The position numbers and the translations under genes were made by a program. Positions 1-64,000 of a DNA stretch of 64,000 nucleotides are shown one piece after another (position 1 is the stretch's first letter; each line of letters opens with the position of its first letter). Where the stretch lies: contig JBJEXC010000002.1 of assembly GCA_051885355.1 (NCBI GenBank), positions 10,496 through 74,495 on the forward strand. The letters are read 5' to 3'. This stretch comes from Alphaproteobacteria bacterium. GTDB taxonomy: Bacteria; Pseudomonadota; Alphaproteobacteria; Rs-D84; CACZYB01. The notes beneath the pieces were generated by a model that worked only from the letters and a program-made list of their open reading frames with translations, did not search any database and had not been told where the DNA came from.

Positions 1-202
1 CGATGATCGTGGAACAAGAAAATACAACCAAGCTCTTGGTGAAAAACGTGCAAATGCTGCTAAACGTTATTTAATTGCTCAAGGTGTTTCTGCTAAACGT
101 ATTACAACAGTATCTTATGGTAAAGATAAACCTGCTGTTCTTGGAAACACAGAAGAAGCATATGCTAAAAACCGTCGTGATGTAACTGTTATTGCAAAAT
201 AA
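1..202 (+). CDS. pal: OmpA-family / peptidoglycan-associated lipoprotein (Pal-like), C-terminal fragment; 5' end lies outside the window
   Basis: Frame 2 translates to ...[66 protein letters not shown], the characteristic OmpA/Pal C-terminal peptidoglycan-binding motif. Stop TAA at 200-202. Confidence 0.6.
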
Positions 203-225
203 CTTATACATTATATGTTTTTAAG

Positions 226-250
226 GCCTCCTTTATGGGGGCTTTTTTTT
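226..250 (+). terminator. rho-independent terminator-like hairpin after pal
   Basis: gcctcc-tttat-gggggc stem-loop (one G.U pair) followed by a T8 run. Confidence 0.4.
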
Positions 251-319
251 ATATTTTTATTTACATTACTTTTTTGTTATGCTAAATTTTAATTACTTTT
301 AACTTTATGGGGAAATATT

Positions 320-892
320 ATGGCATATACAAATTTCAATGAAATAAAAACTGACTTAAATTCAAAAATGACAAAGGCATTAGATGTTTTTAAAAAGGAT
401 TTATCCGGTCTTCGCACTGGTCGTGCATCTATAAACCTTCTTGATAATATTATGGTGATGGCGTATGGTGCTCCTACACCTATTAATCAAGTGGCAAGTC
501 TTTCTACTCCTGATGCAAGAACTATTTCTATTTCTGTTTGGGATAAATCTGTTGCAGGAGCGGTGGAAAAGGCTATAAGAGATTCTGATTTGGGACTTAA
601 TCCTGCATCTGATGGAACACTTATAAGAATTACTCTTCCAACTCTTACAGAGGAAAGAAGAAAGGAACTTGTAAAGGTGGCAAATAACTATTGTGAACAG
701 GCAAAAGTTTCTGTTCGTAATATTAGGCGTGATGGTATGGACGGTGTAAAGGCTCTTGAAAAGGACAAAGTTATTTCTGAAGATGAAAGAAAAGCAAACG
801 AAGATGAAATTCAAAAAATTACTGACAAATTTACTAATGAAATTGATGAACATCTTAAAACTAAACAAGCAGAAATTATGAGTATTTCATAG
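320..892 (+). CDS. frr: ribosome recycling factor
   Basis: 190 aa; typical RRF sequence (…GLRTGRASINLLDNI…VRNIRRDG…). Conserved frr-uppS-cdsA order. Confidence 0.9.
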   Translation: MAYTNFNEIKTDLNSKMTKALDVFKKDLSGLRTGRASINLLDNIMVMAYGAPTPINQVASLSTPDARTISISVWDKSVAGAVEKAIRDSDLGLNPASDGTLIRITLPTLTEERRKELVKVANNYCEQAKVSVRNIRRDGMDGVKALEKDKVISEDERKANEDEIQKITDKFTNEIDEHLKTKQAEIMSIS

Positions 893-901
893 GAGTTTTT
901 T

Positions 902-1612
902 ATGGCGGATAATTTGAAAATTCCTCAACATATTGCCATTATTATGGACGGTAATGGAAGATGGGCGAAATCTAAGGGGCTTCCTAGAACTGTGGGACAT
1001 ACTAATGGTGCAAAAGCAATGCAACGAGTGGTGGAAGCATGTAAAAAATTTGGTGTGAAAATACTTACTGTTTATGCTTTTTCAACTGAAAATTGGAATA
1101 GACCAAAGGAAGAAGTTGATTTTTTGATGGATTTATTTGCAAAATATCTTAAAAATCAATCAAAAAAGTTAGTGGAAAACAAAATTCGTTTTAGGGTGCT
1201 TGGCGATAAATCTCGATTTTCAAAGGATATTCAAGAATCTATGATAAAACTTGAAAATGAAACAAGGGATTTTGATGAATTTTATCTTAATGTTGCGATG
1301 AATTATGGTGGCAGGGCTGAAATTGTAAAGGCTGTAAAGGAAATTGCTGATGAAGTAAAATCTGGAAACCTTGATATAAATTCAATTGATGAAAAGGTTT
1401 TTGAAAATCATATTTATACTGCGGGACAACCTTCGCCTGATTTAATAATTCGCACAAGTGGGGAACAAAGGTTGAGCGGATTTTTATTATGGCAATGTTC
1501 GTATAGTGAACTTTACTTTCCAAAAACTAATTTTCCTGATTTTGATGAGGAACAAATCAAACTTGCAATAGAAGAATACACAAAAAGGGATAGACGCTAT
1601 GGAAAAGTTTAA
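902..1612 (+). CDS. uppS: undecaprenyl diphosphate synthase (di-trans,poly-cis-decaprenylcistransferase)
   Basis: HIAIIMDGNGRWA motif, a cis-prenyltransferase signature; 236 aa. Confidence 0.9.
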   Translation: MADNLKIPQHIAIIMDGNGRWAKSKGLPRTVGHTNGAKAMQRVVEACKKFGVKILTVYAFSTENWNRPKEEVDFLMDLFAKYLKNQSKKLVENKIRFRVLGDKSRFSKDIQESMIKLENETRDFDEFYLNVAMNYGGRAEIVKAVKEIADEVKSGNLDINSIDEKVFENHIYTAGQPSPDLIIRTSGEQRLSGFLLWQCSYSELYFPKTNFPDFDEEQIKLAIEEYTKRDRRYGKV

Positions 1613-2459
1613 AAAAATTTTTGCACCTTTTATTTCAACAAACAAAAGACTTCGTATCACAACGGCAATTATTATGCTTTTGTGTGCTTTTATAATTTTT
1701 AAAATTGGAGTGGTGGCTGTATCTGCCTTGGCTTTGTTTATAAGTTCCCTTATGATTTATGAATATGATATAAAACTTTTCAAAGTATCATCAAAAAAAT
1801 TTTTGTGGGATTTGATAAGTATTTGCGGAATGCTTTGTTTGTTTTGTCTTAACAAATTTACATATAAATTTCCAGCATATTATTTTTCTGCTATTTTTGT
1901 TGGCTTATTCTGTATTTCAAATCTTTTTAACATTGCAACGGACAGAAAGCATTGGATACTTGAAAGTTTAGAGCCTATTTATATAGGGTTTGGAATTATG
2001 TCTTTGTTGTATCTTTATTTCTTAGATGCTTTTTCTCTTATATATGTATTTGTAATAACTATATCAACAGACAGTGGTGCATATTTTATAGGTGGTTTAG
2101 TGGGTGGTCCAAAGTTATGTCCTAAAATCAGTCCGAAAAAAACTATCAGTGGAGCGATTGGTGGAGTGCTTTGTGCTTTTGCATTTGGAACAACTCTTTT
2201 AATTGGTATTGTATGGCTTTCTGGTGATTATTTTGGAAGTATTTATGTGTTTGCTTTAATCACTATTATACTTTCAATGATTTCTCAAATAGGAGATTTA
2301 TTTGAATCGTGGCTTAAAAGATTAAATAACATAAAAGATTCGAGCAATATTATCCCAGGTCATGGTGGTGTGCTTGACAGGTTTGACAGTATTTTATTTG
2401 TTGCGCCGGTTATGGCTTTGATTATTGCCTTTGCAAAGGAAGGAATTTTTTACCTTTGA
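1599..2459 (+). CDS. cdsA: phosphatidate cytidylyltransferase
   Basis: Multi-TM protein with C-terminal GHGGVLDRFDS CTP-transferase motif; overlaps the uppS stop. Confidence 0.85.
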   Translation: MEKFKKIFAPFISTNKRLRITTAIIMLLCAFIIFKIGVVAVSALALFISSLMIYEYDIKLFKVSSKKFLWDLISICGMLCLFCLNKFTYKFPAYYFSAIFVGLFCISNLFNIATDRKHWILESLEPIYIGFGIMSLLYLYFLDAFSLIYVFVITISTDSGAYFIGGLVGGPKLCPKISPKKTISGAIGGVLCAFAFGTTLLIGIVWLSGDYFGSIYVFALITIILSMISQIGDLFESWLKRLNNIKDSSNIIPGHGGVLDRFDSILFVAPVMALIIAFAKEGIFYL

Positions 2460-2501
2460 TTAAAAATTGATAAAAAAGCCGGCTTTTAGAGGAAAAAATT
2501 T

Positions 2502-5468
2502 ATGAAAAATGTATTTAACATATCGCCTGTTTATTCTTTTTTAGATGTGCTTGGTGAATATGTATTAAATACAGCAAAATCCCAAAAACTTAATATAGCA
2601 AATGATATTATACTTCTTCCAACAAGAAGGGCGTGTCGTGCATTGAAAGATGTTTTTGTTCGCCTTAATAATGGGGCAAGTGTGCTTCCTAAAATACTTC
2701 CTCTTGGTGATGTGGATGAAGATGGATTCGCGTTTCTTGATTATGAAAATGATAATATAATTGCAGAGGAACTGCTTCCTGCAATTCCTGATGTGGAAAG
2801 GAATTTAATTCTTTCTACGCTTATAAAGAAAAAGAATCCAACTCTTAATGATGAGCAGGCGTTTGCGCTTGCGGTGGATTTGGCACATCTTATAGATACA
2901 GTTGAAATGGAGATGTTGGATTTTTCTGGCTTGTCTGAAATAGTGCCGGAAAACCTATCTATTTATTGGCAGGATACATTGAAATTTTTGCAAATTATTA
3001 CTGAGTGGTATCCGCAAATTTTAAAGGAGAGAGGTTATCTTAATCCCATTGATAGAAAGATAAAACTTATATATAAGCAAGTGGAAATATGGAAGAAAAA
3101 TCCGACTGGGGGAAGGATTTTTGTTGCGGGGTCTACTGGTTCGCTTGTGCCTATATCCTATATGATAAATGCTATATCAGAAATGGAAAATGGGTATGTG
3201 ATACTTCCTCATCTTGATAGGGTTTTAAGTGATAATGATTTTTTTAATGTGGGGCAAAATCATCCTCAGTATGGTATCAAAAACCTTCTTTTGAAAATGA
3301 AAGTTAAGCGTAGCGATGTTATAGATTTAGAACCCTTCTCTACTAAAACTGTTGCATTAAAAGACAGGGAAGTTTTGGCAAGTTATATTATGCTTAATTC
3401 ATCATTAAATGATACATGGCAGAATATGCCTGCTGTATCCTCAAATGTATTAGATGGGGTTTCGAAGATAGTTCTTAAAACTGATTCTGATGAAACTTTG
3501 GCAATATCACTTTGTTTGAAAAAGATGGTGGAGGAAGGTAAAAAAACTTTGCTTATTACTCCTGATAGAAAGATTGCGAAGTCGGTTGCCTCTGAACTTA
3601 AACGATGGAATATAATTGTTGATGATTCGGCAGGTATCAGTGCAAGTGAAATTGATATTGGAAATTATATGATACTTCTTTTAAATGCGATAATTGATAA
3701 GTATCCTCCGTTTGAAATGCTTTCCATTTTGAAACATAAATTTACATCTTTTGGTTATTCAAAGGATGTTTTAGAGGGCATTGTAAATAATCTTGAAAGA
3801 GAAGTTTTGCGTGGCAATTTTGGGTTGGAAACTTTGGATAAAATTATATCAAAGGCAGAGGAAGCAAAACTTGTAAAAGAAGAAATTGTTATAACTCCTA
3901 TTTTACAACTTCTTTCGAAATTGAATGAAAAAGCCAGTGTTTTTGATAAAATTTTTGATACGGAGGATAAAAAAGCCTCGCTATATGATATATTAAGTAA
4001 TCATATAAATATTGTTGAAGAATTTGTGCAAAATGATGAAAAAGAACCGGCTTTTGTGGATAAAATTTTATATAATGGCGATTTGGAATCGCAACTTTCA
4101 AATGCTTTGCGGGAACTTTTGGCAACACTTTTGAAACTTAAAAATGACGATTTGGGTATTGATAGAATGGATTTAAAATCCTATCGCGATTTTATTTCAA
4201 ATTATCTTTTTAATTTAAAGTTGCGACCTACTGTCAATTCGCATCCATTGATTGCGATTATGAATTCGATTGAGGCAAGACTTCTTGACGCTGATGTGTT
4301 TATTATGGCGGGACTTAACGAGCAAACTTTTCCATCTACCACAGCAGATGATCCATGGATGAGCAGACCTATGAAGGGTAAATTTGGGCTTCCACTTCCA
4401 GAGCGAAAAATTGGATTATCTTCACATGATTTTACTGAATTTTTCTGTAAGCCTAATATTATTATGACAAGGGCGGTAAAGGTTGATGGAACTAATACTA
4501 TCGAATCGCGATGGCTTCAAAAACTTGATGCGATAGTGCAAATTAAAAACTTACATATTGATGATGAGTTTTCAAAAACTGTTTCTTATTGGACGCTTAA
4601 TATTGATAAAAGCGAATCGAAGCCAGTAAAATGTGAAAGACCTGCACCAAAGCCACCTGTTTATGCAAGACCGCGCGAACTTTGGGCTACAAGTATTGAA
4701 AAACTTTATCGTGACCCGTATATAATTTTTGCAAATAAAATTTTAAAACTTAAAAAACTTGATGATATTGATATGGATACTATGCCAGCGGATTTTGGAA
4801 ATATTATTCATAATTCGTTAGAGGAGTTTAAAAGCAAAAATCTTTCTACCTATACTGATTTAATGGCGATTATTATGCGCAGTGCTTTGCCATACAAGGA
4901 AATTGATATAATTGATTTTTGGTATAAGAAGTTTGAAGATATTGCAAAGTGGTTTATTGATTATGAGGCAAGTATTAAAAATTTAGTAACAAATACCTAC
5001 ACAGAAATAAGTGGTGAAATGAAAATTACATCTAATTTCACACTTAAAGCAAAGGCGGACAGAATAGATATTCTTAAAAATTCTGGTGGAGCGATTATTT
5101 CTGATTATAAAACAGGAACTGCTCCTTCGAAAAGGGAGGTTTGTTCTGGATATGCACCGCAACTTCTTTTGGAAGCACTTATCCTTAATAATAATGGGTT
5201 TGCTTCTTTAAAAGGAAAGTCAACGGTTTCAGAACTTAGATATTTAGAAATTGCGAAAGGAAATCTTTCCTTATTCACAGAGGAAAGTGTTGAACTTAAC
5301 AAATTACTTTTAAAAACACATCAAACTTTATTTAACATTATTACGAAGTTTGAAGATGAAAATACGCCTTATATATCGCGCCCTAACCCTTCAAAAGTTG
5401 GAAGTGCGATAGAAGAATATTCTGAATATACTCATCTTGCAAGAGTGAAAGAATGGAGCGAACAGTAG
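2502..5468 (+). CDS. addB: double-strand break repair protein AddB-like (inactivated helicase-like N-terminus plus C-terminal PD-(D/E)XK nuclease)
   Basis: 988 aa. The C-terminus contains ADRIDIL…ISDYKTG, a RecB-family nuclease motif. Size and architecture match alphaproteobacterial AddB. Confidence 0.55.
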   Translation: MKNVFNISPVYSFLDVLGEYVLNTAKSQKLNIANDIILLPTRRACRALKDVFVRLNNGASVLPKILPLGDVDEDGFAFLDYENDNIIAEELLPAIPDVERNLILSTLIKKKNPTLNDEQAFALAVDLAHLIDTVEMEMLDFSGLSEIVPENLSIYWQDTLKFLQIITEWYPQILKERGYLNPIDRKIKLIYKQVEIWKKNPTGGRIFVAGSTGSLVPISYMINAISEMENGYVILPHLDRVLSDNDFFNVGQNHPQYGIKNLLLKMKVKRSDVIDLEPFSTKTVALKDREVLASYIMLNSSLNDTWQNMPAVSSNVLDGVSKIVLKTDSDETLAISLCLKKMVEEGKKTLLITPDRKIAKSVASELKRWNIIVDDSAGISASEIDIGNYMILLLNAIIDKYPPFEMLSILKHKFTSFGYSKDVLEGIVNNLEREVLRGNFGLETLDKIISKAEEAKLVKEEIVITPILQLLSKLNEKASVFDKIFDTEDKKASLYDILSNHINIVEEFVQNDEKEPAFVDKILYNGDLESQLSNALRELLATLLKLKNDDLGIDRMDLKSYRDFISNYLFNLKLRPTVNSHPLIAIMNSIEARLLDADVFIMAGLNEQTFPSTTADDPWMSRPMKGKFGLPLPERKIGLSSHDFTEFFCKPNIIMTRAVKVDGTNTIESRWLQKLDAIVQIKNLHIDDEFSKTVSYWTLNIDKSESKPVKCERPAPKPPVYARPRELWATSIEKLYRDPYIIFANKILKLKKLDDIDMDTMPADFGNIIHNSLEEFKSKNLSTYTDLMAIIMRSALPYKEIDIIDFWYKKFEDIAKWFIDYEASIKNLVTNTYTEISGEMKITSNFTLKAKADRIDILKNSGGAIISDYKTGTAPSKREVCSGYAPQLLLEALILNNNGFASLKGKSTVSELRYLEIAKGNLSLFTEESVELNKLLLKTHQTLFNIITKFEDENTPYISRPNPSKVGSAIEEYSEYTHLARVKEWSEQ

Positions 5469-5472
5469 GAAT

Positions 5473-6132
5473 TTATGCTTCTATTGTTTCAGATAATAAC
5501 CAGTTGGAATTCTTTTTTGCATAATCCCTTGAAAAAACTAAAATATCCTTCATTGTTTCAAGTTGATTATCGTCGCCCTTTATAACTTTGCCAGCCTTAT
5601 CCTTTATAAAAGCACATTGTTCGGTTGTATATTCTATAACAATTTTTGCTAATTTATGTTCAATAATTATATCTGTCATAATTATTTTTTTAAAACGAAC
5701 AATTTCTGTAATTAAAGTTTGTTCCTTCTTTTCAATTTCCTTTATTTGCTCATCAAAAAGGTTATAAATATTTTCTGTGACAAGAGGTTTTAAATTTTTT
5801 CTGTCCTTTAATTCCATATATTTTGTAATTTTTTCAAAAGTTTTTTTTGAATTATCAAGAAAAGTTTCTGGATTAAAATCCTTATCTAATTTAGAAAGTT
5901 CCGCCGTTCTTTCGTTTATATGTTCTTTAAGAAGTTGTTGCATAACTTCGTTCACTATACGTTTATCCTTTAATTCCAATATACTTTTTACAAAATTCTT
6001 TTTAAATTGTTGATTTGCTGCAATATCTGAATTTTTATTATTTTTTGCATTTTCAGGTTTAAGTATTCCGTAAAGTGAAATAACTATTACGATAAAAAGT
6101 CCAATAATTAAAAAATCAAATAAATTTAACAT
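5473..6132 (-). CDS. Tim44-like domain protein (membrane-anchored)
   Basis: N-terminal TM helix plus a C-terminal Tim44-like domain. Adjacent to secB, as is typical in alphaproteobacteria. Confidence 0.55.
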   Translation of the reverse strand: MLNLFDFLIIGLFIVIVISLYGILKPENAKNNKNSDIAANQQFKKNFVKSILELKDKRIVNEVMQQLLKEHINERTAELSKLDKDFNPETFLDNSKKTFEKITKYMELKDRKNLKPLVTENIYNLFDEQIKEIEKKEQTLITEIVRFKKIIMTDIIIEHKLAKIVIEYTTEQCAFIKDKAGKVIKGDDNQLETMKDILVFSRDYAKKNSNWLLSETIEA

Positions 6133-6216
6133 TATTACCCTTTAAAAATTTTCTTGTTTAATTTATATAATATAATATAGTATAAATATCAACAAATTTA
6201 AAGAGGAAAAAATAAA

Positions 6217-6687
6217 ATGAATGAAAATTTACAAAACAATACTCAAAAAAAACCTGAATTTGAAATACTTAATCAATTTATAAAGGATTTATCTTTGGAA
6301 GCACCTAACTCTCCTAAGATTTTCTTTGAAAAAATTGAAGAAAAGCCAAATATGGAAATTAATTTGGAAGTAAAATCTACTCCTGTTAATGAAAAACTTT
6401 TTGAAGTAGTTCTTCATATAAAAGTTAAAAATACATTAAAGGAACAAGTTTTATACTTAATTGACCTTTCCTATGGTGCTATGGTGGTTTTAAATGTTGA
6501 AGATGAGGAAACTAAGAAAGCACATCTTTTGAAATCTGTGCCATCATATCTTTTCCCATTTGTAAGGAGTATAATTTCTGATTTAACAAAGGATAGTGGA
6601 TTTATGCCTTTTGTCCTTCAACCTATCAATTTTGATGGATTAAAAGAAGAAAATAAGCAACCTCTTCCTGCAAATGAAAATAAATAG
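6217..6687 (+). CDS. secB: protein-export chaperone SecB
   Basis: 156 aa; SecB-like sequence (…FEVVLHIKVKN…VLYLIDLSYGAMV…CPSYLFPFVRSII…). Confidence 0.85.
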   Translation: MNENLQNNTQKKPEFEILNQFIKDLSLEAPNSPKIFFEKIEEKPNMEINLEVKSTPVNEKLFEVVLHIKVKNTLKEQVLYLIDLSYGAMVVLNVEDEETKKAHLLKSVPSYLFPFVRSIISDLTKDSGFMPFVLQPINFDGLKEENKQPLPANENK

Positions 6688-6697
6688 AAAGTATTAG

Positions 6698-7492
6698 ATG
6701 GTTAAAAATATTATTGCTATTATTAAAATAATCTTTTTTGTGCTTTGGATGATTGTGCAGATGCCTATTTTGATAATTATGCATTACACAAGGATTTTGA
6801 TGCCATGGTATGCAAAATTTTATTTTAAGGCAGTTTGTTTGATTTTAGGAATAAAAGTAAAAGTAAAGGGTGAAAAACTTTCCAATGCTAAAAAACTTCT
6901 TATCCTTTCGAATCATGCTTCGTATTTAGATATTTTTGCTTTGGGTTCCGTATTTAAAACTAACTTCGTATCAAAGGCAGATGTGAAAAAGTGGCCTTTA
7001 TTTGGCTGGATTGCATCCCTTGGCAATACTGTGTATATTACAAGGAACAGAATGGATGCAAAAAATCAGATAAATGTTCTTGATAGGGCATTTGAAAAAC
7101 GCAAACTCCCTCTTATTATTTTTCCAGAAGGAACAAGTTCTAATGGGTGTGAGGTTTTGCCTTTTAAAAGTTCTATGTTTGCGATGTTTGAAAATCAAAT
7201 AGGAAAAAAGTCCGATAGTAATATTGTAATTCAACCTGTTTCTATGGCATATGTTTCAAAAAGAGGTAAAAAAATGACTGATAGTGAAAGGCAAGCGTTT
7301 GCCTGGTGGCTTGACAGTCAGACTATCACAAATCATCTTTTTGGTGCGGTAAGGGCTATGCCTGTTGATGTAGAAGTTATTATTCACAAGCCTATTGATA
7401 TTTCTAAATTCAAAGACAGAAAAGAACTTGCTTTGTATTGTCATAATATAGTAGAATCTGGATTTAATAAACTTATAGATAAGGAGGCATAA
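6698..7492 (+). CDS. plsC: 1-acyl-sn-glycerol-3-phosphate acyltransferase
   Basis: NHASYLD (HX4D) and FPEGTSS acyltransferase motifs; N-terminal TM segment. Confidence 0.8.
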   Translation: MVKNIIAIIKIIFFVLWMIVQMPILIIMHYTRILMPWYAKFYFKAVCLILGIKVKVKGEKLSNAKKLLILSNHASYLDIFALGSVFKTNFVSKADVKKWPLFGWIASLGNTVYITRNRMDAKNQINVLDRAFEKRKLPLIIFPEGTSSNGCEVLPFKSSMFAMFENQIGKKSDSNIVIQPVSMAYVSKRGKKMTDSERQAFAWWLDSQTITNHLFGAVRAMPVDVEVIIHKPIDISKFKDRKELALYCHNIVESGFNKLIDKEA

Positions 7493-7677
7493 TGTTAGGT
7501 GGAAGTAAAAGAATTTCTATTGGAAATAACAGAAGAAGAAATCCCATTTCAAAAAAACAGATATTAATTTTGCTTGTTTTGGTTTTGATTATATTCCTAT
7601 CTGTTTGGCAAATGCCTATAAATCAAAAAACTGTGTCGGAAAATATTGAAACGCCTGTGCCAACAGAAATTAAATAA
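7492..7677 (+). CDS. small membrane protein (hypothetical)
   Basis: 61 aa ORF with one TM helix. Strong SD (aaggagg) lies inside the plsC 3' end. ATG overlaps the plsC stop (taATG). Confidence 0.35.
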   Translation: MLGGSKRISIGNNRRRNPISKKQILILLVLVLIIFLSVWQMPINQKTVSENIETPVPTEIK

Positions 7678-7682
7678 AAAAG

Positions 7683-7707
7683 GACGGTGATTACCGTCTT
7701 TTATTTT
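7683..7707. terminator. bidirectional rho-independent terminator
   Basis: gacggt-gatt-accgtc hairpin followed by ttttatttt; sits between convergent genes. Confidence 0.5.
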
Positions 7708-8003
7708 ATAAATCTTTTGTTGTTTATTTCTATTTTGCTTTTGATGGCTTCATTTAAATCTATGCCACATTTTTCAGCCAAAGCGTAAAGGTATATAGCG
7801 ACATCTGCCATTTCGTGTTTAAGAGAACTTTTATCCTCCTCTGGTGGTAATTCTTTATTATATACATATTTAGCACGAATTGCAGTCGCAAGTTCACCAA
7901 TTTCGCATGTAAGACCACAAAGAAGAAGCATTTGGTCTTCCTCATTAAAATGCCAACACTTTCTTGCATTACAAACAGTGTTTTGAATTTTTTTATCTGA
8001 CAT
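7701..8003 (-). CDS. MazG-like nucleotide pyrophosphohydrolase (small single-domain)
   Basis: 100 aa; the EIGELATAIR…EMADVAIYLYALA pattern fits the MazG/NTP-PPase helical fold. Confidence 0.65.
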   Translation of the reverse strand: MSDKKIQNTVCNARKCWHFNEEDQMLLLCGLTCEIGELATAIRAKYVYNKELPPEEDKSSLKHEMADVAIYLYALAEKCGIDLNEAIKSKIEINNKRFIK

Positions 8004-8017
8004 AGGGGCCTCCTATA

Positions 8018-8599
8018 CTATCTGCTGAAAACTTTATTAAATATATCTTCGTCACAAATAAGTCCGTTATAAACTATTTGCGGTTTGTTTGGAATACTTA
8101 AAACTTTTTTGTTTTCATGTTCTTTTTTATAAGCGTTATATATTTCCTGTGCGAAATATTGCAAATGTGATTGTTCTGGGGAAACAAATGCTTTTTTTAT
8201 AAAAAAATCAAAATTATTAAACAGATTTATAAATTTAATGACTGTTTCATTTTCTAATGGGTTTTCCCAAATTCTTTTCAATGTTGAATTTCTTTTTACT
8301 TTATAAGGGGGGTCCCATTTTGTATTTTGAACAGTTGCATAGCCATTTAGGTAAGAACTTTTATTAAAATGAAGATGTTCGAAAATTATTTCTGAGGTAT
8401 ATGCTTTATCCTTTTTATGATTATCTTTAAATCGTAGGATTGCAATTTCTGTTACCTGTTTATCATTAAAAGTAAAGGGAACTTCTCTTTCAATATCTAT
8501 ACAATATGGTCTTTTGGAATCGTAAGATGTAGGAAAAAATGCCTTTATTAAAAAATCACCTTCTTTTTTTGTTTCGGTATTATTTATTAGTAATTTCAT
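8018..8599 (-). CDS. hypothetical protein
   Basis: 193 aa ORF with no recognisable motif. Its start overlaps the proS stop by 20 nt on the same strand. Confidence 0.4.
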   Translation of the reverse strand: MKLLINNTETKKEGDFLIKAFFPTSYDSKRPYCIDIEREVPFTFNDKQVTEIAILRFKDNHKKDKAYTSEIIFEHLHFNKSSYLNGYATVQNTKWDPPYKVKRNSTLKRIWENPLENETVIKFINLFNNFDFFIKKAFVSPEQSHLQYFAQEIYNAYKKEHENKKVLSIPNKPQIVYNGLICDEDIFNKVFSR

Positions 8600-9866
8600 T
8601 TTCTATAATCTCCTTTATTTCACCTGCAATATTTGTTGTTGAAAGTTCGGATTTATATTCATTTGAAAGTCCAGAATATTTCATTTCAAATATATTTTTT
8701 TCAAGATTTTTAGGACTTATTATTGCGCGAATCGGTGCGCCAATTAAATCTGCATTTGCGAATTTGGACCCTGCTCTGTCCGCTGTTGTATCAATTATAG
8801 TAGGGACGCCAGCGGAGGTTAGTTTTTCATATAAATCATTTGCAAGGTGAAGAACCTTTTCATCATCGCCAATGGAAATTATATGAACTTTGTATGGAGC
8901 AATTGTCATATTGAAAATTGCCTTTGATTCATCTTCACTTTGTTCCAAAAGGCACGCAAGGGTGCGAGAAACACCAATACCATAGCAACCCATAATAGGG
9001 GTTTGCTTTTTGCCATCCTCATCCATATAAGTGACATTCATTGCCTTTGTATATTTATCACCAAGTTGGAAGATATTTCCAACCTCTACACCACGAAGTT
9101 TTTGAAGTTTCTTTCCACATTTTGGGCAGATTAAGATATCGTCTGCATCTTTATCAGTTAGGACTTCTTTATTTGCACGGTAATCGCAACCTTCACAAAT
9201 GTAGATAGTGTCTTCACCAATATCGGTTATCATTTGAAATTCGTGGGAAATTTTGCCCCCCATATCGCCGGTAGGAGCGAGAATATCTACAACATTTTTT
9301 AAACCTACACGTTTATAAATTACCTTGTAAATTTCAAGCATTTTATCGTAAAACTTATTCAAATCTTCCCAATCTGTGTGATATGAATATGCGTCCTTCA
9401 TCATAAATTCGCGTGTTCTGATAAGCCCTGCCCTTGCACGAAGTTCATCACGATATTTTGTTTGTATTTGATAAAGGCAAAATGGAAGTTGCTTATAACT
9501 TTGCAAAGTGGAACGAACATAATCGGAAATGATTTCTTCGTGTGTTGGATTTAAAACTGCATCAGTGCCTGCACGAGTTTTGAATTTTAATAAAACATCA
9601 ACTGTATCGAATCTTCCTGTTTCCTTCCAAATTGTGGCAGGTGATACCATAGGCATAAGTATTTCCTGACAACCAAGTTTTGATAATTCTTCGCGTATTA
9701 CTTTTTCTATATTTAAAAGTAATGTTAAGCCTAAGGAAGAATAAGTGTAAAGTCCGGCACCGGTTTGATGAACATAACCACCCTTTAATGCTAATTTATG
9801 ACCAGAGGTTGTTGCATCGGATGGAAGTTCTTTTGTTCGTTTTATGAATAAGTTTTCAATTCTCAT
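8580..9866 (-). CDS. proS: prolyl-tRNA synthetase (short alphaproteobacterial type)
   Basis: 428 aa class II aaRS with a C-terminal anticodon-binding domain; characteristic ProRS sequence. Confidence 0.85.
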   Translation of the reverse strand: MRIENLFIKRTKELPSDATTSGHKLALKGGYVHQTGAGLYTYSSLGLTLLLNIEKVIREELSKLGCQEILMPMVSPATIWKETGRFDTVDVLLKFKTRAGTDAVLNPTHEEIISDYVRSTLQSYKQLPFCLYQIQTKYRDELRARAGLIRTREFMMKDAYSYHTDWEDLNKFYDKMLEIYKVIYKRVGLKNVVDILAPTGDMGGKISHEFQMITDIGEDTIYICEGCDYRANKEVLTDKDADDILICPKCGKKLQKLRGVEVGNIFQLGDKYTKAMNVTYMDEDGKKQTPIMGCYGIGVSRTLACLLEQSEDESKAIFNMTIAPYKVHIISIGDDEKVLHLANDLYEKLTSAGVPTIIDTTADRAGSKFANADLIGAPIRAIISPKNLEKNIFEMKYSGLSNEYKSELSTTNIAGEIKEIIENEITNK

Positions 9867-10054
9867 TATCTTGTTTGTCCCTTAACAATTCTTTCTATTT
9901 CATTGTAATATTCTTTTTTTACTTTTTTACAAATATCTTTCATATATTCTTGATTTTCAAAGCAGTTTTGAACGCATGGATAATACATACGACCATCATA
10001 TTCAGGACATTTATGCACAAAACTATTTAATTCTAAACTTGATATTTTTTTCAT
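9866..10054 (-). CDS. small cysteine-containing protein (twin Cx10C)
   Basis: 62 aa ORF between infA and proS, with its stop overlapping the proS start. Contains CPEYDGRMYYPC and CFENQEYMKDIC. Confidence 0.4.
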   Translation of the reverse strand: MKKISSLELNSFVHKCPEYDGRMYYPCVQNCFENQEYMKDICKKVKKEYYNEIERIVKGQTR

Positions 10055-10055
10055 T

Positions 10056-10304
10056 TTATAATTCTTCCTTTATTGTTCCTTGTTTATCTTTGTAGCGGAA
10101 AGTTATACGACCCTTTGTTAAATCGTATGGTGTCATTTCGATATTTACGACATCACCTACCATAACCCAGATTCTAAACTTTCTCATTTTCCCAGCGGTA
10201 TGGGCAATAACTGTATGACCGTTTTCAAGTTCAACTTTGAACATTGCGTTTGGAAGTTTATCAATAACTGTTCCTTTGAATTCTAATAATTCTTCTTTAT
10301 CCAT
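10056..10304 (-). CDS. infA: translation initiation factor IF-1
   Basis: S1-like OB-fold sequence [37 protein letters not shown]…GD. Confidence 0.9.
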
Positions 10305-10390
10305 AAATTCACCTTTTTTGTTGTTTTTGTTTTTTTAATTTTATATCATTATAAACCAGAATTAATTAAAATTGCAACAAGGATTTAAAA

Positions 10391-11341
10391 ATGTCATATT
10401 TAGAGCATTTTCATTTTGATAAAGAACCTTTTATTGATAACTCTTTTAACTATATTTATGAAAATAAAAAGCAATTTAAGATTATAAATGAAATATCTGA
10501 TTCTATCAGATTTAATTCTGGCATTTACAGTATTATTGGTGGAAATGGGGTTGGTAAAACTTTTGTCTTAAAGCAAATTCAAAAAAATCTTTGTAATAAT
10601 GATATTGTCGTTTTTATACCTTCTTCTGATAAAACTGATATATTGAAGATGATTTCTGAGAAACTTTCTTTACAAACAAAAAAAGGCAATGTTGATGACG
10701 TTTTTCAACTTCTTTCTAAATTTCATAAAAAGGGGCAAAATATTATACTTATAATTGATGATATGCAGGAACTTGATAAATCACAAATCAGAAACCTTAC
10801 CTCTATTATAGAAGTTATTGGATATTTAAAAGTGATTGTAAGTGGTAATAAAAGTTTAAAAAAGATTTTAAAAAATAAAAATTATTCTATTTTAAGGGAG
10901 AAGAAAGTAAAAAGTTATAAACTTTCGCATTTTTCATTTATTTCTGCTATGAGGTATATAGATTCTATATCTGTTAGCGCTTTATCGCTTAGTCAATATA
11001 AAAAGGTTATAGGATTTATGCCAAGGGTTGTTATTTCCTTTATTTCTAACAGAAATATTGACAATATTAATCTTATTACTTTGGAAGCGATAAAAGATGC
11101 GTATCAACAAAAACAAAGCAAAGTGAAACTTAAAAATGTTTATAATGTGGCAAAGAAAAATTTTGATATAGTTATGGAAAATATTTATTTTAAATTTCAG
11201 AAGATTTTTCTTTTTATACTTATAATTTTATCTATTTATTATTGTGTAAGGCTTGTTGCGGACAGGCAATATTTGCTTCAAAAAATTGAAGTGGAAAAAT
11301 CTATTGATGAGCAAGAAAAAAGTTTTGAAAAACTTTATTAG
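10391..11341 (+). CDS. ExeA/GspA-like AAA ATPase with C-terminal TM helix
   Basis: N-terminus YLEHFHFDKEPF…, Walker A GGNGVGKT and Walker B IILIIDD match the ExeA-family layout. There is a hydrophobic segment near the C-terminus. Confidence 0.5.
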   Translation: MSYLEHFHFDKEPFIDNSFNYIYENKKQFKIINEISDSIRFNSGIYSIIGGNGVGKTFVLKQIQKNLCNNDIVVFIPSSDKTDILKMISEKLSLQTKKGNVDDVFQLLSKFHKKGQNIILIIDDMQELDKSQIRNLTSIIEVIGYLKVIVSGNKSLKKILKNKNYSILREKKVKSYKLSHFSFISAMRYIDSISVSALSLSQYKKVIGFMPRVVISFISNRNIDNINLITLEAIKDAYQQKQSKVKLKNVYNVAKKNFDIVMENIYFKFQKIFLFILIILSIYYCVRLVADRQYLLQKIEVEKSIDEQEKSFEKLY

Positions 11342-12975
11342 TATTTCATAGATTTTAACTTATTATAGGTATTAGTATCTTCTATAATTTTTGTGGAAAT
11401 TTTGATTGGTAATTCTTGTGCACTTTTAAGTGGGTAAAGGGATTTACAAGAATTTCTTATCCTTTTGACATCAGTATCAGTTGGGGTGCTTATAAATCTT
11501 TCTCTGTTATCCTTAAATTTATCTTCTTTAACATTTTTAATGAATGTATCAATGTCACTATCAGAGGTAAAACTTGATACGCATACAAGTGGTATTACAC
11601 CAACTTTGTTTAATACATAATCGTTTGGAGATACGGCCTGTTTTGTTGTAAATTTTATTTGTGATTTGTTTGGTAAATCAAAGGTTTCAAAAATTGTTCC
11701 CTTACCAAATGTTGGTGAACCAACAAGAACTGCTCTGTTATTTGATTGAAGAATGAATGCGAAAATTTCTGCTTCGCCCTTTGTTGTATTATCAGCAAGA
11801 ACAATTATAGGTTTTCCATTTAATAAATCGCCCGATTTTGCTGTATAAACTTGGTTTTTATTTTCGCCTAAGCCCTTTGTTTTTAAAATCTCACCACCAG
11901 AAATGAATAAGTTGGAGGTTTCTATTGCCTCTGTCAAATCGCCACCGTTGTTTGCCCTTACATCTATTACAATACCATTTATATTGTTTTTATTAAGGTT
12001 ATCAATTGCATCTTTTACTTCGTAAGATGATTTTTCCTTAAAATTGGTAATAGAAATTACTGGAACTTTTGGATTGGAATTATCAACAAAAACTGATGGT
12101 ATTGTGAATTTATTCCTTTTTAAATATTCTTCTTCCTGTTTGCCACTTATATAACTTATATAATTTAAATGAATGATAGAGGAATTGTCGTTTGTGAAAG
12201 TTGCTTCTATCTCTTCATCTTTTAATTTTGATACTGGGGTAGCGTTTATGTGTGTTATAACATCACCTTCTTTTATATTTGAAAAATATACAGGAGATTC
12301 ATTTATAATACTTAAAACTTGAAGTCCATAAGGAATTTTTCTATATGTAAAACCGAGCGAGTGGGAGTTATAACCCTTTTGTTTCTTTTGAAGGCTTATA
12401 TAATCCTCATAAGTTGCATTTTCATCTAAACTTTTAAGTAAATAAGTTGATGTGAGGTAGAAAATTTGTTCTGGGTGAGCATTTTTTACAATAGGATTTT
12501 TTTCTCTTAAACTTAATATAATATTTACAATTAAGTTTGCCCATGCCTTTGCATCGCCTTCGGTAGGAGTTGTAAAGTTGCCAACTAACTTTAAATCCTT
12601 ATCGTGAATTAGAACACGACTGTTTGCAATGGTGATTTCCAATTTACCAGAAAAGCCAGATAATCCCTCCAAAATGTAATTTAATAATTTTTCGTATGAA
12701 ATGTCATAGATATAATTATTTTGAATATCTTGAAGAAGGTTTGTGTAAAACTCACTAGCATTTTGAATGGAAAAATTATCTACTATATCTGTTCCTTTTA
12801 GCCAATATTCGCCCTTGTTATAGGAATATTTTTCTCTGTCTGCCTTTGTTATAGGAATTATTTCAACAGAATTAGTATTTTTTACTATGTTAGTTGGGAC
12901 TGTGTTAGATAGGGAAATATTAGGTATAAAGATTATACCTAATAAAAATTTAACTATTGTTTTTGTTCCCCCCAT
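11338..12975 (-). CDS. ctpA: S41 family C-terminal processing peptidase homolog (CtpA-like)
   Basis: Signal peptide, PDZ segment, NGIVIDVRANNGGDL and TFGKG motifs. The canonical SASASE catalytic Ser block reads TTKGEAE (see findings). Confidence 0.7.
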   Translation of the reverse strand: MGGTKTIVKFLLGIIFIPNISLSNTVPTNIVKNTNSVEIIPITKADREKYSYNKGEYWLKGTDIVDNFSIQNASEFYTNLLQDIQNNYIYDISYEKLLNYILEGLSGFSGKLEITIANSRVLIHDKDLKLVGNFTTPTEGDAKAWANLIVNIILSLREKNPIVKNAHPEQIFYLTSTYLLKSLDENATYEDYISLQKKQKGYNSHSLGFTYRKIPYGLQVLSIINESPVYFSNIKEGDVITHINATPVSKLKDEEIEATFTNDNSSIIHLNYISYISGKQEEEYLKRNKFTIPSVFVDNSNPKVPVISITNFKEKSSYEVKDAIDNLNKNNINGIVIDVRANNGGDLTEAIETSNLFISGGEILKTKGLGENKNQVYTAKSGDLLNGKPIIVLADNTTKGEAEIFAFILQSNNRAVLVGSPTFGKGTIFETFDLPNKSQIKFTTKQAVSPNDYVLNKVGVIPLVCVSSFTSDSDIDTFIKNVKEDKFKDNRERFISTPTDTDVKRIRNSCKSLYPLKSAQELPIKISTKIIEDTNTYNKLKSMKY

Positions 12976-12983
12976 ATTTTTCC

Positions 12984-13877
12984 TTACTTTATTTTTGATT
13001 TATTAAATAATAACAGTGATGATGTTGATATAAACATAGAGGAATAAGTTCCTGCTATTATACCGAACAACATTACTGCGGAAAAGCCACGCAAAACTTC
13101 ACCACCAAAAAAGAAAATTGCAAGAACCGCAAAAATGGTTGTGAAACCTGTTAAAACAGTTCTTGAAAATGTTTCATTTATGGAAAGGTCTATCACTTCA
13201 CTTAATGATTTTGATTTATACTTTTTAAGATTTTCTCTTATTCTGTCGTATATAACAACTGTATCGTTTATGGAATAACCAGCAAGTGTTAGTAATGCTG
13301 CCAAAGTTGTTAAATCAAATTCTATTCCAGTTATACATAACATTGCAAGAGCAAGCAAAACATCGTGCAAAAGGGAAATTCCTGTTCCAAAGGCAAATGG
13401 AAGTTCGAATCTTATCCATATATATATTGAAATTACTAATATGGAAAGAAGAACTGCTAAAACGCCATTTTTGATTAAGTCGGCACCAACCTTTGGTCCA
13501 ACTATTTGTGTATTTCTGTATTCAACCTCTTCTCCTAAAATATTTTTAACAGATGCAAGGTCAGTTGAAATTTCTGTTTCATCCTTTGCCCCTTGTGGAA
13601 GATAGATTGAAACAATATCCCCAGTATCACCTTGGGATTGAATTTGTGGAGAAAATGATTTTAGTTTATGTCTTAAATCCTCTATATTTGCGACTTCCTT
13701 AGTTTTGATTTCAATTAAAACACCACCGGTAAAATCTATACCATAATTAAATGGTTTTACACACAATGTAATGATTGATGAAAGAACTAAAAGAACAGCA
13801 ATTGATACGAAAATTGTGTTTTTTTTCATTATTTTAAAATGTGTTTGGATAGGGATAAGTTTTATAAGTTTAAACAT
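12984..13877 (-). CDS. secF: protein translocase subunit SecF
   Basis: 297 aa, 6-TM, SecF-typical sequence (…GIDFTGG…; …INDTVVIYDRIRE…). Confidence 0.85.
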   Translation of the reverse strand: MFKLIKLIPIQTHFKIMKKNTIFVSIAVLLVLSSIITLCVKPFNYGIDFTGGVLIEIKTKEVANIEDLRHKLKSFSPQIQSQGDTGDIVSIYLPQGAKDETEISTDLASVKNILGEEVEYRNTQIVGPKVGADLIKNGVLAVLLSILVISIYIWIRFELPFAFGTGISLLHDVLLALAMLCITGIEFDLTTLAALLTLAGYSINDTVVIYDRIRENLKKYKSKSLSEVIDLSINETFSRTVLTGFTTIFAVLAIFFFGGEVLRGFSAVMLFGIIAGTYSSMFISTSSLLLFNKSKIK

Positions 13878-13889
13878 AATAATTCCTTT

Positions 13890-14183
13890 TTACTCAATTA
13901 TTTTTGGAACTGTGAAAAATTCACCCTCATCATCAGGAGCAGGAGCAGAAGATAAAACCTCTTCTCTTGTATTTTCAACAACTATTGTATCAGTTCTTCG
14001 TGGAAGTGGGTGATCCGCAACGGAAATAAGTGGTTCAACACCGTCAACATTGACATCGTCAAGCCCCTTTATCCATTCAATTACATTTTCAAGTTCACCA
14101 GTCATTTTTTCGGCCATTTCATCGGTCATACCGATACGAACCATTTTGGCATTTGCCTTTACTTTTTCTTTTGTAAAATACAT
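13890..14183 (-). CDS. gatC: Asp-tRNA(Asn)/Glu-tRNA(Gln) amidotransferase subunit C
   Basis: 97 aa; GatC-like sequence (…ELENVIEWIKGLDDVNVDGVEPL…). Confidence 0.8.
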   Translation of the reverse strand: MYFTKEKVKANAKMVRIGMTDEMAEKMTGELENVIEWIKGLDDVNVDGVEPLISVADHPLPRRTDTIVVENTREEVLSSAPAPDDEGEFFTVPKIIE

Positions 14184-14361
14184 ATTATTTCCTTTGTTAT
14201 TTTGATTTGGATTTTAGCACAAGTTTTTTATACCAGTCAAGGAAAACTATTTTTATTATTGTTTTTTTGGTGAAGATGTTCCTACTGACTATATCTTTTG
14301 ATTATATTATAATGATTTTATCCATAAAGGATAAATATTAACTAATGAAAGGAATAAAAAA

Positions 14362-14577
14362 ATGCATAAAATGATGAATTATATTTGCACACCTTTAATG
14401 ATTATTGGTGCTATTAACTGGGGTTTAATTGGTGCTTTTAACTTTAACCTTGTATCTGTATTATTTGGTTCTATGTCTATACTTTCAAGAATTATTTATA
14501 TACTTGTTGGTATTGCTGGACTTTGCGGTATATATATGTATGGAAAAACTTGCCAAATGGCTAAAAATAATAAATAG
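14362..14577 (+). CDS. DUF378 family small membrane protein
   Basis: 71 aa, two TM helices; the IGAINWGLIGAFNFNLV pattern is typical of DUF378. Confidence 0.55.
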   Translation: MHKMMNYICTPLMIIGAINWGLIGAFNFNLVSVLFGSMSILSRIIYILVGIAGLCGIYMYGKTCQMAKNNK

Positions 14578-14598
14578 TTTTTTGGTTTGAAATTTAAA

Positions 14599-14628
14599 GC
14601 TCAGTTTTTGCAAACTGAGCTTTTTTTT
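14599..14628 (+). terminator. rho-independent terminator
   Basis: gctcagttt-ttgc-aaactgagc perfect 9-bp stem followed by a T8 run. Confidence 0.65.
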
Positions 14629-14695
14629 ATTTTCTTGAATAAATTAAGTTTTTATTCTAACTTACTTATATATAAAAAAATTTGAAAGAAAGAAA

Positions 14696-16150
14696 ATGCA
14701 AAAGATTAAAAATATGAATAAATACTTAAAGGCAACAGTCCTTGTTCTTGGAATTTTAACTATTGTTCGTTTGATATTGGCGGGTTTTATAGGGCTTGAT
14801 GGTGGTCCAGCATATTATGCTATGTGGAGCAGACATTTAGAACTTTCGTATTTTGACCATCCTATGATGGTTGCCGTTATTGTAAGGATTTCCACATTCT
14901 TTTTTGGTTGGAATAATTTCGCGATAAAATTGCCTTCTATTTTGATATATCTTACAACTTCTATATTTATGTATAAATCTATCAAATTATGGGGTGGTAA
15001 AGATAAAGGCGCGTTTTATGCGGTAATGTTTTTTAATTTTATACCATGGATTGCGGAAAGTTTCGGGATAAAGGCTGGTAATCCGGATATTCCTTTTCTT
15101 TTTTGCTATATGATGGTGTTTTATTATTTTTCGAAACTTTATAAAACTGAAAATCCTAATAATTGGTATTTTATTGGGTTATGGACGGCTCTAGGACTTC
15201 TTTCTAAATACAAAATGGTATTTGTATACCCTGCTCTTTTATTATGTATGTTAGGAATGCCAAAGTTAAAATCACAATGGAAAAAGCCACAACTTTATAT
15301 TTCCGGTCTTTTTGCACTTATTGGGATCCTGCCAACGGTCATTTGGAATATTAACAATGATTTTGCATCATTTTCATATCATTTAGTTGAAAGGCAAGGT
15401 CATTTTGGCTTTAAACCTATGCAACTTTTGAAATTTTTGGGAAATCAGGTTGCTATTATGGGTGTATTTATTCCAGTTCTTTTGTTCATAAATGCTTATA
15501 AAAATAAATCAAGCGAAGTAGGAAAAGCAACGATATTTTTTGTTGCTCCGGCAGTAGTAGTATTTTCATTTGTTAATTTATTTTTCGGGCAAAGTATGCA
15601 AAATTGGTGGGCATCTGTTTATATGATTTTGCTTGTTTTGTATGGAGTAAAAAGAGTCCTTAACAAATATGATAAATGGATTTTGAATTTTACTGTTATT
15701 GTATCAATAATTGGGACAGTATTTTATGTATATCCGTTTGGTGTTAAGTTGAAAGAGACAACAAACTTTCTTGACCATCATTTGTTTGATGAAGCATCAG
15801 CACATCTTGAAAAAATAATAAAGGATAGAGAGGCAAAAGGTGAAACTGTTTATGTGGGAACTCCACGATATAGAACTACGGCTATGCTTGGAGTTTATAT
15901 GCCTAATCGCAAAATCTATTCTATGGATTACAGGAAGGGGGACCAGTTCCAAATATGGTATAATCCAGCGGAACTTATTGGTAAAAATGTGATTTATGTT
16001 GCGGGTGGTTCACAGGCAAAACAAAAACCTGAAAATATATTTAATGCAGATGAAATAATTTTGTTTGATACACAAAAATATGTATATAACCCAGCTTTTT
16101 CACGCACTTTTTATTTTTATGAGCTTAAAAATTACAAGGGGTTAAAATAA
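14696..16150 (+). CDS. ArnT/PMT-like (GT39/GT83) membrane glycosyltransferase
   Basis: 484 aa polytopic protein; N-terminal loop LDGGPAYYAMWSRHLELSYFDHP is typical of the dolichyl/undecaprenyl-phosphate sugar transferase family. Confidence 0.6.
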   Translation: MQKIKNMNKYLKATVLVLGILTIVRLILAGFIGLDGGPAYYAMWSRHLELSYFDHPMMVAVIVRISTFFFGWNNFAIKLPSILIYLTTSIFMYKSIKLWGGKDKGAFYAVMFFNFIPWIAESFGIKAGNPDIPFLFCYMMVFYYFSKLYKTENPNNWYFIGLWTALGLLSKYKMVFVYPALLLCMLGMPKLKSQWKKPQLYISGLFALIGILPTVIWNINNDFASFSYHLVERQGHFGFKPMQLLKFLGNQVAIMGVFIPVLLFINAYKNKSSEVGKATIFFVAPAVVVFSFVNLFFGQSMQNWWASVYMILLVLYGVKRVLNKYDKWILNFTVIVSIIGTVFYVYPFGVKLKETTNFLDHHLFDEASAHLEKIIKDREAKGETVYVGTPRYRTTAMLGVYMPNRKIYSMDYRKGDQFQIWYNPAELIGKNVIYVAGGSQAKQKPENIFNADEIILFDTQKYVYNPAFSRTFYFYELKNYKGLK

Positions 16151-16608
16151 TGTTTAAGCGATTTTTAAAATTTGGGATAGTAGGTGGATTTGGAACAATA
16201 GTTAATCTTGTGATATTCGCCCTGCTCTCATTTGCTGGGATAAATTCTATAATAAGCGCGATAGTGTCTTTTATAGTTGCGGCGACATTTAACTATATAC
16301 TAAATTCGCTTTGGGTTTTCAAAGACAGAGGTCACAACTGCACAAAAACATTATGGGTAAAGTTTATGTGTGTATCTGTGTTTTCCCTCTGTATAAACTT
16401 AATTGTGCTTTTTATTATGGAAAGATATATTATGCCAATGATGATAAAATGGTGGCTTGTTGAAAAAATAATGCAAATTACAGCCGGAATTTTGAATGTA
16501 AAAACTATATCGAAAATTATCGCTCTTTATTCGCAGGCAGTAGGTATTGCTTGTTCTATGATTTTTAATTTTATAGGAAATAATTGTATAACTTTTAAGA
16601 AGAAGTAA
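16150..16608 (+). CDS. GtrA-family membrane protein (polysaccharide-synthesis flippase-like)
   Basis: 152 aa, 4 TM, GtrA-like; start overlaps the stop of the upstream glycosyltransferase. Confidence 0.6.
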   Translation: MFKRFLKFGIVGGFGTIVNLVIFALLSFAGINSIISAIVSFIVAATFNYILNSLWVFKDRGHNCTKTLWVKFMCVSVFSLCINLIVLFIMERYIMPMMIKWWLVEKIMQITAGILNVKTISKIIALYSQAVGIACSMIFNFIGNNCITFKKK

Positions 16609-16612
16609 AATT

Positions 16613-16631
16613 TGGCTGGGGTAAATGGATT
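16613..16631 (-). other. tRNA-Gln 3'-end fragment (19-nt direct repeat of 16757..16775)
   Basis: tggctggggtaaatggatt is identical to the 3' end of the intact tRNA-Gln 126 bp away. No complementary 5' acceptor half exists, so this is not a full tRNA. Confidence 0.5.
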
Positions 16632-16756
16632 GTCTGCTCGTTCCTCGCATTCATCTTGTCAATTTGCTTCGCAACCGGCAAAACTTTTTGCCTATTGACT
16701 GCGATTCCGAACCACTTCGTGTGGTTCAAATCCTAATCAACTTCACTCATTATCCT

Positions 16757-16830
16757 TGGCTGGGGTAAATGGATTCGAACCACTGTTAACAGAGCCAGAA
16801 TCTGTTGTCCTACCACTAGACGATACCCCA
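16757..16830 (-). tRNA. tRNA-Gln (anticodon CTG)
   Basis: The reverse complement TGGGGTATCGTCTAGTGGTAGGACAACAGATTCTGGCTCTGTTAACAGTGGTTCGAATCCATTTACCCCAGCCA folds as a cloverleaf. Anticodon stem is ACAGA/TCTGT and the loop is TTCTGGC. CCA is encoded. Confidence 0.85.
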
Positions 16831-16881
16831 AAACATCCTTAATTATATAACTACTTACTTTTAAATCAATAAAAATATAAT

Positions 16882-16910
16882 TTGACATAGGGTTTTTCAT
16901 AAAGTAGAAT
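16882..16910 (+). promoter_or_regulatory. sigma70-like promoter upstream of uvrD/rep
   Basis: TTGACA, 17-bp spacer, TAGAAT; about 30 bp upstream of the helicase start. Confidence 0.5.
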
Positions 16911-16942
16911 CTTTGTAGAACAAATTAGGAAAGTTGAGTCAA

Positions 16943-18964
16943 ATGAATATTATTGATAGTGAAAAAAATTTGCCTGAATGGCTTGTGAAACTTAATCCTG
17001 AACAAAGAGAAGCGGTGGAAACGACAGAGGGACCTTTGTTGGTGTTGTCCGGTGCGGGAACTGGAAAAACTCGCGTGCTTACTTCTCGTATTGCCTATAT
17101 CATATATAAACAACTGGCTTTACCATGGCAAATTTTGGCTGTGACCTTTACTAATAAGGCTGCAAATGAGATGAAAAATAGAGTTAAATCTATTATAGGC
17201 GACGGCGCGGATAGTCTTTGGATTGGAACTTTTCACTCTATTGGACTTAAAATTGTAAAGCGCTATCACGAAATTGTTGGGCTTAAAAATAATTTCCTTA
17301 TTTTTGATGATAATGATCAAAAGATACTTGTTAAAAAAGTTATGGAGGAGGATTTAAGGATTGATACTAAGCAATGGCCTCCGGCTTATGTGCTTGAAAC
17401 TATATGCAGATTGAAAGATAAGGGATATTACTTTGATGATGAAAATATAACTATGAATGATGTCGATACTATTAATGGGCGACTTTTGGAAATATATAAG
17501 ATTTATCAGCAAAAACTTCGCGAACTTAATGCTGTGGATTTTGGGGATTTGCTTTTATATCCGCTTATGATTTTTGAAAAAAATCCGGCTGTTTTGGAAG
17601 AATTTCAACATAAATTCAAATATATTTTGGTGGATGAGTATCAGGATACAAATGCTGTGCAAGATAAACTTTTAAAACTTTTATCAAAGATGCATAACAA
17701 TATTTGTTGTGTTGGTGATGATGACCAATCAATATATTCATGGCGAGGTGCTGAAATTGAAAATATTTTGCGATTTGAAAAGGATTTTGAAAATGCAAAA
17801 GTGATAAGGTTGGAAACTAACTATCGTTCTACAACTCATATACTTAATGTTGCATCTGCTTTGATTGCAAAAAATAAAGACAGACTTGGGAAAAGGTTGA
17901 AACCTTGTGATGCTGTGGTTGCAGAAGATTCTAAGAAAGTGCAAATACATGGTGTTTGGAATGGTGATGAAGAGGCTCATAGTATAGTTGATGAAATAGA
18001 ATATTATCAAAGGAAGGGATTTTCACTTTCTCAAATGGCGGTGCTTGTAAGAGCAGGGTATCAAACAAGACTTTTTGAAGAATCATTTATAAGAGCCGGA
18101 ATTTCATATAAAATTATTGGTGGGCTTAGATTCTATGAGCGACAAGAAATAAAGGATATTATTGCGTATTTAAGGTTGCTTGTTTATCCGCAAGATAATC
18201 TTTCGTTTGAAAGAATTATAAATGTACCAAAGCGAGGAATTGGGGATAAGACTTTGCAAAATATAAATATTTATGCAAGAAATAATCATTTATCTTTGAT
18301 TGAAGCAAGTGAAGAAATGCTAAAAAGTGGAAAAATAACCGGAAAAGCAGGCTTGAATATGCAAAAGTTTGTTGACGATTTTCATAAATGGCGAACTATT
18401 TATAATGGGGATGCTGTGGATTTATTGGATAATCGCAAGGTGACAGAGCATTATCAATTAGTAGAAATGATTGTTAATGAATCAGGCTATATTGATATGT
18501 GGCAAAATTCCAAAAAGGCGGAGGCGGAAGCAAAACTTCAAAACATAAAGGAATTTTTGGGAATCATAAAGTCGGATTTTGAAACTATAAATGAATTTCT
18601 TGAATATATAACTTTGTTTACTGAAAATAATGAGGCAAGTTTGGCAAATCAAGATGCTGTATCTTTGATGACTTTACATGCAGCAAAAGGGCTGGAATTT
18701 GATATAGTATTTCTTCCTGGATGGGAAATGGGTATATTTCCAAATGAAAAATCAACTTCTGAAAGTAGTAGTTCGGTTGAGGAAGAAAGAAGGCTTGCTT
18801 ATGTTGGAATAACAAGGGCAAAGAAAATTGTGGAAATTTATTATGCGGGAAGTCGTATGGTATTCGGACAATGGCAACAAAATCTTCCTTCTATTTTCCT
18901 AAATGATTTGCCGGAGGAAGATATTGAGCATACAAGTTTTTCAAATGCCTATATTTACAGATAA
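16943..18964 (+). CDS. uvrD: UvrD/Rep-family ATP-dependent DNA helicase
   Basis: Helicase motifs GAGTGKTRVL, DEYQDTN, GDDDQSIYSWRGA and …VGITRAK. The ATG at 16943 is preferred: the track ORF starts at a TTG at 16934, and an SD (aggaaag) sits 9 nt upstream of the ATG. Confidence 0.85.
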   Translation: MNIIDSEKNLPEWLVKLNPEQREAVETTEGPLLVLSGAGTGKTRVLTSRIAYIIYKQLALPWQILAVTFTNKAANEMKNRVKSIIGDGADSLWIGTFHSIGLKIVKRYHEIVGLKNNFLIFDDNDQKILVKKVMEEDLRIDTKQWPPAYVLETICRLKDKGYYFDDENITMNDVDTINGRLLEIYKIYQQKLRELNAVDFGDLLLYPLMIFEKNPAVLEEFQHKFKYILVDEYQDTNAVQDKLLKLLSKMHNNICCVGDDDQSIYSWRGAEIENILRFEKDFENAKVIRLETNYRSTTHILNVASALIAKNKDRLGKRLKPCDAVVAEDSKKVQIHGVWNGDEEAHSIVDEIEYYQRKGFSLSQMAVLVRAGYQTRLFEESFIRAGISYKIIGGLRFYERQEIKDIIAYLRLLVYPQDNLSFERIINVPKRGIGDKTLQNINIYARNNHLSLIEASEEMLKSGKITGKAGLNMQKFVDDFHKWRTIYNGDAVDLLDNRKVTEHYQLVEMIVNESGYIDMWQNSKKAEAEAKLQNIKEFLGIIKSDFETINEFLEYITLFTENNEASLANQDAVSLMTLHAAKGLEFDIVFLPGWEMGIFPNEKSTSESSSSVEEERRLAYVGITRAKKIVEIYYAGSRMVFGQWQQNLPSIFLNDLPEEDIEHTSFSNAYIYR

Positions 18965-18965
18965 A

Positions 18966-20690
18966 CTATTTAAGTCCGAAATGGATTTTCTTATTTAATT
19001 TAGATGGAGTTAAATATTCTTTGGATTTGGTAGTTGCTAAATAATTTAGTGCCTTTTTCCATTCGTAAATAGCCTCTTGTTTTCGACCTAAAGTCCAGTA
19101 AATATCACCAAGATGATCAATAATAATTGCATTTTTTGGTTGAAGTGTTTTTGCATATTCTACCATTTTTAAGGCATCATCAAATTTACCCAATTTAAAA
19201 TATGCCCAACCATAGGTATCAAGGTAATATGGATTTAGCGGTTCGTATCCTACTACTTGTTCAGCAAGTTTAAATGCATTCTCTACATCTTCATTATTTA
19301 AAAGTAGGAAATATGAATAATAATTTAAAATTACTGGATTTTTAGGACTTAAAACTACGGCTTGTTCTAAATCTTTTTTTGCCTCATTTGTTTTTTTCAA
19401 AGTATCGTAACAAACGCCCCTTGCAAAATAAAGTTCTGATTTTAAAATTTTATTATCATTTGCTTGGTCTATACCGGCTGTGTAATATTCTATTGCTTTA
19501 TCACAATCATTTTTATCTTCATAATAATCGCCAAGATTTTGATAGAGTTGCAAAATAGCCGGATTTTGTTTTATTAAATCCTTGTATAAAGCAACTGCTT
19601 CAAATTGATGTTCTGGTTGCTTTAATAAAAATGCAGCATAATTTATTTTATTTATCAAACTTAGATAATTTTCAGTTGGGACAGATTCTGATATAGATTT
19701 ATATTCGTTAAACTTATTATATTTTCTGAAAATTTCCGCCTTCATAATTTGTGCCATATAAAAATTGCTATCTAAATTTAGAACCATATCTATATACATA
19801 AGGTATAAATCAGTTGCGGAAGGGAATAAAGTGACAATTATATTTGAAATATCAAAAATAGATTTTGCCATTCCTTTTTGTGGAGTATCTATATAATAAG
19901 GTGTGTAAGTATCATTTTCAATAGCCTTTAATAAAGATGTAGCAGAGATAGAATTAGGTGCCTTTTTTAGATACTGCATTACTACATCGATTGCTTTTTG
20001 CTTACGGTTATTTTTTAAATAAAAATTAACAATTGTTTCAATATCAAGCAAATTTAGTGATGTTGTTTGAGCCTCTTCATATAACTCCTCGGCATAATCA
20101 TTATCATTTGAAAGTTCGGCTTGAATAGCTAAATTCATTAAAATAACATTATCAAAAGCAGGGTTATTTATTTCTGTTTCCAATAAATCCATCGCTTTAT
20201 CGTTTTTATTTTGAGCTATTAAAACCCAACTTTTTAATAACTTTATCATAAAAGTATCTGATTTATTTTTTATGTTATTAAGTTTATTGTAGGCATCATT
20301 ATAATTACCATTTTTGAAATCTACATAACTGAGATAAATAGTAGCAATAACATTTGATGGATTTTTTTCAAGTTCTTTTTGTGCATTTTTAACCGCAATC
20401 TCTTCATTATCTTTTGCATTAATTATATATGATTTACCAAGGAAGTCATTTCCATTTTGAGAAACTGCCTCATTATAAAATTTGTTAAGATTGAAATAAT
20501 CGCCCATAACTTCGGCACGAAAACTTGAAAGATAAAGGCCATATTTATTATCTTTAAAATCTACACCATTATAACCTGTTGATTTTTCATCAATTTTTAC
20601 AGGATGAATAAAAAAACTTAATACTAAAAATATAAATATTAAAGCAAGGACAAATCTTCTTATATATTTTTTTAAACTTTTATTTTGCAT
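18966..20690 (-). CDS. TPR-repeat protein with N-terminal signal/anchor
   Basis: 574 aa; N-terminal hydrophobic segment; multiple TPR-like repeats (…AIEYYTAGIDQ…, …DALKMVEYAKTLQPKNA…). Confidence 0.6.
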   Translation of the reverse strand: MQNKSLKKYIRRFVLALIFIFLVLSFFIHPVKIDEKSTGYNGVDFKDNKYGLYLSSFRAEVMGDYFNLNKFYNEAVSQNGNDFLGKSYIINAKDNEEIAVKNAQKELEKNPSNVIATIYLSYVDFKNGNYNDAYNKLNNIKNKSDTFMIKLLKSWVLIAQNKNDKAMDLLETEINNPAFDNVILMNLAIQAELSNDNDYAEELYEEAQTTSLNLLDIETIVNFYLKNNRKQKAIDVVMQYLKKAPNSISATSLLKAIENDTYTPYYIDTPQKGMAKSIFDISNIIVTLFPSATDLYLMYIDMVLNLDSNFYMAQIMKAEIFRKYNKFNEYKSISESVPTENYLSLINKINYAAFLLKQPEHQFEAVALYKDLIKQNPAILQLYQNLGDYYEDKNDCDKAIEYYTAGIDQANDNKILKSELYFARGVCYDTLKKTNEAKKDLEQAVVLSPKNPVILNYYSYFLLLNNEDVENAFKLAEQVVGYEPLNPYYLDTYGWAYFKLGKFDDALKMVEYAKTLQPKNAIIIDHLGDIYWTLGRKQEAIYEWKKALNYLATTKSKEYLTPSKLNKKIHFGLK

Positions 20691-20760
20691 AATTGTTTCT
20701 TTCTGTTATTATTTAAAAATAATTATAACACAAAATTAAAATTAAAAAAAGAGTAAATAA

Positions 20761-21321
20761 TTGAAAAATTACAATAAAAAAGATTTTGATAAATATGTTG
20801 AAATTTTGCTTAAATGGCAAAAATCAATAAATCTTATAAGTCCTAATACTATACCTGTATTATGGGAAAGGCATTTTGAGGATAGTCTTTCGCTATATGA
20901 TTATGTTAAGGATAAAGAAAATATTTTTGATATAGGAAGTGGTGGAGGATTTCCTGCACTTGTTTTAAGTATTGCAGGAATAAAAAATATTACCGTTGTG
21001 GAAAGTGATAAAAGAAAATACTTATTTTTAAATGAGATTAAACGCGCTTATAACCTTGATGTAAAAATTATAAATGATAGAGTGGAAAATCTAATCTTTG
21101 AAAATAAAAATTGTATAATAGGAAGAGCGTTTGCTCCTCTTGATAAATTTCTTAATTTATGTTCTGGGATTATAAATAAAGATAGCGAAATGATTTTATT
21201 AAAAGGAACAAATATAAATACTGAAATAAAAAACTCACAAAAAGACTGGAATTTTGATTATAAATTATATAAAAACAACGATGGATTTATAATTTATGTT
21301 TCAAATATAAGTAAAAAATAA
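20761..21321 (+). CDS. rsmG: 16S rRNA (guanine527-N7)-methyltransferase RsmG (GidB)
   Basis: SAM-binding DIGSGGGFPALVL; TTG start; conserved position upstream of parAB. Confidence 0.75.
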   Translation: MKNYNKKDFDKYVEILLKWQKSINLISPNTIPVLWERHFEDSLSLYDYVKDKENIFDIGSGGGFPALVLSIAGIKNITVVESDKRKYLFLNEIKRAYNLDVKIINDRVENLIFENKNCIIGRAFAPLDKFLNLCSGIINKDSEMILLKGTNINTEIKNSQKDWNFDYKLYKNNDGFIIYVSNISKK

Positions 21322-21334
21322 TGTTAATAAAAAA

Positions 21335-21350
21335 TGTTTCACGTGAAACA
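21335..21350. promoter_or_regulatory. parS: parS centromere site
   Basis: Perfect 16-bp palindrome TGTTTCACGTGAAACA, matching the parS consensus. It lies between rsmG and parA. Confidence 0.85.
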
Positions 21351-21500
21351 ATTTAGCATATTTTTATGTAAAATCAATAACTTAATTTTTCAAAATTTTG
21401 TAATATATTGTTAATAACTTTTTTATTTATAAAAATGGCTTGCAAAGTTTTTGTAAAAATATTATATTTATAATATGAATTTTCAAAATATGGAGGAAAA

Positions 21501-22310
21501 ATGAGCATATTTCAAAATACAAAAATCATTTCAATAACAAATCAAAAGGGCGGGGTTGGTAAAACAACAACTGCTGTTAATCTTGCAACTGCACTTGCAA
21601 GTGTAGATAAAAAAGTTTTGGTAATTGATTTTGATCCACAAGGAAATGCAAGTACTGGACTTGGAATAGAACAAAACGACAGGATTAAAGATATTTATTC
21701 TTTATTATTTGAAAAGAATACTTTTAAAGATTCTATAAAACAAACAAAAATTAAAAATCTTGATGTAATTCCTGCATCTATTGATTTATCGGCTGCGGAA
21801 ATAGAATTATCAAATGTAGAGGATAAAACATTAAAACTTAGAAATTTATTTAAGAAAAATGTTTTTCTTTCACAATATGATTATATATTTATTGATTGTC
21901 CGCCGGCTCTTGGTTATTTAACTATAAACGCCTTGGGTGCTTCTGATTCAGTGATTATACCTTTACAATGTGAATTTTTTGCGTTGGAAGGTGTAAGTCA
22001 TCTTATGAACACAATTCAACTAGTTCAACAAAATATAAATAGTGAGTTGAAAATAGAAGGTGTAATTCTTACTATGTATGATAAAAGGAATAAACTTTCC
22101 GAACTTGTTGAAAAAGATGTAAGAAATTGTTTTGGGGAGTTTGTTTTTGATACAATTATTCCAAGAAATGTCAGAGTATCAGAGGCTCCTTCACATGGAA
22201 AACCAGTGATTTTGTATGATTTTGATTGTGCTGGAAGTCAATCTTATATAAATTTGGCTGCTGAATTTTTAACAAGAAATGAAAATAAAAATTTAAGAAA
22301 GGTTGCGTAA
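21501..22310 (+). CDS. parA: chromosome partitioning ATPase ParA (Soj)
   Basis: Deviant Walker A KGGVGKTT; 269 aa. Confidence 0.9.
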   Translation: MSIFQNTKIISITNQKGGVGKTTTAVNLATALASVDKKVLVIDFDPQGNASTGLGIEQNDRIKDIYSLLFEKNTFKDSIKQTKIKNLDVIPASIDLSAAEIELSNVEDKTLKLRNLFKKNVFLSQYDYIFIDCPPALGYLTINALGASDSVIIPLQCEFFALEGVSHLMNTIQLVQQNINSELKIEGVILTMYDKRNKLSELVEKDVRNCFGEFVFDTIIPRNVRVSEAPSHGKPVILYDFDCAGSQSYINLAAEFLTRNENKNLRKVA

Positions 22311-23213
22311 ATGAAAGTTGAAAATAGATTAGGGAAGGGATTGTCCGCCTTCTTTGAAAATAAAAATCAAGCGGTTCCTGTTTTTAATAACACAACTCAA
22401 GAAATTGTTGATACTTCTGTAAATGAAGTAAAAGAAAATTTGGAAAAGAACGGGATTTTATATATTCCTGTTGGAAATATTGTTGCAAATCCAAATCAAC
22501 CAAGAAAAGAGTTTAAAGAGGAACAACTTCGCGAACTTGCTCTTTCTATTGAAAAAAATGGCGTGTTGCAACCTATTTTAGTAAGGAAAACTTCTACACC
22601 AAATCAATTTGAAATTATTGCTGGTGAAAGAAGATGGAGAGCAGCAAACCTTGCTGGAATTTACGAAATCCCTGCTATTTTAAAAGATTTATCAGATAAA
22701 GAAACTTTTGAAATAGGATTGATTGAAAATTTACAACGCGAAAATCTTTCTCCGATAGAAGAGGGTAATGGTTATAAAAAACTTATGATAGATTTTGGTT
22801 ATACTCAAGAAGATATTGCAAAGTTGATAAATAAAAGTCGCTCTTATGTTGCGAATATTTTGCGACTTCTTGCTCTTCCAAAAGATGTGCAAGAAATGAT
22901 TTCTGATGGAAGGTTATCTTATACTGTTGCAAGAACTTTGATTGGAGAGGAAAATCCTTCTAAAAAAGCAAAATCTCTTATCAAAGGGGATATTAATGCT
23001 AGGGATGCTGAGAAGATGAAAGAGAACATTCCTGTAAATCATAAATCTTCTGATGAGCTTAATCCTGAACTTATATCTCTCAAAGATAATTTGATGGAAC
23101 ACCTTGGTGTGAATGTTGATATTAAATGTAAAAATAACAAAGGTGAGGTTATCATAAAGTTTAAGGATTTAGGTGAACTTGATACACTTATGACTAAACT
23201 AAATAATATATAA
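22311..23213 (+). CDS. parB: chromosome partitioning protein ParB (Spo0J)
   Basis: ParB box GERRWRAA and an HTH region; translationally coupled to parA. Confidence 0.9.
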   Translation: MKVENRLGKGLSAFFENKNQAVPVFNNTTQEIVDTSVNEVKENLEKNGILYIPVGNIVANPNQPRKEFKEEQLRELALSIEKNGVLQPILVRKTSTPNQFEIIAGERRWRAANLAGIYEIPAILKDLSDKETFEIGLIENLQRENLSPIEEGNGYKKLMIDFGYTQEDIAKLINKSRSYVANILRLLALPKDVQEMISDGRLSYTVARTLIGEENPSKKAKSLIKGDINARDAEKMKENIPVNHKSSDELNPELISLKDNLMEHLGVNVDIKCKNNKGEVIIKFKDLGELDTLMTKLNNI

Positions 23214-23268
23214 TAAATATTGTTTTTGTTGGTCGTGTGGAAATTGTTAATTACTTTTTATTAACAGG

Positions 23269-23371
23269 TTATTCACAGAAAAAATTTAAAAAATAGAAAA
23301 AGAGTCCTTTTAAACTGGGATTCTTTTTTTATTTATTCACAGAATTTTGGTAAAGTGTAGAGTTATTCACA
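23269..23371 (+). promoter_or_regulatory. cluster of three DnaA-box 9-mers (TTATTCACA = TTATNCACA)
   Basis: Identical 9-mers at 23269-23277, 23333-23341 and 23363-23371, all in the same orientation, within an AT-rich 247-bp intergenic region. Confidence 0.45.
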
Positions 23372-23432
23372 TGTTTATAAAATTGTTTATTGATTTGTGT
23401 ATAGTTTGCTTTTATACTTTTTTACAAAGTTA

Positions 23433-23448
23433 TTAACAATTTATTAAC
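23433..23448 (+). promoter_or_regulatory. CtrA-box-like motif TTAA-N7-TTAAC
   Basis: ttaacaatttattaac matches the CtrA consensus exactly. It is flanked by a repeated 11-mer ttattaacagg (23258-23268 and 23441-23451). Confidence 0.4.
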
Positions 23449-23459
23449 AGGATTTTTTT

Positions 23460-23675
23460 ATGAGTGTGAAAATAGGTGGGATTTATAAGCATTATAAGGG
23501 AAATTTGTATGAAGTTTTAGCAATTGCAAAGCATAGTGAAACTTTGGAGGATATGGTTGTATATAAAGCTTTATATGGGGAAGGTTTGGTTTGGGTGCGA
23601 CCTTTATCTATGTTTGAGGAGGAAGTTCTTAAAGATAGAGTTGTCGTTAAAAGGTTTGAATTGGTTGAAAAATAG
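23460..23675 (+). CDS. DUF1653-family small protein
   Basis: 71 aa; GIYKHYKGNLYEV…HSETLEDMVVYKALYG…WVRPLSMF matches the DUF1653 pattern. Confidence 0.6.
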   Translation: MSVKIGGIYKHYKGNLYEVLAIAKHSETLEDMVVYKALYGEGLVWVRPLSMFEEEVLKDRVVVKRFELVEK

Positions 23676-23724
23676 TTTTTTTGCTTGATTTTTATAAAAA
23701 CGGTAGTATATTTGTTTTCATTAT

Positions 23725-23799
23725 TGGGGTGTCGCCAAGTGGTAAGGCAGCGGGTTTTGGTTCCGCCATTCGTTGGTTCGAATCCAGCCACCCCAGCCA
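23725..23799 (+). tRNA. tRNA-Gln (anticodon TTG)
   Basis: TGGGGTGTCGCCAAGTGGTAAGGCAGCGGGTTTTGGTTCCGCCATTCGTTGGTTCGAATCCAGCCACCCCAGCCA. Anticodon stem is GCGGG/TCCGC and the loop is TTTTGGT. CCA is encoded. Confidence 0.9.
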
Positions 23800-23993
23800 A
23801 GAGGTTTCAATATTTTATTATCTGATACCATATATCAAAAGGATATTCAAAGTGGAAATTATCAAATACGAAGACAGAATTACTCATCCGGCACAAAATA
23901 TTTTAATAACATCTGCTCTTGAAGATGCTAAGACTAACAAAAAATAATATTAGCACTGACTTAGGAGAAAATTTTATGAAGTATCAATTTATT

Positions 23994-24773
23994 TTACTGT
24001 TTTGTTGTTAATATTTTTCTTATCTCTGTTCGGAATTGGTTTGCATTATTAGAGGTTTTTGCTACACTATGAGGTGTGTTTTTTAATATTATAAATTCTT
24101 TTTCACAATTTAATTTTTTATAAAGTTTATTATTATCATCAAGTCTTATTTTATTTTCCAAATCCCCAATTATTAAAATAGTTTTTGCTGTTATTTTATT
24201 TGCTTTTTTTAAAAAATTATGTTTTTTTAAATCTTTAATAAAATTATATGGAATATATAAGGATTTGTTTCTTGATTTTGAAAATTTATTAAAAAAACCT
24301 GTATTTTTCCAATTTTTTATTGTTTGAATATCGGTTTGTTTTAATTTTGATGTAATATTTAACCATGGGAAAGATATAAGTAATAGTAAATTTACTTCTT
24401 TGGGAAAATTTTCAGTATAATAAAGAATAGAACAAGCTCCTAAAGAATGTCCTGCTAATGTAAAAGGTTCTTTATAAAAGGATTGAGTTTTAGCCCATTT
24501 TATAACATCTGTTAAATCATTATAATGTCCTGAAAATGTTAATCCTTCTGGTGTTGAATCACTTTCATTAATAGAATTGGTTGCATCCATATTTATGACT
24601 GTATATCCTGCTTTTGATAATTCATATTCTAATATTAATATATGTTTTTCATCTTTACAGCCAGAAAGTCCATGTTCTATTATTGCAAGTTTATCTGTAT
24701 TATTGGGTTTAGTAATACGGATAGATAAATTAAAACCATTTCTGTTTTTTATTATAGTTGTATATTTTTTCAT
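23994..24773 (-). CDS. alpha/beta-fold serine hydrolase
   Basis: 259 aa; GHSLG nucleophile elbow (LAGHSLGACS). Confidence 0.6.
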   Translation of the reverse strand: MKKYTTIIKNRNGFNLSIRITKPNNTDKLAIIEHGLSGCKDEKHILILEYELSKAGYTVINMDATNSINESDSTPEGLTFSGHYNDLTDVIKWAKTQSFYKEPFTLAGHSLGACSILYYTENFPKEVNLLLLISFPWLNITSKLKQTDIQTIKNWKNTGFFNKFSKSRNKSLYIPYNFIKDLKKHNFLKKANKITAKTILIIGDLENKIRLDDNNKLYKKLNCEKEFIILKNTPHSVAKTSNNANQFRTEIRKILTTKQ

Positions 24774-24894
24774 TTTACATATAATCCTTTGAATTTATTA
24801 TATATATTTTTTTGAATTTTTAAAGTAGATTTATATTGAATTTGCGGTATTTTTTACTATATTGTTATTAATATAACAAAATAAAGGTAGTTTT

Positions 24895-25536
24895 ATGAGT
24901 GATAAATTGAAGCCTAATCCTTATCAAATATTTCCAGTAAAAGGTTGTGATAGTGTGACTTATATTAAGCCTACTATTAAAAATCCAAATATTATTGTTG
25001 GGGAGTTTTCTTATTTTAGTGATGTTGATTTTGAAAAGCATATAACTCATTTTTATGATTTTAATGGCGATAAACTTATTATAGGAAAGTTTTGTCAGAT
25101 TGCCTCTGGTGTAAATTTTGTTATGAATGGGGCGAATCATCAGATGAATGCTGTATCTACTTATCCTTTTTATATTTTTAATGGCTGGGATGAGGAAGTT
25201 CTTTCTGTTTCCTCTTTGCCTATAAAGGGGGATACTGTTGTTGGAAATGATGTTTGGATAGGGCAGAATGCAACAATACTTCCTGGTGTTCATATAGGTG
25301 ATGGTGCGATTATAGGGATGAATAGTGTAGTTGGTAGTGATGTTGAGCCATATAGTATAGTGGTTGGAAATCCAGCAAGACAAATTCGTAAGCGTTTTGA
25401 TGATGAACTGATAGAATTGATGCTTAAATTTAAGTGGTGGGATAAAAGTATAGATGAGATAAACTCTCTTATACCTATACTTACTTGTAGTGATTTAGAG
25501 AAAGTTAAAAATAAGTTGAAAGAATTAATAAAATAA
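24895..25536 (+). CDS. Vat-family xenobiotic (streptogramin A-type) O-acetyltransferase, hexapeptide-repeat
   Basis: 213 aa; near-colinear with Vat/CatB-type enzymes (…IGKFCQIASGVNFVMNGANHQMNAVSTYPF…IKGDTVVGNDVWIGQNATILPGVHIGDGAIIG…GNPARQIRKRFDD…KWWD). Confidence 0.75.
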   Translation: MSDKLKPNPYQIFPVKGCDSVTYIKPTIKNPNIIVGEFSYFSDVDFEKHITHFYDFNGDKLIIGKFCQIASGVNFVMNGANHQMNAVSTYPFYIFNGWDEEVLSVSSLPIKGDTVVGNDVWIGQNATILPGVHIGDGAIIGMNSVVGSDVEPYSIVVGNPARQIRKRFDDELIELMLKFKWWDKSIDEINSLIPILTCSDLEKVKNKLKELIK

Positions 25537-25542
25537 AAAAAA

Positions 25543-25566
25543 TCCCCCGAAATGGGGGAGTTTTTA
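25543..25566. terminator. bidirectional rho-independent terminator
   Basis: tccccc-gaaat-ggggga hairpin, T-run downstream, A-run upstream; sits between convergent vat-like and hsp20 genes. Confidence 0.6.
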
Positions 25567-26031
25567 TTCGCCTTTTACTTCTATTTTTTTGCGATTTTCA
25601 AGTTGATTTAATTTTGGTGCATCTATTTTTAAAACACCCTTTTTAAATGAGGCTGAAACCTTATCTATATCAATTTCTGATGGAAGTGAAATAGTTCTTT
25701 CTACCATTCCGTAACTTCTTTCTGAAAAATAGTGATTTTTGCTTTTTTCTTCGTTTGATGATTTCTTTTCACCGCGGATTGTTAGGTATCCATCTTTTGA
25801 AATATCTATTTCTATATCCTTTTCATCCATTCCTGGAAGTTCGGCTGTTACTTGGATATCTTTATCGTTTTCAATTACTTCTATTTTTGGTTCTAAAATT
25901 TGATGTGTGTGTATAGGGAAATCGAAAACATCAAGAAAGTTATCGAATACTCTATTTACTTCATTTTGAAGCATATTATAGTTGTTATTGTGATTTTTGA
26001 CGGCTAAGTTTTTACATTTGTTACATACCAT
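25564..26031 (-). CDS. Hsp20/alpha-crystallin family small heat-shock protein
   Basis: 155 aa; alpha-crystallin domain (…AELPGMDEKDIEI…GVLKIDAPK). Confidence 0.85.
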   Translation of the reverse strand: MVCNKCKNLAVKNHNNNYNMLQNEVNRVFDNFLDVFDFPIHTHQILEPKIEVIENDKDIQVTAELPGMDEKDIEIDISKDGYLTIRGEKKSSNEEKSKNHYFSERSYGMVERTISLPSEIDIDKVSASFKKGVLKIDAPKLNQLENRKKIEVKGE

Positions 26032-26232
26032 TTTTATCTCCTTTGTGTTTGGTTGTTACAATAAATTATATAAGTTTGAGAGAGTATTTTATTCAAGGGG
26101 ATTAGAATTTATTCTTTAAAAAATTAAGTAAAATCAACGAAATAAAATATTTTTATATTTTTAGGAAAAAATTATTTAAAAAGTTGAGTAAGTAGTATAT
26201 AATTTTACTGTTTAACAATTAAAGGAGAAAAA

Positions 26233-26499
26233 ATGAAGAAATTTTTAATTATTGCAATGATGGTTGCAAGTTGTTCAACAATGCAATCAAAAATTGGTGC
26301 AGAAAATAATCAAAAGGTTCAATGCGTTTCTGCTATGACTTTGACTATTGGTGCAACCTGTTCAAATGAAAAGGCTTGTATAAAAAAGAAATTGGAAAAG
26401 AATTATAGGGCAATTTCAAATAAATGTAATTTGACAAGTGTTCAGGAATTGATTTCTTTGTATGATAATATACAATTTATGAAAAATCTTTCAGAATAA
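26233..26499 (+). CDS. small lipoprotein (hypothetical)
   Basis: Signal peptide with lipobox VASC; 88 aa; no other motif. Confidence 0.4.
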   Translation: MKKFLIIAMMVASCSTMQSKIGAENNQKVQCVSAMTLTIGATCSNEKACIKKKLEKNYRAISNKCNLTSVQELISLYDNIQFMKNLSE

Positions 26500-26504
26500 A
26501 AAAG

Positions 26505-26530
26505 AAGGGCTGTTTTAAGGCCCTTTTTTT
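26505..26530. terminator. rho-independent terminator
   Basis: aagggc-tgttttaag-gccctt hairpin followed by T6. Confidence 0.5.
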
Positions 26531-26825
26531 AATATTCATCGTCGTCATATTGGTTTTTTGAAGATATTGTTTCGTCGTTATCCATATCAAAAAACATTTC
26601 TGATTCTGATAAATCTATTTCATTGTCGTTTATATCTATATTATCAATGATTTTATCATCATCATTTACTTTGTTTTCGACTTTCTTTTTTTTCTTTATA
26701 AATTCAAGTTCGTCATCCTTTGAAAGAGTTTTTTTACATTTAGGGCAGTTTATTACTTCCTTATTCATATCATAAAAAATTGCATTACAGAAAGGACATA
26801 TATGTTTTTTACCTCTAATATCCAT
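26529..26825 (-). CDS. FYDLN_acid-type zinc-ribbon protein with acidic C-terminal tail
   Basis: CPFC…FYDMN…CPKC zinc ribbon, then a D/E-rich tail; resembles the alphaproteobacterial TIGR02300-like family. Confidence 0.5.
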   Translation of the reverse strand: MDIRGKKHICPFCNAIFYDMNKEVINCPKCKKTLSKDDELEFIKKKKKVENKVNDDDKIIDNIDINDNEIDLSESEMFFDMDNDETISSKNQYDDDEY

Positions 26826-26895
26826 TTGATGCCTCCGGATTTATGTTAATTTAAGTTGAAAATACATACATATTTATATAAATGTCAAGAGAAAA

Positions 26896-27552
26896 TTACC
26901 AGGATGAGCAAGAATTTTTTATACGGATATATTCTTCATCTGAATCGTGGGCTAAATTTTTATCTATTATTGCCTGTTCTAGGCGGTTTTTGAGTATATT
27001 TAGTTTTTCATCATTTTTTAATAGAATATCGATTTTTTTATTTATTTTTGTTTTTGTTGTATCGGAGGAGGTTAGAAATGGTTTTAAATTTTCAATTAAG
27101 ATTTTCATTTCATCAGTGATAAGTTTGCCGTAGTATTTAAGTTCTTCCTGATAAATATTTATATGACCTTGTTCGTGTTTTTTTATTTCATTGTATTGAC
27201 AGGTATTTTCTTTGTATTTTTCATCTATTATTACATCAAGGGAGTTATATCCTATGTTAAAATCAATAGTATTTATATTTACGCATATTCCGTTTGGTGT
27301 GGGATTTTTATCTATAGTTATAGAGTATTGAATTTGAAAATCTGCTATAGTTAGTCCCATAGTGCGTAGTGGGTTTTTGAGCCCCGATACAGCGATAATT
27401 GCTTCTTTTGGGACAAGTGTATAGGAAGGTGTGCCATAATTGATTGTAGTTGTGATTTTTGGTGTTGTTTTGAATTGGTCGCATTCTGAGTATGCAAATG
27501 TTGGAGTTGAAGTTAATAAAAATAGAGCGATTTTGATAAAATTGCTTTTCAT
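26896..27552 (-). CDS. secreted DUF922-like putative Zn-dependent protease
   Basis: Signal peptide and an HEQGH (HExxH) motif; 218 aa. Confidence 0.45.
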   Translation of the reverse strand: MKSNFIKIALFLLTSTPTFAYSECDQFKTTPKITTTINYGTPSYTLVPKEAIIAVSGLKNPLRTMGLTIADFQIQYSITIDKNPTPNGICVNINTIDFNIGYNSLDVIIDEKYKENTCQYNEIKKHEQGHINIYQEELKYYGKLITDEMKILIENLKPFLTSSDTTKTKINKKIDILLKNDEKLNILKNRLEQAIIDKNLAHDSDEEYIRIKNSCSSW

Positions 27553-27560
27553 TTTAGTGC

Positions 27561-29996
27561 CTATTTAAAATTATCAAGATAGACTTCAACAAATTTGTTT
27601 CCGTGCAATTTTCTTAATTCTTCGGCAAGGAGAACAGCCTTTCTTCCACTGTTGAATAATTGTAGGTATGGACCAAGACCAGATAAATCTATGTTTAATA
27701 TTACAGATTCATCAATAGTTGGTTTGCGGAAAAGGATGGCATATTTTAAATCCTTGTAAATTTTGCCTTGAATAAATGCCATTTCCTTTGGTGTTAGGTT
27801 CCAACTGTCGTAATCTTCTGGTCTTGCCTGAACATTACGGAAGAATATTTGTGTTTGACATTGTCCGCGGATAACCTCACCAATACCTAATTTATCAAGG
27901 ACATTAGGTTGTTGGAATGCAGCAAGGTATGCTTGGCGTTTTTTACGACCTTCCTGTAGACCTATTACAAAATTGTTGCGGAATACTGGGTTTACAAGCA
28001 TAGGTGCAGTTTCATCAATTATGATTAAACTTGGAGCACCAGTTCTGCCAGTTATATTTTGAATGCGGTTCATAATGTAACTGACAACCGCTGGGGCGAG
28101 GGTTTCATCCTCAAAAATATAAGTAAAATCAAAAGTATTGAAGCGATTTGATAAATCCAAACTGTCGGCTTCGCTGTTAAATAAAAGTCCGTATTGATTA
28201 TCATCAACCCAACGGAAAAGTTCCCTTCTCATTTTACCAGCAGGGGAAAAGCAAGATTTGTAAAGGTTTTTAAGACTTCTTTTATTTGGTTCCAAATAAT
28301 CAAAAGAAGTTGTGATTGCGCGGGCTATTTCGGCTTCGCTATTTGCATCATCAACTTGAGTGATTTCTTTTAGCCAACGACGAAGGAAGGCGCGATTTTC
28401 TGGGGTATCATCTATACGGAAAGGGTTAAGGTGTGCGGTTGTGCCACCCTTTACAACATCCTTGTCCTTTGTATCGCCTTCGAAATTTATGTATGAACCG
28501 CCGGCTGCGTAAGTGAAAATTTCTGCGCCACGGTGGCGATCGAAAAAGAATACTCTTAAATCATCGAATCGCAAAGATTGTCCGGCAAGGAAAGAGTAAA
28601 GAGTTGTTTTACCTTGACCAGTTGGACCTATTGCCACTGTATGGGCTACGGCTGCGGGTTCATCGGATACATGAAATTCAAATTGATATGCGGTTCCTTG
28701 ATATGTTGGGAATATAGCAATAGGACCATTTCCCCAGTCGCATTTTGATAAACCCTCCGGTTGGTGTTCAAAATTAAAACTTGTTGCAACTGCGCGGGAT
28801 AGCATTTTATACATTCTTGGGTATTTATCATAGGTTGGGAATTGTGAGAACCAAGAACTTTGTGCAATCCAACCTTCGCGAACTGGTGTTAATCCGTAAA
28901 GTCGGCAAATTTTTTCAATTTCAAATACGGCTTCGTCCAGACCTTTGAAACTGTCGCTTGTGATGAAAAAAGTTTCTGCATAATTAACAAGGGTTTGGTG
29001 ATCTTCGTCATTTTGTTCTATTAATGCAAGGGCATCATCAAATTGGCGTAAAACATCGTAAGAGAAAGTGCTTGAACTTGCCATTCTTCGTTGATTTACC
29101 AAAATCATTTGTGCTTTCATTTTTGGAATAGGGAATAAGTTATGTAAAACTGTTATTTCATAGTTAAGGGCGAGAATATCGGAGAGCATTTGCTCATCAA
29201 CTGTATTTGATTGTTGCTTTATACCGACAACTGCCATATATTTTTCGCGACCTCCGGAACGAAAACGAATATATCCTTTGTTAGAAAAGAATATTTCATC
29301 GGATACCATAAGTTCAGAAATATTATCAAAAACTATGTTTTCAGATTTTGGGTTAGGGCGAGATATAGGGTTTATTATATGGGCGAAAAATGTAAGTGGG
29401 CTTTCGTTTATGCCATCTTCTTTTAAAATTTTTACACCGAAGTTGGAAAGAATTGCTTCTAAGTTACTTGATGCGGTATCTAAATCCTTTAGGGCATCCT
29501 TTCTGTCGTTGACAGATATGACAATGTAATGGGAGTTTTTGAAAATTTCCTTTTGTGCTTCGCTCCATTTTTCAGAAATTTCCTTTAATACTTTGTTATC
29601 GTTGTTTATAACCTTTTCTGTTTTGACCTTTTCACGAATTGTGAAAATACGGCTTTCAATACTTATTTCAGATAAAGAATCAATCCATTTTTTTCTTTCT
29701 TCAAGCAAAGATTGTATTGTTTCACGGCGGGCAAATGCTATGCTTGCACCATGAATTTTGAAAATACGAACTAAACTTCCGTTGGAGCAGAGTATAGTTT
29801 TTTTATCATCCAATAATTTTTCAAATGGAAGGTAGTCAATAAGTCTTGTATCATAAGGGCGTGGAAGAAATAAGTTTGATTTTTTTGATATTATTACAGT
29901 TATTATTATAGCAATGGCAATAATACCCAAAATCAATGATATTGTGTAAGTGTTTGATAAGTTCATAAGTAATATTTTTGATAAGTTAAAATTCAT
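27561..29996 (-). CDS. virB4: type IV secretion system ATPase VirB4
   Basis: 811 aa; Walker A GPTGQGKTT; CagE/TrbE/VirB4 family layout; follows virB3. Confidence 0.9.
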   Translation of the reverse strand: MNFNLSKILLMNLSNTYTISLILGIIAIAIIITVIISKKSNLFLPRPYDTRLIDYLPFEKLLDDKKTILCSNGSLVRIFKIHGASIAFARRETIQSLLEERKKWIDSLSEISIESRIFTIREKVKTEKVINNDNKVLKEISEKWSEAQKEIFKNSHYIVISVNDRKDALKDLDTASSNLEAILSNFGVKILKEDGINESPLTFFAHIINPISRPNPKSENIVFDNISELMVSDEIFFSNKGYIRFRSGGREKYMAVVGIKQQSNTVDEQMLSDILALNYEITVLHNLFPIPKMKAQMILVNQRRMASSSTFSYDVLRQFDDALALIEQNDEDHQTLVNYAETFFITSDSFKGLDEAVFEIEKICRLYGLTPVREGWIAQSSWFSQFPTYDKYPRMYKMLSRAVATSFNFEHQPEGLSKCDWGNGPIAIFPTYQGTAYQFEFHVSDEPAAVAHTVAIGPTGQGKTTLYSFLAGQSLRFDDLRVFFFDRHRGAEIFTYAAGGSYINFEGDTKDKDVVKGGTTAHLNPFRIDDTPENRAFLRRWLKEITQVDDANSEAEIARAITTSFDYLEPNKRSLKNLYKSCFSPAGKMRRELFRWVDDNQYGLLFNSEADSLDLSNRFNTFDFTYIFEDETLAPAVVSYIMNRIQNITGRTGAPSLIIIDETAPMLVNPVFRNNFVIGLQEGRKKRQAYLAAFQQPNVLDKLGIGEVIRGQCQTQIFFRNVQARPEDYDSWNLTPKEMAFIQGKIYKDLKYAILFRKPTIDESVILNIDLSGLGPYLQLFNSGRKAVLLAEELRKLHGNKFVEVYLDNFK

Positions 29997-30005
29997 TTAC
30001 TTTCC

Positions 30006-30299
30006 TTATGGTGCAAATTTGTTGCCATGTTCTTTTATTAAATTTTTTGTTTTTGCCTTTATGTTTGTTCTTGCACTTATTATATTGTCAATGTGGGGTT
30101 CTTTTTTTGCAAGAAGGATAAGTAATAAATGGATTATTACTATTTGTAACATAGGAATCCATATATAACCTATAAGTCTGAAGACTAAAAAAATCATTAT
30201 TTCAACTATACCAATGGTTAAGTTGAAAATGGATAGTCCAAATGGTGCAAATAAAATTAAACTTGGATATGCAATTGATTTTAAAAGTTCTTCTTTCAA
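30006..30299 (-). CDS. virB3: type IV secretion system protein VirB3
   Basis: 97 aa, two TM helices, immediately upstream of virB4. Confidence 0.7.
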   Translation of the reverse strand: MKEELLKSIAYPSLILFAPFGLSIFNLTIGIVEIMIFLVFRLIGYIWIPMLQIVIIHLLLILLAKKEPHIDNIISARTNIKAKTKNLIKEHGNKFAP

Positions 30300-30367
30300 T
30301 ATTCCCCCCTAAATACTTATAGTAAATTTTATATGAAAAGCCTTTAAAATACAAGTAAAAATTCTAT

Positions 30368-30775
30368 TTATTTCTTGTTTTTACCAAGGCCCGTTTTTTT
30401 TGCCAGTGTGCTTCTTTTTTTTGCATAATTTGGGGCAATCATAGGATAATCAGATGGCAAGGACCATTTTTCCCTGTAATCTTTATCGCTCATATTGTAT
30501 TTTGTTTTTAAATAGCGTTTTAGCATTTTTAATTTTTTGCCGTCTTCTAAACATACTATGTATTCTGGATGGATAGAATCTTTTATATCGACAGATGGTT
30601 TAAAAGTGTAAGAAGAGGTTTTATCGGTAATTGAAATAAGGTTTGAATAAACACTTTCTATTAATTCCGCTATATTATTTTTTTCAATGGAATTATTTGA
30701 AATATAACTGCTTACTATTTGTGAAGTTGCTGATATTATTGAAAGTTGAAGATTTTCAGATATATTTTTTTTCAT
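30368..30775 (-). CDS. mucR: Ros/MucR family transcriptional regulator (zinc-ligand-deficient variant)
   Basis: The C-terminal half aligns with the Ros/MucR zinc-finger region (IVCLEDGKKLKMLKRYLKTKYNMSDKDYREKW…PMIAPNYAKKRSTLAKKTGLG). The second Cys and both His ligands are replaced by D, Y and Y. Confidence 0.75.
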   Translation of the reverse strand: MKKNISENLQLSIISATSQIVSSYISNNSIEKNNIAELIESVYSNLISITDKTSSYTFKPSVDIKDSIHPEYIVCLEDGKKLKMLKRYLKTKYNMSDKDYREKWSLPSDYPMIAPNYAKKRSTLAKKTGLGKNKK

Positions 30776-30861
30776 TTTATAACCTTTAGTTTTTAATTTT
30801 TTCTCTTGTATTATATCAAAAATTGAGGTAAAAGTAAAAGGTAAAATAATTATAAGAGGAA

Positions 30862-32133
30862 ATGATGTTTTTTGAAAATTTCTTTAATAAATTTAGTTTT
30901 GATATTCTTCCAACTCTTCCAATAGATATTTCTTTTAAAGGATTTATGTTATTGTTTTTATTTGTGTTTTTGCCTTCGTATATTGTTTATGCAAAGCAAT
31001 CGTTACAAAGGAAGATTATTTATTTATTTGATGTTTTAGATTTTTTTCTTTTTTACATTTGTATTTTTGTAAAAATTGAAGATTTTCATTTTGATAGGGG
31101 GCATTTGACTGTATTTGCAAAAACTTTGTATGTGCTTTTGTTTATTGGGGCGATTTTAGATGCGGAGGATAAAAAGTCGTATCCATATAGAAAGAAAAGT
31201 TTTTTTAAAAAGTATATTCAACATCCGCTTGAATCCTTTGCTTCACATTTTTTATATTTAATTTTTAAAATACTTCCTGTTGAGTGGGCGTCAGCATTAG
31301 GTGGTTTTTTAGGAAGAATGTTAGGGCATACACAAAGAGGGTATAATCAATTGATGGATGCAAATTTGAATATTGCTTTTCCAAGGAAAAAGGCTTCTGA
31401 TAAGGCTAAGATTAAAAAAGAGGTTTGGGATATGATGGGTAGGTATGTAAGTGAGCCTGCACATTTTAAGTATATATATAGAAATTATAAGAAATATTTA
31501 ACTTTTGAAAATGATGAAATTTTGGAAAAGTTGAAAGGGAAGCCATTTATTGCATTTATTACTCATTGTGGTAGTGTTGGGCTTATTTCTATACCGTTTG
31601 CCCTTCATCATGCAGATTGTTCTATTATTTACAAATATCCAAGTAATAATTTGACTAATAACCTTGTTACAAAATCGTTTGGAAATGGTATAGGGAATTT
31701 GAAGTTTATACCTAATACCTCTAATGGAACAAAAGATGCGATGAAGATACTTTCTTCTGGTGGGGCGATTTTGGCTGTGCCAGATCAAAAATTTATGACT
31801 GGTATTGATACAAAATTTTTTGGAGCAAAGGTGAAAAGTCCTGTTGGTGTGGCAAAACTTGCTTGTCATTTCAATTGTCCTATACTTCCTGTGCAACTTG
31901 TAAGAGAAAAGGGTGTTAAGCATAAAATTATTTTCCATGATACTTTTATGCCTTATAAATCTAAAAATAAAGAGGAAGATGCTGTAAAAACTATGCAAAA
32001 GGTGAATGATGTTATTGAAGGTTGGATTAAGCAAAATCCGTCTCAATGGTTTTGGGTTCATGATAGATGGTTTATTAAACATATTTTAAAAGCAAAAGGA
32101 GTAAAGAAAAATGCAACAAAAAACAATAAGTAG
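30862..32133 (+). CDS. lpxL: lipid A biosynthesis (Kdo2-lipid IVA) acyltransferase, LpxL/HtrB family, with extended hydrophobic N-terminus
   Basis: The C-terminal ~290 aa resemble LpxL-family acyltransferases. The N-terminal ~130 aa are polytopic. Immediately upstream of lpxC. Confidence 0.5.
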   Translation: MMFFENFFNKFSFDILPTLPIDISFKGFMLLFLFVFLPSYIVYAKQSLQRKIIYLFDVLDFFLFYICIFVKIEDFHFDRGHLTVFAKTLYVLLFIGAILDAEDKKSYPYRKKSFFKKYIQHPLESFASHFLYLIFKILPVEWASALGGFLGRMLGHTQRGYNQLMDANLNIAFPRKKASDKAKIKKEVWDMMGRYVSEPAHFKYIYRNYKKYLTFENDEILEKLKGKPFIAFITHCGSVGLISIPFALHHADCSIIYKYPSNNLTNNLVTKSFGNGIGNLKFIPNTSNGTKDAMKILSSGGAILAVPDQKFMTGIDTKFFGAKVKSPVGVAKLACHFNCPILPVQLVREKGVKHKIIFHDTFMPYKSKNKEEDAVKTMQKVNDVIEGWIKQNPSQWFWVHDRWFIKHILKAKGVKKNATKNNK

Positions 32134-32962
32134 AGAAATTGTTATTTCTGGAATTGGGCAACATAAGGGAACTGAAAATACTATTGTTTTAAAGCCTGCA
32201 GATGTTGATACTGGTATTGTCTTTAAAGTGAAAGGAAAAGAATATCCTTATAATATTAAAAATGTTTTTGGGGAAACCGGATATACTTGTGTTGGTGAAA
32301 AAGATGGTAATAATTTGAAAACTGTGGAACATCTTATTTCTACACTTAATGGACTTGGTGTTGATAATTTGATTATTGAAACAGATTCAGAGGAAGTTCC
32401 TATATGTGATGGGTCGTCAGTAAAATTTGTAGAAGAAATTGAAAAAGCCGGCTTGAAAGAGCAAAATGCTCCTAAAAAGGCGATAAAAATTTTGAAAAAA
32501 GTAACTTATACTGATGAAAAGGGTGATGTGTCGATAGAGCCATCAGAGAATAAAACTCTTACCCTTGATGTAATGATTGATTATAGTGGGGTAAAGCCTA
32601 TTGGTATTCAAAAGATAAAAATTGATTTGAATGAGGATAATTATAAAAATCTTATCAGTCCTGCACGAACATATGCAAGAATGAGTGATGTGGAATATCT
32701 TCATTCTAAGGGTTTATGTTTAGGGGCTACACTTAAAAGTGGAATTGCAGTAGATGAGGAAAAAGTTATAAATCCTGAAGGTTTGAGATTTGAAGATGAA
32801 TTTGTAAGGCATAAAGTTTTGGATGCAGTTGGTGATTTATATCTTCTTGGTCATTACATAATTGGTTATTATAAAAATAGTAAGGGTGGGCATTTCCACA
32901 ATAATCAGTTAGTAAGGGCTGTGTTATCTGATAAATCTAATTATGAAATAGTTGAGATTTAA
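32111..32962 (+). CDS. lpxC: UDP-3-O-acyl-N-acetylglucosamine deacetylase
   Basis: 283 aa; LpxC-typical N-terminus (TISREIVISGIGQHKGTENTIVLKPA…) and HKVLDAVGDLYLLG motif. Confidence 0.85.
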   Translation: MQQKTISREIVISGIGQHKGTENTIVLKPADVDTGIVFKVKGKEYPYNIKNVFGETGYTCVGEKDGNNLKTVEHLISTLNGLGVDNLIIETDSEEVPICDGSSVKFVEEIEKAGLKEQNAPKKAIKILKKVTYTDEKGDVSIEPSENKTLTLDVMIDYSGVKPIGIQKIKIDLNEDNYKNLISPARTYARMSDVEYLHSKGLCLGATLKSGIAVDEEKVINPEGLRFEDEFVRHKVLDAVGDLYLLGHYIIGYYKNSKGGHFHNNQLVRAVLSDKSNYEIVEI

Positions 32963-33440
32963 TATGATTATTATGGGGATTGATCCAGGGTTAAGGTTTA
33001 ATGGCTATGGTGTAGTAGAATATAACTCTGGCAATTTTAAGCATATTGCAAATGGGACTTTTAAAACAAATGAAAAGTTAAGTTTGGCGGAAAGGCTTTC
33101 ACAAATTTATTATAATTTGGAAGATATACTTAAAACTTATAAACCTGATGAGGTAGCGGTGGAGGAAGTATTTGTTAATGTAAATCCTTCGTCTACTTTA
33201 AAATTAGGGCAAGCAAGGGGAGTTGCGATTTTGACTCCTTCGCTTTTGGGGATACCTGTGTTTGAATATTCGCCTAATCTTATCAAAAAATCGGTGGTTG
33301 GTGTTGGTCATGCTGGAAAGGAACAAATACAGATGATGGTGAAGTTGTTGCTTTCTAATCCTAAGATAGATAGTGAGCATAGTGGTGATGCGCTTGCTAT
33401 GGCTATATGTCATGCTAATCACAGAAATTCCTTTAAATAA
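32952..33440 (+). CDS. ruvC: crossover junction endodeoxyribonuclease RuvC
   Basis: IMGIDPGLRFNGYGVVE… RNase H-like fold N-terminus and catalytic acidic residues; 162 aa. Confidence 0.85.
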   Translation: MRFNMIIMGIDPGLRFNGYGVVEYNSGNFKHIANGTFKTNEKLSLAERLSQIYYNLEDILKTYKPDEVAVEEVFVNVNPSSTLKLGQARGVAILTPSLLGIPVFEYSPNLIKKSVVGVGHAGKEQIQMMVKLLLSNPKIDSEHSGDALAMAICHANHRNSFK

Positions 33441-33589
33441 ACGAATTTTTTATTTTTAGGATTTTATACTTGATTTTCTTTTTTTATAGTATTATATTGA
33501 TAAATGTAAGAAAGCAAACTAAATTGGTTTGTGCCGACTTTCTTACTTTCTTTGTGTTAAAAAAGTCTATATATTTTTATATAGGCTTT

Positions 33590-34105
33590 TTATTTTCTTA
33601 AATATATATAAAAAGCACCATCGTTTTTTGTTTTGTATGGAGCATATTCAACATAAAGAATCATTTGATTTATGTCAGGAGAATTTATCCATTTTGTAAA
33701 TTCGCGACGGATTGTGCCAGTTTGTTTTTCTGGATTGCCTCTGCCTGTGATTACAAGTAAAGTTCGTTTATGTAAAAGATAGTTTTTCGTTATGAATTGT
33801 ATGAAAGTTTCATAAGCGGATTGTAGGGTAAATCCATGTAAATCAAGTGTAGAATCCGGCTTTTTTGTTTCATTTTTGATTTTTTTCTGTATTGTTTTAT
33901 CAATGCGGGAAGTATCGGATATAGATAAATCTTTTTCAAATATATAGCGGTGAGGTTTTGGCTTTATATCCTCCGGTGTAATAAATGAAATTTCAATATC
34001 GTTTTGTTTTTTTACCTGTTTTGATGTAGGAATGGATAAATTCCCCTTTGTTTTGGATTTAAGGGGTTTTATTGATGATATTATTTCTTCCCATAGTTTA
34101 TTCAT
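33590..34105 (-). CDS. Smr-domain protein
   Basis: C-terminal LDLHGFTLQSAYETF…LLVITGRG Smr motif. Confidence 0.65.
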   Translation of the reverse strand: MNKLWEEIISSIKPLKSKTKGNLSIPTSKQVKKQNDIEISFITPEDIKPKPHRYIFEKDLSISDTSRIDKTIQKKIKNETKKPDSTLDLHGFTLQSAYETFIQFITKNYLLHKRTLLVITGRGNPEKQTGTIRREFTKWINSPDINQMILYVEYAPYKTKNDGAFYIYLRK

Positions 34106-34137
34106 AAGGTTAATATACTTTGTTTGTGGGGTAAAAG

Positions 34138-34169
34138 CAAATAAAAATCCCTACCGCTGGGATAGGGAT
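34138..34169 (-). terminator. rho-independent terminator downstream of dnaN (minus strand)
   Basis: atcccta…tagggat 7-bp stem; on the minus strand it is followed by a T-run (plus-strand A-run at 34143-34147). Confidence 0.45.
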
Positions 34170-34189
34170 TAGTTTTTAATATGATTTAA

Positions 34190-35311
34190 TTATATTCTCA
34201 TAGGCATAAGAACATAGATTGCAGATGTGTCATCAAGTTCTGTTATTATTGCAGGTGATGAGCCATCAGAAATCATAAATTTCATAAATTTGCCTTCTAT
34301 CTGTGATGCAATATCAAGTAGGTATTTGGAGTTAAATCCAATTTCCATTGCATCGCTGTCGTATACAACTTCTAAATCTTCGAATGCACTACCTGAATCT
34401 GGGGTTGATGCAAGAAGAGTTAATTTTGATTTTGAAAGTTTAAGTTTGATAGCCTTTGATTTTTCATAAGCAACAGATGATACACGGTCAACTGCCTCTG
34501 AGAAAAGTTTGCAATCTACTTCCATTGCTTTGTCATTTGATGTTGGAATAACCTTTTCATAATCAGGGAATTTTCCATCAATAAGTTTTGAAGTGATTGT
34601 TGTTCCGCTGAAAGAAAATCTTGCCTTTGTTTCGCTTATTTCAACATTGATATCTGATGATGTATCTTCAAGAAGAGCACGAAGTTCAGTTACAACTTTT
34701 CTTGGGATAATGATGCTTGGCATACCCTTTGCACCTTCTGGACTTAGAACATCTTGACGAGCAAGACGATGACCATCAGTTGCAACAGCACGAAGAAGTT
34801 CCTTGCCGTCCTTTTCTAATGTATGGAAGAAGATACCGTTTAAGAAGTAGCGAGTTTCTTCTGTGGATACAGCGAATTTTGTTTTATCAATAAGTTTTAT
34901 TAAATCATCGCATGGAAGTGTGAATTTGAATGGCATTGATGAACTGTTCATTAATGGGAAATCATCAACTGGAAGGGATGGAAGTGTAAATTCTGAATTT
35001 CCAGCCTTTATTACAACCTTTGCATTATCAGATGATGTTTTAAGTTCAATGTTTCCCTCTGGAAGTTTACGAACTATATCATATAAGATATGTGCAGGGA
35101 TTGTTGTTGAACCCTTTTCGTTTATAGTTGCCTCTAAAACCTCGATAATTTCCAAATCTATATTTGTAGCAGTGAATTTTAGGTTATCGCCCGCTTCTAT
35201 TTTAATATTTGAAAGAACAGGAATTGTAGATTTTTTTTCAACAATTCTGTATAAGTGAGAAAGAGTTTTTGATAGGTTTGCTTTTTCAATAGTAATATAC
35301 ATTTTTTTCAT
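34190..35311 (-). CDS. dnaN: DNA polymerase III subunit beta (sliding clamp)
   Basis: 373 aa; three-domain clamp-like sequence. Confidence 0.85.
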   Translation of the reverse strand: MKKMYITIEKANLSKTLSHLYRIVEKKSTIPVLSNIKIEAGDNLKFTATNIDLEIIEVLEATINEKGSTTIPAHILYDIVRKLPEGNIELKTSSDNAKVVIKAGNSEFTLPSLPVDDFPLMNSSSMPFKFTLPCDDLIKLIDKTKFAVSTEETRYFLNGIFFHTLEKDGKELLRAVATDGHRLARQDVLSPEGAKGMPSIIIPRKVVTELRALLEDTSSDINVEISETKARFSFSGTTITSKLIDGKFPDYEKVIPTSNDKAMEVDCKLFSEAVDRVSSVAYEKSKAIKLKLSKSKLTLLASTPDSGSAFEDLEVVYDSDAMEIGFNSKYLLDIASQIEGKFMKFMISDGSSPAIITELDDTSAIYVLMPMRI

Positions 35312-35422
35312 CTCCTTTATTTATAATTTAAGTTTATTCTAGTCCATAAAGGATTATAAAAGCAAGTAAATTTTTATAATATTTTTGATATTAAAAAAGG
35401 CCCCGTTAGGAGCCCTTTGTTT

Positions 35423-36724
35423 TTATTTTTTAGGTTTTGTAAATTCCGTAGATGGAACTTCTTTTTCCTTTGTTTTTACTTTTGAAAGAAGTAGGTCGAG
35501 AACCTTTTCTTCAAAGATATTTGCACGAATTGCTTCTGCTGCAGATTGATTTTTTTGATAGTATTCAAAAATTTGACCTGCTTGTTGAGGATATTTCATA
35601 GCCTCTGCCATAATTGCTTGTTGTATATCGTTTTGGGTGATTTCGATTTTTTCCTTTTTACCAATATCAGCAATTATTAAACCAAGTTTTACACGGCTTT
35701 CGGCTTGTTTCTTTAATTCATCTTTTTTCTTTTTTTCAGCCTTTTCATCCAATTTTTCTGATGTTGTGTGTTGGAATTGATGGAACATATATTCTACTTC
35801 TTGATTTATAAGTGATTCTGGAAGTTCAATTTTTTCATCAGATAATTTTTCAAGAAGTTCGTCCTTCATCATATTTTTTGATGCAGTTTCAAAATTTTGT
35901 TCCAATAGTTCCTTTACATAAGATTTAAGGTCTGCTAAATCCTTTCTTTTTAATTCAACAGCAAAAGCATCATTGATTTCAGGGATTTTCTTTTCCTTTA
36001 TATCATTGATTTTTACTTTGAATACGGCTGGTTTTCCAGCAAGTTTGTCGTGTCCGTAATCCTTTGGAAATTCAACATTAACATCAAAAGAATCGCCCTT
36101 TGAATGACCTATTACTTGATCTTCGAATCCTGGGATGAAAGTGTTAGAGCCAAGTTCAAGTGGGTAATTTTCACCTTTACCACCTTCAAATGGTTTGCCA
36201 CCTTCGAATCCTTCAAAATCAATAACAGCGATGTCGCCAGATTTTGTTTTTCTTTCTGTTTTGATAGATTCTGTTGTGTATCTTGATTTTGCGATGTTTT
36301 CAATGGATTCATCAATTTCTTTATCAGTTGCATGTGCAACCTTTTTTTCAAGAGTGATTTTTGAAAAATCTATATCTTTTATAATAGGGAGTATTTCAAA
36401 ATCAGCAGAAAATTTTAATGGTTCGTTACGAACAAAACTGTCAACCTTTACATTTGGTTGAATTGCTGGTGTGATTTTATGCTCTTTGCAATAATTAGAA
36501 AGAGTTTCATTTATAAGGGTGTTTATAACATCACCAATGAAATGACCTTCGTATTTTTGCTTGATTACTTCCATAGGAACATGTCCAGGGCGGAAACCCT
36601 TTTCCTTATGTGTTTTTGCAAATTCGGTTAATTGTTCGTTTAATTTTGTTTCAAATTCCTCAGTTGGGATTTCAAAAGATAGTTCGTATTTAATTCCTTT
36701 TATTTTTTCTTTTGTTGGTTGCAT
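35423..36724 (-). CDS. tig: trigger factor
   Basis: 433 aa; N-terminal ribosome-binding region and a central FKBP-like PPIase region (…FEGGKPFEGGKGENY…). Confidence 0.9.
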   Translation of the reverse strand: MQPTKEKIKGIKYELSFEIPTEEFETKLNEQLTEFAKTHKEKGFRPGHVPMEVIKQKYEGHFIGDVINTLINETLSNYCKEHKITPAIQPNVKVDSFVRNEPLKFSADFEILPIIKDIDFSKITLEKKVAHATDKEIDESIENIAKSRYTTESIKTERKTKSGDIAVIDFEGFEGGKPFEGGKGENYPLELGSNTFIPGFEDQVIGHSKGDSFDVNVEFPKDYGHDKLAGKPAVFKVKINDIKEKKIPEINDAFAVELKRKDLADLKSYVKELLEQNFETASKNMMKDELLEKLSDEKIELPESLINQEVEYMFHQFQHTTSEKLDEKAEKKKKDELKKQAESRVKLGLIIADIGKKEKIEITQNDIQQAIMAEAMKYPQQAGQIFEYYQKNQSAAEAIRANIFEEKVLDLLLSKVKTKEKEVPSTEFTKPKK

Positions 36725-36754
36725 TTTAATATCCTTTGATTGATTAAGTTAGTT

Positions 36755-36838
<84 letters not shown>

Positions 36839-36946
36839 ATAATTGTTAATAATATATGAGTGTTTATATCACAAAAAAAAATAAAATCCATAAAAAAATT
36901 AAAATTTTGAAAAAAGTATGTTATAATGTTTTGCTAGGAGATAGAG

Positions 36947-37420
36947 ATGAAAATATTTTTGTGTTTATTTATGCTTTTTAGTTTTAATGCCTTTGCACAG
37001 GAAAGCCGGTTTTCGGGAAAAGAGTTACCTAGGTTTTCCGCATTAAGGAGTAACAGTGTTAATGCGAGAGTTGGTCCAAATGTTAAATATCCATTGAAAT
37101 ATGTATATGTGAAAAAATTTCTGCCTGTGGTAGTGGTAAATGAATATTATGGTTGGTATCAGATAAGGGATATTACCGGTGATTTGTCTTGGGTGTATAG
37201 GGATAATTTTACATCAAAGGATTATGCTATGGTAAAAAGCAATAATGTAGCCTTGTATAAAAAAGCAAAACTTACTTCAAAGATTTTAGCAAAGATTGAT
37301 AAGGGTATAATATTCCTTGTTGATAAATGTGAAGGAAAGTTTTGTAAAGTAAAAACAAATTATAATGAGAAAAAATTTGAAGGTTATATTTTAAAAAGTG
37401 AGTTATATGGTGTAAATTGA
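36947..37420 (+). CDS. secreted SH3b-domain protein
   Basis: Signal peptide plus a bacterial SH3-like region (…ARVGPNVKYPLKYVY…GWYQIRD…). Confidence 0.5.
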   Translation: MKIFLCLFMLFSFNAFAQESRFSGKELPRFSALRSNSVNARVGPNVKYPLKYVYVKKFLPVVVVNEYYGWYQIRDITGDLSWVYRDNFTSKDYAMVKSNNVALYKKAKLTSKILAKIDKGIIFLVDKCEGKFCKVKTNYNEKKFEGYILKSELYGVN

Positions 37421-37483
37421 TATTGTAAAAAAGGTTTAAATAGTGTATTATTAAAGTAATATTTTATAACAAAAGGAAACAAA

Positions 37484-39910
37484 ATGTTAAAATTATTTGC
37501 TGAAAAATTTGGTATGGGGGGGGGTAAAAACCCTGTAAAATCAAATAGTTACAAAAACTTTGCAATCTGTCTTTGTTTAATATTTTTTATATCTCTAACT
37601 ATATTTGCTTTGTCTGGTTCTGTGAATGCGGCAAGAAATGTTAGAGGTAACAGAAATGGTGGTGTTAAAAAAACAAGTGGGGCAAAGAAAGCAGGTAATG
37701 TTAATAAATCTAATAGTAGTTCAAATAAATCTATACCTGTAAATGCTAATAGGAAGGCTAGAGCGGCTGTTACTAATAAAAGGTCTGCGACTTCAGGTAA
37801 TGCAAAAAGGGCTGGCGTTTCTGGAAATGTTAGAAAGGCTAGAGTGGTTTCTGCTAGAAAGACTGTTAATAATAGGGCGTTAAGAGGAAAAATAAAAGCC
37901 GAAGAGGAAGCAAGTTTGGAAGAGACAGAAACTTTATCCTCAGAAGTAGTAAATAAGATGTCTGAACATGATAGAAAATTTAAAAAATTAGCTGAGTTGA
38001 AAGGTTTGGCAAACGACTGTCCTGTTGAAAAGGCTCTTGGTAGAAAAATTGATGAAGATGGTGATGAATTTTTCTATACAGGAAAAGAACCTTTTAATGG
38101 AGAAAATTTTTGTGATGAAAGACTTATATTATCTAATCAAATTGCTGATTTATATAAATGGAAAGAAAGTGACAAAGAAAAATATCCTAGGGGTAGTTTG
38201 GATGATAGTGATGAAATTTTTTATTTTAAATGTAAGGAAGGTTATGTTGCTAAAAATAACAGTGATGGTATAAGGACTTGTGTATCAGTTTGTCCTTTGA
38301 ATGTTGCTTTGGAAAAAAGTGCAAGTTATGAAGATAAATATATTTCTCCAACAAATGGTTTGATTTGTTCTGTTCCAGCAAATTCAAAAGCAAGACTTGT
38401 CAAAGATGGTGAAAATACAAGAAGTGATTTGGATGATGAAAATGCTTATATAGTAGAATGTAATGCAAATAAATATTCTGCTGTGTTAGATGGTTCTGAT
38501 TCGGAAGTGCATTATCAATGTTTGACTTGTCCAAGTGGGTATGTGTCCTCTGCTGGTGCAAAATCTGTTGCTGAATGTAAGGAAGAATGTAAAGGGGATA
38601 AGATTAAACTTGATGATGGAAGTTGTGTTGCTTGTGATGCGAATGCTTCTGTATCGGGTAATTCCTGTATCTGTAAAGATGGTTATTATGGTAAGGGATA
38701 TGGAACTGATGGATGTGTGACTTGTCCTTCTGGATATGTATGTTCTGGTGGTGAAAAGAAATCCAAATATGTAAGTGAACAGGCGGAAGAAACATCATCC
38801 AATGAACAACAATCTTGTCCAGAGGGTTCAAAACCTTCCTCTGATGGCACAACTTGTGTTTGTGATGATAGTAATTATACTTTTGATTCAAAATCCAATA
38901 GTTGTGTGGAAAAAGTTTGTGGTTCAAATGAAGTTAAAATGTCAGATGGAACTTGTAAAGCAATATCTAGTTTGGTTGCATCTGAATTTAACAGAGTTGC
39001 CACAGGAAAATCTGGTAATTCCAATTGTCCAACTGGTGATTTGGAGGCTGGTGTCTACTTAGTTACACTTAAAGGTGGTAATGGTGGAAACAGCGGTAGT
39101 AGTGGAAAAAATAAGGCTGGTCAAACAGAGAAAGATGTTTCCGGTGGAAAGGGTGCAAAATTGCAATATGTATTTAAGTTGAGTAAAAATGCAACTTTTG
39201 AAATTTGTGCCGGTGAAAATGGTAAATTGCCTGCTGATACAGATTCTCCAAATGAAGGAGGCGGTGGCGGTGGTGGATCATGGCTTAACATTAATTCACC
39301 TGAATTTTCTGGCGATGTCTACTTTGTTGCCGGTGGTGGTGGCGGTGCATCCGCAGACTATGCTGGTCAAGACGGCGGTGGCGGCGGTGGCGGCGGCGGT
39401 ATTGGTGCCGGTGGTGCTGCTGGTGAAGGTAAAGGTTATAGTTATGGTGGTTACGGTGGTATGAGTGGAAAATACCCTGGTGGAGTATACAAGCAATATA
39501 ATGATAATAATAAAAGTGGTGTAACAAAACTTTACGGTTACATACCTGATATTGCGAAGGGTTTAAATGACAGTAATCCGCTTTTGATGGGTGATTCTGG
39601 TAGAAGCGGTGGTGGTGCCGGTGGTGGAAATGGTGGTGACGGTGGTGACGGTCAAGAATGGTTTGGTAACGCTAATTGTGCAAAGGGTGCTGTTGCAAAT
39701 ATAGATACTATAAACATTATTGACTTTGACGGTAAAGTTACAAAGCAAAGCCAACAATACGGTGGTAAAGGTGGTGTTGCTTGTCAAGCCTCTCACCATA
39801 GAGCCGGATATGATGGTGAAAGTTCACATATTTCGAATATAAACCTTTCGAATTTATGTGGTGGAAGCAATAAGGCTGATGCCTGTGCTGAACTTTACAA
39901 GTTAAAATAA
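37484..39910 (+). CDS. large secreted/anchored protein: basic low-complexity region, Cys-rich ephrin-receptor/TNFR-like repeats, C-terminal polyglycine-rich (ALK/LTK GlyR-like) domain
   Basis: 808 aa. TM/signal segment at aa 26-48, then a K/R/N-rich stretch. More than 40 Cys in CxxCPSGY-type repeats, for example TCVTCPSGYVCSGG. The C-terminus has G6-G10 runs spaced by short beta-like strands (YVFKLSKNATFEICAGENGK / EGGGGGGGSW / VYFVAGGGGGAS / GGGGGGGGGIGAGG). Confidence 0.6.
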   Translation: MLKLFAEKFGMGGGKNPVKSNSYKNFAICLCLIFFISLTIFALSGSVNAARNVRGNRNGGVKKTSGAKKAGNVNKSNSSSNKSIPVNANRKARAAVTNKRSATSGNAKRAGVSGNVRKARVVSARKTVNNRALRGKIKAEEEASLEETETLSSEVVNKMSEHDRKFKKLAELKGLANDCPVEKALGRKIDEDGDEFFYTGKEPFNGENFCDERLILSNQIADLYKWKESDKEKYPRGSLDDSDEIFYFKCKEGYVAKNNSDGIRTCVSVCPLNVALEKSASYEDKYISPTNGLICSVPANSKARLVKDGENTRSDLDDENAYIVECNANKYSAVLDGSDSEVHYQCLTCPSGYVSSAGAKSVAECKEECKGDKIKLDDGSCVACDANASVSGNSCICKDGYYGKGYGTDGCVTCPSGYVCSGGEKKSKYVSEQAEETSSNEQQSCPEGSKPSSDGTTCVCDDSNYTFDSKSNSCVEKVCGSNEVKMSDGTCKAISSLVASEFNRVATGKSGNSNCPTGDLEAGVYLVTLKGGNGGNSGSSGKNKAGQTEKDVSGGKGAKLQYVFKLSKNATFEICAGENGKLPADTDSPNEGGGGGGGSWLNINSPEFSGDVYFVAGGGGGASADYAGQDGGGGGGGGGIGAGGAAGEGKGYSYGGYGGMSGKYPGGVYKQYNDNNKSGVTKLYGYIPDIAKGLNDSNPLLMGDSGRSGGGAGGGNGGDGGDGQEWFGNANCAKGAVANIDTINIIDFDGKVTKQSQQYGGKGGVACQASHHRAGYDGESSHISNINLSNLCGGSNKADACAELYKLK
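37516..37524 (+). repeat. G9 homopolymeric tract in the 5' coding region
   Basis: atGGGGGGGGGt encodes MGGGK; nine consecutive G in an ~30% GC genome. Confidence 0.8.
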
Positions 39911-39934
39911 TAAAAAATGATAGATTTTTTAAAG

Positions 39935-39960
39935 TCGCCCTTTTGTGGGGCGATTTTTTT
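39935..39960. terminator. bidirectional rho-independent terminator
   Basis: tcgccc-ttttgtg-gggcga hairpin followed by T7; sits between the convergent Gly-rich gene and yraN. Confidence 0.6.
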
Positions 39961-40342
39961 ATAGTCCCCAAGCGTTTTCAATGTATTCGTGATTGAAAAA
40001 GTCGTCAAAAAGTATTGCATCGAATCGGCAATCAAAGTTTTCAAATTCCTTATGATTGCTTAGGAAAAATTCGGCGGAGGAATAAATTCTTTTCATTTGG
40101 GTTGTGCCAATTGATTCGCCCGCAAGGGATAAGGTTTTTCGTTTTTTTACCTCTATGAAAAGTAATAATTTTTTCTGTTTGTTTATGGCGATTATATCAA
40201 TTTCGCCGGCTTCAAGTCCATGGCCTACCTGATATCGGGAAGTGAAAATAGAAAAGCCCATATTTTGCAAAATTTCTTTTGCTTTGTTTTCTGCTTCTAT
40301 CCCTATGGAGTAGTTAGTTCTTTTTTGAATTTGATGTTGCAA
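39959..40342 (-). CDS. yraN: YraN (UPF0102) family endonuclease
   Basis: 127 aa; GEIDIIA…IEVKKR PD-(D/E)XK-like pattern typical of YraN. Confidence 0.7.
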   Translation of the reverse strand: MQHQIQKRTNYSIGIEAENKAKEILQNMGFSIFTSRYQVGHGLEAGEIDIIAINKQKKLLLFIEVKKRKTLSLAGESIGTTQMKRIYSSAEFFLSNHKEFENFDCRFDAILFDDFFNHEYIENAWGL

Positions 40343-40958
40343 CCATAGCCTCGCGTATTACTTTGTCGCCTAATTTATATCCTGCTTGAAGTTCGCGTGC
40401 GATGGTGCCCTCCGCTACATTTGGGTCATCGACTTGCATTACTACGCAATGTTGGGCTGGATTAAGTGGTTCGCCAACGGTAGGGATTTTACAGATACCG
40501 TTTTTTTCAAGGGCGGAAATGAAACTGTCTTTTATAGATTTAAGTCCATTGAAGATATTTTCATCCACTTTACCCTCCATTGATGTGAGGGCTAGAGCAA
40601 GGTTATCAGCAAGAGGCAACATATCCTTTGCAAATTTAGAAATTTTGTAATCAACCATATTTTTTGCATCTATTTCGGCTCTGCGTTTAGCGTTTTCGCA
40701 ATCTGCCATTGTGCGGAGGTATCTTTCCTGCCATGAGGAAATTTCTGCCTTTAGATTTTCGATTTTATCGTTTTCGGCTTCACAACCTTCTGGTGCGCAT
40801 TTTACACCTTCGCCACAATCTGCGTTGACTTTGTGATGTTCGCATTCACAATTATGGCAGTGGCATTCTTTATTTTCATTACAGGCGCATTCACAAGTAT
40901 GTTCAGTTTGTTTATTATCCATATTATCGTTGTGTTTGTTTTTGAATTTTTTACTCAT
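40314..40958 (-). CDS. grpE: nucleotide exchange factor GrpE with Cys/His-rich N-terminal extension
   Basis: The GrpE core starts at about aa 65 (…LRTMADCENAKRRAE…). The N-terminal 60 aa contain about 10 Cys and 5 His (TEHTCECACNENKECHCHNCECEHH…CGEGVKCAPEGCE). Confidence 0.85.
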   Translation of the reverse strand: MSKKFKNKHNDNMDNKQTEHTCECACNENKECHCHNCECEHHKVNADCGEGVKCAPEGCEAENDKIENLKAEISSWQERYLRTMADCENAKRRAEIDAKNMVDYKISKFAKDMLPLADNLALALTSMEGKVDENIFNGLKSIKDSFISALEKNGICKIPTVGEPLNPAQHCVVMQVDDPNVAEGTIARELQAGYKLGDKVIREAMVATSNSKKN

Positions 40959-41089
40959 TTTAAATCCTTTGTTTTTATTTCCTTATATAATTATAGATAA
41001 TAATATTATTTTGTTTTTTCAAGTATAAAAAAACTTTTAAATCTTTTATTTTTTTGGTATAATGTGTTTTATGTGTTATGGAGGGTTAA

Positions 41090-41983
41090 ATGAGTGCGAA
41101 ATTGCTTGATGGGAAAAAAACTTCTTTGAAATATATGGAATCTTTTAAATCTTTGATTGAAAAGGTAAAATTAAAGTATAAAAAAGTTCCTTTGCTTACT
41201 GTTGTGTTGGTTGGGGAAAATCCTGCCTCTCTTATTTATGTGAAAAATAAGCGCAAAAGATGTGCGGAAATAGGAATTAAATCCGAGGTTATACATTTAT
41301 CAAAAGATGTCAGTCAAAAGGAGCTTTTGAAAATCATTTCTAAATTGAATAAGAATAAAAAGGTAAATGGAATTTTGGTGCAACTTCCTCTTCCTTCGCA
41401 TATTGATGAAAGTTCTGTAATAAATGCGGTGAGTCCAGAAAAGGATGTTGATGGATTTAATGTTGTAAATAAAGGTAAATTGGCGGTAGGGGATGTGACA
41501 GGTTTTATTCCTTGCACTCCATTTGGGATTTTAAAACTTCTTAAACATTATAAAGTAAAAATAGAAGGGAAAAATGTTGTTATTTTGGGGCGTTCTCTTA
41601 TTGTGGGGAAGCCTATGGCGGAATTGATGCTTCAAAACAATGCGACTGTCACTATTTGCCACAGTAGGACTAAAAATCTTAAGGAGATTGCCAAAAATGC
41701 GGATATAATTATATCTGCGATGGGGGTTAAGGCTGGTATGATTAATGCAAGTTATGTAAAAGAGGGATGTGTAGTTGTTGATGTTGCTATGATAAGGAAT
41801 TTTGAAACAAACAAACTTGCAGGTGATGTGGATTTTAAATCTGTGTCAAAGGTTGCATCATATATTACACCTGTTCCTGGTGGTGTGGGACCTATGACTA
41901 TTGCAATGTTAATGGGTAATACTATAAAGGCTTTTTTAACACAAAATAATATAGAAAATGAGGATACACAAGTTCAAATATAA
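41090..41983 (+). CDS. folD: bifunctional methylenetetrahydrofolate dehydrogenase/cyclohydrolase
   Basis: 297 aa; FolD-typical sequence (…VILGRSLIVGKPMAELML…TVTICHSRTKNL…). Confidence 0.9.
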   Translation: MSAKLLDGKKTSLKYMESFKSLIEKVKLKYKKVPLLTVVLVGENPASLIYVKNKRKRCAEIGIKSEVIHLSKDVSQKELLKIISKLNKNKKVNGILVQLPLPSHIDESSVINAVSPEKDVDGFNVVNKGKLAVGDVTGFIPCTPFGILKLLKHYKVKIEGKNVVILGRSLIVGKPMAELMLQNNATVTICHSRTKNLKEIAKNADIIISAMGVKAGMINASYVKEGCVVVDVAMIRNFETNKLAGDVDFKSVSKVASYITPVPGGVGPMTIAMLMGNTIKAFLTQNNIENEDTQVQI

Positions 41984-43823
41984 ACTTTCTAATGGAGCGA
42001 AGTCGTTTCATTGTGGACCTGCTTATCATAAAAAGATAAGGGGGTTTAAATATACGAAAGGTATTTGGGGTAAGGTGTTTTATTATTTTGTTTGTTGTGG
42101 AATATGGGTTGGAATAATTTTATCTGTTGTGCTTCTTTATTTGGCTTTGACCCTTCCTAATATTGAGCATATTACTAATCAGACGCGTAAGCCAAGTATT
42201 ACAATAGTTGATAGAAATAATCAGAAAATTACTTCTATTAATGATATTTATGGTGAAACAGTAGAGGTGGAAAGTCTTCCTCCTCATATTTGGCAGGCAA
42301 TTGTGGCGGTGGAGGATAAAAGGTTTTATTCTCATTTTGGTGTGGATATTAAGGGACTTTTTCGTGCGGTGGTTAATAATATAAGAAAGAGTCGTGCTGC
42401 ACAAGGGGGAAGCACTATTACTCAGCAAGTGGCGAAAAATGTTTTTCTTTCCAGCGAAAGGTCTATTAGTCGTAAGATACAGGAAGTTATGATAACTTTT
42501 TGGCTTGAGCATAAATTTACGAAAAATCAGATATTATCGTTGTATTTGAATAGAGTTTCTCTTGTAGGTGGAAAGTATGGAATTGCAAATGCGGCGGAGG
42601 CTTTGTTTAATAAATCTGTTTATGATATAAATGTTGCGGAGGCGGCAATACTTGCTGGTATGTTGAAGGCACCAACAAGACTTAATCCTATGAATAATCC
42701 GGAGGCTTCTCTTAATAGGGCGAAAATTGTGATTTCCCTTATGAAGGAGCAAAATTATATAACAGATTCCCAGTATGAAGAGGCTATGAAGTATCAATAT
42801 GTGGCTCCATCAAATAAGCATAATTTGGTAAGGTATTATATTGATTATACCTTGAATGAGATGAATTCTTTGGTAAGTGATTTTTCAAAGGATATAGTGA
42901 TACATACAACTTTAGATAATAATATACAGAAGACGGCGGAAAATGTTGCAAAAACCTATATGGAAAAAAATGGGGAAAGATATAATTTTTCTCAGGTTGC
43001 TATGGTTGTTATGAATACGGACGGAAATATTCTTGCGATGATTGGGGGAAAGGATTATACACAAAGTCAGTTTAATAGGACTAATCAAATGAAGCGTCAA
43101 CCTGGGTCTGCGTTTAAACCTTTTGTTTATTTGGCTGCACTTGAAAAGGGATTTAAGCCGACGGATATGTTTGAGGATAAGTTGACGACTATTGAAAATT
43201 GGACGCCGAAAAATCATGATGAAAAGTATATTGGGGCTATTTCTATGGCTGATGCACTTGAAAAATCGGTTAATACGGTGCCTGTGCAAATTGCAAAGCA
43301 GATAGGGCTTAAAAGCATAATTGCTATGGCGAGAAAACTTGGACTTATTGATAGAATTAGTAATGATTATACTATTATACTTGGAACTTCGGAAACAACA
43401 CTTCTTGACTTGACTTCGGCTTATGCTACTTTTGCGAATAAGGGGTATGGGGTGATTCCTCATTCTATTGTAAAGATAACTGATGCAAGTGGAAATGTTA
43501 TTTATGAGCGAAGTGGAAGTGGTGTTGGAAAACTTCTTTCTAATCAAGAAGTGGAAAATATGAATTATATGTTAAGACGCGTTATACAAGGGGGAACTGG
43601 TGCAAATGCAAATATATATGGGACATATATTTGTGGAAAGACTGGGACAAGTCAGAATAATAGAGATGCTTGGTTTATAGGGTATTCGCCTGATTATATT
43701 GCTGGGGTATGGATAGGTAATGATAATAATGAAGCGATGAGTAATTCCAGTTATGGTGGAACAATTCCAGCAAAGATATTTAAGGCTATTATGAGTTATA
43801 TTATAAGTACTAATCCTTCTTAA
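41958..43823 (+). CDS. mrcA: class A penicillin-binding protein (bifunctional transglycosylase/transpeptidase; short PBP1A-like)
   Basis: GT51 motifs EDKRFYSHFG and GGSTITQQ; transpeptidase SAFK, SVN and KTGT. The N-terminal TM overlaps the folD 3' end. Confidence 0.8.
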   Translation: MRIHKFKYKLSNGAKSFHCGPAYHKKIRGFKYTKGIWGKVFYYFVCCGIWVGIILSVVLLYLALTLPNIEHITNQTRKPSITIVDRNNQKITSINDIYGETVEVESLPPHIWQAIVAVEDKRFYSHFGVDIKGLFRAVVNNIRKSRAAQGGSTITQQVAKNVFLSSERSISRKIQEVMITFWLEHKFTKNQILSLYLNRVSLVGGKYGIANAAEALFNKSVYDINVAEAAILAGMLKAPTRLNPMNNPEASLNRAKIVISLMKEQNYITDSQYEEAMKYQYVAPSNKHNLVRYYIDYTLNEMNSLVSDFSKDIVIHTTLDNNIQKTAENVAKTYMEKNGERYNFSQVAMVVMNTDGNILAMIGGKDYTQSQFNRTNQMKRQPGSAFKPFVYLAALEKGFKPTDMFEDKLTTIENWTPKNHDEKYIGAISMADALEKSVNTVPVQIAKQIGLKSIIAMARKLGLIDRISNDYTIILGTSETTLLDLTSAYATFANKGYGVIPHSIVKITDASGNVIYERSGSGVGKLLSNQEVENMNYMLRRVIQGGTGANANIYGTYICGKTGTSQNNRDAWFIGYSPDYIAGVWIGNDNNEAMSNSSYGGTIPAKIFKAIMSYIISTNPS

Positions 43824-44841
43824 AAAGATGTAGCAATTTTATATACCATGGGTCCTTTGTTTGGGCTTGAAGTTCTCTTAAAAAAGGTTCTAATAGATGA
43901 TAGTTTTTCATCCTTTTAAGTTTATTTAATGTTTTTAAGAAATTTTTGTAATCGGAATGCCATGGTTTCCAGCAAGTATAGATATTAAAATCTTGAGACA
44001 TTTGGGAATTGCTCCAGTTGTCCATTCTCCAAAATAAAGCGGTAGCATTGTATTTGTTTGCCATTTTTACGAAAGCAGGCATTTCTTTGTAATTTAGGGA
44101 ATGTATTACAAAGTTGAAATTGATTTCTGTATTATTTAAAGATTTTATATATTCTAAATTTTGTAAAAGTTGTTCCCATTTTCCACCACGAACAATTTTT
44201 TCGTAGGTTTCTTTTGTTGCAGAGTGAATTGATATGGATATCTCTTTTATTTTTCCTTCTAATCCAATTTCTTTGATATTTTTTTTGTTAAATAAAAGTC
44301 CGTTAGTGCTTAATTCAAATTTTAGATGCGGATATTTATCTGTTAATTTTTTGATAAGGTTTTTTGAATGAGGGCTGGTTAAAAATTCACCACACCCATT
44401 CATATAAATAATTTCTGCATTTTTACATATATCAATGATTTTATCAGTGAAATTGTTAAGATATTCGGTTTCTTGTTTTGTTTCGCAAGTGATATTATCT
44501 CTACACATCATACATCTTACATTACATGAGTCAGTATGACTTAGATAGACTTTTTTTGGATATGGTGGTTTTAGTAAAGTTTCCATTTCTTTTTTGCTTA
44601 AATTTTCTTTATCAAATTCGCAAAATTGGGAGCATTTTTTAAGATTGCAATATTTGTAAGATTTATCTAATATAGATTTTCTAAATTCTATTGCTTTATC
44701 ACCATACCATATTTCCTCAAATGAATTTTCAAAAAAGTTACCTAGGCAATAGTGGTTGTTGTATGCAGAGCAACAAAAGTAGACATATCCACCTGCCTCT
44801 ATAATAACATTTTCGAATGGAAATTTACAATATGTCTTCAT
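43810..44841 (-). CDS. radical SAM protein with N-terminal SPASM-like Cys-rich domain
   Basis: CNVRCMMC (CX3CX2C) at about aa 106. The N-terminal 100 aa contain CKFPFENVIIEAGGYVYFCC…GNFFENSFEEIWYG…C..C…C, a SPASM/twitch-like pattern. Located 12 bp downstream of mnmG. Confidence 0.65.
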   Translation of the reverse strand: MKTYCKFPFENVIIEAGGYVYFCCSAYNNHYCLGNFFENSFEEIWYGDKAIEFRKSILDKSYKYCNLKKCSQFCEFDKENLSKKEMETLLKPPYPKKVYLSHTDSCNVRCMMCRDNITCETKQETEYLNNFTDKIIDICKNAEIIYMNGCGEFLTSPHSKNLIKKLTDKYPHLKFELSTNGLLFNKKNIKEIGLEGKIKEISISIHSATKETYEKIVRGGKWEQLLQNLEYIKSLNNTEINFNFVIHSLNYKEMPAFVKMANKYNATALFWRMDNWSNSQMSQDFNIYTCWKPWHSDYKNFLKTLNKLKRMKNYHLLEPFLRELQAQTKDPWYIKLLHLFKKD

Positions 44842-44853
44842 TTTTCCCCTTTG

Positions 44854-46695
44854 TTATTTCTTAACATACTTTAGAAGGGATGTCAAGGCGGCAGGGGTTA
44901 TTCCAGGTATTCGTGAAGCAGAGGCAAGAGTTTCTGGTTTTGTAGTTTTAAGTTTGTTTTTTACCTCTAATGTAAGACCGCCTATTTTATCATAATTAAT
45001 GTTTGCTGGGATTTTTAGGCTTTGATCTTTTTTGTATGCCTCTATATCCTTTTCTTGTCGTTTAAGATAGCCTTGATATTTACCCTCTATTTCAATTTGT
45101 TTTACGATAGAATTTTCAAAGGTATCAATTTTTGGGAAAAGTTTTCTTAATACTACCATATCAATTTCAGCATAGCGGAGGGCATCGTATAAATTTTTTC
45201 CGGCGATGCCTGCGACATTGATATTGACACTTTTAAGTAGTTTAAGATTTAGTTTGTGGGAGGTTAAGAATTTTTTAAAATCCTCCATCTTTTTAATTTT
45301 TTCATTAAAAAAGCCGGCTCTTTTGTTACTTACTACACCAATTTTGATACCGATAGGGGTTAGTCGTTGGTCGGCGTTGTCCGCCCTTATAGAAAGGCGA
45401 TATTCGGAGCGGGAGGTGAACATTCGGTATGGCTCATCTACACCAAGGGTTGTAATATCATCAACTAAGACACCAATATAAGCTTGGGAACGATCAAGTG
45501 TGATTTCATCACAACCCTTTGCGAAAAGTCCGGCATTGATACCGGCGAGTATTCCCTGTGAAGCGGCCTCTTCGTATCCGCTGGTGCCATTTATTTGACC
45601 GGCAAAGTAAAGTCCCTTTATTCGTTTAGAACCCAAAGTTGGTTTTAATTCTCTTGCATCAATTGCATCGTATTCAATTGCGTATCCATAGCGAAGAATT
45701 TTTACATTTTCCAAACCCTTTATAGAGTGGATAAAGTCTTCTTGCACATCCTTTGGAAGGGAAGTTGAAATACCGTTTGGATAAATGACATCGGAGCCAT
45801 AACCTTCTTGTTCCAAAAATATATGATGAGATTCGTGATGGGCGAATCTGACAACTTTATCCTCTATACTTGGGCAATATCTAGGTCCAATAGATTTTAT
45901 TTGTCCGTTATAAAGTGGGGTTCGGTCCTTATTATCAGTAATAATTTTATGGGTTTTGAGATTTGTATAAGTGATGTAGCAAGGAAGCATTTCTTGACTT
46001 ATTTTTTCGGTCATATATGAAAAAGCCTCTGGCACTTCATCACTTTCTTGGCATTCAAGTTCGGAGTAATTAATAGTTTTTTTTGAAAGGCGAGCAGGGG
46101 TTCCAGTTTTAAGTCGTAAAATGGAAAAGCCGGCTTTTTTGAGCGATTCTGTTATTCCGTAGGAGGCATTTTCACCAATTCTTCCACCTATGGTTTTTTC
46201 CTCTCCCGTATGCATAATGCCATTTAAAAATGTTCCGGTTGTAAGGACAACTGACTTACAATCTATTTGTCTTTTGGATTTTAAAACAACACCATTTACA
46301 GATGAAAAATCGTTATTAAATAAGATTTCAATAACTTCATCTTCTATTATATCAAGGGTTTTATATTCTGATAGAATTTCGTTGACTGCTTTTTTATAAA
46401 GGGTTCTGTCTGCTTGTGCTCGAGGGCCTTGGACTGCGGCACCCTTTGATGCGTTAAGGACACGAAATTGGGTTCCGGCTTTATCAATAGCCCTTGCCAT
46501 AACACCATCTAAAGCATCAATTTCACGGACAAGATGACCTTTCCCCAAACCACCGATAGATGGGTTACAACTCATTTCGCCAATATTTCCTTTTGAAAAA
46601 GTTATAAGGGCGGTTTTTTGCCCTAATCTTGCAGAAGCACTTGCTGCTTCAATACCTGCATGTCCGGCACCGACAACAACTACATCGTATTCCAT
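44854..46695 (-). CDS. mnmG: tRNA uridine 5-carboxymethylaminomethyl modification enzyme MnmG (GidA)
   Basis: 613 aa; FAD-binding YDVVVVGAGHAG; characteristic MnmG sequence. Confidence 0.9.
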   Translation of the reverse strand: MEYDVVVVGAGHAGIEAASASARLGQKTALITFSKGNIGEMSCNPSIGGLGKGHLVREIDALDGVMARAIDKAGTQFRVLNASKGAAVQGPRAQADRTLYKKAVNEILSEYKTLDIIEDEVIEILFNNDFSSVNGVVLKSKRQIDCKSVVLTTGTFLNGIMHTGEEKTIGGRIGENASYGITESLKKAGFSILRLKTGTPARLSKKTINYSELECQESDEVPEAFSYMTEKISQEMLPCYITYTNLKTHKIITDNKDRTPLYNGQIKSIGPRYCPSIEDKVVRFAHHESHHIFLEQEGYGSDVIYPNGISTSLPKDVQEDFIHSIKGLENVKILRYGYAIEYDAIDARELKPTLGSKRIKGLYFAGQINGTSGYEEAASQGILAGINAGLFAKGCDEITLDRSQAYIGVLVDDITTLGVDEPYRMFTSRSEYRLSIRADNADQRLTPIGIKIGVVSNKRAGFFNEKIKKMEDFKKFLTSHKLNLKLLKSVNINVAGIAGKNLYDALRYAEIDMVVLRKLFPKIDTFENSIVKQIEIEGKYQGYLKRQEKDIEAYKKDQSLKIPANINYDKIGGLTLEVKNKLKTTKPETLASASRIPGITPAALTSLLKYVKK

Positions 46696-46715
46696 AGTAT
46701 AAGCCTTTTAAAAAA

Positions 46716-47399
46716 TTATTTAGTATTAGATACTATTATATCCTTAATTTTTAAAATATCATTAACTTTATCAATAATTGCGATAGGATTTTCTTTTTTT
46801 AGCATATTTTTATTTTCTGGAATTTCATAGCAAACGCCTATACCCATTCCATTTAAGTTTTTTGCAAGTTGTATATCTTTTTTACTATCGCCAACAGTAA
46901 AAATTTGTTCTGTTTTATCAATGCCTGATTCATTCATCATATAATGAACAGGAATAGGTGAAGGTTTATCGTTTATGAATCTTCCTGCCAGTGTGCCAAT
47001 TACATTTATAAAGTATTTTCGAATGTTTAAATATTTTAGAAGTTCGGAGGTAGATTCTGTATCTCTGCTTGTGCAAACCATAAGTTTATAATCAAGTTCA
47101 AATAAAATTTTTAATAAGTTTTCAATATTTGGAAAAAGTTTTATTTGATTGTAGAATTCCTTGGTCATTTCTATTTGTATAATGTCGGGTATGATTTGTT
47201 TTTCATAAATTTCTTTTTGAGTTTCCAAATCTATACCATCAAAAAGTTCTTTGTCTTTCCAGACGGAGTGAATTTCTTTTAAACCTTCTATTGTTTTAAA
47301 GGAAAGTTTTAAATTATTAATAACAGAGGCAGTTGCCCATGCGAGTGGATATTCTCTTTCAACCAAAGTTCCGTCCATATCAAATACGACAACTGTCAT
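46716..47399 (-). CDS. HAD-superfamily hydrolase
   Basis: DMDGT motif I (VVVFDMDGTLVE) and C-terminal GDSKKD motif. Confidence 0.6.
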   Translation of the reverse strand: MTVVVFDMDGTLVEREYPLAWATASVINNLKLSFKTIEGLKEIHSVWKDKELFDGIDLETQKEIYEKQIIPDIIQIEMTKEFYNQIKLFPNIENLLKILFELDYKLMVCTSRDTESTSELLKYLNIRKYFINVIGTLAGRFINDKPSPIPVHYMMNESGIDKTEQIFTVGDSKKDIQLAKNLNGMGIGVCYEIPENKNMLKKENPIAIIDKVNDILKIKDIIVSNTK

Positions 47400-47404
47400 T
47401 TTAA

Positions 47405-48175
47405 TTATCTTTCGTTTATTAAAGAATCTATTATTTGTGGAATTTGTTTTATATCATCTGTTGATGAAAGTATTGCATTTGGTTTATGAAGTTTTATTTC
47501 TTCAAGAGTAGTTATATCACCATAACCAACGCCTATTGTTTTCATACCTGCATCATGTCCCATTTTTATATCGCCTGATGTATCGCCAATCATAACTGAT
47601 TTTTCAAGTGGGATGCCAAGTTCTTGTGAAATATAATTTACGATTTGGGTATGTGGTTTATCCTTGAAATGTTTACCACCTTCGGTTGCTTCTACTATAT
47701 CAAAATATGAAAATAGTGCTTCGCGTTTTAAAATTTTTATTATAGAATATAAATCACGGGAGGAAGCAATAGCCAATTTTATATTTGTTTTTGCAAGTTG
47801 CTTTATTACCTCACGCATACCATTGTAAAGTTTTACTTGATTAAGAAATTCTTCCTGATTGCATAATTTTGTGCTAAGTGGAGAAAATTTGTTATGAAAT
47901 ATAGATAGTTGTTCGTTAAAATCTTTTCCCCAACCTATATACTTACTTAATGCTAAAGAGTAGACTTTTTTTGCAATTTGTTCTGTGTATGGAAGTTTTA
48001 GTATATCCATTGCTTTTTTGTTAAGGTTTAGGAACATAGCGTTACTGTGAACTAATGTTTCATCAAAATCGAAAACGACAAGTTTTTCTTCTTTATGTTG
48101 TGGTGTGTTTAGTTCATAAATACTTTTTCCAGCAAATTTGTTTCTTAAATATTTATCTTTTTCTGTTGCATTCAT
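47405..48175 (-). CDS. HAD-superfamily hydrolase (phosphatase-like)
   Basis: DFDET motif I and GDTSGD motif; in tandem with the previous HAD gene. Confidence 0.6.
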   Translation of the reverse strand: MNATEKDKYLRNKFAGKSIYELNTPQHKEEKLVVFDFDETLVHSNAMFLNLNKKAMDILKLPYTEQIAKKVYSLALSKYIGWGKDFNEQLSIFHNKFSPLSTKLCNQEEFLNQVKLYNGMREVIKQLAKTNIKLAIASSRDLYSIIKILKREALFSYFDIVEATEGGKHFKDKPHTQIVNYISQELGIPLEKSVMIGDTSGDIKMGHDAGMKTIGVGYGDITTLEEIKLHKPNAILSSTDDIKQIPQIIDSLINER

Positions 48176-48233
48176 TTTGTAATCCTACTAATATATTATT
48201 ATTAAAATTTATACAAAATATTAAACAAAGGAA

Positions 48234-51200
48234 ATGATTATGTCAAGTAAAAATTATCCAGAAACTATGTCAAAACCAAATTTCCCTGAAATAGAGGAAA
48301 AAATTCTTGCTTTTTGGAATAAAGAGAAGATTTTTGAACGTTCTGTTGATGAGCGTGATGAGAAGAATGAGTTTGTTTTTTATGATGGTCCTCCGTTTGC
48401 AAATGGGCTTCCTCACTATGGTCATGTGTTGCAAAGTTATACAAAGGATACTGTTGCCCGTTATCAAACTATGAAGGGGAAAAAAGTTAATCGTCGTTGG
48501 GGATGGGATTGCCATGGGCTTCCTCCGGAACTTAAAACCGAAAAGGATTTAGGTATAAGTGGTAAAAAAGCGATAGAAGAGTATGGTGTTGATAAATTTA
48601 CTGATAAATGTGGGTGTGATGTTTTAACCTATGCTAATAATTGGAAGGGAATTATCAACAGACTTGGTCGCTGGGTTGATATGGAAAATGCTTATAAAAC
48701 TATGGATAAAGAGTATTCTGAAAGTATTATGTGGGCCTTTAAAACTCTTTATGAAAAGGGACTTCTTTATGAAGATTTTCGTATTCTTCCATATTCTTGG
48801 GCGGCGGAAACTCCTCTTTCTAATTTTGAGGTTAATCAAGGGTATAAGGATAAAACTGATACTACTGCGACAGTAAAGTTTAAGTTGGAAAATGGGCTTA
48901 CACTTCTTGTGTGGACTACTACCCCTTGGACTTTGCCATCAAATTTGATGCTTGCAACAGGAGCGGATATTGAATATACAATCTTTGAGCGTGATGGTGA
49001 GAAGTTGGTTCTTGCAACTGCTCGTGTTCCTGCTTATAAGAAAGAATTAGAGGGTGCCACACCAACAGGCACAATTATGGGTTCAGAATTGAAGGGAATT
49101 CATTATACTCCACTTTTCCCATATTTTGAAAATTATCGTAATGAATATGATACTTTTCAGGTATTAAATGGGGATTTTGTTTCAACAGAGGATGGAACAG
49201 GTATAGTGCATATTGCTCCTGGGTTTGGTGAAGACGATTTTGCACTTTGTAAGAATTTTAATCCAAACTTTCCTATACTTTGTCCTGTGGATTCCACTGG
49301 AAGTTTTAATGCAGAAGTGAAGGATTTTAAGGGCAAGCAAGTTTTTGAAACTAACGATGAAATACTTGCAAGGTTGAAGGCTGAAAATAAATTATTTAAA
49401 AAAGACCAAATGGTTCACTCCTATCCATTTTGTTGGAGGACTGACAAGCCACTTATTTATAAAGCAATGAGTTCTTGGTTCGTCCGTGTGTCTGATATAA
49501 AGGATAAGTTGATTGAGGCAAATCAATCTATTACCTGGATTCCTGAGCATATTAAAAATGGTCGTTTTGGTAAATGGTTGGAGGGAGCAAGAGATTGGTC
49601 AATTTCTCGTAACCGTTTCTGGGGTGCACCAATTCCAGTTTGGAAATCGGATAATCCAGAATATCCAAGGATTGATGTGTTTGGTTCAATTGCTGAACTT
49701 GAAAAGGCAAGTGGTATGAAGGTGGAAAATCTTCATCGTCCACACATTGATAAAATTACATATAAAAATCCAGATGATCCAACAGGAAAATCTATGATGG
49801 TTCGTGTTCCTGATGTCTTTGATTGTTGGTTTGAAAGTGGAAGTATGCCATTTGCATCTTGCCATTATCCATTTGAAAACAAAGATTGGTTTGAAAAGAA
49901 TTTCCCAGCCGATTTTATTACAGAGGCGACAGACCAAACTCGTGGTTGGTTTTATACTCTTGTTGTGATGGGGGTTGCTTTGTTTGGAAAGGCTCCATTT
50001 AAAACTTGTGTATGCTCTGGTTTTGTTTTTGATGAAAAAGGGCAGAAGTTATCAAAAAAGCTGGGTAATTACTCTGAGCCAACAGAATTTTTCAATAAAT
50101 ATGGCTCTGATGCGTTCCGCTGGCTTCTTCTTTCATCTCCACTTTTAAGAGGGGAGATTGCTCGTATTTCGAAAGAGGGGGTTGAAGTTGCAACTACTGC
50201 AAGAAAATCTCAAATACCATTTTATAATGCGTATCATTTCTTTACTTTGTATGCGAATGCTGATGATATAAAGGCGGTTTATGATTTATCTTCTGATAAC
50301 ATAATGGATAGATATATAACTGCAAAACTTGATGAATTAAAGGAAAGTGCAAGTTTGACGCTTGATAAATATGATATTGCGACTTTCTGCACTAAGGTTG
50401 AAAAGTTCCTTGATATACTTAACAATTGGTATATTCGTCAAAGTCGTGAAAGATTTTGGGGAACAAGTGTTGATAGGGCTACTCAGCAAAAGGCCTTTAA
50501 TACACTTTATTCCGTTCTTATTGATTTATGTAAGATAATGGCTCCGCTTATGCCATTTATAACTGACTTTGTGTATAAAAATTTGACAGGTGAAGATTCT
50601 GTGCATTTGGCTATGTATCCTCAATCAAGTGGTAAGTTTGATAAGGATTTGATTGAGGCTATGGATATGGTGCAAGATGTTTGTTCCGCAGTGAAAAATA
50701 TTCGTGAGGAAGTGGGCATACGCAATCGCCAACCTTTATCCTCTATGACTGTTGCATCGCCAAAGGAGGAAATTTTAAAACCATATTCTGATATTATAAA
50801 GGCTGAATCTAATGTAAAGGAGATAGTCTTTACTGATGATATTGATAAGTATGCAAAGAAACTTCTTTACATTTATACACCTATTGTTGGAAAGAGGTTA
50901 GGTAGAGCGTTGGCTGAAATTCAAAAATCTGCGAAGGCGAATGATTACAAAATTGAAAATGGCGTTTGTAAGATTGCAGGGTATGAACTTACCCCAGATG
51001 AATTTGAAATTAGGGTTGAAATTTTGGGTGATGTAAAGGGTAGGGCGACATCTGATAATTCGGCTGTTGTTATACTTGATACAAAAATTACACCAGAACT
51101 TCAAGTAGAAGGAATAATCCGTGATTTCATTCGTGCGATACAAGAAGAAAGAAAATCGCGTGATTATAATGTTTCTGACAGGATTGAACTTTCATATTAT

Positions 51201-51350
51201 ACAAATGATAAATCAATTATTGATGGTATGGAAAAGTTTGAAAATGAAATATCATCAACTGTGTTATCAACAAAGTTTGAGTTGGCAAGTTTGCCTTTGA
51301 CGGTCAAAATTGATAATACGGATTTAAGTTTTGATATAAAGAAAGTGTAA
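48234..51350 (+). CDS. ileS: isoleucyl-tRNA synthetase, type 2 (eukaryote-like)
   Basis: 1038 aa; HYGH (HIGH-class) motif, WDCHGLP, KLSKKLGNY (KMSKS-like). The length and C-terminal extension are typical of the type 2 IleRS seen in Rickettsiales. Confidence 0.9.
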   Translation: MIMSSKNYPETMSKPNFPEIEEKILAFWNKEKIFERSVDERDEKNEFVFYDGPPFANGLPHYGHVLQSYTKDTVARYQTMKGKKVNRRWGWDCHGLPPELKTEKDLGISGKKAIEEYGVDKFTDKCGCDVLTYANNWKGIINRLGRWVDMENAYKTMDKEYSESIMWAFKTLYEKGLLYEDFRILPYSWAAETPLSNFEVNQGYKDKTDTTATVKFKLENGLTLLVWTTTPWTLPSNLMLATGADIEYTIFERDGEKLVLATARVPAYKKELEGATPTGTIMGSELKGIHYTPLFPYFENYRNEYDTFQVLNGDFVSTEDGTGIVHIAPGFGEDDFALCKNFNPNFPILCPVDSTGSFNAEVKDFKGKQVFETNDEILARLKAENKLFKKDQMVHSYPFCWRTDKPLIYKAMSSWFVRVSDIKDKLIEANQSITWIPEHIKNGRFGKWLEGARDWSISRNRFWGAPIPVWKSDNPEYPRIDVFGSIAELEKASGMKVENLHRPHIDKITYKNPDDPTGKSMMVRVPDVFDCWFESGSMPFASCHYPFENKDWFEKNFPADFITEATDQTRGWFYTLVVMGVALFGKAPFKTCVCSGFVFDEKGQKLSKKLGNYSEPTEFFNKYGSDAFRWLLLSSPLLRGEIARISKEGVEVATTARKSQIPFYNAYHFFTLYANADDIKAVYDLSSDNIMDRYITAKLDELKESASLTLDKYDIATFCTKVEKFLDILNNWYIRQSRERFWGTSVDRATQQKAFNTLYSVLIDLCKIMAPLMPFITDFVYKNLTGEDSVHLAMYPQSSGKFDKDLIEAMDMVQDVCSAVKNIREEVGIRNRQPLSSMTVASPKEEILKPYSDIIKAESNVKEIVFTDDIDKYAKKLLYIYTPIVGKRLGRALAEIQKSAKANDYKIENGVCKIAGYELTPDEFEIRVEILGDVKGRATSDNSAVVILDTKITPELQVEGIIRDFIRAIQEERKSRDYNVSDRIELSYYTNDKSIIDGMEKFENEISSTVLSTKFELASLPLTVKIDNTDLSFDIKKV

Positions 51351-51356
51351 AAAATT

Positions 51357-51382
51357 TCCCCTCACTAAAGGGGATTTTTTTT
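51357..51382. terminator. bidirectional rho-independent terminator
   Basis: tcccct-cactaa-agggga hairpin followed by T8; the stop of the convergent minus-strand gene abuts it. Confidence 0.6.
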
Positions 51383-52172
51383 ACCTTTCTTTGTTTTGTA
51401 TTTTAAACAGAATATTATTAAAGTTTTCTAATTTATTAGATATATGTATTTTTTTATTTTCATTTTTTGAAAGAAATTCTGAACCAATATAGGTTGCTGA
51501 TGGAAGATAAATTTTTTCCATTATTTTATTATTATAAAGAACAAAATTTCCAATATATTTTGCTTTTGGAACATTAAGTATTTTCATATTTTTATTATTG
51601 AAAAATGCGGTATCTGAAATTTTTAGTGCATTTGGGAAATTTGCTTCCTCTAAATCTTTATCAAGATATAAAAATGATGTTGGAATTTCTTTTGCTTTTG
51701 TAAAATTGATACGGATTAATTTATTATCCTTTACTTCAACAATCGGAGACCCATCTGCTGCAATAATTTTTTTACCGGTTACATCAAGTCCAAGATATGA
51801 GATGATACTTACTGTTTTATTTTTAATTTCATTATTAAATACTTTTACAAAAGAATCGCTATGATTTTTTTCTGTTATAACCTCATTTTTTAAAGTAGAT
51901 AATCTTAATGACAATAAATCAGTTAAAGTATTTTTTTCCAAGTTGAATAAGAAATGTGAAAAAATAATTTCATTTGATTGTAATTCGTGAAGTGCTACTA
52001 AGTCGTTATCTTGAATTACAAAAGTATTACTGTTTGTAAAGATAGATGTATATGTATTAAAATATTCTTTATCTGTAAAAATGGTATCTCTAATATCCTT
52101 AAAATATATTCTTGTTGTATCATTTTTATAATTTGGTTTGATGATTGTATCTGATAATTTGAAAATTTCCAT
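51381..52172 (-). CDS. hypothetical protein, possible BspA-type leucine-rich-repeat (LRR_5-like) protein
   Basis: The C-terminal half has repeated I..AF..N..L..I.LP....IG..F-like units (ISDTAFFNNKNMKILNVPKAKYIGNFVL…IYLPSATYIGSEFL). Confidence 0.35.
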   Translation of the reverse strand: MEIFKLSDTIIKPNYKNDTTRIYFKDIRDTIFTDKEYFNTYTSIFTNSNTFVIQDNDLVALHELQSNEIIFSHFLFNLEKNTLTDLLSLRLSTLKNEVITEKNHSDSFVKVFNNEIKNKTVSIISYLGLDVTGKKIIAADGSPIVEVKDNKLIRINFTKAKEIPTSFLYLDKDLEEANFPNALKISDTAFFNNKNMKILNVPKAKYIGNFVLYNNKIMEKIYLPSATYIGSEFLSKNENKKIHISNKLENFNNILFKIQNKER

Positions 52173-52275
52173 TTTGATCTCTTTTTGGTTTTGTATATAT
52201 ATTATTAAAGAGAGAATGAAAAGTAAAGAAAAAAAGGGACTTAAAAAAGCCCCCTTCTTATTAGTTTATAAAGTG

Positions 52276-53157
52276 TTAAGCGTCGGCTTCTTCCTTATGT
52301 TCAACACCATCACCAACAGCAAAGCGAATAAATTTTACAATCTTTGCATCGTCAGATATTGATTTAACAACATCTTTGATTTTCTTTGATGGTTCCATAA
52401 AGAATGCTTGTTCGGTTAAAACAACTTCTTCGTAATATTTGTTGATTCTTCCGTTAATCATCTTTTCAACTATTTCAGCAGGTTTTCCAGATTGCATTGC
52501 TGTATCACGGAAAATTGCCTTTTCACGTTCAAGAGAAGCCTCATCAACATCAGCAATATTTAAGAATGCAGGAGCAGATGCAGCAATGTGCATTGCAATG
52601 GTGTCGCCTACTTCCATAATTTTTGCTTTGTCAGCAGATGATTCAATTGCAACAAGAACAGCAATCATACCCATACCTTCTGCGACACGGTTGTGAATGT
52701 ATGAAATAACTGCGCCGTTTGAAACTTCAACCATATCACTTCTACGAATATTAAGGTTTTCACCGATAGTTGCAATTTCATTTGCTAAAGCATCAGCAAC
52801 TGGCATACCATCAATAGTTGCGGATTTGATTTTTTCAATGTCGCCATTTTCGTTGTATGCAACATCAGCAACTTTTTTAACGAATGCTTGGAATTTTTCG
52901 TTTCTTGCAACGAAGTCAGTTTCAGAGTTTACTTCAACAACAACACCTTTGTTACCTTCAACTTTAACAGCAACAACGCCGGCAGATGCTTCTCTGTCAC
53001 CCTTTTTAGCAGCCTTTGATAAACCTTTTTTTCTCAAGATATCAATTGCGGCTTCTATATCACCATTTGCTTCAATAAGTGCCTTTTTACAATCCATCAT
53101 TCCGGCACCGGTTCTTTCTCTTAAATCTTTAACTAAACTAGCAGTAACTTCTGTCAT
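52276..53157 (-). CDS. tsf: elongation factor Ts
   Basis: 293 aa; N-terminal UBA-like LVKDLRERTGAGMMDCKKAL; conserved rpsB-tsf order. Confidence 0.9.
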   Translation of the reverse strand: MTEVTASLVKDLRERTGAGMMDCKKALIEANGDIEAAIDILRKKGLSKAAKKGDREASAGVVAVKVEGNKGVVVEVNSETDFVARNEKFQAFVKKVADVAYNENGDIEKIKSATIDGMPVADALANEIATIGENLNIRRSDMVEVSNGAVISYIHNRVAEGMGMIAVLVAIESSADKAKIMEVGDTIAMHIAASAPAFLNIADVDEASLEREKAIFRDTAMQSGKPAEIVEKMINGRINKYYEEVVLTEQAFFMEPSKKIKDVVKSISDDAKIVKFIRFAVGDGVEHKEEADA

Positions 53158-53158
53158 A

Positions 53159-53917
53159 TTATGCCTCCTTTTTTACTTCAACTTTTGGGTTAAGTGCAGC
53201 ACCTATATCAGCACCAGATTTTTTAAGTTGTTCTTCTAAGCCGTCAAGAACAGCCTTTACTGCTAAATCACAATAAAGTTTGATTGCCTTGATTGCGTCA
53301 TCATTAGCAGGAATTGGGAAGTCAACATTGCTTGGGTCAGAATTTGTATCGCAAATTGCAACAACTGGAATGCCAAGTTTGTTTGCTTCTACAATAGCCA
53401 AATCTTCTTTACTTGCATCAATTACGAAAATTATATCAGGAGCGCCGTTCATATCCATAACACCGCCAAGAACAGCCTTTAATTTTCTAAGTTCAAGTTC
53501 CATTTTTGCGATTTCTTTTTTTGTAAGACCTAATTTGTCAGCATTTTCAATATCAGATTCCATTCTTTTAAGTTTTTTAATGGAATTTACAACTGTTTTC
53601 CAGTTTGTAAGCATACCACCTAGCCAACGAGTATTGATATAGTATTGTCCGCACATTTCAGCAGATTCGCGAACTATATCTTGAGCTTGTCTTTTTGTTC
53701 CAACGAATAAAACTTTACCACCGTTTGCGGCAACATTTCTTAATGCAACAAGACCAGCGTGTAGCATAGGAACAGTTTTTTGTAGGTCGATAATGTGAAT
53801 CTTATCTTTTACACCGAAGATATATGGTGCCATTTTTGGGTTCCAACGACGAGTATGATGTCCGAAGTGGCTTCCTGCTTCAATAAGTTCTTTCATAGTA
53901 AATTTAGGGAATGTCAT
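53159..53917 (-). CDS. rpsB: 30S ribosomal protein S2
   Basis: 252 aa; S2-typical sequence (…LIEAGSHFGHHTRRWNPKM…). Confidence 0.9.
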   Translation of the reverse strand: MTFPKFTMKELIEAGSHFGHHTRRWNPKMAPYIFGVKDKIHIIDLQKTVPMLHAGLVALRNVAANGGKVLFVGTKRQAQDIVRESAEMCGQYYINTRWLGGMLTNWKTVVNSIKKLKRMESDIENADKLGLTKKEIAKMELELRKLKAVLGGVMDMNGAPDIIFVIDASKEDLAIVEANKLGIPVVAICDTNSDPSNVDFPIPANDDAIKAIKLYCDLAVKAVLDGLEEQLKKSGADIGAALNPKVEVKKEA

Positions 53918-54144
53918 TTTTGTATCCTTTCATTTTTTATTAGTTATCCCTCTATTCAACGAACCGATTTCTCGGACTAAACGGCAATTTCAAAAGGAAA
54001 AGTACCAATGTTGAATATGTGTATTTATCTTTATAAGAATAAAGATTTATAAAAAATAGTGCAAATTGGAAAAAAAGTCAAGTAAAATCATTAAAAAGAC
54101 TTGCAATTTTAAAATTTTTGGGATATAAATCTTTACATCTTTAT

Positions 54145-54222
54145 GGCGAATGTAGCTCAGTTGGTTAGAGCGCCAGTTTGTGGTACTGGATGCCGCCAGT
54201 TCGAATCTGGTCATTCGCCCCA
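54145..54222 (+). tRNA. tRNA-His (anticodon GTG) with G-1
   Basis: GGCGAATGTAGCTCAGTTGGTTAGAGCGCCAGTTTGTGGTACTGGATGCCGCCAGTTCGAATCTGGTCATTCGCCCCA. Has the extra 5' G pairing with discriminator C, which is the His identity element. Anticodon loop is TTGTGGT. Confidence 0.85.
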
Positions 54223-54240
54223 TTAAAGAGATTGTGCTTT

Positions 54241-54325
54241 GGGAATGTGGCGGAATTGGTAGACGCGGCGGACTCAAAATCCGCTGGGGCGACCCTTGAG
54301 AGTTCGATTCTCTCCATTCCTACCA
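54241..54325 (+). tRNA. tRNA-Leu (anticodon CAA), long variable arm
   Basis: GGGAATGTGGCGGAATTGGTAGACGCGGCGGACTCAAAATCCGC…GAGAGTTCGATTCTCTCCATTCCTACCA. Anticodon loop is CTCAAAA. Confidence 0.85.
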
Positions 54326-54426
54326 AAAATTTTAAGTAAAGGCGATTGCCAAACGAGGATACAAACTTACAATTCTAAAATTCCTCACTATCGCCGTTCG
54401 TCGTTAAGAATTATTCGCGTTTGTGT

Positions 54427-54443
54427 TCTCTGATTCCTACCAA
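54427..54443 (+). other. possible tRNA-Leu 3'-end remnant (ttctctgattcctacca)
   Basis: 15/17 identity to the last 17 nt of the tRNA-Leu(CAA) gene 102 bp upstream (ttctctccattcctacca). Immediately followed by a terminator. Confidence 0.3.
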
Positions 54444-54450
54444 AGTTAGA

Positions 54451-54479
54451 ATCAGCATTTTTTAGTGCTGATTTTTTTT
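54451..54479 (+). terminator. rho-independent terminator after the tRNA pair
   Basis: atcagca-ttttttag-tgctgat 7-bp stem followed by T8. Confidence 0.6.
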
Positions 54480-54752
54480 ATAAATTTTTTTGTAGTTAAA
54501 AATTTATCTTGATAATTGTCTTTATTATTTGTATTATAAAATTAGTTTTGCATAACAAAACTGGGGCGTAAGAACCTCTAAAATAAAAATGGATTACCAT
54601 CCGGCCTTTGTTAAAGGCTGGAAGGTGATAAAATAAGTTATATGTAGTTTTATGTATAACGAATATATTACGCTATTTTATTTTATAGTTCTTAACTTCC
54701 AGTCGCTATGTAAAACGCAAGCGATTTTTTAAAAAAAGAGGGAGAAAAGAAC

Positions 54753-55043
54753 ATGAACAAAAAATTTTATATATTTCTGTGTGTATTTTTAACAAATTTT
54801 CTATCAATAGATGTATTTGCAAATAACTTGGATAATTTGCTTTTGCAATATTGTGTGCCAAGAGAGGGTAGTTGCATAAATAAAGCAACATACTCTAATG
54901 GTAAATGTGTCTGTTCTGGAAAATCTTTGTATATAGATAGGGAATGTTATGCCCCTAAATGTCCGTCAGGAACTTATATATATTACAGGAATGATACGGA
55001 TTCTTGTGGTGCAGGCAATTCTAGGACAAAGATGAAAAATTAA
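54753..55043 (+). CDS. small secreted Cys-rich protein, truncated paralog of the Cys/Gly-rich family
   Basis: Signal peptide MNKKFYIFLCVFLTNFLSIDVFA, then 10 Cys including a CPSGTY motif shared with the 55237 and 37484 proteins. It stops after 96 aa. Confidence 0.5.
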   Translation: MNKKFYIFLCVFLTNFLSIDVFANNLDNLLLQYCVPREGSCINKATYSNGKCVCSGKSLYIDRECYAPKCPSGTYIYYRNDTDSCGAGNSRTKMKN

Positions 55044-55064
55044 GAAGTTATGGGAGGAAGTTTA

Positions 55065-55090
55065 TCATGGTCTTCGCTTCCTCCCTCCCG
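55065..55090. repeat. inverted-repeat copy of the family gene-start cassette (partner at 56383..56406)
   Basis: The reverse complement cgggagggaggaagcgaagaccatga matches cgggagggagaatgaagaccatga at 56383-56406. It is also internally palindromic (gggaggaag…cttcctccc). Confidence 0.55.
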
Positions 55091-55236
55091 AAAAATATGG
55101 AGGAGAATATGAATGAGAAATTTAATCAGCACATAAGGAATTAAGTGATTGCGGTCACCTCTTCGGAGGGCTGGGGGTGATTGCTTGCTGATGGGATATG
55201 CTCTCAAAATTTTATTAACAAAAAAAGGAGAAAACT

Positions 55237-56232
55237 ATGAACAATAGAAAATATATTATATCGGCAATAACTTTGTTGAGTTTTGCTGGAATTGCACATT
55301 CTGCGATTTATCAGTGTAGGACTTGTCAAGAGGGAACTTATAGTGATGGAACAAGCACAAGTTGTACGGCGTGTCCGTCTGGGGCTGTGTGTCCAGAGGG
55401 AACTGGGGCACCAATTTATTTATCCAAATATAAAGATAAAATATTTTCAGCATGTGGAGAAATAGGTAAAGATTTTGTTAAGAATGGGACTATTTCGTGG
55501 AAAAAATATTATTCATCAGACTTTATTATTGATATGCGTGATAGGCAAAAAGTAAAAATAAATTCTGATGGAAATATAATTAAAAAGGGAGCAAGTGGTT
55601 ATAATTCCGCACGAGCATATCATGAAGTTAATTGTTATGACCTTGATGGGTATTATGAAAGTGATGGATATAAATCTGTTGTAGATGAGATTCATGGTCT
55701 GTGTGGTGATATTGTACAAATATCGAAATTTACCACAGGAAGTGGTAGTTTTACTTTGTCCCCTGGAATATATTATATTAACATTGGTGGCGCCGGTGGT
55801 GGTGGTGGTGGCGGACATTATTGTCCTGAATTTATGCATATTATACATAAAGATGGTGGTAATGGAGGAAGTGGAGAATACATAAGCAAGGTTATTTATA
55901 TATTAAAATCGACTTCATTTTCTTATAATGTTGGTACAGGAGGAAATGGAGGAAGTGGTAGAAGATGTAGCTGTTCTGATGCGGGAGAGCGCGGTGGAAA
56001 TTCATATGTATCTAATACTCTTCTTTCTTTATCAATTACAGCAAGAGGTGGTGCCGGTGGTGGACGAGCATGTGAAAGTGGAAGCACAGATGCTACAGAT
56101 TTAGGATTAGGAGGAAAAGGTGGTCTCGGTGGAAAAGGTAGTAAAACGGGTCACTATGATAGAGGAAGTAATGGAGAAAATGGTTACATAGAAATTAAAC
56201 AATTTATATATAGTCAATGGTGTGCCAAATAA
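55237..56232 (+). CDS. secreted Cys-rich / polyglycine-rich (ALK/LTK GlyR-like) protein, paralog of the 37484 gene product
   Basis: Signal peptide (…GIAHS/AI), CRTCQEGTY…CTACPSGAVCPEGT Cys-repeat, then IYYINIGGAGGGGGGGHY…GGNGGSG…GGNGGSG…GGAGGG…GGKGGLGGKG glycine runs. Confidence 0.6.
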   Translation: MNNRKYIISAITLLSFAGIAHSAIYQCRTCQEGTYSDGTSTSCTACPSGAVCPEGTGAPIYLSKYKDKIFSACGEIGKDFVKNGTISWKKYYSSDFIIDMRDRQKVKINSDGNIIKKGASGYNSARAYHEVNCYDLDGYYESDGYKSVVDEIHGLCGDIVQISKFTTGSGSFTLSPGIYYINIGGAGGGGGGGHYCPEFMHIIHKDGGNGGSGEYISKVIYILKSTSFSYNVGTGGNGGSGRRCSCSDAGERGGNSYVSNTLLSLSITARGGAGGGRACESGSTDATDLGLGGKGGLGGKGSKTGHYDRGSNGENGYIEIKQFIYSQWCAK

Positions 56233-56237
56233 AAATT

Positions 56238-56264
56238 TTCCCCTCTTTGTAGGGGAATTTTTTT
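56238..56264 (+). terminator. rho-independent terminator
   Basis: ttcccct-ctttgt-aggggaa hairpin followed by T7. Confidence 0.55.
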
Positions 56265-56393
56265 AAGAAAAAAATCCGAGTCACATATTTTGCTTTTCAT
56301 TTTATAAATATTTTGGTATTATTTTTTTAGCAAGGAATGGTTTTTTATGTTATTTGTTTTTTCCTTTGCTGTTCCTTGTTATCGGGAGGGAGA

Positions 56394-56477
56394 ATGAAGA
56401 CCATGAACAAGTTTTATTCTTTTCCTGAGAAAAAAAGGGAGAGGTTTTTGTTAGCCTCTCCCTTTGATTTTAGTTGA
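56394..56477 (+). pseudogene. gene-start fragment of the Cys-rich family (27-aa ORF MKTMNKFYSF…)
   Basis: Strong SD gggagggag followed by ATG…ATGAACAAG TTT TAT, paralleling the starts of the 54753 (MNKKFYIF) and 55237 (MNNRKYII) genes. It terminates after 27 codons. Confidence 0.3.
56430..56462 (-). terminator. rho-independent terminator of infB (minus strand)
   Basis: gggagagg…cctctccc 8-bp stem; on the minus strand it is followed by U7 (plus-strand aaaaaaa at 56430-56436). Confidence 0.55.
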
Positions 56478-56486
56478 TAGATTTTG

Positions 56487-58970
56487 TTAAAGAGTTGCCT
56501 TTACCTCTTCTACCTCAAAACATTCTAGGCGGTCGCCAACTTGGATATCGTTAAAGTTTTCAAATGAAATACCGCATTCCATACCGGAGCGGACTTCTTT
56601 CACATCGTCCTTCATACGTTTAAGTTGAGCAAGTTTGCCTTCGAATATAACTATGTTGTCGCGAAGCATACGAACTCCACAACCTTTTTTGACTATACCC
56701 TCGGTAACCTTACAGCCGGCAGCCTTTGCCTTTCCAGCATTGAATACTTGAAGGACATCGGCATAACCTATAAAGGTTTCCTTTGTAATAGGGGCAAGAA
56801 GACCTGACATAAGAACCTTTACATCATCAATAATGTTATAGATGATTGAGTAGTATCTTATATCCACTTCGTCATGGTGGGCTTGTTCCTTTGCATTTGT
56901 ATTTGCGCGAACATTGAAAGCGATGATAACTGCGCCAGTTGTTTTTGCAAGGGTTACATCGGATTCGTTTATACCACCAACACCGGAGTGCATAACTTTG
57001 ACCTGCACCTTTTCAGATGGAATTTTGATTAAAGATTCTGCAATTGCTTCGGCTGAACCTTGGGTATCTGCTTTAATAATAACAGGTAGGGTTTCTGCAC
57101 GCCCTTCCTTGATATTTTGGAAAAGTTCTTGCCAGTTGGATTTTTTCGCAATCATTTGGCGTTCCTTTTCCTTTCTTTTACGGTAATCGGATACTTCGCG
57201 GGCCTTTGCCTCTGATTCAACAACTACGAAATCGTCACCTGCAACAGGAGTTCCCTCAAATCCCAAAACTACAACTGGTTTTGATGGGGTTGCTTCGGTT
57301 ACTTTTTTTCCGTATTCATCAAGAAGTTCGCGAACGCGTCCGGTTGAGGAACCTGATACGAAAATGTCGCCCTTTTTAAGTGTTCCTTTTTGGATTAAGA
57401 TTGTTGCGATGGAACCTTTACCCTTTTCCATTTTTGCCTCTATCACAGCGCCCTTTACATTGCCGTTATAGTCAGCCTTTAATTCAAGCATATCTGCCTG
57501 TAAAAGGATAAGTTCTTCAAGTTTATCTAAGTTAATTTTTTGTTTTGCGGAGATTTCAACATCCAAAACTTCACCACCCATTTTTTCAACAACTACACCT
57601 TGTTGAAGAAGGTCCATACGAACCTTTTCTGGATTTGCATCAGGTAGGTCGATTTTGTTTATTGCAACTATCATTGGGACATTTGCAGCCTTTGCGTGGT
57701 TTATAGCCTCCACAGTTTGAGGCATAATACCGTCGTTTGCGGCAACAACCAAAATCACAATATCGGTGATGTTGACACCGCGGGCACGCATTGCGGAGAA
57801 AGCCTCATGTCCTGGAGTATCAATGAAAGTAATTTTTCTTCCGGATTTAGATTTGATTTGGTATGCACCTATGTGTTGGGTGATACCGCCTGCTTCACCA
57901 CTTACAACATCAGTTTTACGGAAAGCATCAAGAAGTGAGGTTTTACCGTGGTCAACATGTCCCATAACTGTGACAACTGGTGGACGAGATTCTAAGTTTT
58001 CGGATTTTGTATCCTCGGTTAAAATTTCCTTTTCTATATCGGAATCGGATACACGTTTTACGGTATGACCAAATTCCATTACAATAAGTTCGGCAGTGTC
58101 GGCATCAATTATTTGGTTGATTGTTGCCATAATGCCTAGTTTCATCATAGTTTTTATGACATCACTGCTTTTTTCAGCCATACGAATAGCAAGTTCCTTT
58201 ACGGAAATAGTTTCTGGAAGTATGACTTCGTGATAAGTTTTTACAACTTCCTTTGGTTCCTGACGTTCCATAAATTTACGGTATTGCTTTTCCTTTTGTC
58301 TTTTTATTGAGGCAAAAGAGCGACGTTTTTGATAAACACCGACAACTTCCATTGCGGAGGTAAGAGAGTTTGATGGACCTTCGGAAGATTCATCATCGTC
58401 GTCTTCGAAATCTAAATCACTGCTGGAAACTATGATATTAGAAAAGTTAATTTTTTTATTATCATAAGATTTCTTTTTGAAATTTTTTTCATCATCAGAG
58501 GATTTTGATTTTTTGTTTTTGTATTTGTCGTTATTATCTTCCTCTTCGTCATCATCTTCGTAAGAAGATTTGTTTTTGGATTTTTTCTTATCAGAATAGT
58601 TTTCCTTTGGGGAAGAAACTTCTTCTGGTAAAGATTCAGGAGTTGATAATTTTTCTTCCTCTTTCTTTTTATTTAATTCAATTTGTTCAAGACGTTCCTT
58701 TTCAAGAAGGGCGAGACGTTCTTGTTCTGCCTTTTGTATTATGGATTGTTCTTCCTTTGCCTCTTCTTCAAGACGTTTTGCATTCTCAAGGATATTTTTT
58801 AATTTATCTGTTTTTTGAGCATCAAATTTTGATTGTGCGGAATCAGTTTGAGAAGAGGTATTTTCAGCAGTTGAAAAAACACGTCTTTTCTTTATAACTT
58901 CAACTTCCACACCGTCCTTGCGAGGGGAAGATATTTTTGTTCCAAGTTTTAATGTTAATTTTCCAGCCAT
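56487..58970 (-). CDS. infB: translation initiation factor IF-2
   Basis: 827 aa; GTPase G-domain [28 protein letters not shown]; acidic/basic low-complexity N-terminus. Confidence 0.9.
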
Positions 58971-58993
58971 TTAAATACCTCTTTTTTTTAAAA

Positions 58994-60538
58994 TTATTCC
59001 TTTTCAAACCAATGTGAACGAGCAGACATAATGATTTTTTCTGCATCCTTTTCACTGATTGTTTCTTCACCCAAAATTTCGACAAGTTCGTATGCGGCTA
59101 AATCTGCTAAATCATCAAGAGTTTTTACACCATTGTTTCCAAGGGTTAAAATCATATCAGATGTAAGTCCGTCGAATTGAGCAAGATTTTCATCAATACC
59201 GATTTTTTTGGATTCTTTATTAAATGTTGCTTTTTCTTTTTCCAAGAATTCTTTTGCACGGTTTTGAAGTTCGGTTGCTAAATCTTCGTCGAAGCCTTCG
59301 ATAGATTTAAGTTCATTGATATTTACGAGTGCGATTTCATCAATAGTTGTAAATCCTTCTGCAACAAGGAGATGTGCGATAACATCATCAATATCAAGAG
59401 CGTTGATGAATTTTTCAATACGTTCTTTTACATCCTTTTGACGTTTTTCAGATGATTGATCTTCGCTCATCACATCAATTCCCCAACCGAGAAGTTGAGA
59501 AGCGAGGCGGACATTTTGACCATGGCGACCAATTGCAAGAGAAAGTTGATCGTCCTCCACAATAGCGTCGATTTTCTTTGCTTCTTCATCAATGATAACT
59601 TTTGATACTTTTGCAGGAGATAATGCGTCAATTGCAAGAGCAGCAATGTTTGTAGTCCATTCTATGACATCAATTTTTTCACCAGCAAGTTCGTTCACTA
59701 TGTTTTGGATACGACTTCCTTTCATACCAACGCAAGCACCGACTGCGTCAATAGAACTGTCGCTAGCAAATACAGCAACTTTTGCACGAGAACCTGGGTC
59801 ACGAGCAACGGATTTTACTTCTATTGTGCCCTCATACACCTCTGGGATTTCGGCTTCAAAAAGTTTTGCCAAAAATAGAGGGTGTGAACGAGTAAGTAAA
59901 ATTTGGGAGGAATTGTTATCCCTTTTTACTTCTAAAATAAGGGCACGAATTCTGTCACCAACATGAAGGTTTTCGCGTGGAATAGTTTCGTTCCTTCTGA
60001 TTAAACCTTCTGCTTTACCATTTATATCAACATAAATGCTTCCGTATTCAACACGTTTTACAACACCATTTATGATAGTTGAAACTTTGTCTGCAAATTC
60101 GTTGTATTCTTTTTCCTTTTCTGCGGATTTGATTTTTTGAAGAACTATTTGGCGAACAGATTGGAAATTTGCACGTCCAAAATCAACAGGCAATAATTCT
60201 TCGTCAATGAAAGAGCCGATTTCTAATTCTTTATCAATTTTTTTTGCATCAGAAAGGCGCATCATTGTGTTAGAATCAAATTCAACTTCTTCGCCCATAT
60301 CATCAAGAATTTTATCGTCTGGCACAACAGTGATTCTTTTAAGAATGGTAATAGTTCCATCGCGACGATTGATGCTTGCGACTATATCATAATCGTATCC
60401 GTATTTATTTTTTGCAACCTTTTCAACGGCAGCCTCTAATGCCTTAAATACTATTTCAGCATCAATGTTTTTTTCACTGCTTACGCTTGTTGCGATTGCA
60501 ACTAATTCAGGGCGTGGTAAAGATAGTTTAGAAGTCAT
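58994..60538 (-). CDS. nusA: transcription termination/antitermination factor NusA
   Basis: 514 aa; S1 and tandem KH regions plus a C-terminal acidic repeat; rimP-nusA-infB order. Confidence 0.9.
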   Translation of the reverse strand: MTSKLSLPRPELVAIATSVSSEKNIDAEIVFKALEAAVEKVAKNKYGYDYDIVASINRRDGTITILKRITVVPDDKILDDMGEEVEFDSNTMMRLSDAKKIDKELEIGSFIDEELLPVDFGRANFQSVRQIVLQKIKSAEKEKEYNEFADKVSTIINGVVKRVEYGSIYVDINGKAEGLIRRNETIPRENLHVGDRIRALILEVKRDNNSSQILLTRSHPLFLAKLFEAEIPEVYEGTIEVKSVARDPGSRAKVAVFASDSSIDAVGACVGMKGSRIQNIVNELAGEKIDVIEWTTNIAALAIDALSPAKVSKVIIDEEAKKIDAIVEDDQLSLAIGRHGQNVRLASQLLGWGIDVMSEDQSSEKRQKDVKERIEKFINALDIDDVIAHLLVAEGFTTIDEIALVNINELKSIEGFDEDLATELQNRAKEFLEKEKATFNKESKKIGIDENLAQFDGLTSDMILTLGNNGVKTLDDLADLAAYELVEILGEETISEKDAEKIIMSARSHWFEKE

Positions 60539-60539
60539 T

Positions 60540-61061
60540 TTACTTTCCTTTCTTATTAGTTTGTTTGTTATTTCTTAAAATTTCTTTTATTAGTTCATCA
60601 GTGATGAGTAATTTTGCCTTTGCTACATTATCAAAATCAAAAGAGATGATTTGTTGGGTATCGTCCAAAAATGTATCAAGGAATATTGTTTGGTTTTCGA
60701 TATGGTTGATTTTGCCCTTGAAACGCTTTCTTTCATCATCAAGGTTTCGTGGCATTTTAAGTTCAACCTTTATATCGCGACCGATAAATTTTTCAAAGTC
60801 GGCAAGTTTTGTAAGAGGGCGGTCCATACCAGCAGAGCCAACCTCCAAAAAGTATTTTTCTTTTATTAAATCCTCTACATCAAGGGTGGCGGAGAAAGAT
60901 TTTGATAATTCTTCGCATTCATCAATAGTAGGAGATGAGCCGTCCTTTTTTTCAAGTAATATTTGAAGAGTTTTTTTGGTATAGGTTATTTGGACTATAT
61001 CCATATCTGCCTCATTCGCAAGAGGGGTTAAAACTTCTTCTATTTTTTCAGTTAATAGCAT
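60540..61061 (-). CDS. rimP: ribosome maturation factor RimP
   Basis: 173 aa, immediately upstream of nusA; RimP-like sequence (…YFLEVGSAGMDRPL…). Confidence 0.8.
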   Translation of the reverse strand: MLLTEKIEEVLTPLANEADMDIVQITYTKKTLQILLEKKDGSSPTIDECEELSKSFSATLDVEDLIKEKYFLEVGSAGMDRPLTKLADFEKFIGRDIKVELKMPRNLDDERKRFKGKINHIENQTIFLDTFLDDTQQIISFDFDNVAKAKLLITDELIKEILRNNKQTNKKGK

Positions 61062-61148
61062 TTTTACCTCAATATATTAAAAAAAGCGGGGCTTTAGGCT
61101 CCCACTCTTTGTTTTTGTAAGAATGTAAAGTTATTATAAATAGATTCC

Positions 61149-61177
61149 TTTACAAAATCAATAAAAAAATGTATAAT
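61149..61177 (+). promoter_or_regulatory. sigma70-like promoter upstream of clpP (extended -10)
   Basis: TTTACA, 17 bp, TGTATAAT; SD aaggag lies 7 nt before the clpP ATG. Confidence 0.5.
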
Positions 61178-61206
61178 TATTCATATTTTAACAAAAGGAG
61201 AAAATT

Positions 61207-61812
61207 ATGAATGAAATGATGGATTTAGTGCCAGTTGTTGTTGAACAAACAGGGCGTGGTGAAAGAAGTTATGATATTTTTTCACGACTTTTGAAAGAAA
61301 GAATTATCTTTTTAAATGGTGAGGTTAATGATACTTCGGCAAGTTTGATTGTTGCGCAACTTTTATTTTTAGAATCGGAAAATCCTGATAAAGATATATT
61401 TATGTATATAAATTCTCCGGGTGGAGTGATTACCTCTGGTATGGCAATTTATGATACTATGCAATATATAAAGCCGGATGTTGCAACACTTTGTATTGGA
61501 CAGGCTTGCTCTATGGGTTCATTTTTGCTTGCTGGTGGTGCAAAGGGTAAAAGATATGCTCTTCCAAATGCAAGGATTATGATACATCAACCTCTTGGTG
61601 GATTTCAAGGACAGGCAACAGATATTGAAATTCATGCGAAGGAAATACTTAATATAAGGCATAGAATGAATACACTTTATTCTTTCCATACTGGTCGTTC
61701 CTTGGAAGAAGTGGAGCGTGCTGTGGAAAGAGATAACTTTATGAGTGCGGAAGAGGCAAAAAACTTTGGTCTTATTGATAATGTTATTACAAATAGAGGC
61801 GATATAAAATAG
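61207..61812 (+). CDS. clpP: ATP-dependent Clp protease proteolytic subunit
   Basis: 201 aa; catalytic-triad context [11 protein letters not shown] (Ser) and IMIHQPLGG (His). Confidence 0.9.
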
Positions 61813-61846
61813 ATTTTGGCTATAACTTATAGAATAAGGGAAATTA

Positions 61847-61875
61847 TTGACTATATTCCCATTTTGATATATAAT
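61847..61875 (+). promoter_or_regulatory. sigma70-like promoter upstream of the OMP gene
   Basis: TTGACT, 17 bp, TATAAT. Confidence 0.45.
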
Positions 61876-61928
61876 TTAGTAGTAGTTTTTTTATAAAACT
61901 GCGTAATTTTAAGTAAAAGGAGAAAAAT

Positions 61929-62534
61929 ATGAATAAAAAATTACTTATTGCAAGTTTAGTTGTTTCTTCAATTGTTGGAACTTCTTTAAAGGCAGATGCT
62001 TTTTATGTTGGTGCTGGTGTCGGTTCATCAAAAACAAAAGTAAGAGTTGATGACCTTGATATAAAGGGTGATGAAAAAACAGCATTTTCTGTTTATTCTG
62101 GTATGGAAATTCCTCTACCTCTTATTCCAATAAGGGCTGAAATTGAATATTTACATCTTAAATCAGATAAAGATGGCAATGATGCAACAACTTATGGTGC
62201 TTCTGCAAATGCGTATGTGGGACTTCCTCTTCTTCCTATTATTAAACCTTATGTTGGTATGGGACTTGGTTATATGCAACAAGAGTTAAAAATGCCTCTT
62301 ATTGATGAAGATAATGGTTTAATTCTTGGTAAATTAAAGGATAAATCTGATTGGACTGTTGTTCCACAATATATGTTAGGTTTTGATATATCTTTACCAC
62401 TTATTCCAATAGCAGGTGGTGTTGAATATAGATATATTGATACTAAGTTTAAAGGATTTAATGATGACGATGGTGATTTTTCTGCTAAATCAAAAATCCA
62501 TACTTTCCTTGTAAAAGCAAGAGTTAAATTCTAA
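61929..62534 (+). CDS. small outer-membrane beta-barrel protein (OmpW/Opa-like porin family)
   Basis: Signal peptide, alternating hydrophobic beta-strand pattern, and a C-terminal aromatic residue (…RVKF). Confidence 0.5.
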   Translation: MNKKLLIASLVVSSIVGTSLKADAFYVGAGVGSSKTKVRVDDLDIKGDEKTAFSVYSGMEIPLPLIPIRAEIEYLHLKSDKDGNDATTYGASANAYVGLPLLPIIKPYVGMGLGYMQQELKMPLIDEDNGLILGKLKDKSDWTVVPQYMLGFDISLPLIPIAGGVEYRYIDTKFKGFNDDDGDFSAKSKIHTFLVKARVKF

Positions 62535-62560
62535 TAATAAATTTAAAAAATGAGAATTTA

Positions 62561-62587
62561 AGCTGTCCTTTGCGACAGCTTTTTTTA
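62561..62587 (+). terminator. rho-independent terminator
   Basis: agctgtc-ctttgc-gacagct hairpin followed by T7. Confidence 0.6.
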
Positions 62588-62640
62588 TTGCAGATAATGT
62601 TTTTATGTTTTAATATCTTTTTAGATAAGGAGAATGAAAA

Positions 62641-63423
62641 ATGATGAAGTTTGTTTTTATTTTTATGGTGCTGTTTTCTTCGTCTGTTATGGCGCAGGTT
62701 AATGATGATACTTTATCTAATATAGAAGCAAGAATAGATAGATTTGAGGAGTTGGTAAAAACTTTGACTTCTGAAATGGAAGAAAGTGGTTATAATCAAA
62801 AACAAGAAAATGGAAAAATTGAAGGACTAGTTAAGGAGTTAGATTTATCTGTTAAGGAATTAAAGAATGGTTTTGAGGCGTATGAAAATAGGGTGAAGAT
62901 GCTTGAAACCTCTAATGACTTGCTTATTAAAAAAATTGATAATATGGAGCAAGATATTTTAAGGATTGATGATTTTACTAAAACTATTCCAACAAAGGAG
63001 CCGTTGAGTTTGGTTGAAGGGAAGGCAAAATCTTCTCCTGCAGTTGTTTCTTCGAAATTGGAAGATGAATTGTTGGTGTTAAATAAAGAAAAAGAAGAGC
63101 GTGGAGAAAATTCGTCTGTTAATGTTGAAGAGAATAATGAATATAAAGATGCGCTTTCTTTTTATAATGATAAAAACTATACCGAATCGGCTATAAAGTT
63201 TGCGGAATTTATTAAAAAATATCCGGAAGGTGGTAATTTTTATTCGGCACTTTTATACCTTGGACTTTCTATGGCTGAGTTAAATAAAATTAATAATTCT
63301 TGTCAGGCGTTTGCAAATATTATAAATTCAAAAGAAGAAGTTGCTGACAAAGTTAAATTTAGAGCAAATACTGAGTTTGATAAGTTAAATTGTAAAAATT
63401 TGAATAGTAGAAATGGAAAATAG
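62641..63423 (+). CDS. ybgF: Tol-Pal system protein CpoB/YbgF-like (coiled-coil plus TPR)
   Basis: Signal peptide, N-terminal coiled-coil heptads, and a C-terminal TPR-like region (YKDALSFYNDKNYTESAIKFAEFIKKYP…). Confidence 0.6.
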   Translation: MMKFVFIFMVLFSSSVMAQVNDDTLSNIEARIDRFEELVKTLTSEMEESGYNQKQENGKIEGLVKELDLSVKELKNGFEAYENRVKMLETSNDLLIKKIDNMEQDILRIDDFTKTIPTKEPLSLVEGKAKSSPAVVSSKLEDELLVLNKEKEERGENSSVNVEENNEYKDALSFYNDKNYTESAIKFAEFIKKYPEGGNFYSALLYLGLSMAELNKINNSCQAFANIINSKEEVADKVKFRANTEFDKLNCKNLNSRNGK

Positions 63424-64000
63424 TAATATAGATATTTTGGAATTTTATGTTCAAGCGGGTGTGGATGAAACATATAATGATGTTCCATTTAATTTTTTAA
63501 GTTTGAAAAATGATGTCAGTGTGGCTGAAAACAAGCCTATACAAAAGGTGTTTGAGGAAAACTTTAAGGCAGATAATAGTCTTATTTCAATTTCCCAAAT
63601 ACATAAAATGGCGATGGATATTTGTTCCTCTGTTTCTTCTTTTGATGAATTAGAGGCGAAAATTAAGGAGTTTGATTATTGTCCGTTGAAGGCGAAAAGT
63701 TCATCTACTATTATTGGGTGCGGAAATAAGGTTAATCCGGATTTGTTAGTTTTAACGGAAATTCCAAATGCTGTGGAAGATAAAAGTGGGGAGGCTTTTA
63801 GTGGTGATACAGGGATACTTTTGGAAAAAATTTTGGGTGCGATAGGTTTGTCATTGCAACGGAATGTTTTTGCTATGCCTGTAATGTTTTATAGACCCGC
63901 TGGAGGAAGAATGCCAACATCGGAGGAAATGGATACTGTAAAGCCGTTTGTGTTTAAGGCTGTTGAGTTATTGAAAACTAAGGTAATTCTTACTATGGGG
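63413..64000 (+). CDS. uracil-DNA glycosylase family 4 protein, N-terminal part; continues beyond the window
   Basis: Open frame from ATG 63413 to the window end (196 codons). The IIGCGN…TEIPNAVEDKSGEAFSGDTG motif resembles the family-4 UDG GEAPG…F.G..G motif. Overlaps the ybgF stop by 11 nt. Confidence 0.55.
   Translation, partial: MENSNIDILEFYVQAGVDETYNDVPFNFLSLKNDVSVAENKPIQKVFEENFKADNSLISISQIHKMAMDICSSVSSFDELEAKIKEFDYCPLKAKSSSTIIGCGNKVNPDLLVLTEIPNAVEDKSGEAFSGDTGILLEKILGAIGLSLQRNVFAMPVMFYRPAGGRMPTSEEMDTVKPFVFKAVELLKTKVILTMG

Follow-up and report, generated by a model that had tools for sequence, protein, structure and literature searches.

In Pseudomonas aeruginosa, the DnaA boxes of oriCII are located upstream of gidAB-parAB and regulate that operon (PMC13438810). 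In Bacillus subtilis, the oriC-proximal DnaA-box clusters (DBCs) control genes nearby and, together with Spo0J/Soj, hold back initiation (PMC3245932), while datA of Escherichia coli adjoins a tRNA operon whose terminator matters for datA function (PMC10950094). DnaA also binds at the parS site of Caulobacter, according to the statements in PMC11151105 and PMC6667618 that cite this work (Mera 2014). For Rickettsia and Wolbachia, hemE-linked origins have been proposed (PMC1914354).

The DNA described here is a stretch of 64 kb, referred to as the window, from an uncultured gut alphaproteobacterium; related MAGs come from the gut of humans (Hadza), the rumen and the rectum of deer. We know of no origin that has been defined in this group of uncultured gut and rumen Alphaproteobacteria. 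A sequence-only reading of the window had proposed the spacer that follows parB as a candidate replication origin or regulatory hub. We observed an array of co-oriented DnaA-box-like units in this spacer together with a step in strand composition, and the origin claim now describes a credible, though unproven, replication-start or replication-control site. If true, an origin at a DnaA-box array adjacent to parB would contrast in position with those of Caulobacter, Rickettsia and Wolbachia, which are linked to hemE.

Organization of the locus

The spacer is located within the gene order uvrD (+), TPR protein (-), rsmG-parA-parB (+), spacer, DUF1653 (+) and tRNA-Gln(UUG) (+). Its features are collected in Table 1, where the boxes are named by their offset from the parB stop. 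The neighbourhood is of the origin-proximal kind expected around oriC, with parS, rsmG, parAB, dnaN and gidA all present in the window. In the genome of the relative L092, gyrB (~-33 kb relative to the spacer), dnaG (-29 kb) and dnaB (-47 kb) are likewise found no more than 47 kb away. Neither dnaA nor hemE was found in the 64-kb window, the latter in Pfam scans of its main ORFs, and dnaA was not found on the left flank of the L092 genome out to -47 kb either. Two nested inversions, rpsB-tsf/frr and gidA/rsmG, each span the spacer, and nested inversions across a locus are a pattern typical of origin regions. The genes do not diverge from the spacer, as about 68% of the coding sequence on its left side points towards it. 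The AT content of the spacer is 78% and is therefore unexceptional, since the spacers of the window range from 65 to 84%. Rfam matched tRNAs and nothing else, and the one solved DUF1653 homologue (3be3) is uncharacterised.

Table 1. Coordinates of the par locus, the spacer elements and neighbouring genes, counted from the first nucleotide of the window.
Feature	Position	Strand	Remarks
TTATTAACA unit	21322..21330	-	Reads TGTTAATAA on the + strand; directly left of parS
parS, perfect, TGTTTCACGTGAAACA	21335-21350		1.9 kb from the main array
Second TTATTAACA unit	21409..21417	-	Right of parS, upstream of the parA promoter
parB	22311..23213	+	300 aa; domains ParB_N, HTH_ParB and ParB_C
parB-DUF1653 spacer	23214-23459		246 bp
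Conserved TTGTTnTTGTTG motif	23220..23232	+	Just past the parB stop; from the alignment of relatives
Inverted box-like element TGTG[G/A]AAA[T/C]	23236..23244	-	Reverse complement ATTTCCACA; invariant
Box +45, TTATTAACA	23258..23266	+	Window and L006 only
Box +55, TTATTCACA	23269..23277	+	All relatives; always followed by GAAAAAAT
A-tract and AT-rich stretch	23278..23301	+	24 bp, ~88% AT; 3' of boxes +45/+55
parB intrinsic terminator	23302..23330	+	7-bp hairpin GAGTCCT / GGGATTC and T7; between boxes +55 and +120
Box +120, TTATTCACA	23333..23341	+	
Box +150, TTATTCACA	23363..23380	+	Box at 23363-23371, abutting the degenerate inverted unit TGTTTATAA
Sigma-70-type promoter for DUF1653	23390..23418	+	TTGATT-N17-TATACT; hexamers and 17-nt spacing conserved in the alignment
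Boxes +217 and +228, both TTATTAACA	23430..23449	+	Starts 11 bp apart; pair located between -10 and the ribosome-binding site
DUF1653 gene	23460..23675	+	71 aa; synteny with parB only in this clade
tRNA-Gln(UUG)	23725..23799	+	Own promoter-like site at 23685-23712
dnaN	34190-35311	-	+11 kb from the spacer
gidA/mnmG	44854-46695	-	+22 kb from the spacer

Repeat units and their conservation

Three identical 9-mers had been noticed in the spacer, and these are present as + strand copies of TTATTCACA (boxes +55, +120 and +150). The whole window holds five copies of this 9-mer on both strands where 1.49 are expected, a number reached in 0 of 100 shuffles, and three of the five fall within one 103-bp segment, inside the spacer. 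The true repeat unit was found to be the broader TTATT[C/A]ACA, with six co-oriented copies in the spacer (starting at 23258, 23269, 23333, 23363, 23430 and 23441) and 14 in the window against an expected 4.9. At the density found elsewhere in the window, a stretch of 247 bp would hold 0.03 copies (Poisson P ~1e-12). Chance clustering of the boxes is ruled out by the shuffles together with this Poisson estimate. When one mismatch or none to the DnaA-box consensus TTATNCACA is allowed, the spacer is the densest part of the window with 8 sites per 300 bp, while the next densest 300 bp holds 4. The three perfect and five one-mismatch sites lie within 200 bp and form a DnaA-box cluster of the kind that marks oriC. 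Four of the units are arranged as tandem pairs (23258/23269 and 23430/23441) with 11-bp spacing and therefore 2-bp gaps. The 11-mer TTATTAACAGG had been described as duplicated; it does occur at 23258 and 23441, and the duplication merely reflects a copy of the 9-mer unit at each position.

The junction between parB and DUF1653 was found, together with the spacer, in L001-L008, L012, L092/L097 and L098, with ParB identities from 92% down to 63%. A scan of JGI metagenomes gave one further close relative only, L012. Boxes are conserved in 12 genomes, which include L001-L008, L012, L092 and L098. Five boxes were observed at constant offsets of +55, +120, +150, +217 and +228 from the parB stop, always on the + strand, and these five units are nearly the sole copies of TTATT[C/A]ACA in each relative locus of ~9 kb. 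No copy was found in L101, L102 and L104, which cover about -47 to -8 kb from the spacer in the L092 genome. Position 6 is C in some boxes and A in others; L005 and L007 have A there throughout, so that all their boxes read TTATTAACA. In L012, box +150 is part of a perfect 18-bp palindrome. As judged from sequence and conservation, the DnaA-box cluster claimed earlier is a genuine cluster that matches the consensus and is kept by selection beside the centromere.

Outside this group, 54 distant parB loci (35-44% identity) were examined, and TT[A/T]TNCACA was absent from the 450 bp downstream of parB in every one. Where DUF1653 occurs in a Bacteroidota-like or Firmicutes context, no parB and no boxes were observed upstream of it. 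Since the array is absent from the distant parB loci and from these other DUF1653 contexts, we consider it to be clade-specific. A general role of DUF1653 as a gene of the DnaA regulon is not supported, because upstream boxes are missing in other phyla.

The protein that binds the boxes is likely to be DnaA. This assignment is favoured by agreement with the consensus at nine of nine positions in most copies, by the asymmetry and co-orientation of the sites, by the 2-bp gaps of the tandem pairs and by the rarity of the unit outside the par locus. The C-to-A change at position 6, which is fixed in all units of L005 and L007, argues against it; to our knowledge, C at position 6 of DnaA boxes is essentially invariant. 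A full-text search of the literature for the two 9-mers returned nothing relevant to replication.

The parS site is single in the window, with no other match at up to three mismatches, and it is present in every relative with rsmG-parA spacer sequence to examine. The unit on its left is kept in L001, L002 and L008 and is degenerate in L003, L004 and L007, and the - strand units which flank parS are confined to closer relatives.

Other elements of the spacer

A CtrA box had been reported at 23433-23448. The TTAA-N7-TTAAC match is indeed present there, but it is not the conserved feature. The window holds five such matches where 3.3 are expected, and 21 of 100 shuffles reached five, which is chance level. 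The match is a by-product of two adjacent TTATTAACA units, with TTAACAATTTATTAAC formed by the overlap of the units at 23430 and 23441. Swaps between C and A break TTAA-N7-TTAAC in L001, L002, L003 and L006 while TTATT[C/A]ACA persists there, which shows that the CtrA match is not what selection keeps. We therefore reject a CtrA box as a functional unit, given its chance frequency and its loss in four relatives. Multiple conserved CtrA sites are characteristic of the Caulobacter origin Cori, whereas a single match was found here, and in place of the hemE and COG1806 flanks of Cori the spacer is flanked by parB and DUF1653. The sequence-only reading had also suggested a search for IHF sites. 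No consensus site was found in or beside the spacer, as WATCAANNNNTTR is absent from 23100-23560, and the locus differs in this respect from Cori and from datA/DARS2. GANTC is scarce in the window (111 sites against 176 expected), and two of these sites are located in the spacer.

The tgtggaaa element noted previously is present at 23236-23244 and corresponds to the invariant inverted box-like element of Table 1. This element fails to co-vary with box +55 in L005 and L007 and is therefore a DNA site and not an RNA stem. A structured RNA in the 3' UTR of parB, beyond the terminator, was rejected accordingly: the predicted long-range stem consists of two inverted DNA sites and is broken without compensation in the same two genomes. 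Within the AT-rich stretch that follows box +55, GAAAAAAT(T)T is invariant and the remainder is variable. This stretch is the only candidate for an unwinding segment. The published search pattern for DnaA-trios requires three or more trios (PMC8287927); two or three NAN trios at most were observed after the box pair, and the clean ones among them fall short of that number.

A Rho-independent terminator is present at the 3' end of parB, where a simple terminator scan had missed the hairpin. Two of its seven pairs show compensatory changes (GAATCCC/GGGATTC versus AAACCCC/GGGGTTT), the T7 tail is found in all relatives, and both arms of the hairpin carry GANTC. Relative to the DUF1653 promoter, the boxes are located at about +5 to +25 on the downstream side and at about -20 and -50 on the upstream side. 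Boxes +217/+228 thus lie between the -10 hexamer and AGGA, the ribosome-binding site of DUF1653. The spacer has the look of an ordinary terminator-plus-promoter region, which fits the alternative wording of the earlier proposal, namely a regulatory hub.

Strand composition on either side of the spacer

The third-position G/C skew of each gene on the + strand was fitted as c × coding strand + r, where r is the strand-independent, replication-type term of the GC3 skew. In a change-point scan, r was allowed one step, and permutations were used to count improvements as large as the one observed. In each of the three long-flank genomes, the scan placed the best step at a distance of 0.2 kb from the centre of the spacer. 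For the window extended with L011, r is 0.30 on the left and 0.49 on the right (24 of 1000 permutations); for L098, the values are 0.11 and 0.50 (0 of 1000); and for the L092 composite (59 genes, -46.5 to +9.3 kb), they are -0.01 and +0.46 (0 of 500). In the L092 genome, which comes from a Hadza gut contig of 715 kb, binned r varies from -0.07 to +0.10 over 47 kb on the left and from 0.41 to 0.51 on the right, and the T/A skew steps at the same position. All eight short loci with genes on both sides, a set that leaves aside L012 as it has no callable right-side gene, have a lower r on the left (-0.15 to +0.25) than on the right (0.39 to 0.57).

The sign of r is positive on both sides in the window genome and does not switch. 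When a sign switch is placed at 23 kb, the fit is about fivefold poorer than with no switch (RSS 10058 versus 2077), and a simple origin with such a switch in the window is rejected on this ground. The left flank is leading-like, as the minus-strand genes at 8-14 kb have a + strand GC3 skew of +0.17 to +0.42 and binned r is 0.32-0.39. L011, a Logan contig identical to the left end of the window, adds 5.6 kb leftward with no flip. Orthologues of the left flank in the window are shifted by a nearly uniform +0.34 relative to L092, on either strand. In the relatives, the left side is close to 0 and never close to -0.47, and no sign reversal was found out to -47 kb.

Genes on both strands to the right of the spacer have more G than C on the + strand. 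The G-rich strand is usually the leading strand, and by this rule the forks to the right would always move away from the spacer. Under the same rule, most lineages show no consistent direction of copying on the left side. A switch of skew at the spacer had been among the checks proposed for an oriC. The window has no sign switch, which by that measure argues against an origin here, but a step of origin-like polarity does coincide with the spacer. The origin proposal was to be given up if the 9-mer proved common or if a skew switch and coverage peak lay elsewhere; the 9-mer is rare (5 in 64 kb) and the strand composition changes at the spacer.

Several other causes of the step were considered. 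A polar fork barrier or a terminus was rejected, because the opposite polarity is expected for these and because parS, dnaN, gidA and gyrB mark the region as origin-proximal. The idea of a barrier had come from the co-orientation of the units and from the many essential genes that lie on the - strand to the right. An old inversion breakpoint that is still relaxing is unlikely, because the parB-DUF1653 junction is common to lineages with ParB identity as low as 63%. The left-side r differs between close lineages, and identity at fourfold sites is 0.51-0.68; turnover thus occurs on that timescale and a relic breakpoint should have relaxed. A mosaic of small inversions on the left was dismissed since the per-gene r centres on 0 and is not bimodal.

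Interpretation

We tentatively favour the reading that the spacer is an origin-linked DnaA assembly site, which would probably be an initiation site, either oriC or its border. This assembly site may best be placed, with similar caution, at the start, or at the right-hand border of the start, of rightward replication in the clade, and it may also control the DUF1653 promoter. The density of the boxes, their conservation in 12 genomes, the skew step, the origin-proximal genes and the inversions that span the spacer were all counted for an origin. The simplest remaining reading, we infer, is that forks start at the spacer at least part-time, or did so for much of the history of the clade.

In the mechanism we propose, DnaA, as the presumed binder, would occupy the consensus TTATTCACA boxes and then spread cooperatively onto the TTATTAACA variants, with a head-to-tail filament favoured by the co-orientation of the units and by the 11-bp tandem pairs. 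The conserved A-tract and the adjoining AT-rich segment would be the candidate melting site. The parB terminator, located between boxes +55 and +120, may shield the array from read-through of parAB, and DUF1653 would be repressed when DnaA occupies the two boxes between -10 and the ribosome-binding site. An opposite skew on the left would be missing if the leftward fork is frequently defeated by the parAB operon, which it meets head-on, and by the ParB-parS complex; alternatively, a second start site may be located further left.

Several observations were counted against an origin. A simple bidirectional origin predicts a mirror-image skew, whereas no sign reversal was found and the genes are not divergent, and because of the missing mirror image the origin reading needs an extra assumption. 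The terminator and the promoter fill most of the spacer and leave only ~25 bp of AT-rich DNA, and the lack of an IHF consensus site, the few NAN trios and the TTATTAACA box variant point in the same direction. With dnaA and hemE not located, a second and better cluster may also exist elsewhere. In the main rival reading, which we hold to be somewhat less likely, the boxes form a cluster that serves for regulation or titration next to the centromere but is not part of oriC, and the true origin is further left. DnaA would then repress the DUF1653 promoter through the two boxes downstream of -10, helped by the upstream boxes, and the site may soak up or inactivate DnaA right after duplication of the origin region and so couple initiation to par, much as the B. 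subtilis DBCs, E. coli datA, DnaA at the Caulobacter parS or P. aeruginosa oriCII do. The geometry resembles that of a DnaA-controlled promoter, with boxes downstream of the -10 and upstream of the -35 of the conserved TTGATT-N17-TATACT, and a terminator is located inside the array. In the window, the skew has a positive sign to the left and to the right, additional TTATTAACA units are found around parS, across parAB from the spacer, and there are published precedents for DnaA sites at par loci or near origins. However, such a cluster gives no reason for a skew step in this spacer in every genome examined. It would also be unlike datA and DARS2 in having no IHF consensus site, and the DUF1653 genes of other phyla lack upstream DnaA boxes. 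The origin and regulatory readings do not exclude each other, and regulation alone leaves the skew step unexplained.

It is improbable, in our judgement, that the 9-mers are par-specific sites of another transcription factor or nucleoid protein and match the DnaA consensus by coincidence; one possibility is that such a protein forms a roadblock which limits the sliding of ParB from parS into DUF1653 and tRNA-Gln. The locus has no linked gene for a candidate regulator, agreement with TTATNCACA extends to all nine positions in most copies, and the asymmetric, co-oriented sites with 2-bp tandem gaps are arranged as in DnaA arrays. The skew step would again be left unexplained. What speaks for another protein is the free choice of C or A at position 6 (all A in L005 and L007), the 18-bp palindrome at one unit in L012, of a type that dimeric regulators prefer, and the near confinement of the motif to the par locus in the ~110 kb examined. 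Slightly more doubtful still is an origin with habitually one-sided replication, where the rightward fork always proceeds and the leftward fork succeeds part-time. The leftward fork would meet rsmG-parAB head-on and the ParB-parS complex within 2 kb; in an equivalent form, a second start site further left would be used alternately. The left side would then be copied both ways and show no net skew (~0 in most of the clade, +0.3 in the lineage of the window), and the right side would show a strong one. We regard a Caulobacter-type, CtrA-gated origin or cell-cycle hub with a functional box at 23433-23448 as very improbable. There is one exact TTAA-N7-TTAAC match, and GANTC is under-represented in the window yet occurs twice in the spacer, as would fit CcrM-type methylation. 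The match, however, occurs at chance frequency, is made by two adjacent box units and does not survive in L001, L002, L003 and L006, which retain the units; it is a single site compared with five in Cori, and the spacer has neither hemE nor COG1806 beside it and lacks an IHF site.

Standard bidirectional replication does not predict a skew that changes on one side only, throughout the clade, at an array of DnaA boxes. If the one-sided reading is true, the locus would show that partly unidirectional or dual-site replication of a bacterial chromosome occurs in nature. Should the spacer prove not to be an origin, it would offer a clear example from nature of DnaA boxes clustered in physical linkage to a centromere and would extend the coupling between DnaA and ParABS known from Caulobacter, Bacillus and Pseudomonas. 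The locus may also serve as an anchor for peak-to-trough estimates of the growth rate of these organisms in gut metagenomes.

Comparison with described systems

The spacer resembles an oriC of the E. coli or B. subtilis type, including the BUS module of a box pair with DnaA-trios (PMC8287927), in its co-oriented cluster of TTATNCACA-type boxes with 2-bp tandem pairs and in the AT-rich stretch 3' of a box pair. The adjacent rsmG/gidB-parAB and parS and a strand-composition discontinuity at the site are further likenesses. Unlike such an oriC, it lacks a mirror image of the skew to its left, its AT-rich DNA is limited to ~25 bp, and it has no more than two or three NAN trios. The array also encloses an intrinsic terminator and a promoter, TTATTAACA is common and there is no dnaA nearby. 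Like Caulobacter Cori and the Rickettsia and Wolbachia origins, the spacer belongs to an alphaproteobacterium, combines DnaA boxes with AT-rich sequence and contains GANTC sites. Unlike these origins, it is located directly downstream of parB and is not flanked by hemE or COG1806 (COG1253 in Wolbachia), its CtrA site is not conserved and no IHF consensus is present.

The B. subtilis DBCs and E. coli datA are likewise intergenic box clusters near the origin that overlap the promoters and terminators of their neighbours; datA is similarly adjacent to tRNA genes, and the DBCs have a functional interplay with Spo0J/Soj. The spacer differs from them in having no IHF site and in the co-orientation of all its boxes, and these clusters are not reported to coincide with skew discontinuities. 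Binding of DnaA at the Caulobacter parS, as described in the papers that cite it, is similar in that DnaA sites near parS/parB in an alphaproteobacterium tie initiation to segregation. In those descriptions, DnaA binds parS itself, and the origin is found elsewhere as a well-defined locus of its own, whereas the main array here is 1.9 kb from parS.

For oriCII of P. aeruginosa, the boxes are located upstream of gidA, where they drive the promoter of the operon, while those of the spacer are downstream of parB and bracket the next promoter, and gidA is separated from rsmG here by an inversion. In both systems, however, a cluster of DnaA boxes is attached to the gid-par locus and DnaA is linked to the par region, and the history of oriCII as a cryptic origin candidate is counted as a further likeness.

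Gene order and old inversions

Two groups of genes were found to be split in the window, with frr-uppS-cdsA separated from rpsB-tsf and gidA separated from rsmG-parAB (Table). The separated halves face inward in each pair, which therefore implies two nested old inversions of about 0.3-52.2 kb and 20.8-44.9 kb, with the parB-DUF1653 spacer inside both. In the window, no pyrH was seen adjoining either half of the split frr-uppS-cdsA/rpsB-tsf group. A mutually inverted pair of tRNA genes, tRNA-Gln(CUG) (16757-16830, - strand) and tRNA-Gln(UUG) (23725-23799, + strand), was observed to enclose the uvrD-TPR-rsmG-parAB-spacer-DUF1653 block.

Table. Coordinates of features in the window
Feature	Position	Strand	Remarks
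frr-uppS-cdsA	320-2459	+	split from rpsB-tsf
rsmG-parAB	20761-23213	+	split from gidA
TTATTAACA unit	21322-21330	-	rsmG-parA spacer, flanking parS (21335-21350)
TTATTAACA unit	21409-21417	-	rsmG-parA spacer, flanking parS (21335-21350)
virB4-type ATPase and adjoining hypothetical gene	26896-30775		lone virB4-type gene; beside Ros/MucR regulator
808-aa ORF	37484-39910	+	GC content 0.38-0.40, above surroundings; GC3 skew near zero
gidA	44854-46695	-	split from rsmG-parAB
rpsB-tsf	52276-53917	-	split from frr-uppS-cdsA

Units around parS

The two TTATTAACA units flanking parS lie on the strand opposite to the main array of the parB-DUF1653 spacer, and therefore outward-facing units bracket parAB. 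Among the related loci sharing the parB-DUF1653 junction, L001, L002 and L008 keep the flanking units; in L003, L004 and L007 the units are degenerate.

Strand bias and composition

Skew identifies the - strand across 33590-61061 as the lagging strand. The genes dnaN, tig, grpE, gidA, tsf, rpsB, infB, nusA and rimP are located on this strand, and the amount of head-on essential genes in the region is unusual. DUF1653 (23460-23675) is the gene nearest the spacer on its strongly skewed flank; it and its orthologues show an extreme third-position excess of G over C (0.79-0.90) in every genome. A Tim44-like gene (5473-6132, - strand) was observed to have a third-codon-position (GC3) skew of -0.30, opposite to all its neighbours; the skew of its counterpart in the genome of the Hadza-gut relative (L100, 19063-19713) is likewise opposed to that of the adjoining genes, at -0.60. 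The 808-aa ORF, which has no Pfam or NCBIfam match, may be foreign DNA.

In stretch L104 of the Hadza genome, at a distance of about 41 kb to the left of the spacer, a tRNA gene precedes an approximately 125-bp direct duplication (5888-6265). In the same region, rlpA and carD contain two perfect TTATCCACA boxes (7004 and 8538) at a spacing of 1.5 kb. No skew step was found at this duplication and box region.

virB4 locus and GANTC sites

The virB4 locus appears to be what is left of a type IV secretion locus. Its gene order is kept in the Hadza-gut relative and in L098, a relative with long flanks; in both of these genomes virB4 is additionally followed by a VirB3-like gene.

GANTC is present in both arms of the parB terminator and is depleted over the whole window, with 111 sites found against 176 expected (at least 111 in 100 of 100 shuffles). 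This depletion would fit a CcrM-type methylation system.

Follow-up and report, generated by a model that had tools for sequence, protein, structure and literature searches.

The window (the whole 64-kb stretch of DNA that was analysed) carries on its minus strand a mucR-like gene that probably encodes a zinc-free, general MucR protein, chromosomally located beside an autonomous virB3–virB4–orf218 unit and not dedicated to the regulation of a T4SS. The family is known and annotated, and a protein identical to the product is already present in NCBI (MGN0929130.1, 'MucR family transcriptional regulator'). The pattern at the zinc-ligand positions is uncharacterised; it is probably a zinc-free one, fixed in an uncultured low-GC alphaproteobacterial clade.

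The mucR-like gene (30368–30775, minus strand; hereafter mucR) is an ORF call encoding a full-length Ros/MucR protein of 135 aa with a predicted pI of 9.6. It is followed on the same strand by a virB3-like gene (30006–30299; 97 aa, TTG start, two hydrophobic segments), a virB4 ATPase gene (27561–29996; 811 aa, Walker A GPTGQGKT, Walker B LIIIDE), and orf218 (26896–27552), the third member of virB3–virB4–orf218, which encodes a secreted or periplasmic protein of 218 aa with an HExxH motif. The gaps are 68 nt between mucR and virB3, 9 nt between virB3 and virB4, and 8 nt between virB4 and orf218. Given these coordinates, the interval 30006–30775, under which the preliminary description had entered the regulator, holds mucR and virB3 together.

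On the plus strand, divergent from mucR, Pfam identifies an lpxL-like acyltransferase gene (30862–32133), lpxC (32111–32962), and ruvC (32952–33440). The lpxL-like product is 423 aa long, with the Pfam domain starting at residue 115 after a hydrophobic N-terminal extension of ~110 aa. The extension is kept in relatives (420–425 aa), and the end of lpxL overlaps the start of lpxC by 23 nt. The window has a GC content of ~32%, and the rest of it consists of housekeeping genes, parAB, gidA, dnaN, tig, infB, nusA, tsf, and rpsB among them. No second copy of mucR is found in the 64 kb, which is the portion of the genome examined. An 808-aa ORF (37484–39910, plus strand) and a 263-aa ORF (51381–52172, minus strand) have no Pfam or NCBIfam match. 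In a 331-aa protein (55237–56232, plus strand), a Gly_rich_2 domain is joined to an N-terminus that is rich in Cys and TNFR/NCD3G-like, and related Gly_rich_2 proteins flank the corresponding region in the relative L086. GC skew is positive almost throughout the window and the cumulative skew climbs steadily, so that the window lies on one replichore without a skew switch, despite the presence of parAB, dnaN, and gidA.

[quoted passage not shown] The homologous segment, residues 59–135 (30371–30601, minus strand), is the C-terminal DNA-binding domain. In an alignment of 41 homologs, 22 columns are invariant, including K83, R87, and R121, and K80, K81, K86, and K126 are nearly invariant, as are Cys75 and Asp78. 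The protein thus has a Ros-type DNA-binding domain with conserved basic regions by sequence homology. A structural comparison and fold search of MucR gives no confirmation of the Ros-type domain, which is modelled with moderate confidence.

The N-terminal oligomerisation domain (residues 1–54; 30614–30775, minus strand) is predicted by AF2 to be a two-helix hairpin, with helices at residues 7–27 and 32–54 and pLDDT of 91–94. Residues V22, Y25, and V26 and residues L36, L39, and I40 of Brucella MucR are needed for oligomerisation (PMC11662661). V21, Y24, and I25 and I35, L38, and I39 of the present protein have the same spacing, a correspondence of residue pattern and not of sequence alignment. 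By this spacing and the AF2 helices, the domain has the two-helix layout with a triad of the Leu/Leu/Ile type. Ile39 occupies the position where the monomeric MucR2 has Thr. We infer that MucR would be a classical oligomerising, DNA-binding member of the family whose DNA-binding domain folds without zinc.

The gapless alignment pairs C24, C27, H37, H41, and H42 of Ros87 (C79, C82, H92, H96, and H97 of full-length Ros) with C75, D78, Y88, K92, and Y93 of MucR. The residues can be read directly in the DNA of the minus strand: ligand 1 is C75 (tgt, 30551–30553), ligand 2 is D78 (gac, 30542–30544), ligand 3 is Y88 (tat, 30512–30514), the alternative fourth ligand at the Ros H96 position is K92 (aaa, 30500–30502), and the fourth ligand at the Ros H97 position is Y93 (tac, 30497–30499). 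The whole protein contains one cysteine (C75) and one histidine (H69), the latter not conserved in relatives, and in no alignment can another Cys or His be placed at a ligand position. A complete zinc set of Cys, Cys or Asp, His, and His is therefore absent, with C75, D78, Y88, and K92/Y93 at these positions. The loss of ligands in a protein with CLEDG in place of CLECG, as described earlier, is confirmed by the alignment with Ros87, which gives C75, D78, Y88, and Y93, and by the codons.

All three substitutions noted in that description are present, but two of them are ordinary. Asp is what the family usually has at ligand 2, and it coordinates zinc in Ml1–3 and Brucella MucR (PMC9779718; PMC5745721). 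Tyr at the Ros H97 position is also normal, since Brucella MucR, which binds zinc and has the ligand residues C80, D83, H93, H97, and Y98, carries a Tyr there as well (Y98; PMC11662661). Judged by sequence, the unusual feature is that Tyr replaces His at ligand 3 while both fourth positions, being Lys and Tyr, lack His too.

Among the best 120 homologs listed, from which the clade statistics are drawn, 66 have Tyr at ligand 3. No histidine at all is present in 34 of these 66 and a single Cys in 53; the Tyr-Lys-Tyr arrangement is kept in 44, and Phe occurs at ligand 4 in 12 and at ligand 1 in one. Phe is unable to coordinate metal, and the occurrence of Phe at these positions indicates that they are probably structural, packing positions. 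The suggestion that the protein is a zinc-free or alternative-ligand variant is thus supported by a clade in which His is often missing and Phe can stand at ligand 4 or ligand 1. Most of 91 loci, genomic and metagenomic, have C-D-H-x-Y, and C-D-Y-x-Y is found in a few unrelated lineages as well (the MAGs of Erythrobacteraceae L015 and L080 and of Micavibrio L054, and the loci L026 and L061). Zinc-free folding and DNA binding have been established experimentally for Ml4 and Ml5 (PMC9779718; PMC5693944; PMC11662661). The DNA-binding domain of MucR is most likely zinc-free as well, like that of Ml4 and Ml5 but by a different route.

A metal could in principle still be bound through Cys75, Asp78, Tyr88, and Tyr93, which would extend the Cys-Asp-His-Tyr sphere proposed for S. 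meliloti MucR2 and MucR3 and might have a different metal preference; we consider this unlikely. To our knowledge, no structural zinc site with two tyrosinates is established. The near-invariance of Cys75 and Asp78 agrees with such a site, but both residues are conserved for reasons of fold too. Likewise, the conserved Tyr-Lys-Tyr of the 44 clade members stands against the replacement by Phe of Tyr93 in 12 members and of Cys75 in one. MucR2 cuts both ways: a role as fourth ligand has been suggested for its Tyr119, and the protein unfolds when mutated to K118A/Y119A, but the binding of zinc has been shown through the very His that is missing here (PMC13297338).

The zinc-free reading can be set against the characterised members of the family. 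MucR resembles Brucella abortus MucR, the classical H-NS-like protein of the family, in its two-domain layout, in the spacing of the oligomerisation residues, in the Cys of ligand 1 and the Asp of ligand 2, in the Tyr after the fourth ligand, and in being encoded by a chromosomal gene. It differs in having Tyr88 and Lys92 where the Brucella protein binds zinc via His93 and His97, and in a linker that is four residues shorter. The host also differs: in a genome of ~32% GC, targets would hardly be told apart by a protein that prefers AT-rich DNA. With Agrobacterium tumefaciens Ros, the Cys2His2 prototype (PDB 2JSP), the protein shares the gapless, 53% identical DNA-binding domain, but of the four Ros ligands only the first is kept.

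Mesorhizobium loti Ml4 and Ml5 likewise have an incomplete ligand set, and by analogy a fold held by polar and hydrophobic contacts, together with DNA binding and oligomerisation, would be expected here. The route differs from that of Ml5, in which the first Cys is lost (to Ser; PMC11662661); here Cys75 is kept and the histidines are lost. Moreover, Ml4 and Ml5 are additional paralogs, encoded by a genome with ten copies, whereas mucR looks like a conserved gene in a housekeeping context and its variant is fixed in the clade. S. meliloti MucR2 and MucR3, described in 2026, share Lys-Tyr at the fourth-ligand positions (K118/Y119, corresponding to K92/Y93), a pair required for the fold of MucR2 (PMC13297338). 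However, they are plasmid-borne and keep the third-ligand His, through which zinc is still bound (PMC13297338), whereas no such His is present here. They also have Thr at the oligomerisation position occupied here by Ile39, and do not bridge DNA.

The tie between mucR and the secretion genes is weak, and synteny speaks against a dedicated regulator. In every relative examined (including L001 and L081–L091), mucR is divergent from lpxL–lpxC–ruvC. The virB3–virB4–orf218 trio lies behind it only in the closest clade, in four sequence types with 100, 87, 84, and 72% MucR identity and mucR–virB3 spacers of 68–69 or 186 nt. Across 57–66% MucR identity, the gene downstream of mucR is either dnaJ (at 63–65%) or an unknown gene of 376 aa (at 57%); mucR without virB is seen in L081–L085. 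In the other 79 species-representative genome loci, neither virB3 nor virB4 is found within 6 kb. In turn, a scan for VirB4 relatives identified at least seven other metagenomic loci (L092–L098, L102) that carry the trio, with VirB4 70–82% identical, but have no mucR upstream of it; a gene for a 185-aa membrane protein, prfB, and an unknown ORF are among the genes found there instead. The regulator and the secretion genes therefore do not co-occur across relatives, and on synteny the mucR–virB3 adjacency is a lineage-specific rearrangement. In L095 (12–632), parB is upstream of virB3 and shares its strand, and in the window parAB (21501–23213, plus strand) lies beyond orf218. This difference suggests a local inversion of the virB unit in the region carrying parAB, dnaN, and gidA.

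VirB4 is securely identified, by matches to the Pfam profile CagE_TrbE_VirB (4e-15), TIGR00929 (1e-116, but below the curated cutoff), and TrwK in the PDB (3e-35). It is 97% identical in L086 and 88% in L001, with dN/dS of 0.03–0.055. VirB3 scores below the Pfam cutoff of 23.9 (18.8 bits, E 0.002), and its putative identity rests mainly on its size, its two hydrophobic segments, and its position; in relatives, virB3 always precedes virB4. The unit thus joins a VirB4 with profile match and Walker motifs to a small, two-TM VirB3 in front of it that is sub-threshold in Pfam. No other T4SS gene is found in the 64-kb window, virB6, virB8–11, and virD4 included, so the remaining T4SS apparatus, if any, would lie elsewhere in the genome. 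Although the trio has only housekeeping genes around it, purifying selection on VirB4 is very strong, and the protein is 97% identical where MucR is 87%.

The 68-nt spacer contains a candidate virB3 promoter, TTGTAT-17-TAAAAT (30326–30354, minus strand), followed by a Shine-Dalgarno sequence, AGGGGGG (30304–30310). In the window the candidate scores 8/12, below the scan threshold. The element CTTG(T/C)xT-16/17-TA(T/A)AAT recurs 17–26 nt before the virB3 start in L001, L090, L092–L098, and L102, mucR-less loci included. As far as sequence analysis goes, virB3 therefore appears to have a promoter of its own, conserved in all contexts, which runs counter to the view that it depends on mucR. A sequence scan finds no terminator-like site in the mucR–virB3 spacer, and folding detects no significant RNA structure there (z-score -1.09), so that read-through from mucR into virB3 would be possible. 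A weak long-range stem between mucR and virB3 was rejected, being not conserved in L086.

Inspection of both spacers beside mucR for AT-rich regions of the MucR-binding type, as the preliminary description had advised, yields nothing distinctive. Their GC contents of 22 and 19% fall within the normal range of the other 25 intergenic regions (mean 24%, sd 7), and the density of T-A steps is ordinary as well. Candidate AT-rich 'MucR sites' in both spacers were accordingly rejected; the composition test is powerless in this genome.

We regard as improbable the proposal that MucR serves the secretion apparatus as its dedicated silencer or regulator, acting in an operon with virB3–virB4 and on the adjacent spacers. 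The shared strand, the short spacer without a terminator-like site, and the adjacency kept in the closest clade are what would be expected of such an operon, and binding of MucR and Ros to promoters of vir and virB genes is known from Brucella and Agrobacterium (PMC9779718; PMC7277663). However, mucR keeps its place and its promoter where virB3 is absent and dnaJ or the unknown gene lies downstream, and the trio exists without mucR, behind a conserved promoter-like element of its own. The AT content of the spacers is not unusual, and in B. abortus the binding of MucR barely alters virB expression (PMC7277663). The inference of a dedicated silencer from gene position is therefore not supported, although a global MucR may still regulate virB3.

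The upstream region of mucR carries a conserved promoter block (30798–30844, minus strand; TTACCTTTTACTTTTACC..TGATATAATACAAGAGAAAAA), with a -35 element TTTACT (30838–30833) and an extended -10 element TGnTATAAT (30818–30810). It scores 10/12 with the TG in the promoter scan. The block of 47 bp hardly varies among relatives, even where MucR identity is down to 57%, whereas the flanking DNA diverges. Such near-invariance is unusual for intergenic DNA and suggests that the block combines the promoter with a candidate operator. Tandem CTTTTAC/TTTTACC half-repeats overlie the -35 element. In the 64-kb window, an exact copy of the repeat core is found only at mucR; a wider role as a regulon motif was rejected, as the other matches need three mismatches and lie mostly in coding DNA. 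MucR proteins are known to bind their own promoters (PMC5881533), and autoregulation of mucR through its own promoter would be in line with this.

Pairwise comparison gives mucR dN/dS of 0.12 against L086 (87% identical) and 0.16 against L001 (72% identical), which shows purifying selection. That mucR is decaying, or is a remnant that no longer binds DNA, its ligand loss reflecting loss of function, is very improbable: only one of the four canonical ligands is left and confidence in the model of the DNA-binding domain is modest, but the low dN/dS and the 22 invariant columns with the basic DNA-contact regions reject a pseudogene, the mucR promoter is strongly conserved, and a broad clade has the variant in fixed form.

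In the reading that we favour, mucR would be a chromosomal, vertically inherited Ros/MucR gene of an uncultured low-GC alphaproteobacterium. By analogy with known MucR proteins, its product would form oligomers, bind AT-rich DNA in the manner of H-NS, and repress many promoters, the conserved one of mucR itself among them. The DNA-binding domain, with C-D-Y-K-Y where Brucella MucR has C-D-H-H-Y, would fold without zinc, as the loss of the histidine ligands implies, and the two tyrosines may pack the former metal site. The virB3–virB4–orf218 trio would be a separate, self-promoted unit, placed behind mucR by a rearrangement in a narrow lineage, and read-through from the mucR promoter across the spacer may add to virB3 transcription. 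A bolder combination of these elements seems improbable, namely that the low-GC clade swapped the zinc site of its sole, essential-context MucR for Tyr-Lys-Tyr (as a third natural solution for the fold, or as an unprecedented Cys-Asp-Tyr-Tyr metal site) and that in one sublineage mucR became transcriptionally fused to virB3–virB4, with secretion-system expression tracking the level of an autoregulated nucleoid protein.

For secretion biology, the locus calls for caution: the adjacency of mucR and virB genes here reflects a recent rearrangement and hence should not be taken for a regulatory circuit unless transcripts show one. For the organism, it raises the question of what role an AT-preferring silencer has in a genome of ~68% AT. 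For the family, the clade amounts to a natural experiment, in which the histidines are gone, Cys and Asp are kept, and Tyr or Phe fills the site. It could reveal what stabilises the Ros fold when no metal is bound, and it bears on the recent claim that zinc-bound domains are selectively favoured (PMC11662661).

Follow-up and report, generated by a model that had tools for sequence, protein, structure and literature searches.

Does the run of nine G residues that spans codons 11 to 14 of a gene for a predicted secreted protein simply encode glycines, or does it turn the production of that protein on and off? The run is located in the window, that is, the whole 64-kb stretch of DNA analyzed here. 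The protein encoded by the gene has 808 residues and comprises a signal peptide, a basic K/R-rich region, Cys-rich repeats and a Gly-rich C-terminal domain (Table 1). Our answer, to which we assign a probability of roughly 85%, is that the G9 tract acts on translation as a contingency switch of the simple-sequence type. Between other samples, DNA that is otherwise identical differs in this run by a single G, which makes it very likely that the tract is a slippage-prone on/off switch. With regard to mechanism, rate and reversibility we infer that slipped-strand mispairing during replication would add or remove G residues at high frequency. As the tract follows the start codon at 37484, which has a good ribosome-binding site (RBS), and precedes the core of the signal peptide, its length sets the reading frame, and the frame would in turn decide whether the signal peptide and the remainder of the protein are made. 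The match given in Table 1 is one of identity, with a protein annotated as hypothetical in an NCBI metagenome-assembled genome (MAG) named 'Alphaproteobacteria bacterium'. The neighbors are ordinary chromosomal genes: those for trigger factor, an SH3-domain protein, UPF0102 and GrpE adjoin it, and those for IleRS, IF-2, NusA, UvrD and GidA are found elsewhere in the window.

Table 1. Features of the putatively phase-variable gene and its immediate surroundings (positions in the window).
Feature	Position	Strand	Basis or remark
Promoter-like site TTGTAA-17-TATTAT	37423..37451	+	weak evidence; consensus scan, just 5' of the gene
Shine-Dalgarno-like AAGGAAA	37473..37479	+	GGA ends 6 nt before the 37484 ATG; read from the sequence
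Whole putatively phase-variable gene, 808 aa	37484..39910	+	ORF; matches NCBI MAG protein ACI4N3_00675
Leader, start codon and codons 1-11 (MLKLFAEKFGM), 5' of the tract	37484..37515	+	sequence, family alignment
G9 homopolymer	37516..37524	+	proposed slipped-strand switch; in frame (ON) here
Invariant TAAA directly 3' of the tract	37525..37528	+	GGT AAA when ON; stop GGG TAA at G7/G10
Conserved motif V-K-S-x-S-Y, residues 18-23	37535..37552	+	between tract and hydrophobic core; family alignment
Signal-peptide hydrophobic core F26-L43 and V-N-A motif (residues 47-49)	37559..37630	+	Kyte-Doolittle
C-terminal glycine-rich domain, residues 480-808	38921..39907	+	predicted ALK/LTK glycine-rich-domain-like, phage-fibre-tip-like fold
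Terminator-like hairpin, then T run	39931..39957	+	right after the stop codon

The nine consecutive G residues that an earlier note had reported at 37516-37524 are indeed present on the plus strand, and they lie, as was also stated there, within the N-terminal coding region (F-G-M-GGG-K) of the open reading frame. The run begins with the last base of codon 11, fills codons 12 and 13 and takes in the first two bases of codon 14; these four codons read ATG GGG GGG GGT (M-G-G-G). The tract is the only run of G or C exceeding six bases in the window, the GC content of which is 32.3%. An independent-base model predicts 0.013 runs of nine G or nine C per window, and shuffling with preservation of dinucleotides gives an expectation of 0.15, with at least one such run in 10 of 100 shuffles. 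Since the tract is not very improbable under the dinucleotide model, the window taken alone does no more than suggest a switch. Codon usage is more telling evidence for the tract than these expectations. Only five of the 121 Gly codons of the gene are GGG, two of these five sit in the tract, and nowhere else in the gene is this rare codon used for consecutive glycines. The C-terminal poly-Gly runs (7, 5 and 9 residues) are written with GGT, GGC and GGA, and the longest run of G found there is four. Because the rest of the gene avoids GGG, even in long stretches of poly-Gly, the tract is not a by-product of glycine coding. Two further candidate roles were rejected, a G-quadruplex because a single G9 is unable to fold into an intramolecular one, and an RNA element at the tract because the Rfam matches in the window are tRNAs only.

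Two properties by which contingency loci are recognized can be read directly from the gene. One is a G/C homopolymer of at least seven to eight bases that comes after the start codon and lies in the 5' part of the coding region, which is seen here at codons 11-14. The other is the occurrence of early stops upon length change together with in-frame lengths every three bases. When the gene was translated in silico, G6, G9 and G12 yielded the full protein (807-809 aa), G7 and G10 yielded 13-14 aa, with the TAA directly after the tract serving as the stop (GGG TAA), and G8 and G11 yielded 17-18 aa, with a stop four codons further on. The window allele is ON, and the earlier note was right in that a change of one G toggles the frame, with the window gene then terminating after 13-18 codons. 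The stretch from the tract to the hydrophobic core contains no start codon, and the tract therefore lies within the translated region whichever ATG is used. Furthermore, AGGAAA or AAGGAG sites occur at the equivalent place before the leader ATG in all family members of the alignment. Upstream of the tract, start candidates in other frames are limited to two TTG codons that lack an RBS. The ATG at 37514-37516, which had been put forward as an alternative start, does abut the tract but had to be rejected as a start in another frame: it is in frame with the 37484 ATG (Met11) and hence provides neither an alternative frame nor a rescue. CTT, CTA or CAA-TGG are found at its position in other family members. 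As the gene is followed by a terminator-like hairpin and the next gene is convergent, the OFF state should affect this gene alone, without polar effects.

For the comparison of tracts, we located the contigs that carry close homologs and those that carry the members of the respective 90% clusters. The syntenic ortholog, which is likewise located 3' of the SH3-domain gene, carries G9 in frame on one contig (L002) and G10 out of frame on another (L003), and a second pair has G9 (L007) versus G8 (L004). In both pairs, the upstream flank (2.8 kb) and the downstream flank (4.8 kb) are 100% identical. Contigs named Hadza contain a syntenic ortholog that is more distant; it has G9 (L043, L044) or G8 (L046), and the 10-kb flanks of L043 and L046 are identical; the exact protein encoded by the G9 form from these contigs is present on at least 37 contigs. 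In three independent pairs of metagenome assemblies, among them ERZ27276788/ERZ27276792 and ERZ23499073/ERZ23500033, identical over 7.7, 7.7 and 10 kb, the tract is the sole difference and it differs by one G. The earlier note had named the comparison of orthologous loci in relatives as a check, and it is exactly at this tract that length heterogeneity appeared; the proposal made there of a slipped-strand contingency locus gains support from the G9/G10, G9/G8 and G9/G8 pairs with their identical flanks. Polymorphism also extends to a paralog adjoining an acyltransferase gene, for which G9 (L001, OFF), G8 (L005, ON) and G11 (L006, ON) were found. Length polymorphism between near-identical genomes, a third mark of contingency loci, is thus documented for orthologs and paralogs, while the window strain shows G9 only, both in the window and in a Logan assembly (L008) of run SRR30616845 that is identical over 6 kb, two assemblies that probably go back to the same data. 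The commonest length observed is G9, and variants are mostly within one base of it, with one at G11.

All of these comparative data are consensus contigs from short-read metagenomes (the record names are of MEGAHIT or SPAdes style), and homopolymers are error-prone. The length differences could accordingly be taken as errors made in sequencing or assembling a difficult homopolymer that is stable in vivo, an explanation that we regard as very improbable. The very same flanks contain 14-23 A/T runs of 7-10 bases, and all of them are unchanged between the members of these contig pairs over the 7.7-10 kb compared, which renders a general homopolymer error unlikely. Variation at the same tract moreover recurs in three lineages as well as in paralogs and goes in both directions, a frame-preserving variant longer by three bases (G11) exists, and in the Hadza-contig species G8 goes together with a second ATG by which the frame is restored. 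What differences between metagenome consensus sequences show is that the tract is polymorphic, not how fast or how reversibly it changes.

The OFF alleles retain open downstream reading frames of 285-635 aa, and in up to 635 codons no other lesions are found. Being otherwise intact, as is typical of alleles at contingency loci, they are compatible with reversibility. Gene callers start OFF alleles (frames of 608-635 aa) at an internal Met, which accounts for cluster members of 558 and 564 aa beside others of 620 and 645 aa. OFF alleles are thereby mis-annotated as N-terminally truncated proteins, which introduces a systematic error into the reading of such loci in MAG catalogues.

The tract is embedded in a cassette that consists of an RBS, ATG, 5-13 codons, G(8-11), TAAA, 6-7 nt and GTAAA(A). 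According to the family alignment, it encodes [GG(G)][K/VN/VK]xx-V-K-S-x-S-Y, followed by the signal peptide. In shorthand, the cassette pattern can be given as G(n)TAAA...GTAAAANCAA. The G(n)TAAA part is kept as DNA in at least 15 genes in spite of three reading frames and diverged leaders. As it is read in different registers (GGT AAA, GTA AAT and GTA AAA), one and the same G9 means ON or OFF depending on the copy. These observations bear on a second explanation, namely that Gly-Gly-Gly in the n-region of the signal peptide is a conserved coding feature without any regulatory role and that out-of-frame alleles are decaying pseudogenes. Such a view can draw on the invariance of G-G in the family alignment and on the many paralogs that are out of frame in single MAGs. 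However, the encoded residues vary (GGGK, GGVN, GGVK) while it is the DNA sequence G(n)TAAA that is conserved, the rare GGG codon is used for consecutive glycines at the tract alone, and the OFF alleles combine undamaged frames of up to 635 codons with flanks identical to those of ON alleles. We regard this explanation, too, as very improbable.

Several copies of the cassette per genome were found in a pattern scan of species-representative genomes, and the family thus recurs in related alphaproteobacterial MAGs of the gut. Four cassette genes are present in Mgla_MAG_30-bin_7 (L010, two in L011, and L012) and one in Mgla_MAG_18-bin_5 (L013), and MAG CAZHAL01 contains three in tandem (L009) and a fourth on another contig (L045). 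When frames were anchored on the RBS-preceded ATG, one of the four copies was ON in each of the two four-copy MAGs, and the tandem genes of L009 comprised one ON and two OFF copies. In homologs that are more distantly related, the signal peptides are of the ordinary MKK type and the tract is absent, and the cassette thus seems to have been added in a lineage-specific manner. Mosaic structure is seen in one allele of the paralog (P0011): about 120 residues are identical to the syntenic gene and the flanking parts are identical to the paralog, which points to recombination between family members. A scan of JGI metagenome contigs with the cassette pattern returned 28 loci, none of which belongs to the family of the window gene. 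Most of these 28 loci represent an unrelated recurrent G7-9 element on contigs of 38-46% GC. A profile of 13 family N-termini produced no significant match among 5.8 billion proteins, the query being too short for a database of this size.

The leader of the Hadza-contig species differs in having two ATGs, 8 nt apart and in different frames, such that both G9 (MFKCSTNSQWGGVK...) and G8 (MFDKFAMGGVK...) lead to full-length proteins. This arrangement is relevant for a third explanation, in which slippage of RNA polymerase or ribosomal frameshifting restores the frame and the tract tunes the level of expression rather than switching it. There is precedent in some AT-rich endosymbionts, where transcriptional slippage rescues frameshifts at long homopolymers, but rescue of this kind is best documented for runs of A or T. 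Furthermore, the TAA directly after the tract ends the +1 frame at once, and a second ATG serving the G8 frame would be needless if slippage compensated for the loss of a base. Among the explanations considered here, this is the one we hold to be least probable. The contingency switch acting on translation thus remains our preferred reading.

What would such a switch control? The sole hydrophobic segment in the 808 residues of the window protein is F26-L43 (Kyte-Doolittle). It is preceded by K15, K19 and K24 and followed by V-N-A and a further A, with cleavage predicted after A49 on a heuristic reading. The N-terminus is therefore consistent with a Sec signal peptide. In Pfam, neither the whole window protein nor its halves found a match even at E <= 1, Gly_rich_2 (PF21722) included. 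The ortholog P0003 does match Gly_rich_2 (E 4e-8, 34 bits versus a cutoff of 24.3 bits), and Cys-rich repeats of the Ephrin_rec_like, NCD3G and TNFR-like types occur in relatives. In a sequence search of the PDB, only the Cys-rich repeats were matched, to ephrin-receptor-like, ELAPOR1 and thyroglobulin entries. Foldseek detected fold similarity to solved structures of the glycine-rich domain (GRD) of ALK/LTK or of phage glycine-rich fibre tips, at low TM-scores of 0.3-0.4. The resemblance to the glycine-rich (TG) domain of ALK/LTK and to the Gly_rich_2 domain of phage fibres and tail tips is thus qualified, for the window protein, by these scores and by the missing Pfam match. From the domains of its relatives, a ligand-binding or adhesin-type role may be inferred for the product. 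The earlier note had spoken of a secreted surface protein: the sequence supports a Sec-type signal peptide and a binding-domain-like fold, which stops short of a location at the surface. Family members have one leader cassette joined to variable binding-type domains that are either Cys-rich or Gly-rich, and with the cassette shared and the domains variable across the family, we propose that the subset expressed can differ from one cell lineage to the next.

Phase variation by simple repeats is well studied in a few pathogens such as Campylobacter, Neisseria, Haemophilus and Helicobacter. Our literature searches found no account of phase variation for the present lineage or protein family. In lic1 of Haemophilus influenzae, CAAT repeats are combined with start codons that do not all share one frame, a situation resembled by the two-ATG leader of the Hadza-contig species, in which G9 and G8 are both full length; the window gene differs in that it has no second ATG in another frame and only TTG codons without an RBS. 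For pilC and opa of Neisseria, work by Jonsson in 1991 and Stern in 1986 reportedly placed the repeats in the region encoding the signal peptide. The likeness to our gene lies in the N-terminal position of the repeat and in the frame deciding on the production of a secreted or outer-membrane protein, and opa resembles the window family, in addition, in comprising multiple copies that switch independently of one another and recombine among themselves, the latter being exemplified here by the mosaic P0011. There is no sequence relationship to the window family, and the products are beta-barrels or PilY1-like proteins there and Cys-rich or Gly-rich multidomain proteins here. The repeat is poly-G of 9-20 in pilC and CTTCT in the multi-copy opa family (PMC5953494); opa thus has a pentamer where the window gene has a homopolymer.

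A close parallel in tract type is offered by Campylobacter jejuni. Strain NCTC11168 has about 29 phase-variable poly-G/C loci (PMC3401435, PMC4965091), and the former publication gives nine as the modal tract length. The likeness comprises a low-GC genome (32% here), an intragenic G tract, a modal length of 9 and ON/OFF switching by frameshift. It also includes multiple loci per genome, surface-related functions and an association with the gut. C. jejuni differs in belonging to another phylum, as opposed to an uncultured alphaproteobacterial MAG, and in that its tracts occupy assorted positions in unrelated genes instead of one N-terminal cassette across a paralogous family. A G-tract switch also governs a sortase-dependent pilus of Bifidobacterium breve (PMC9187656). 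This case has in common with ours a gut commensal, replication slippage at an intragenic G tract and a surface or adhesion structure, but it concerns a Gram-positive pilus operon, whereas single secreted proteins of a Gram-negative lineage are concerned here.

Taken together, we incline, if only slightly, towards a broader reading: a lineage of low-GC gut Alphaproteobacteria may possess a Campylobacter-like set of poly-G genes on one portable cassette, resulting in combinatorial adhesin or antigen variation in an uncultured commensal. The domains concerned would be interchangeable binding domains of eukaryote- or phage-like type, with ephrin-receptor-like Cys repeats and an ALK-type glycine-rich domain. 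Further elements would be copies in different frame registers, some two-start leaders with two ON frames, and mosaics arising by recombination. Besides the contigs named Hadza, several further MAGs and metagenome assemblies contain the lineage.

In all likelihood, a contingency locus of the textbook kind is located here in a gene family not previously described. Our understanding of the mechanism of phase variation itself is left unchanged. Points of interest are the comparative evidence drawn from public assemblies, the cassette common to the family in conjunction with a domain that resembles those of ALK or phage fibres, and the mis-annotation of OFF alleles. A known mechanism now extends to an uncultured alphaproteobacterial lineage of the gut and to a family of secreted proteins that had gone unannotated ('hypothetical') and is predicted to have a fold of the receptor-binding type. 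Tract lengths in metagenomic reads could provide a culture-free readout of the selection acting on these proteins within the host.

The paralog that lies next to an acyltransferase gene was compared as two alleles, P0011 (contig L006) and P0007 (contig L005), together with P0003, the syntenic ortholog of the window gene (contig L002). P0011 turned out to be a mosaic that matches the syntenic gene at 116 of 118 compared positions in alignment columns 331-450 and is nearly identical to the paralog in all other parts, a pattern that suggests gene conversion among members of the poly-G family, i.e., the secreted-protein genes with a G tract in their leader cassette. One paralog copy carries an interrupted tract, GTG GGGGGG A GGG. 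This copy is out of frame and would be put in frame by G8; the allele is possibly locked OFF or less prone to mutation.

In the species represented by the Hadza-named contigs, the leader contains two ATGs, 8 nt apart. Because these occupy different frames, a full-length protein results at G9 (L043) as well as at G8 (L046), and the two products differ in their N-termini.

Four poly-G family genes, at 37-41% GC, are present in MAG CAZHAL01 (GCA_964530355.1; contigs L009 and L045), which bears the title 'uncultured Bacteroidales bacterium'; the MAG may be mislabelled or misbinned. L009 also has a G12 run between GC-rich inverted arms (gaccggcgaccccca-G12-ctcgggggtcgc), which is located outside any leader cassette and yet on an 8-kb contig with three poly-G family genes.

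A recurrent element unrelated to the family, GTTGTTATCTCCTAT-ATG-G(7/8/9)-TAAAACCTTGTAAATTCAAGG, was seen in JGI/ENA metagenome contigs (L014-L039) of 38-46% GC, one of which carries the title human oral metagenome. The element's G tract, too, differs in length between contigs, and the element may be a further phase-variable site in a different taxon.

Coordinates of the features discussed
Feature	Location	Strand	Detail
Paralog allele P0011	L006 3001-4932		
Interrupted tract	L006 851-861		
Leader with two ATGs	L043/L046 4001-4040		
G12 run	L009 6113-6124		
Separate element, examples	L017 9932-9960; L038 10038-10067		
GrpE gene	window 40314-40958	-	GrpE domain, residues 60-209
811-aa protein	window 27561-29996	-	CagE/TrbE/VirB4 domain match (type IV secretion ATPase)

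Within the window, the GrpE domain is preceded by an N-terminal Cys/His-rich extension containing HTCECACNENKECHCHNCECEHHKVNADCGEGVKCAPEGCE, which is unusual for GrpE and looks like a putative metal-binding region. The CagE/TrbE/VirB4 match of the 811-aa protein is a hint that this region encodes a system for conjugation or type IV secretion.

Follow-up and report, generated by a model that had tools for sequence, protein, structure and literature searches.

The window (the whole 64,000-nucleotide stretch of DNA analysed) encodes a radical SAM (rSAM) protein in which an auxiliary iron-sulfur domain precedes the catalytic core. Judged from its sequence, this N-terminal domain is a BtrN-like one-cluster Twitch domain. 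We set at about an even chance the reading that the protein is a BtrN-like radical enzyme carrying two [4Fe-4S] clusters and tailoring sugars or glycans, a substrate that we infer. The gene is a complete open reading frame on the minus strand (43,810–44,841; ATG start, 343 codons and a stop), and its product is 100% identical to the database protein P0001, annotated as 'MAG: radical SAM protein [Alphaproteobacteria bacterium]'.

HMM scans resolved two domains, both above their Pfam gathering thresholds. The SPASM model PF13186 matches residues 5–70 (44,632–44,829, minus strand) at 46.3 bits against a threshold of 21.5 (E = 5e-12; model positions 1–66 of 67), and PF04055 matches residues 101–260 at 48.5 bits; the auxiliary domain therefore precedes the core rather than following it, as SPASM and Twitch domains classically do. 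A full SPASM domain carries the motif CX9–15GX4C...CX2CX5CX3C...C and ligates two auxiliary clusters. In the window protein, the first half of this seven-cysteine motif is present (C5-x12-G18-x4-C23), and the second half is cut down to C65-x4-C70. These four cysteines, the proposed cluster ligands, are invariant in 37 homologues and 97–99% conserved in 144 family domains; C24 is conserved at 90%, and family-wide conservation does not extend to C32 or C74. Since only four N-terminal cysteines are invariant, we assign the domain as a single-cluster Twitch (half-SPASM) rather than a seven-cysteine, two-cluster SPASM, and the TIGR04085 SPASM model scores 18.1 against a cut-off of 27. The domain consists of a cysteine-flanked beta-hairpin, a helix, and further cysteines supplying predicted ligands for one [4Fe-4S] cluster, with strands 11–14 and 19–21 followed by helices at 41–58 in the AF2 model. 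The original prediction of a SPASM-like N-terminal domain was thus right in domain type and position, but the domain is of the Twitch kind. It is joined to the core by a poorly conserved linker (residues 71–95; 44,557–44,631, minus strand) that is rich in indels in the alignment, ends in the conserved P95, and includes the lowest-confidence internal block of the model (pLDDT 71 at residues 71–80).

The core (44,062–44,541, minus strand) has a partial TIM-barrel fold, which with the PF04055 match bears out the assignment as a radical SAM enzyme. The CX3CX2C motif lies where it had been placed, near residue 106 (C106-N-V-R-C110-M-M-C113; 44,503–44,526, minus strand), is followed by conserved R114-D115, and is 100% conserved in the 144 family domains. 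The core also carries a GxGE SAM-binding motif (G151-E152) and invariant N180, S204, N228, and N250. Its best fold matches are SkfB, BlsE, NifB, viperin, MoaA, and DesII, and in every case the match covers the core alone. Beyond the barrel lies a C-terminal extension of modelled helices (residues 266–343; 43,813–44,046, minus strand), which has no Pfam match, contains H295 (89% conserved), and probably closes the barrel or binds substrate. The additional cysteine pairs reported in the C-terminal half of the protein proved to be single residues (C119, C139, C150, and C290) that are not conserved across the family. The AF2 model is confident over the whole chain, which forms a single globule (mean pLDDT 92.5; pTM 0.88).

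The unusual domain order is the one observation that would favor an artefact, either a frameshift that joined two genes or a pseudogene in decay, and we regard this as almost certainly wrong. The identical 343-aa protein occurs on an independently assembled contig. Neither length nor domain order changes across around 60 homologues and 144 cluster representatives; homologues at 84%, 81%, and down to approximately 30% identity retain about 340 residues in an unchanged arrangement. Among the 148 sequences scanned (the window protein and the 147 top cluster representatives), 144 span the whole profile. The catalytic residues are all intact, and the whole chain is confidently modelled as noted above. 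The frameshift-fusion and pseudogene readings are refuted by the homologue lengths, the independent contig, and the full-profile coverage.

The permuted layout had been called unusual. It is rarely discussed, and we found no published description of an N-terminal Twitch/SPASM rSAM layout in the literature searched; nevertheless, it is not a new architecture, as NCBIfam already models it as NF033640 (N_Twi_rSAM) without an assigned function. This model aligns to residues 2–308 of the window protein (model positions 2–328 of 398), and the two share an N-terminal Twitch/SPASM-like cysteine domain, a linker, and then the radical SAM core. However, the whole-protein cut-off is 170 bits; the window protein reaches 71.2, and the four relatives tested (P0078, P0098, P0139, and a Paracoccus pPZ01 protein) also stay below it. 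As a positive control, an NF033640 member from Methylomagnum scored 174.4 bits, with Pfam matches to SPASM at 32–94 and Radical_SAM at 140–299. The window protein is also shorter than NF033640 proteins (343 vs. about 400–500 residues); given this length and the sub-threshold score, we place it in a separate, unmodelled sister family. A profile search recovered at least 2,585 clusters of this family at 50% identity. None of the matching models is dedicated to this family, the matches by sequence and by fold include no solved structure of it, and we came across no member that has been characterised. No homologue of the window protein was detected in the phage collection, and no family among the PADLOC anti-phage defence models (pVip and others) matched at E ≤ 0.01. 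Brachyspira plasmid rSAM genes were considered as family members and rejected, the match covering the core only (residues 81–262).

The gene lies in a housekeeping setting. Directly upstream lies mnmG (44,854–46,695, minus strand), the identity of which is genuine (TIGR00136, 816.7 bits vs. a cut-off of 524.85). Its TAA stop codon (44,854–44,856) is followed exactly 12 nt later by the rSAM start codon, and the spacer (44,842–44,853, minus strand) contains a ribosome-binding site, AGGGG, at 44,850–44,846. The two genes are co-directional, and there is no terminator-like site between them on the minus strand, in keeping with the prediction that they are co-transcribed. Two HAD-IA phosphatase genes (46,716–48,175, minus strand; 47,405–48,175 and 46,716–47,399), matching Gph/PpaX models below cut-off, stand at the head of this apparent HAD-HAD-mnmG-rSAM operon, with intergenic gaps of 5 and 20 nt and an arrangement that is kept in relatives. 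A candidate promoter, proposed on consensus match only, is a sigma-70-like TTGACA-17-TAATAT (48,218–48,246, minus strand), the best such site in the region diverging from ileS. The 3' end of the rSAM gene overlaps a PBP1A gene by 14 bp. The rSAM gene is surrounded by housekeeping genes both in the window and in the closest relatives (mnmG, HAD phosphatases, PBP1A, folD, grpE, ileS), and no glycosyltransferase or sugar-nucleotide gene lies beside it in either. The rSAM protein and MnmG have isoelectric points of 8.8 and 8.9, respectively; these values are uninformative because the genome is lysine-rich and of low GC.

This setting invites the reading that the enzyme modifies tRNA, acting downstream of MnmEG on the wobble uridine, for example in an anaerobic conversion of cmnm5(s2)U to nm5(s2)U; it would then be analogous, but not orthologous, to the radical SAM enzyme MnmL (YtqA/YhcC). 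We consider this improbable. There is precedent for an rSAM enzyme in the MnmEG pathway: MnmL/YhcC takes over from the O2-dependent MnmC under anaerobic conditions, and MnmC is missing from more than half of the surveyed genomes encoding MnmAEG (bioRxiv 10.1101/2023.12.21.572861; 10.64898/2026.05.18.725915). The hosts here are gut anaerobes. In every member of a clade of gut Alphaproteobacteria, the rSAM gene is co-directional with mnmG and lies 12–24 nt downstream. Furthermore, a copy in Gastranaerophilales (39–42% identical to the window protein) is flanked by a Vut_1 (PF02592) transporter gene and by trmFO, which encodes another GidA-family tRNA enzyme; Vut_1 proteins are presumably YhhQ-like queuosine-precursor transporters. 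A narrower form of the same idea, in which the clade beside the GidA-family genes mnmG and trmFO is a new Twitch-containing rSAM enzyme for tRNA uridine modification, appears to us a long shot; were it true, it would represent a third non-orthologous anaerobic solution beside MnmC and MnmL, for one step of the xnm5U34 pathway or in another U-C5 pathway.

Several observations count against a role in tRNA modification. The adjacency to mnmG is confined to that one alphaproteobacterial clade; since the clade also shares ileS-HAD-mnmG synteny, we count the linkage as a single evolutionary event. In Gastranaerophilales, trmFO is convergent with the rSAM gene rather than co-transcribed. Across the clade relatives, the rSAM proteins are 43–58% identical while MnmG is 78–92% identical, and one to three rSAM copies occupy the mnmG slot, unlike what would be expected of a conserved tRNA enzyme. 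Further copies in the same genomes lie in unrelated contexts, among them a second alphaproteobacterial copy one small open reading frame from kdsA. TIGR01212, which we take to be the MnmL family model, is absent among the 25 NCBIfam matches listed; three further matches outside that list have E above 0.0036. Finally, family members are fused to glycosyltransferases, a pyruvyl transferase, and generic methyltransferases, and the Pfam matches of the 20 fused proteins scanned include no RNA-modification domain. The mnmG adjacency is probably not functional but positional, and looks like inherited gene order. The mnmG slot is a hotspot that gathers one to three fast-diverging paralogues at the 3' end of the HAD-HAD-mnmG operon. 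Up to ten rSAM paralogues occur in one 17-kb locus of Gastranaerophilales, and the evolution of these genes resembles that of surface-variation genes more than that of housekeeping genes. A neighbour cluster found at 23 of 48 loci was rejected as a conserved partner; it is a divergent paralogue with the same N-terminal cysteine pattern and CX3CX2C motif.

A second alternative is that the enzyme is a peptide or protein maturase, installing a crosslink, an epimerisation, or a similar change on a ribosomal peptide or target protein. Peptide and protein maturases make up most of the SPASM/Twitch domain family, and the NCBIfam matches of the window protein include metalloenzyme maturase models, all scoring far under their cut-offs. 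We nonetheless think this reading quite improbable. The protein has no RRE or PqqD-like domain (no match at E ≤ 1), and the 12-nt upstream gap and the 14-bp overlap with PBP1A leave no space for a precursor gene. A search for precursor-peptide open reading frames, proposed together with the original prediction, found no small open reading frame conserved beside homologues in 64 loci. There appears to be one auxiliary cluster only, and the neighbourhoods of relatives are glycan clusters. An open reading frame of 79–99 aa beside the kdsA-linked copy was considered as a precursor peptide and set aside, as it occurs in one species only and has no homologue in the window. Hence, the hint of an RNA- or peptide-modifying role drawn from mnmG looks weak, given an adjacency limited to one clade, fast divergence, the lack of an RRE or precursor, and glycan contexts elsewhere.

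These glycan contexts, observed in relatives at no more than 33% identity or in fusion proteins from metagenomic clusters, point to sugar or glycan tailoring instead. Family representatives are fused to GT2 plus GT4 and GT1 glycosyltransferases, a polysaccharide pyruvyl transferase, an FkbM methyltransferase, and class-I methyltransferases. P0059, which is 33% identical to the window protein, and another copy are encoded as a tandem pair within a GDP-heptose polysaccharide cluster that includes Wzm/Wzt, a methyltransferase-glycosyltransferase, a GHMP kinase, and SIS and NTP-transferase/HAD proteins. The Paracoccus zhejiangensis pPZ01 homologue (29.5% identity, 89% coverage) adjoins a GT25 gene and another glycosyltransferase gene, with a nucleotide-sugar dehydrogenase gene nearby. 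The Methylomagnum NF033640 member likewise sits within a GT2/GT4/ABC-transporter polysaccharide cluster. The position of the second alphaproteobacterial copy near kdsA is a further link to glycan biosynthesis, and the surface-variation-like divergence and copy number described above also favor this reading. In addition, four of the fold matches to the core (BlsE, DesII, viperin, and MoaA) are enzymes that act on nucleotides or nucleotide-sugars. The methyltransferase fusions are also compatible with non-sugar substrates.

For sugar or glycan tailoring, we propose a mechanism based on the likeness to BtrN, which has one four-cysteine auxiliary cluster and a sugar-like substrate. C106, C110, and C113 would hold the catalytic cluster, which would bind SAM and cleave it reductively to yield the 5'-deoxyadenosyl radical. 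A single auxiliary cluster would be housed in the N-terminal Twitch domain, in its beta-hairpin and helix, and be fully ligated by C5, C23, C65, and C70. The linker of about 25 residues could allow this domain to bend back and cover the open face of the partial TIM barrel, taking the place that the C-terminal Twitch holds in BtrN. Because it is predicted to have four protein ligands, the auxiliary cluster would most likely relay or accept electrons, as in BtrN, rather than bind the substrate, as in MoaA, where substrate attaches to an open iron site of the auxiliary cluster. Such a role in turn points to a redox-type transformation: the enzyme might dehydrogenate its substrate to a keto-sugar or carry out a related epimerisation, dehydration, or decarboxylation. 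As the substrate, a sugar would be most likely, either nucleotide-activated or within an envelope glycan such as LPS or polysaccharide.

These findings draw attention to a large sister family from which we found no characterised member, and which forms fast-diverging tandem paralogue arrays in animal-gut Alphaproteobacteria and Gastranaerophilales. If the family tailors envelope glycans by radical chemistry, its enzymes would diversify the surface sugars of uncultured gut bacteria in a way that has gone unstudied. The N-terminal Twitch would also offer a useful natural test of how either end of the chain can bring an auxiliary cluster to its position relative to the barrel.

Among known systems, a close parallel is BtrN (4M7S/4M7T), the 2-deoxy-scyllo-inosamine dehydrogenase and founding Twitch enzyme. 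Residues 5–62 of the window protein align with the BtrN Twitch domain (residues 169–226 of 4m7s), such that C5 and C23 fall on cysteines of that domain. In contrast, the Twitch is C-terminal in BtrN and N-terminal in the window protein, the second cysteine pair is CX2C in BtrN and CX4C here, and the relationship between the cores is remote (E about 670 for the core domain). BlsE, DesII, viperin, and MoaA align over about 200–225 of the 343 residues at 15–21% identity, and all are without the N-terminal auxiliary domain. MnmL resembles the window protein in being a radical SAM enzyme of roughly 330 aa functionally tied to MnmEG in anaerobes, and no other precedent would lend significance to the place of the window gene beside mnmG. 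However, MnmL is placed in another rSAM subgroup (the Elongator-like megacluster), clusters with mnmM rather than mnmG, and to our knowledge has no Twitch domain.

The radical SAM gene on the minus strand of the window (43810–44841) encodes a 343-residue protein and has an AGGGG ribosome-binding site ahead of its ATG start. As the original prediction stated, this ATG lies exactly 12 nt beyond the TAA codon that ends the upstream gene, a true mnmG (TIGR00136; 816.7 bits, cut-off 524.85), and a CX3CX2C motif is present near residue 106 in canonical spacing (CNVRCMMC; C106, C110, and C113). Pfam searches matched residues 5–70 to SPASM PF13186 over the full length of the model (46.3 bits; gathering score 21.5; E = 5e-12) and residues 101–260 to Radical_SAM PF04055 (48.5 bits), while a PDB sequence search aligned residues 5–62 with the Twitch domain of BtrN (PDB 4m7s, residues 169–226). 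Together, these sequence matches show that the auxiliary-cluster domain precedes the catalytic core and that this unusual order is real. A two-gene fusion or assembly artefact, against which the original prediction was to be checked, is excluded: an identical protein, titled 'MAG: radical SAM protein [Alphaproteobacteria bacterium]' at NCBI, is encoded on an independently assembled contig, length and domain order are common to homologues, and AlphaFold2 models the whole chain with confidence (mean pLDDT 92.5; pTM 0.88). Among the best 60 of the 70 homologues found, all except two longer proteins with extra domains measure about 320–390 residues, and all but four have the precomputed architecture PF13186 plus PF04055. 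Searched with a profile, a set of 1.84 billion cluster representatives yielded at least 2,585 proteins at E ≤ 1e-30, and nearly all of the best 150 of these span profile positions ~3 to ~330.

The N-terminal domain had been described as SPASM-like; the PF13186 match bears out the domain call, but the cysteine pattern is that of a Twitch domain. Alignment of 37 homologues, down to 28% identity, showed C5, G18, C23, G34, C65, and C70 to be invariant and C24 to be conserved in at least 90%. Across 144 domains from cluster representatives, C5, C23, C65, and C70 are 97–99% conserved and C106/C110/C113 100% conserved. C32 and C74, which had been counted towards the pattern, are not conserved, and the supposed additional Cys pairs of the C-terminal half are scattered single residues (C119, C139, C150, and C290) that vary across the family. 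Of the SPASM signature, the first half (C-x12-G-x4-C) is retained, the CX2CX5CX3C half has shrunk to CX4C, and the TIGR04085 SPASM score falls below its cut-off (18.1 against 27). Four conserved ligands binding one auxiliary [4Fe-4S] cluster define a Twitch domain, as in BtrN; we are highly confident in both the architecture and the assignment of a single auxiliary cluster. The secondary structure of the AlphaFold2 model, with a β-hairpin (11–14/19–21) followed by helices (41–58), fits the Twitch fold. Ten other residues that are invariant or nearly so across the family (R54, R114, G151, S156, N180, S204, Y213, N228, N250, and H295) are all intact in the window protein.

The gene ends an apparent HAD-HAD-mnmG-rSAM operon, with gaps of 5, 20, and 12 nt, that diverges from ileS and converges on a PBP1A gene (41958–43823, plus strand). 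The 3′ ends of the rSAM and PBP1A genes overlap by 14 bp (43810–43823), which leaves no room for an intergenic terminator. At the head of the operon are two tandem HAD-IA phosphatase paralogues (46716–48175, minus strand), Gph/PpaX-like and below all equivalog cut-offs; some relatives (loci L008 and L010) have one such gene rather than two. Elsewhere in the window, an 808-aa protein (37484–39910, plus strand) without a Pfam hit combines a basic, K-, R-, and N-rich N-terminus with CxxCPSGYV-like Cys-rich repeats and a Gly-rich C-terminal half; close relatives encode 558–620-aa proteins with PF21722 (Gly_rich_2) in the same slot, and length thus varies between near-identical genomes.

The order mnmG-rSAM recurred in all related Alphaproteobacteria MAGs found, which derive from samples of human (Hadza), deer, and other animal-associated origin. 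The neighborhood is conserved only within one lineage, and since its carriers also share ileS-HAD-mnmG, the linkage is counted once, as one inherited arrangement. Divergence is far faster in the rSAM than in the neighboring operon member: identities to the window were 91.7% for MnmG and 56% for the rSAM at locus L020, 81.6% and 45–47% at L021, and 78% and 43% at L022 (L017–L022 overall, 78–92% and 43–58%; closest relative L017, rSAM 79%). Between one and three rSAM copies stand in tandem in the mnmG slot, and the same genomes carry extra copies after UPF0102 and one small ORF from kdsA. Such behavior resembles diversifying or turnover evolution. A role in tRNA modification has a real precedent in MnmL/YhcC, a radical SAM enzyme that replaces the O2-dependent MnmC anaerobically (bioRxiv 10.1101/2023.12.21.572861; 10.64898/2026.05.18.725915). 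However, the window protein shows no similarity to MnmL among the NCBIfam matches listed, its gene evolves fast, varies in copy number, and is linked to mnmG in one lineage only, and the fusions in the family are glycan-type; we consider such a role very unlikely. The hint of an RNA- or peptide-modifying function drawn from mnmG is probably misleading.

Outside Alphaproteobacteria, a scan of species-representative genomes turned up the family almost exclusively in gut MAGs of Gastranaerophilales/Melainabacteria, the exceptions being a few bins with a Muribaculaceae or Bacteroidales label; several paralogues occur per genome. One 17-kb Gastranaerophilales locus (L040, RGIG4109) contains an array of ten rSAM paralogues with N-terminal Cys domains, four from the main family and six from a divergent 'C1' subfamily that retains the C...CC...C..C N-terminal pattern and CX3CX2C but has lost the Pfam SPASM score. 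In a rough NJ tree, the alphaproteobacterial clade is nested inside Gastranaerophilales diversity, which suggests horizontal transfer between these gut lineages. The best non-alphaproteobacterial tblastn matches to the window protein (39–42% identity) are Gastranaerophilales copies located between a Vut_1-family (YhhQ-like) transporter gene and a convergent trmFO; six Gastranaerophilales/Melainabacteria loci (L024, L025, L027, L028, L030, and L031) share this arrangement around locus positions 7200–10300. TrmFO is another GidA-family tRNA enzyme, making this a second, independent GidA-family adjacency. The evidence is weak, given a single event per phylum and the convergent orientation, and the adjacency may reflect chance.

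Associations with glycan genes recur among relatives. A Pfam scan of 20 over-length family representatives identified class-I methyltransferase domains in six, tandem rSAM-rSAM fusions in about six, and, in one each, an FkbM methyltransferase, a polysaccharide pyruvyl transferase, GT2 plus GT4, and GT1; no additional Pfam domain was found in the remainder. The homologue P0059 (33% identity) adjoins a second copy in a textbook ABC-transporter-dependent heptose polysaccharide cluster (locus L068, 617–12341), where the tandem pair of N-Twitch rSAM genes encodes proteins of 447 and 506 aa. The cluster also encodes an RmlD-like reductase, Wzm/Wzt, a 1190-aa methyltransferase-glycosyltransferase, and the GDP-heptose proteins (GHMP kinase, SIS isomerase, and NTP-transferase/HAD protein), and no clearer glycan context was found for the family. 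On plasmid pPZ01 of Paracoccus zhejiangensis, a homologue (29.5% identity, 89% coverage) adjoins GT25 and another glycosyltransferase, with a nucleotide-sugar dehydrogenase gene nearby, and an NF033640 member from Methylomagnum is surrounded by genes for GT2/GT4, an ABC transporter, and a methyltransferase. Peptide maturation, also raised from the mnmG position, is likewise very unlikely: no RRE domain was found in the window protein, nor, across 64 loci, any conserved small ORF beside its homologues that could represent a precursor peptide. Searches likewise found no phage homologue of the rSAM and no defence-system match for the window protein.

In the mechanism we propose, the C106/C110/C113 cluster would bind and cleave SAM, and the resulting 5′-deoxyadenosyl radical would take a hydrogen from the substrate. 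With four protein ligands, the Twitch cluster would offer no open iron site for substrate and would instead serve as an electron relay or sink, the role proposed in BtrN; this would favor an overall oxidation, or else a redox-neutral rearrangement that proceeds via a radical and keto intermediate. A sugar, either nucleotide-activated or part of an envelope glycan, is the likeliest substrate given the family associations and the nucleotide and nucleotide-sugar enzymes among the nearest core structures. We hold this assignment only tentatively, at somewhat under even chances, because no sugar genes adjoin the window gene. Rapid divergence and copy-number variation fit diversification of a surface structure.

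The literature searched did not describe any enzyme with an N-terminal Twitch or SPASM domain, no characterized family member was found, and none of the solved structures matched spans the N-terminal domain together with the core. The significance of the protein rests mainly on the size of this uncharacterized family and its paralogue arrays in uncultured gut lineages. The arrangement called permuted in the original prediction is of a known, though uncharacterized, kind, already catalogued as NCBIfam NF033640 ('N_Twi_rSAM, twitch domain-containing radical SAM protein'). This model aligns over residues 2–308 of the window protein at 71.2 bits, against a cut-off of 170. A Methylomagnum ishizawai protein used as positive control (SPASM 32–94, Radical_SAM 140–299) passes at 174.4 bits, and the four relatives that were scored against it, namely the Paracoccus homologue and three fusion proteins, all stay below the cut-off. 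These scores indicate that the window protein, labelled only 'radical SAM protein', belongs to a sister family of N_Twi_rSAM without a model of its own.
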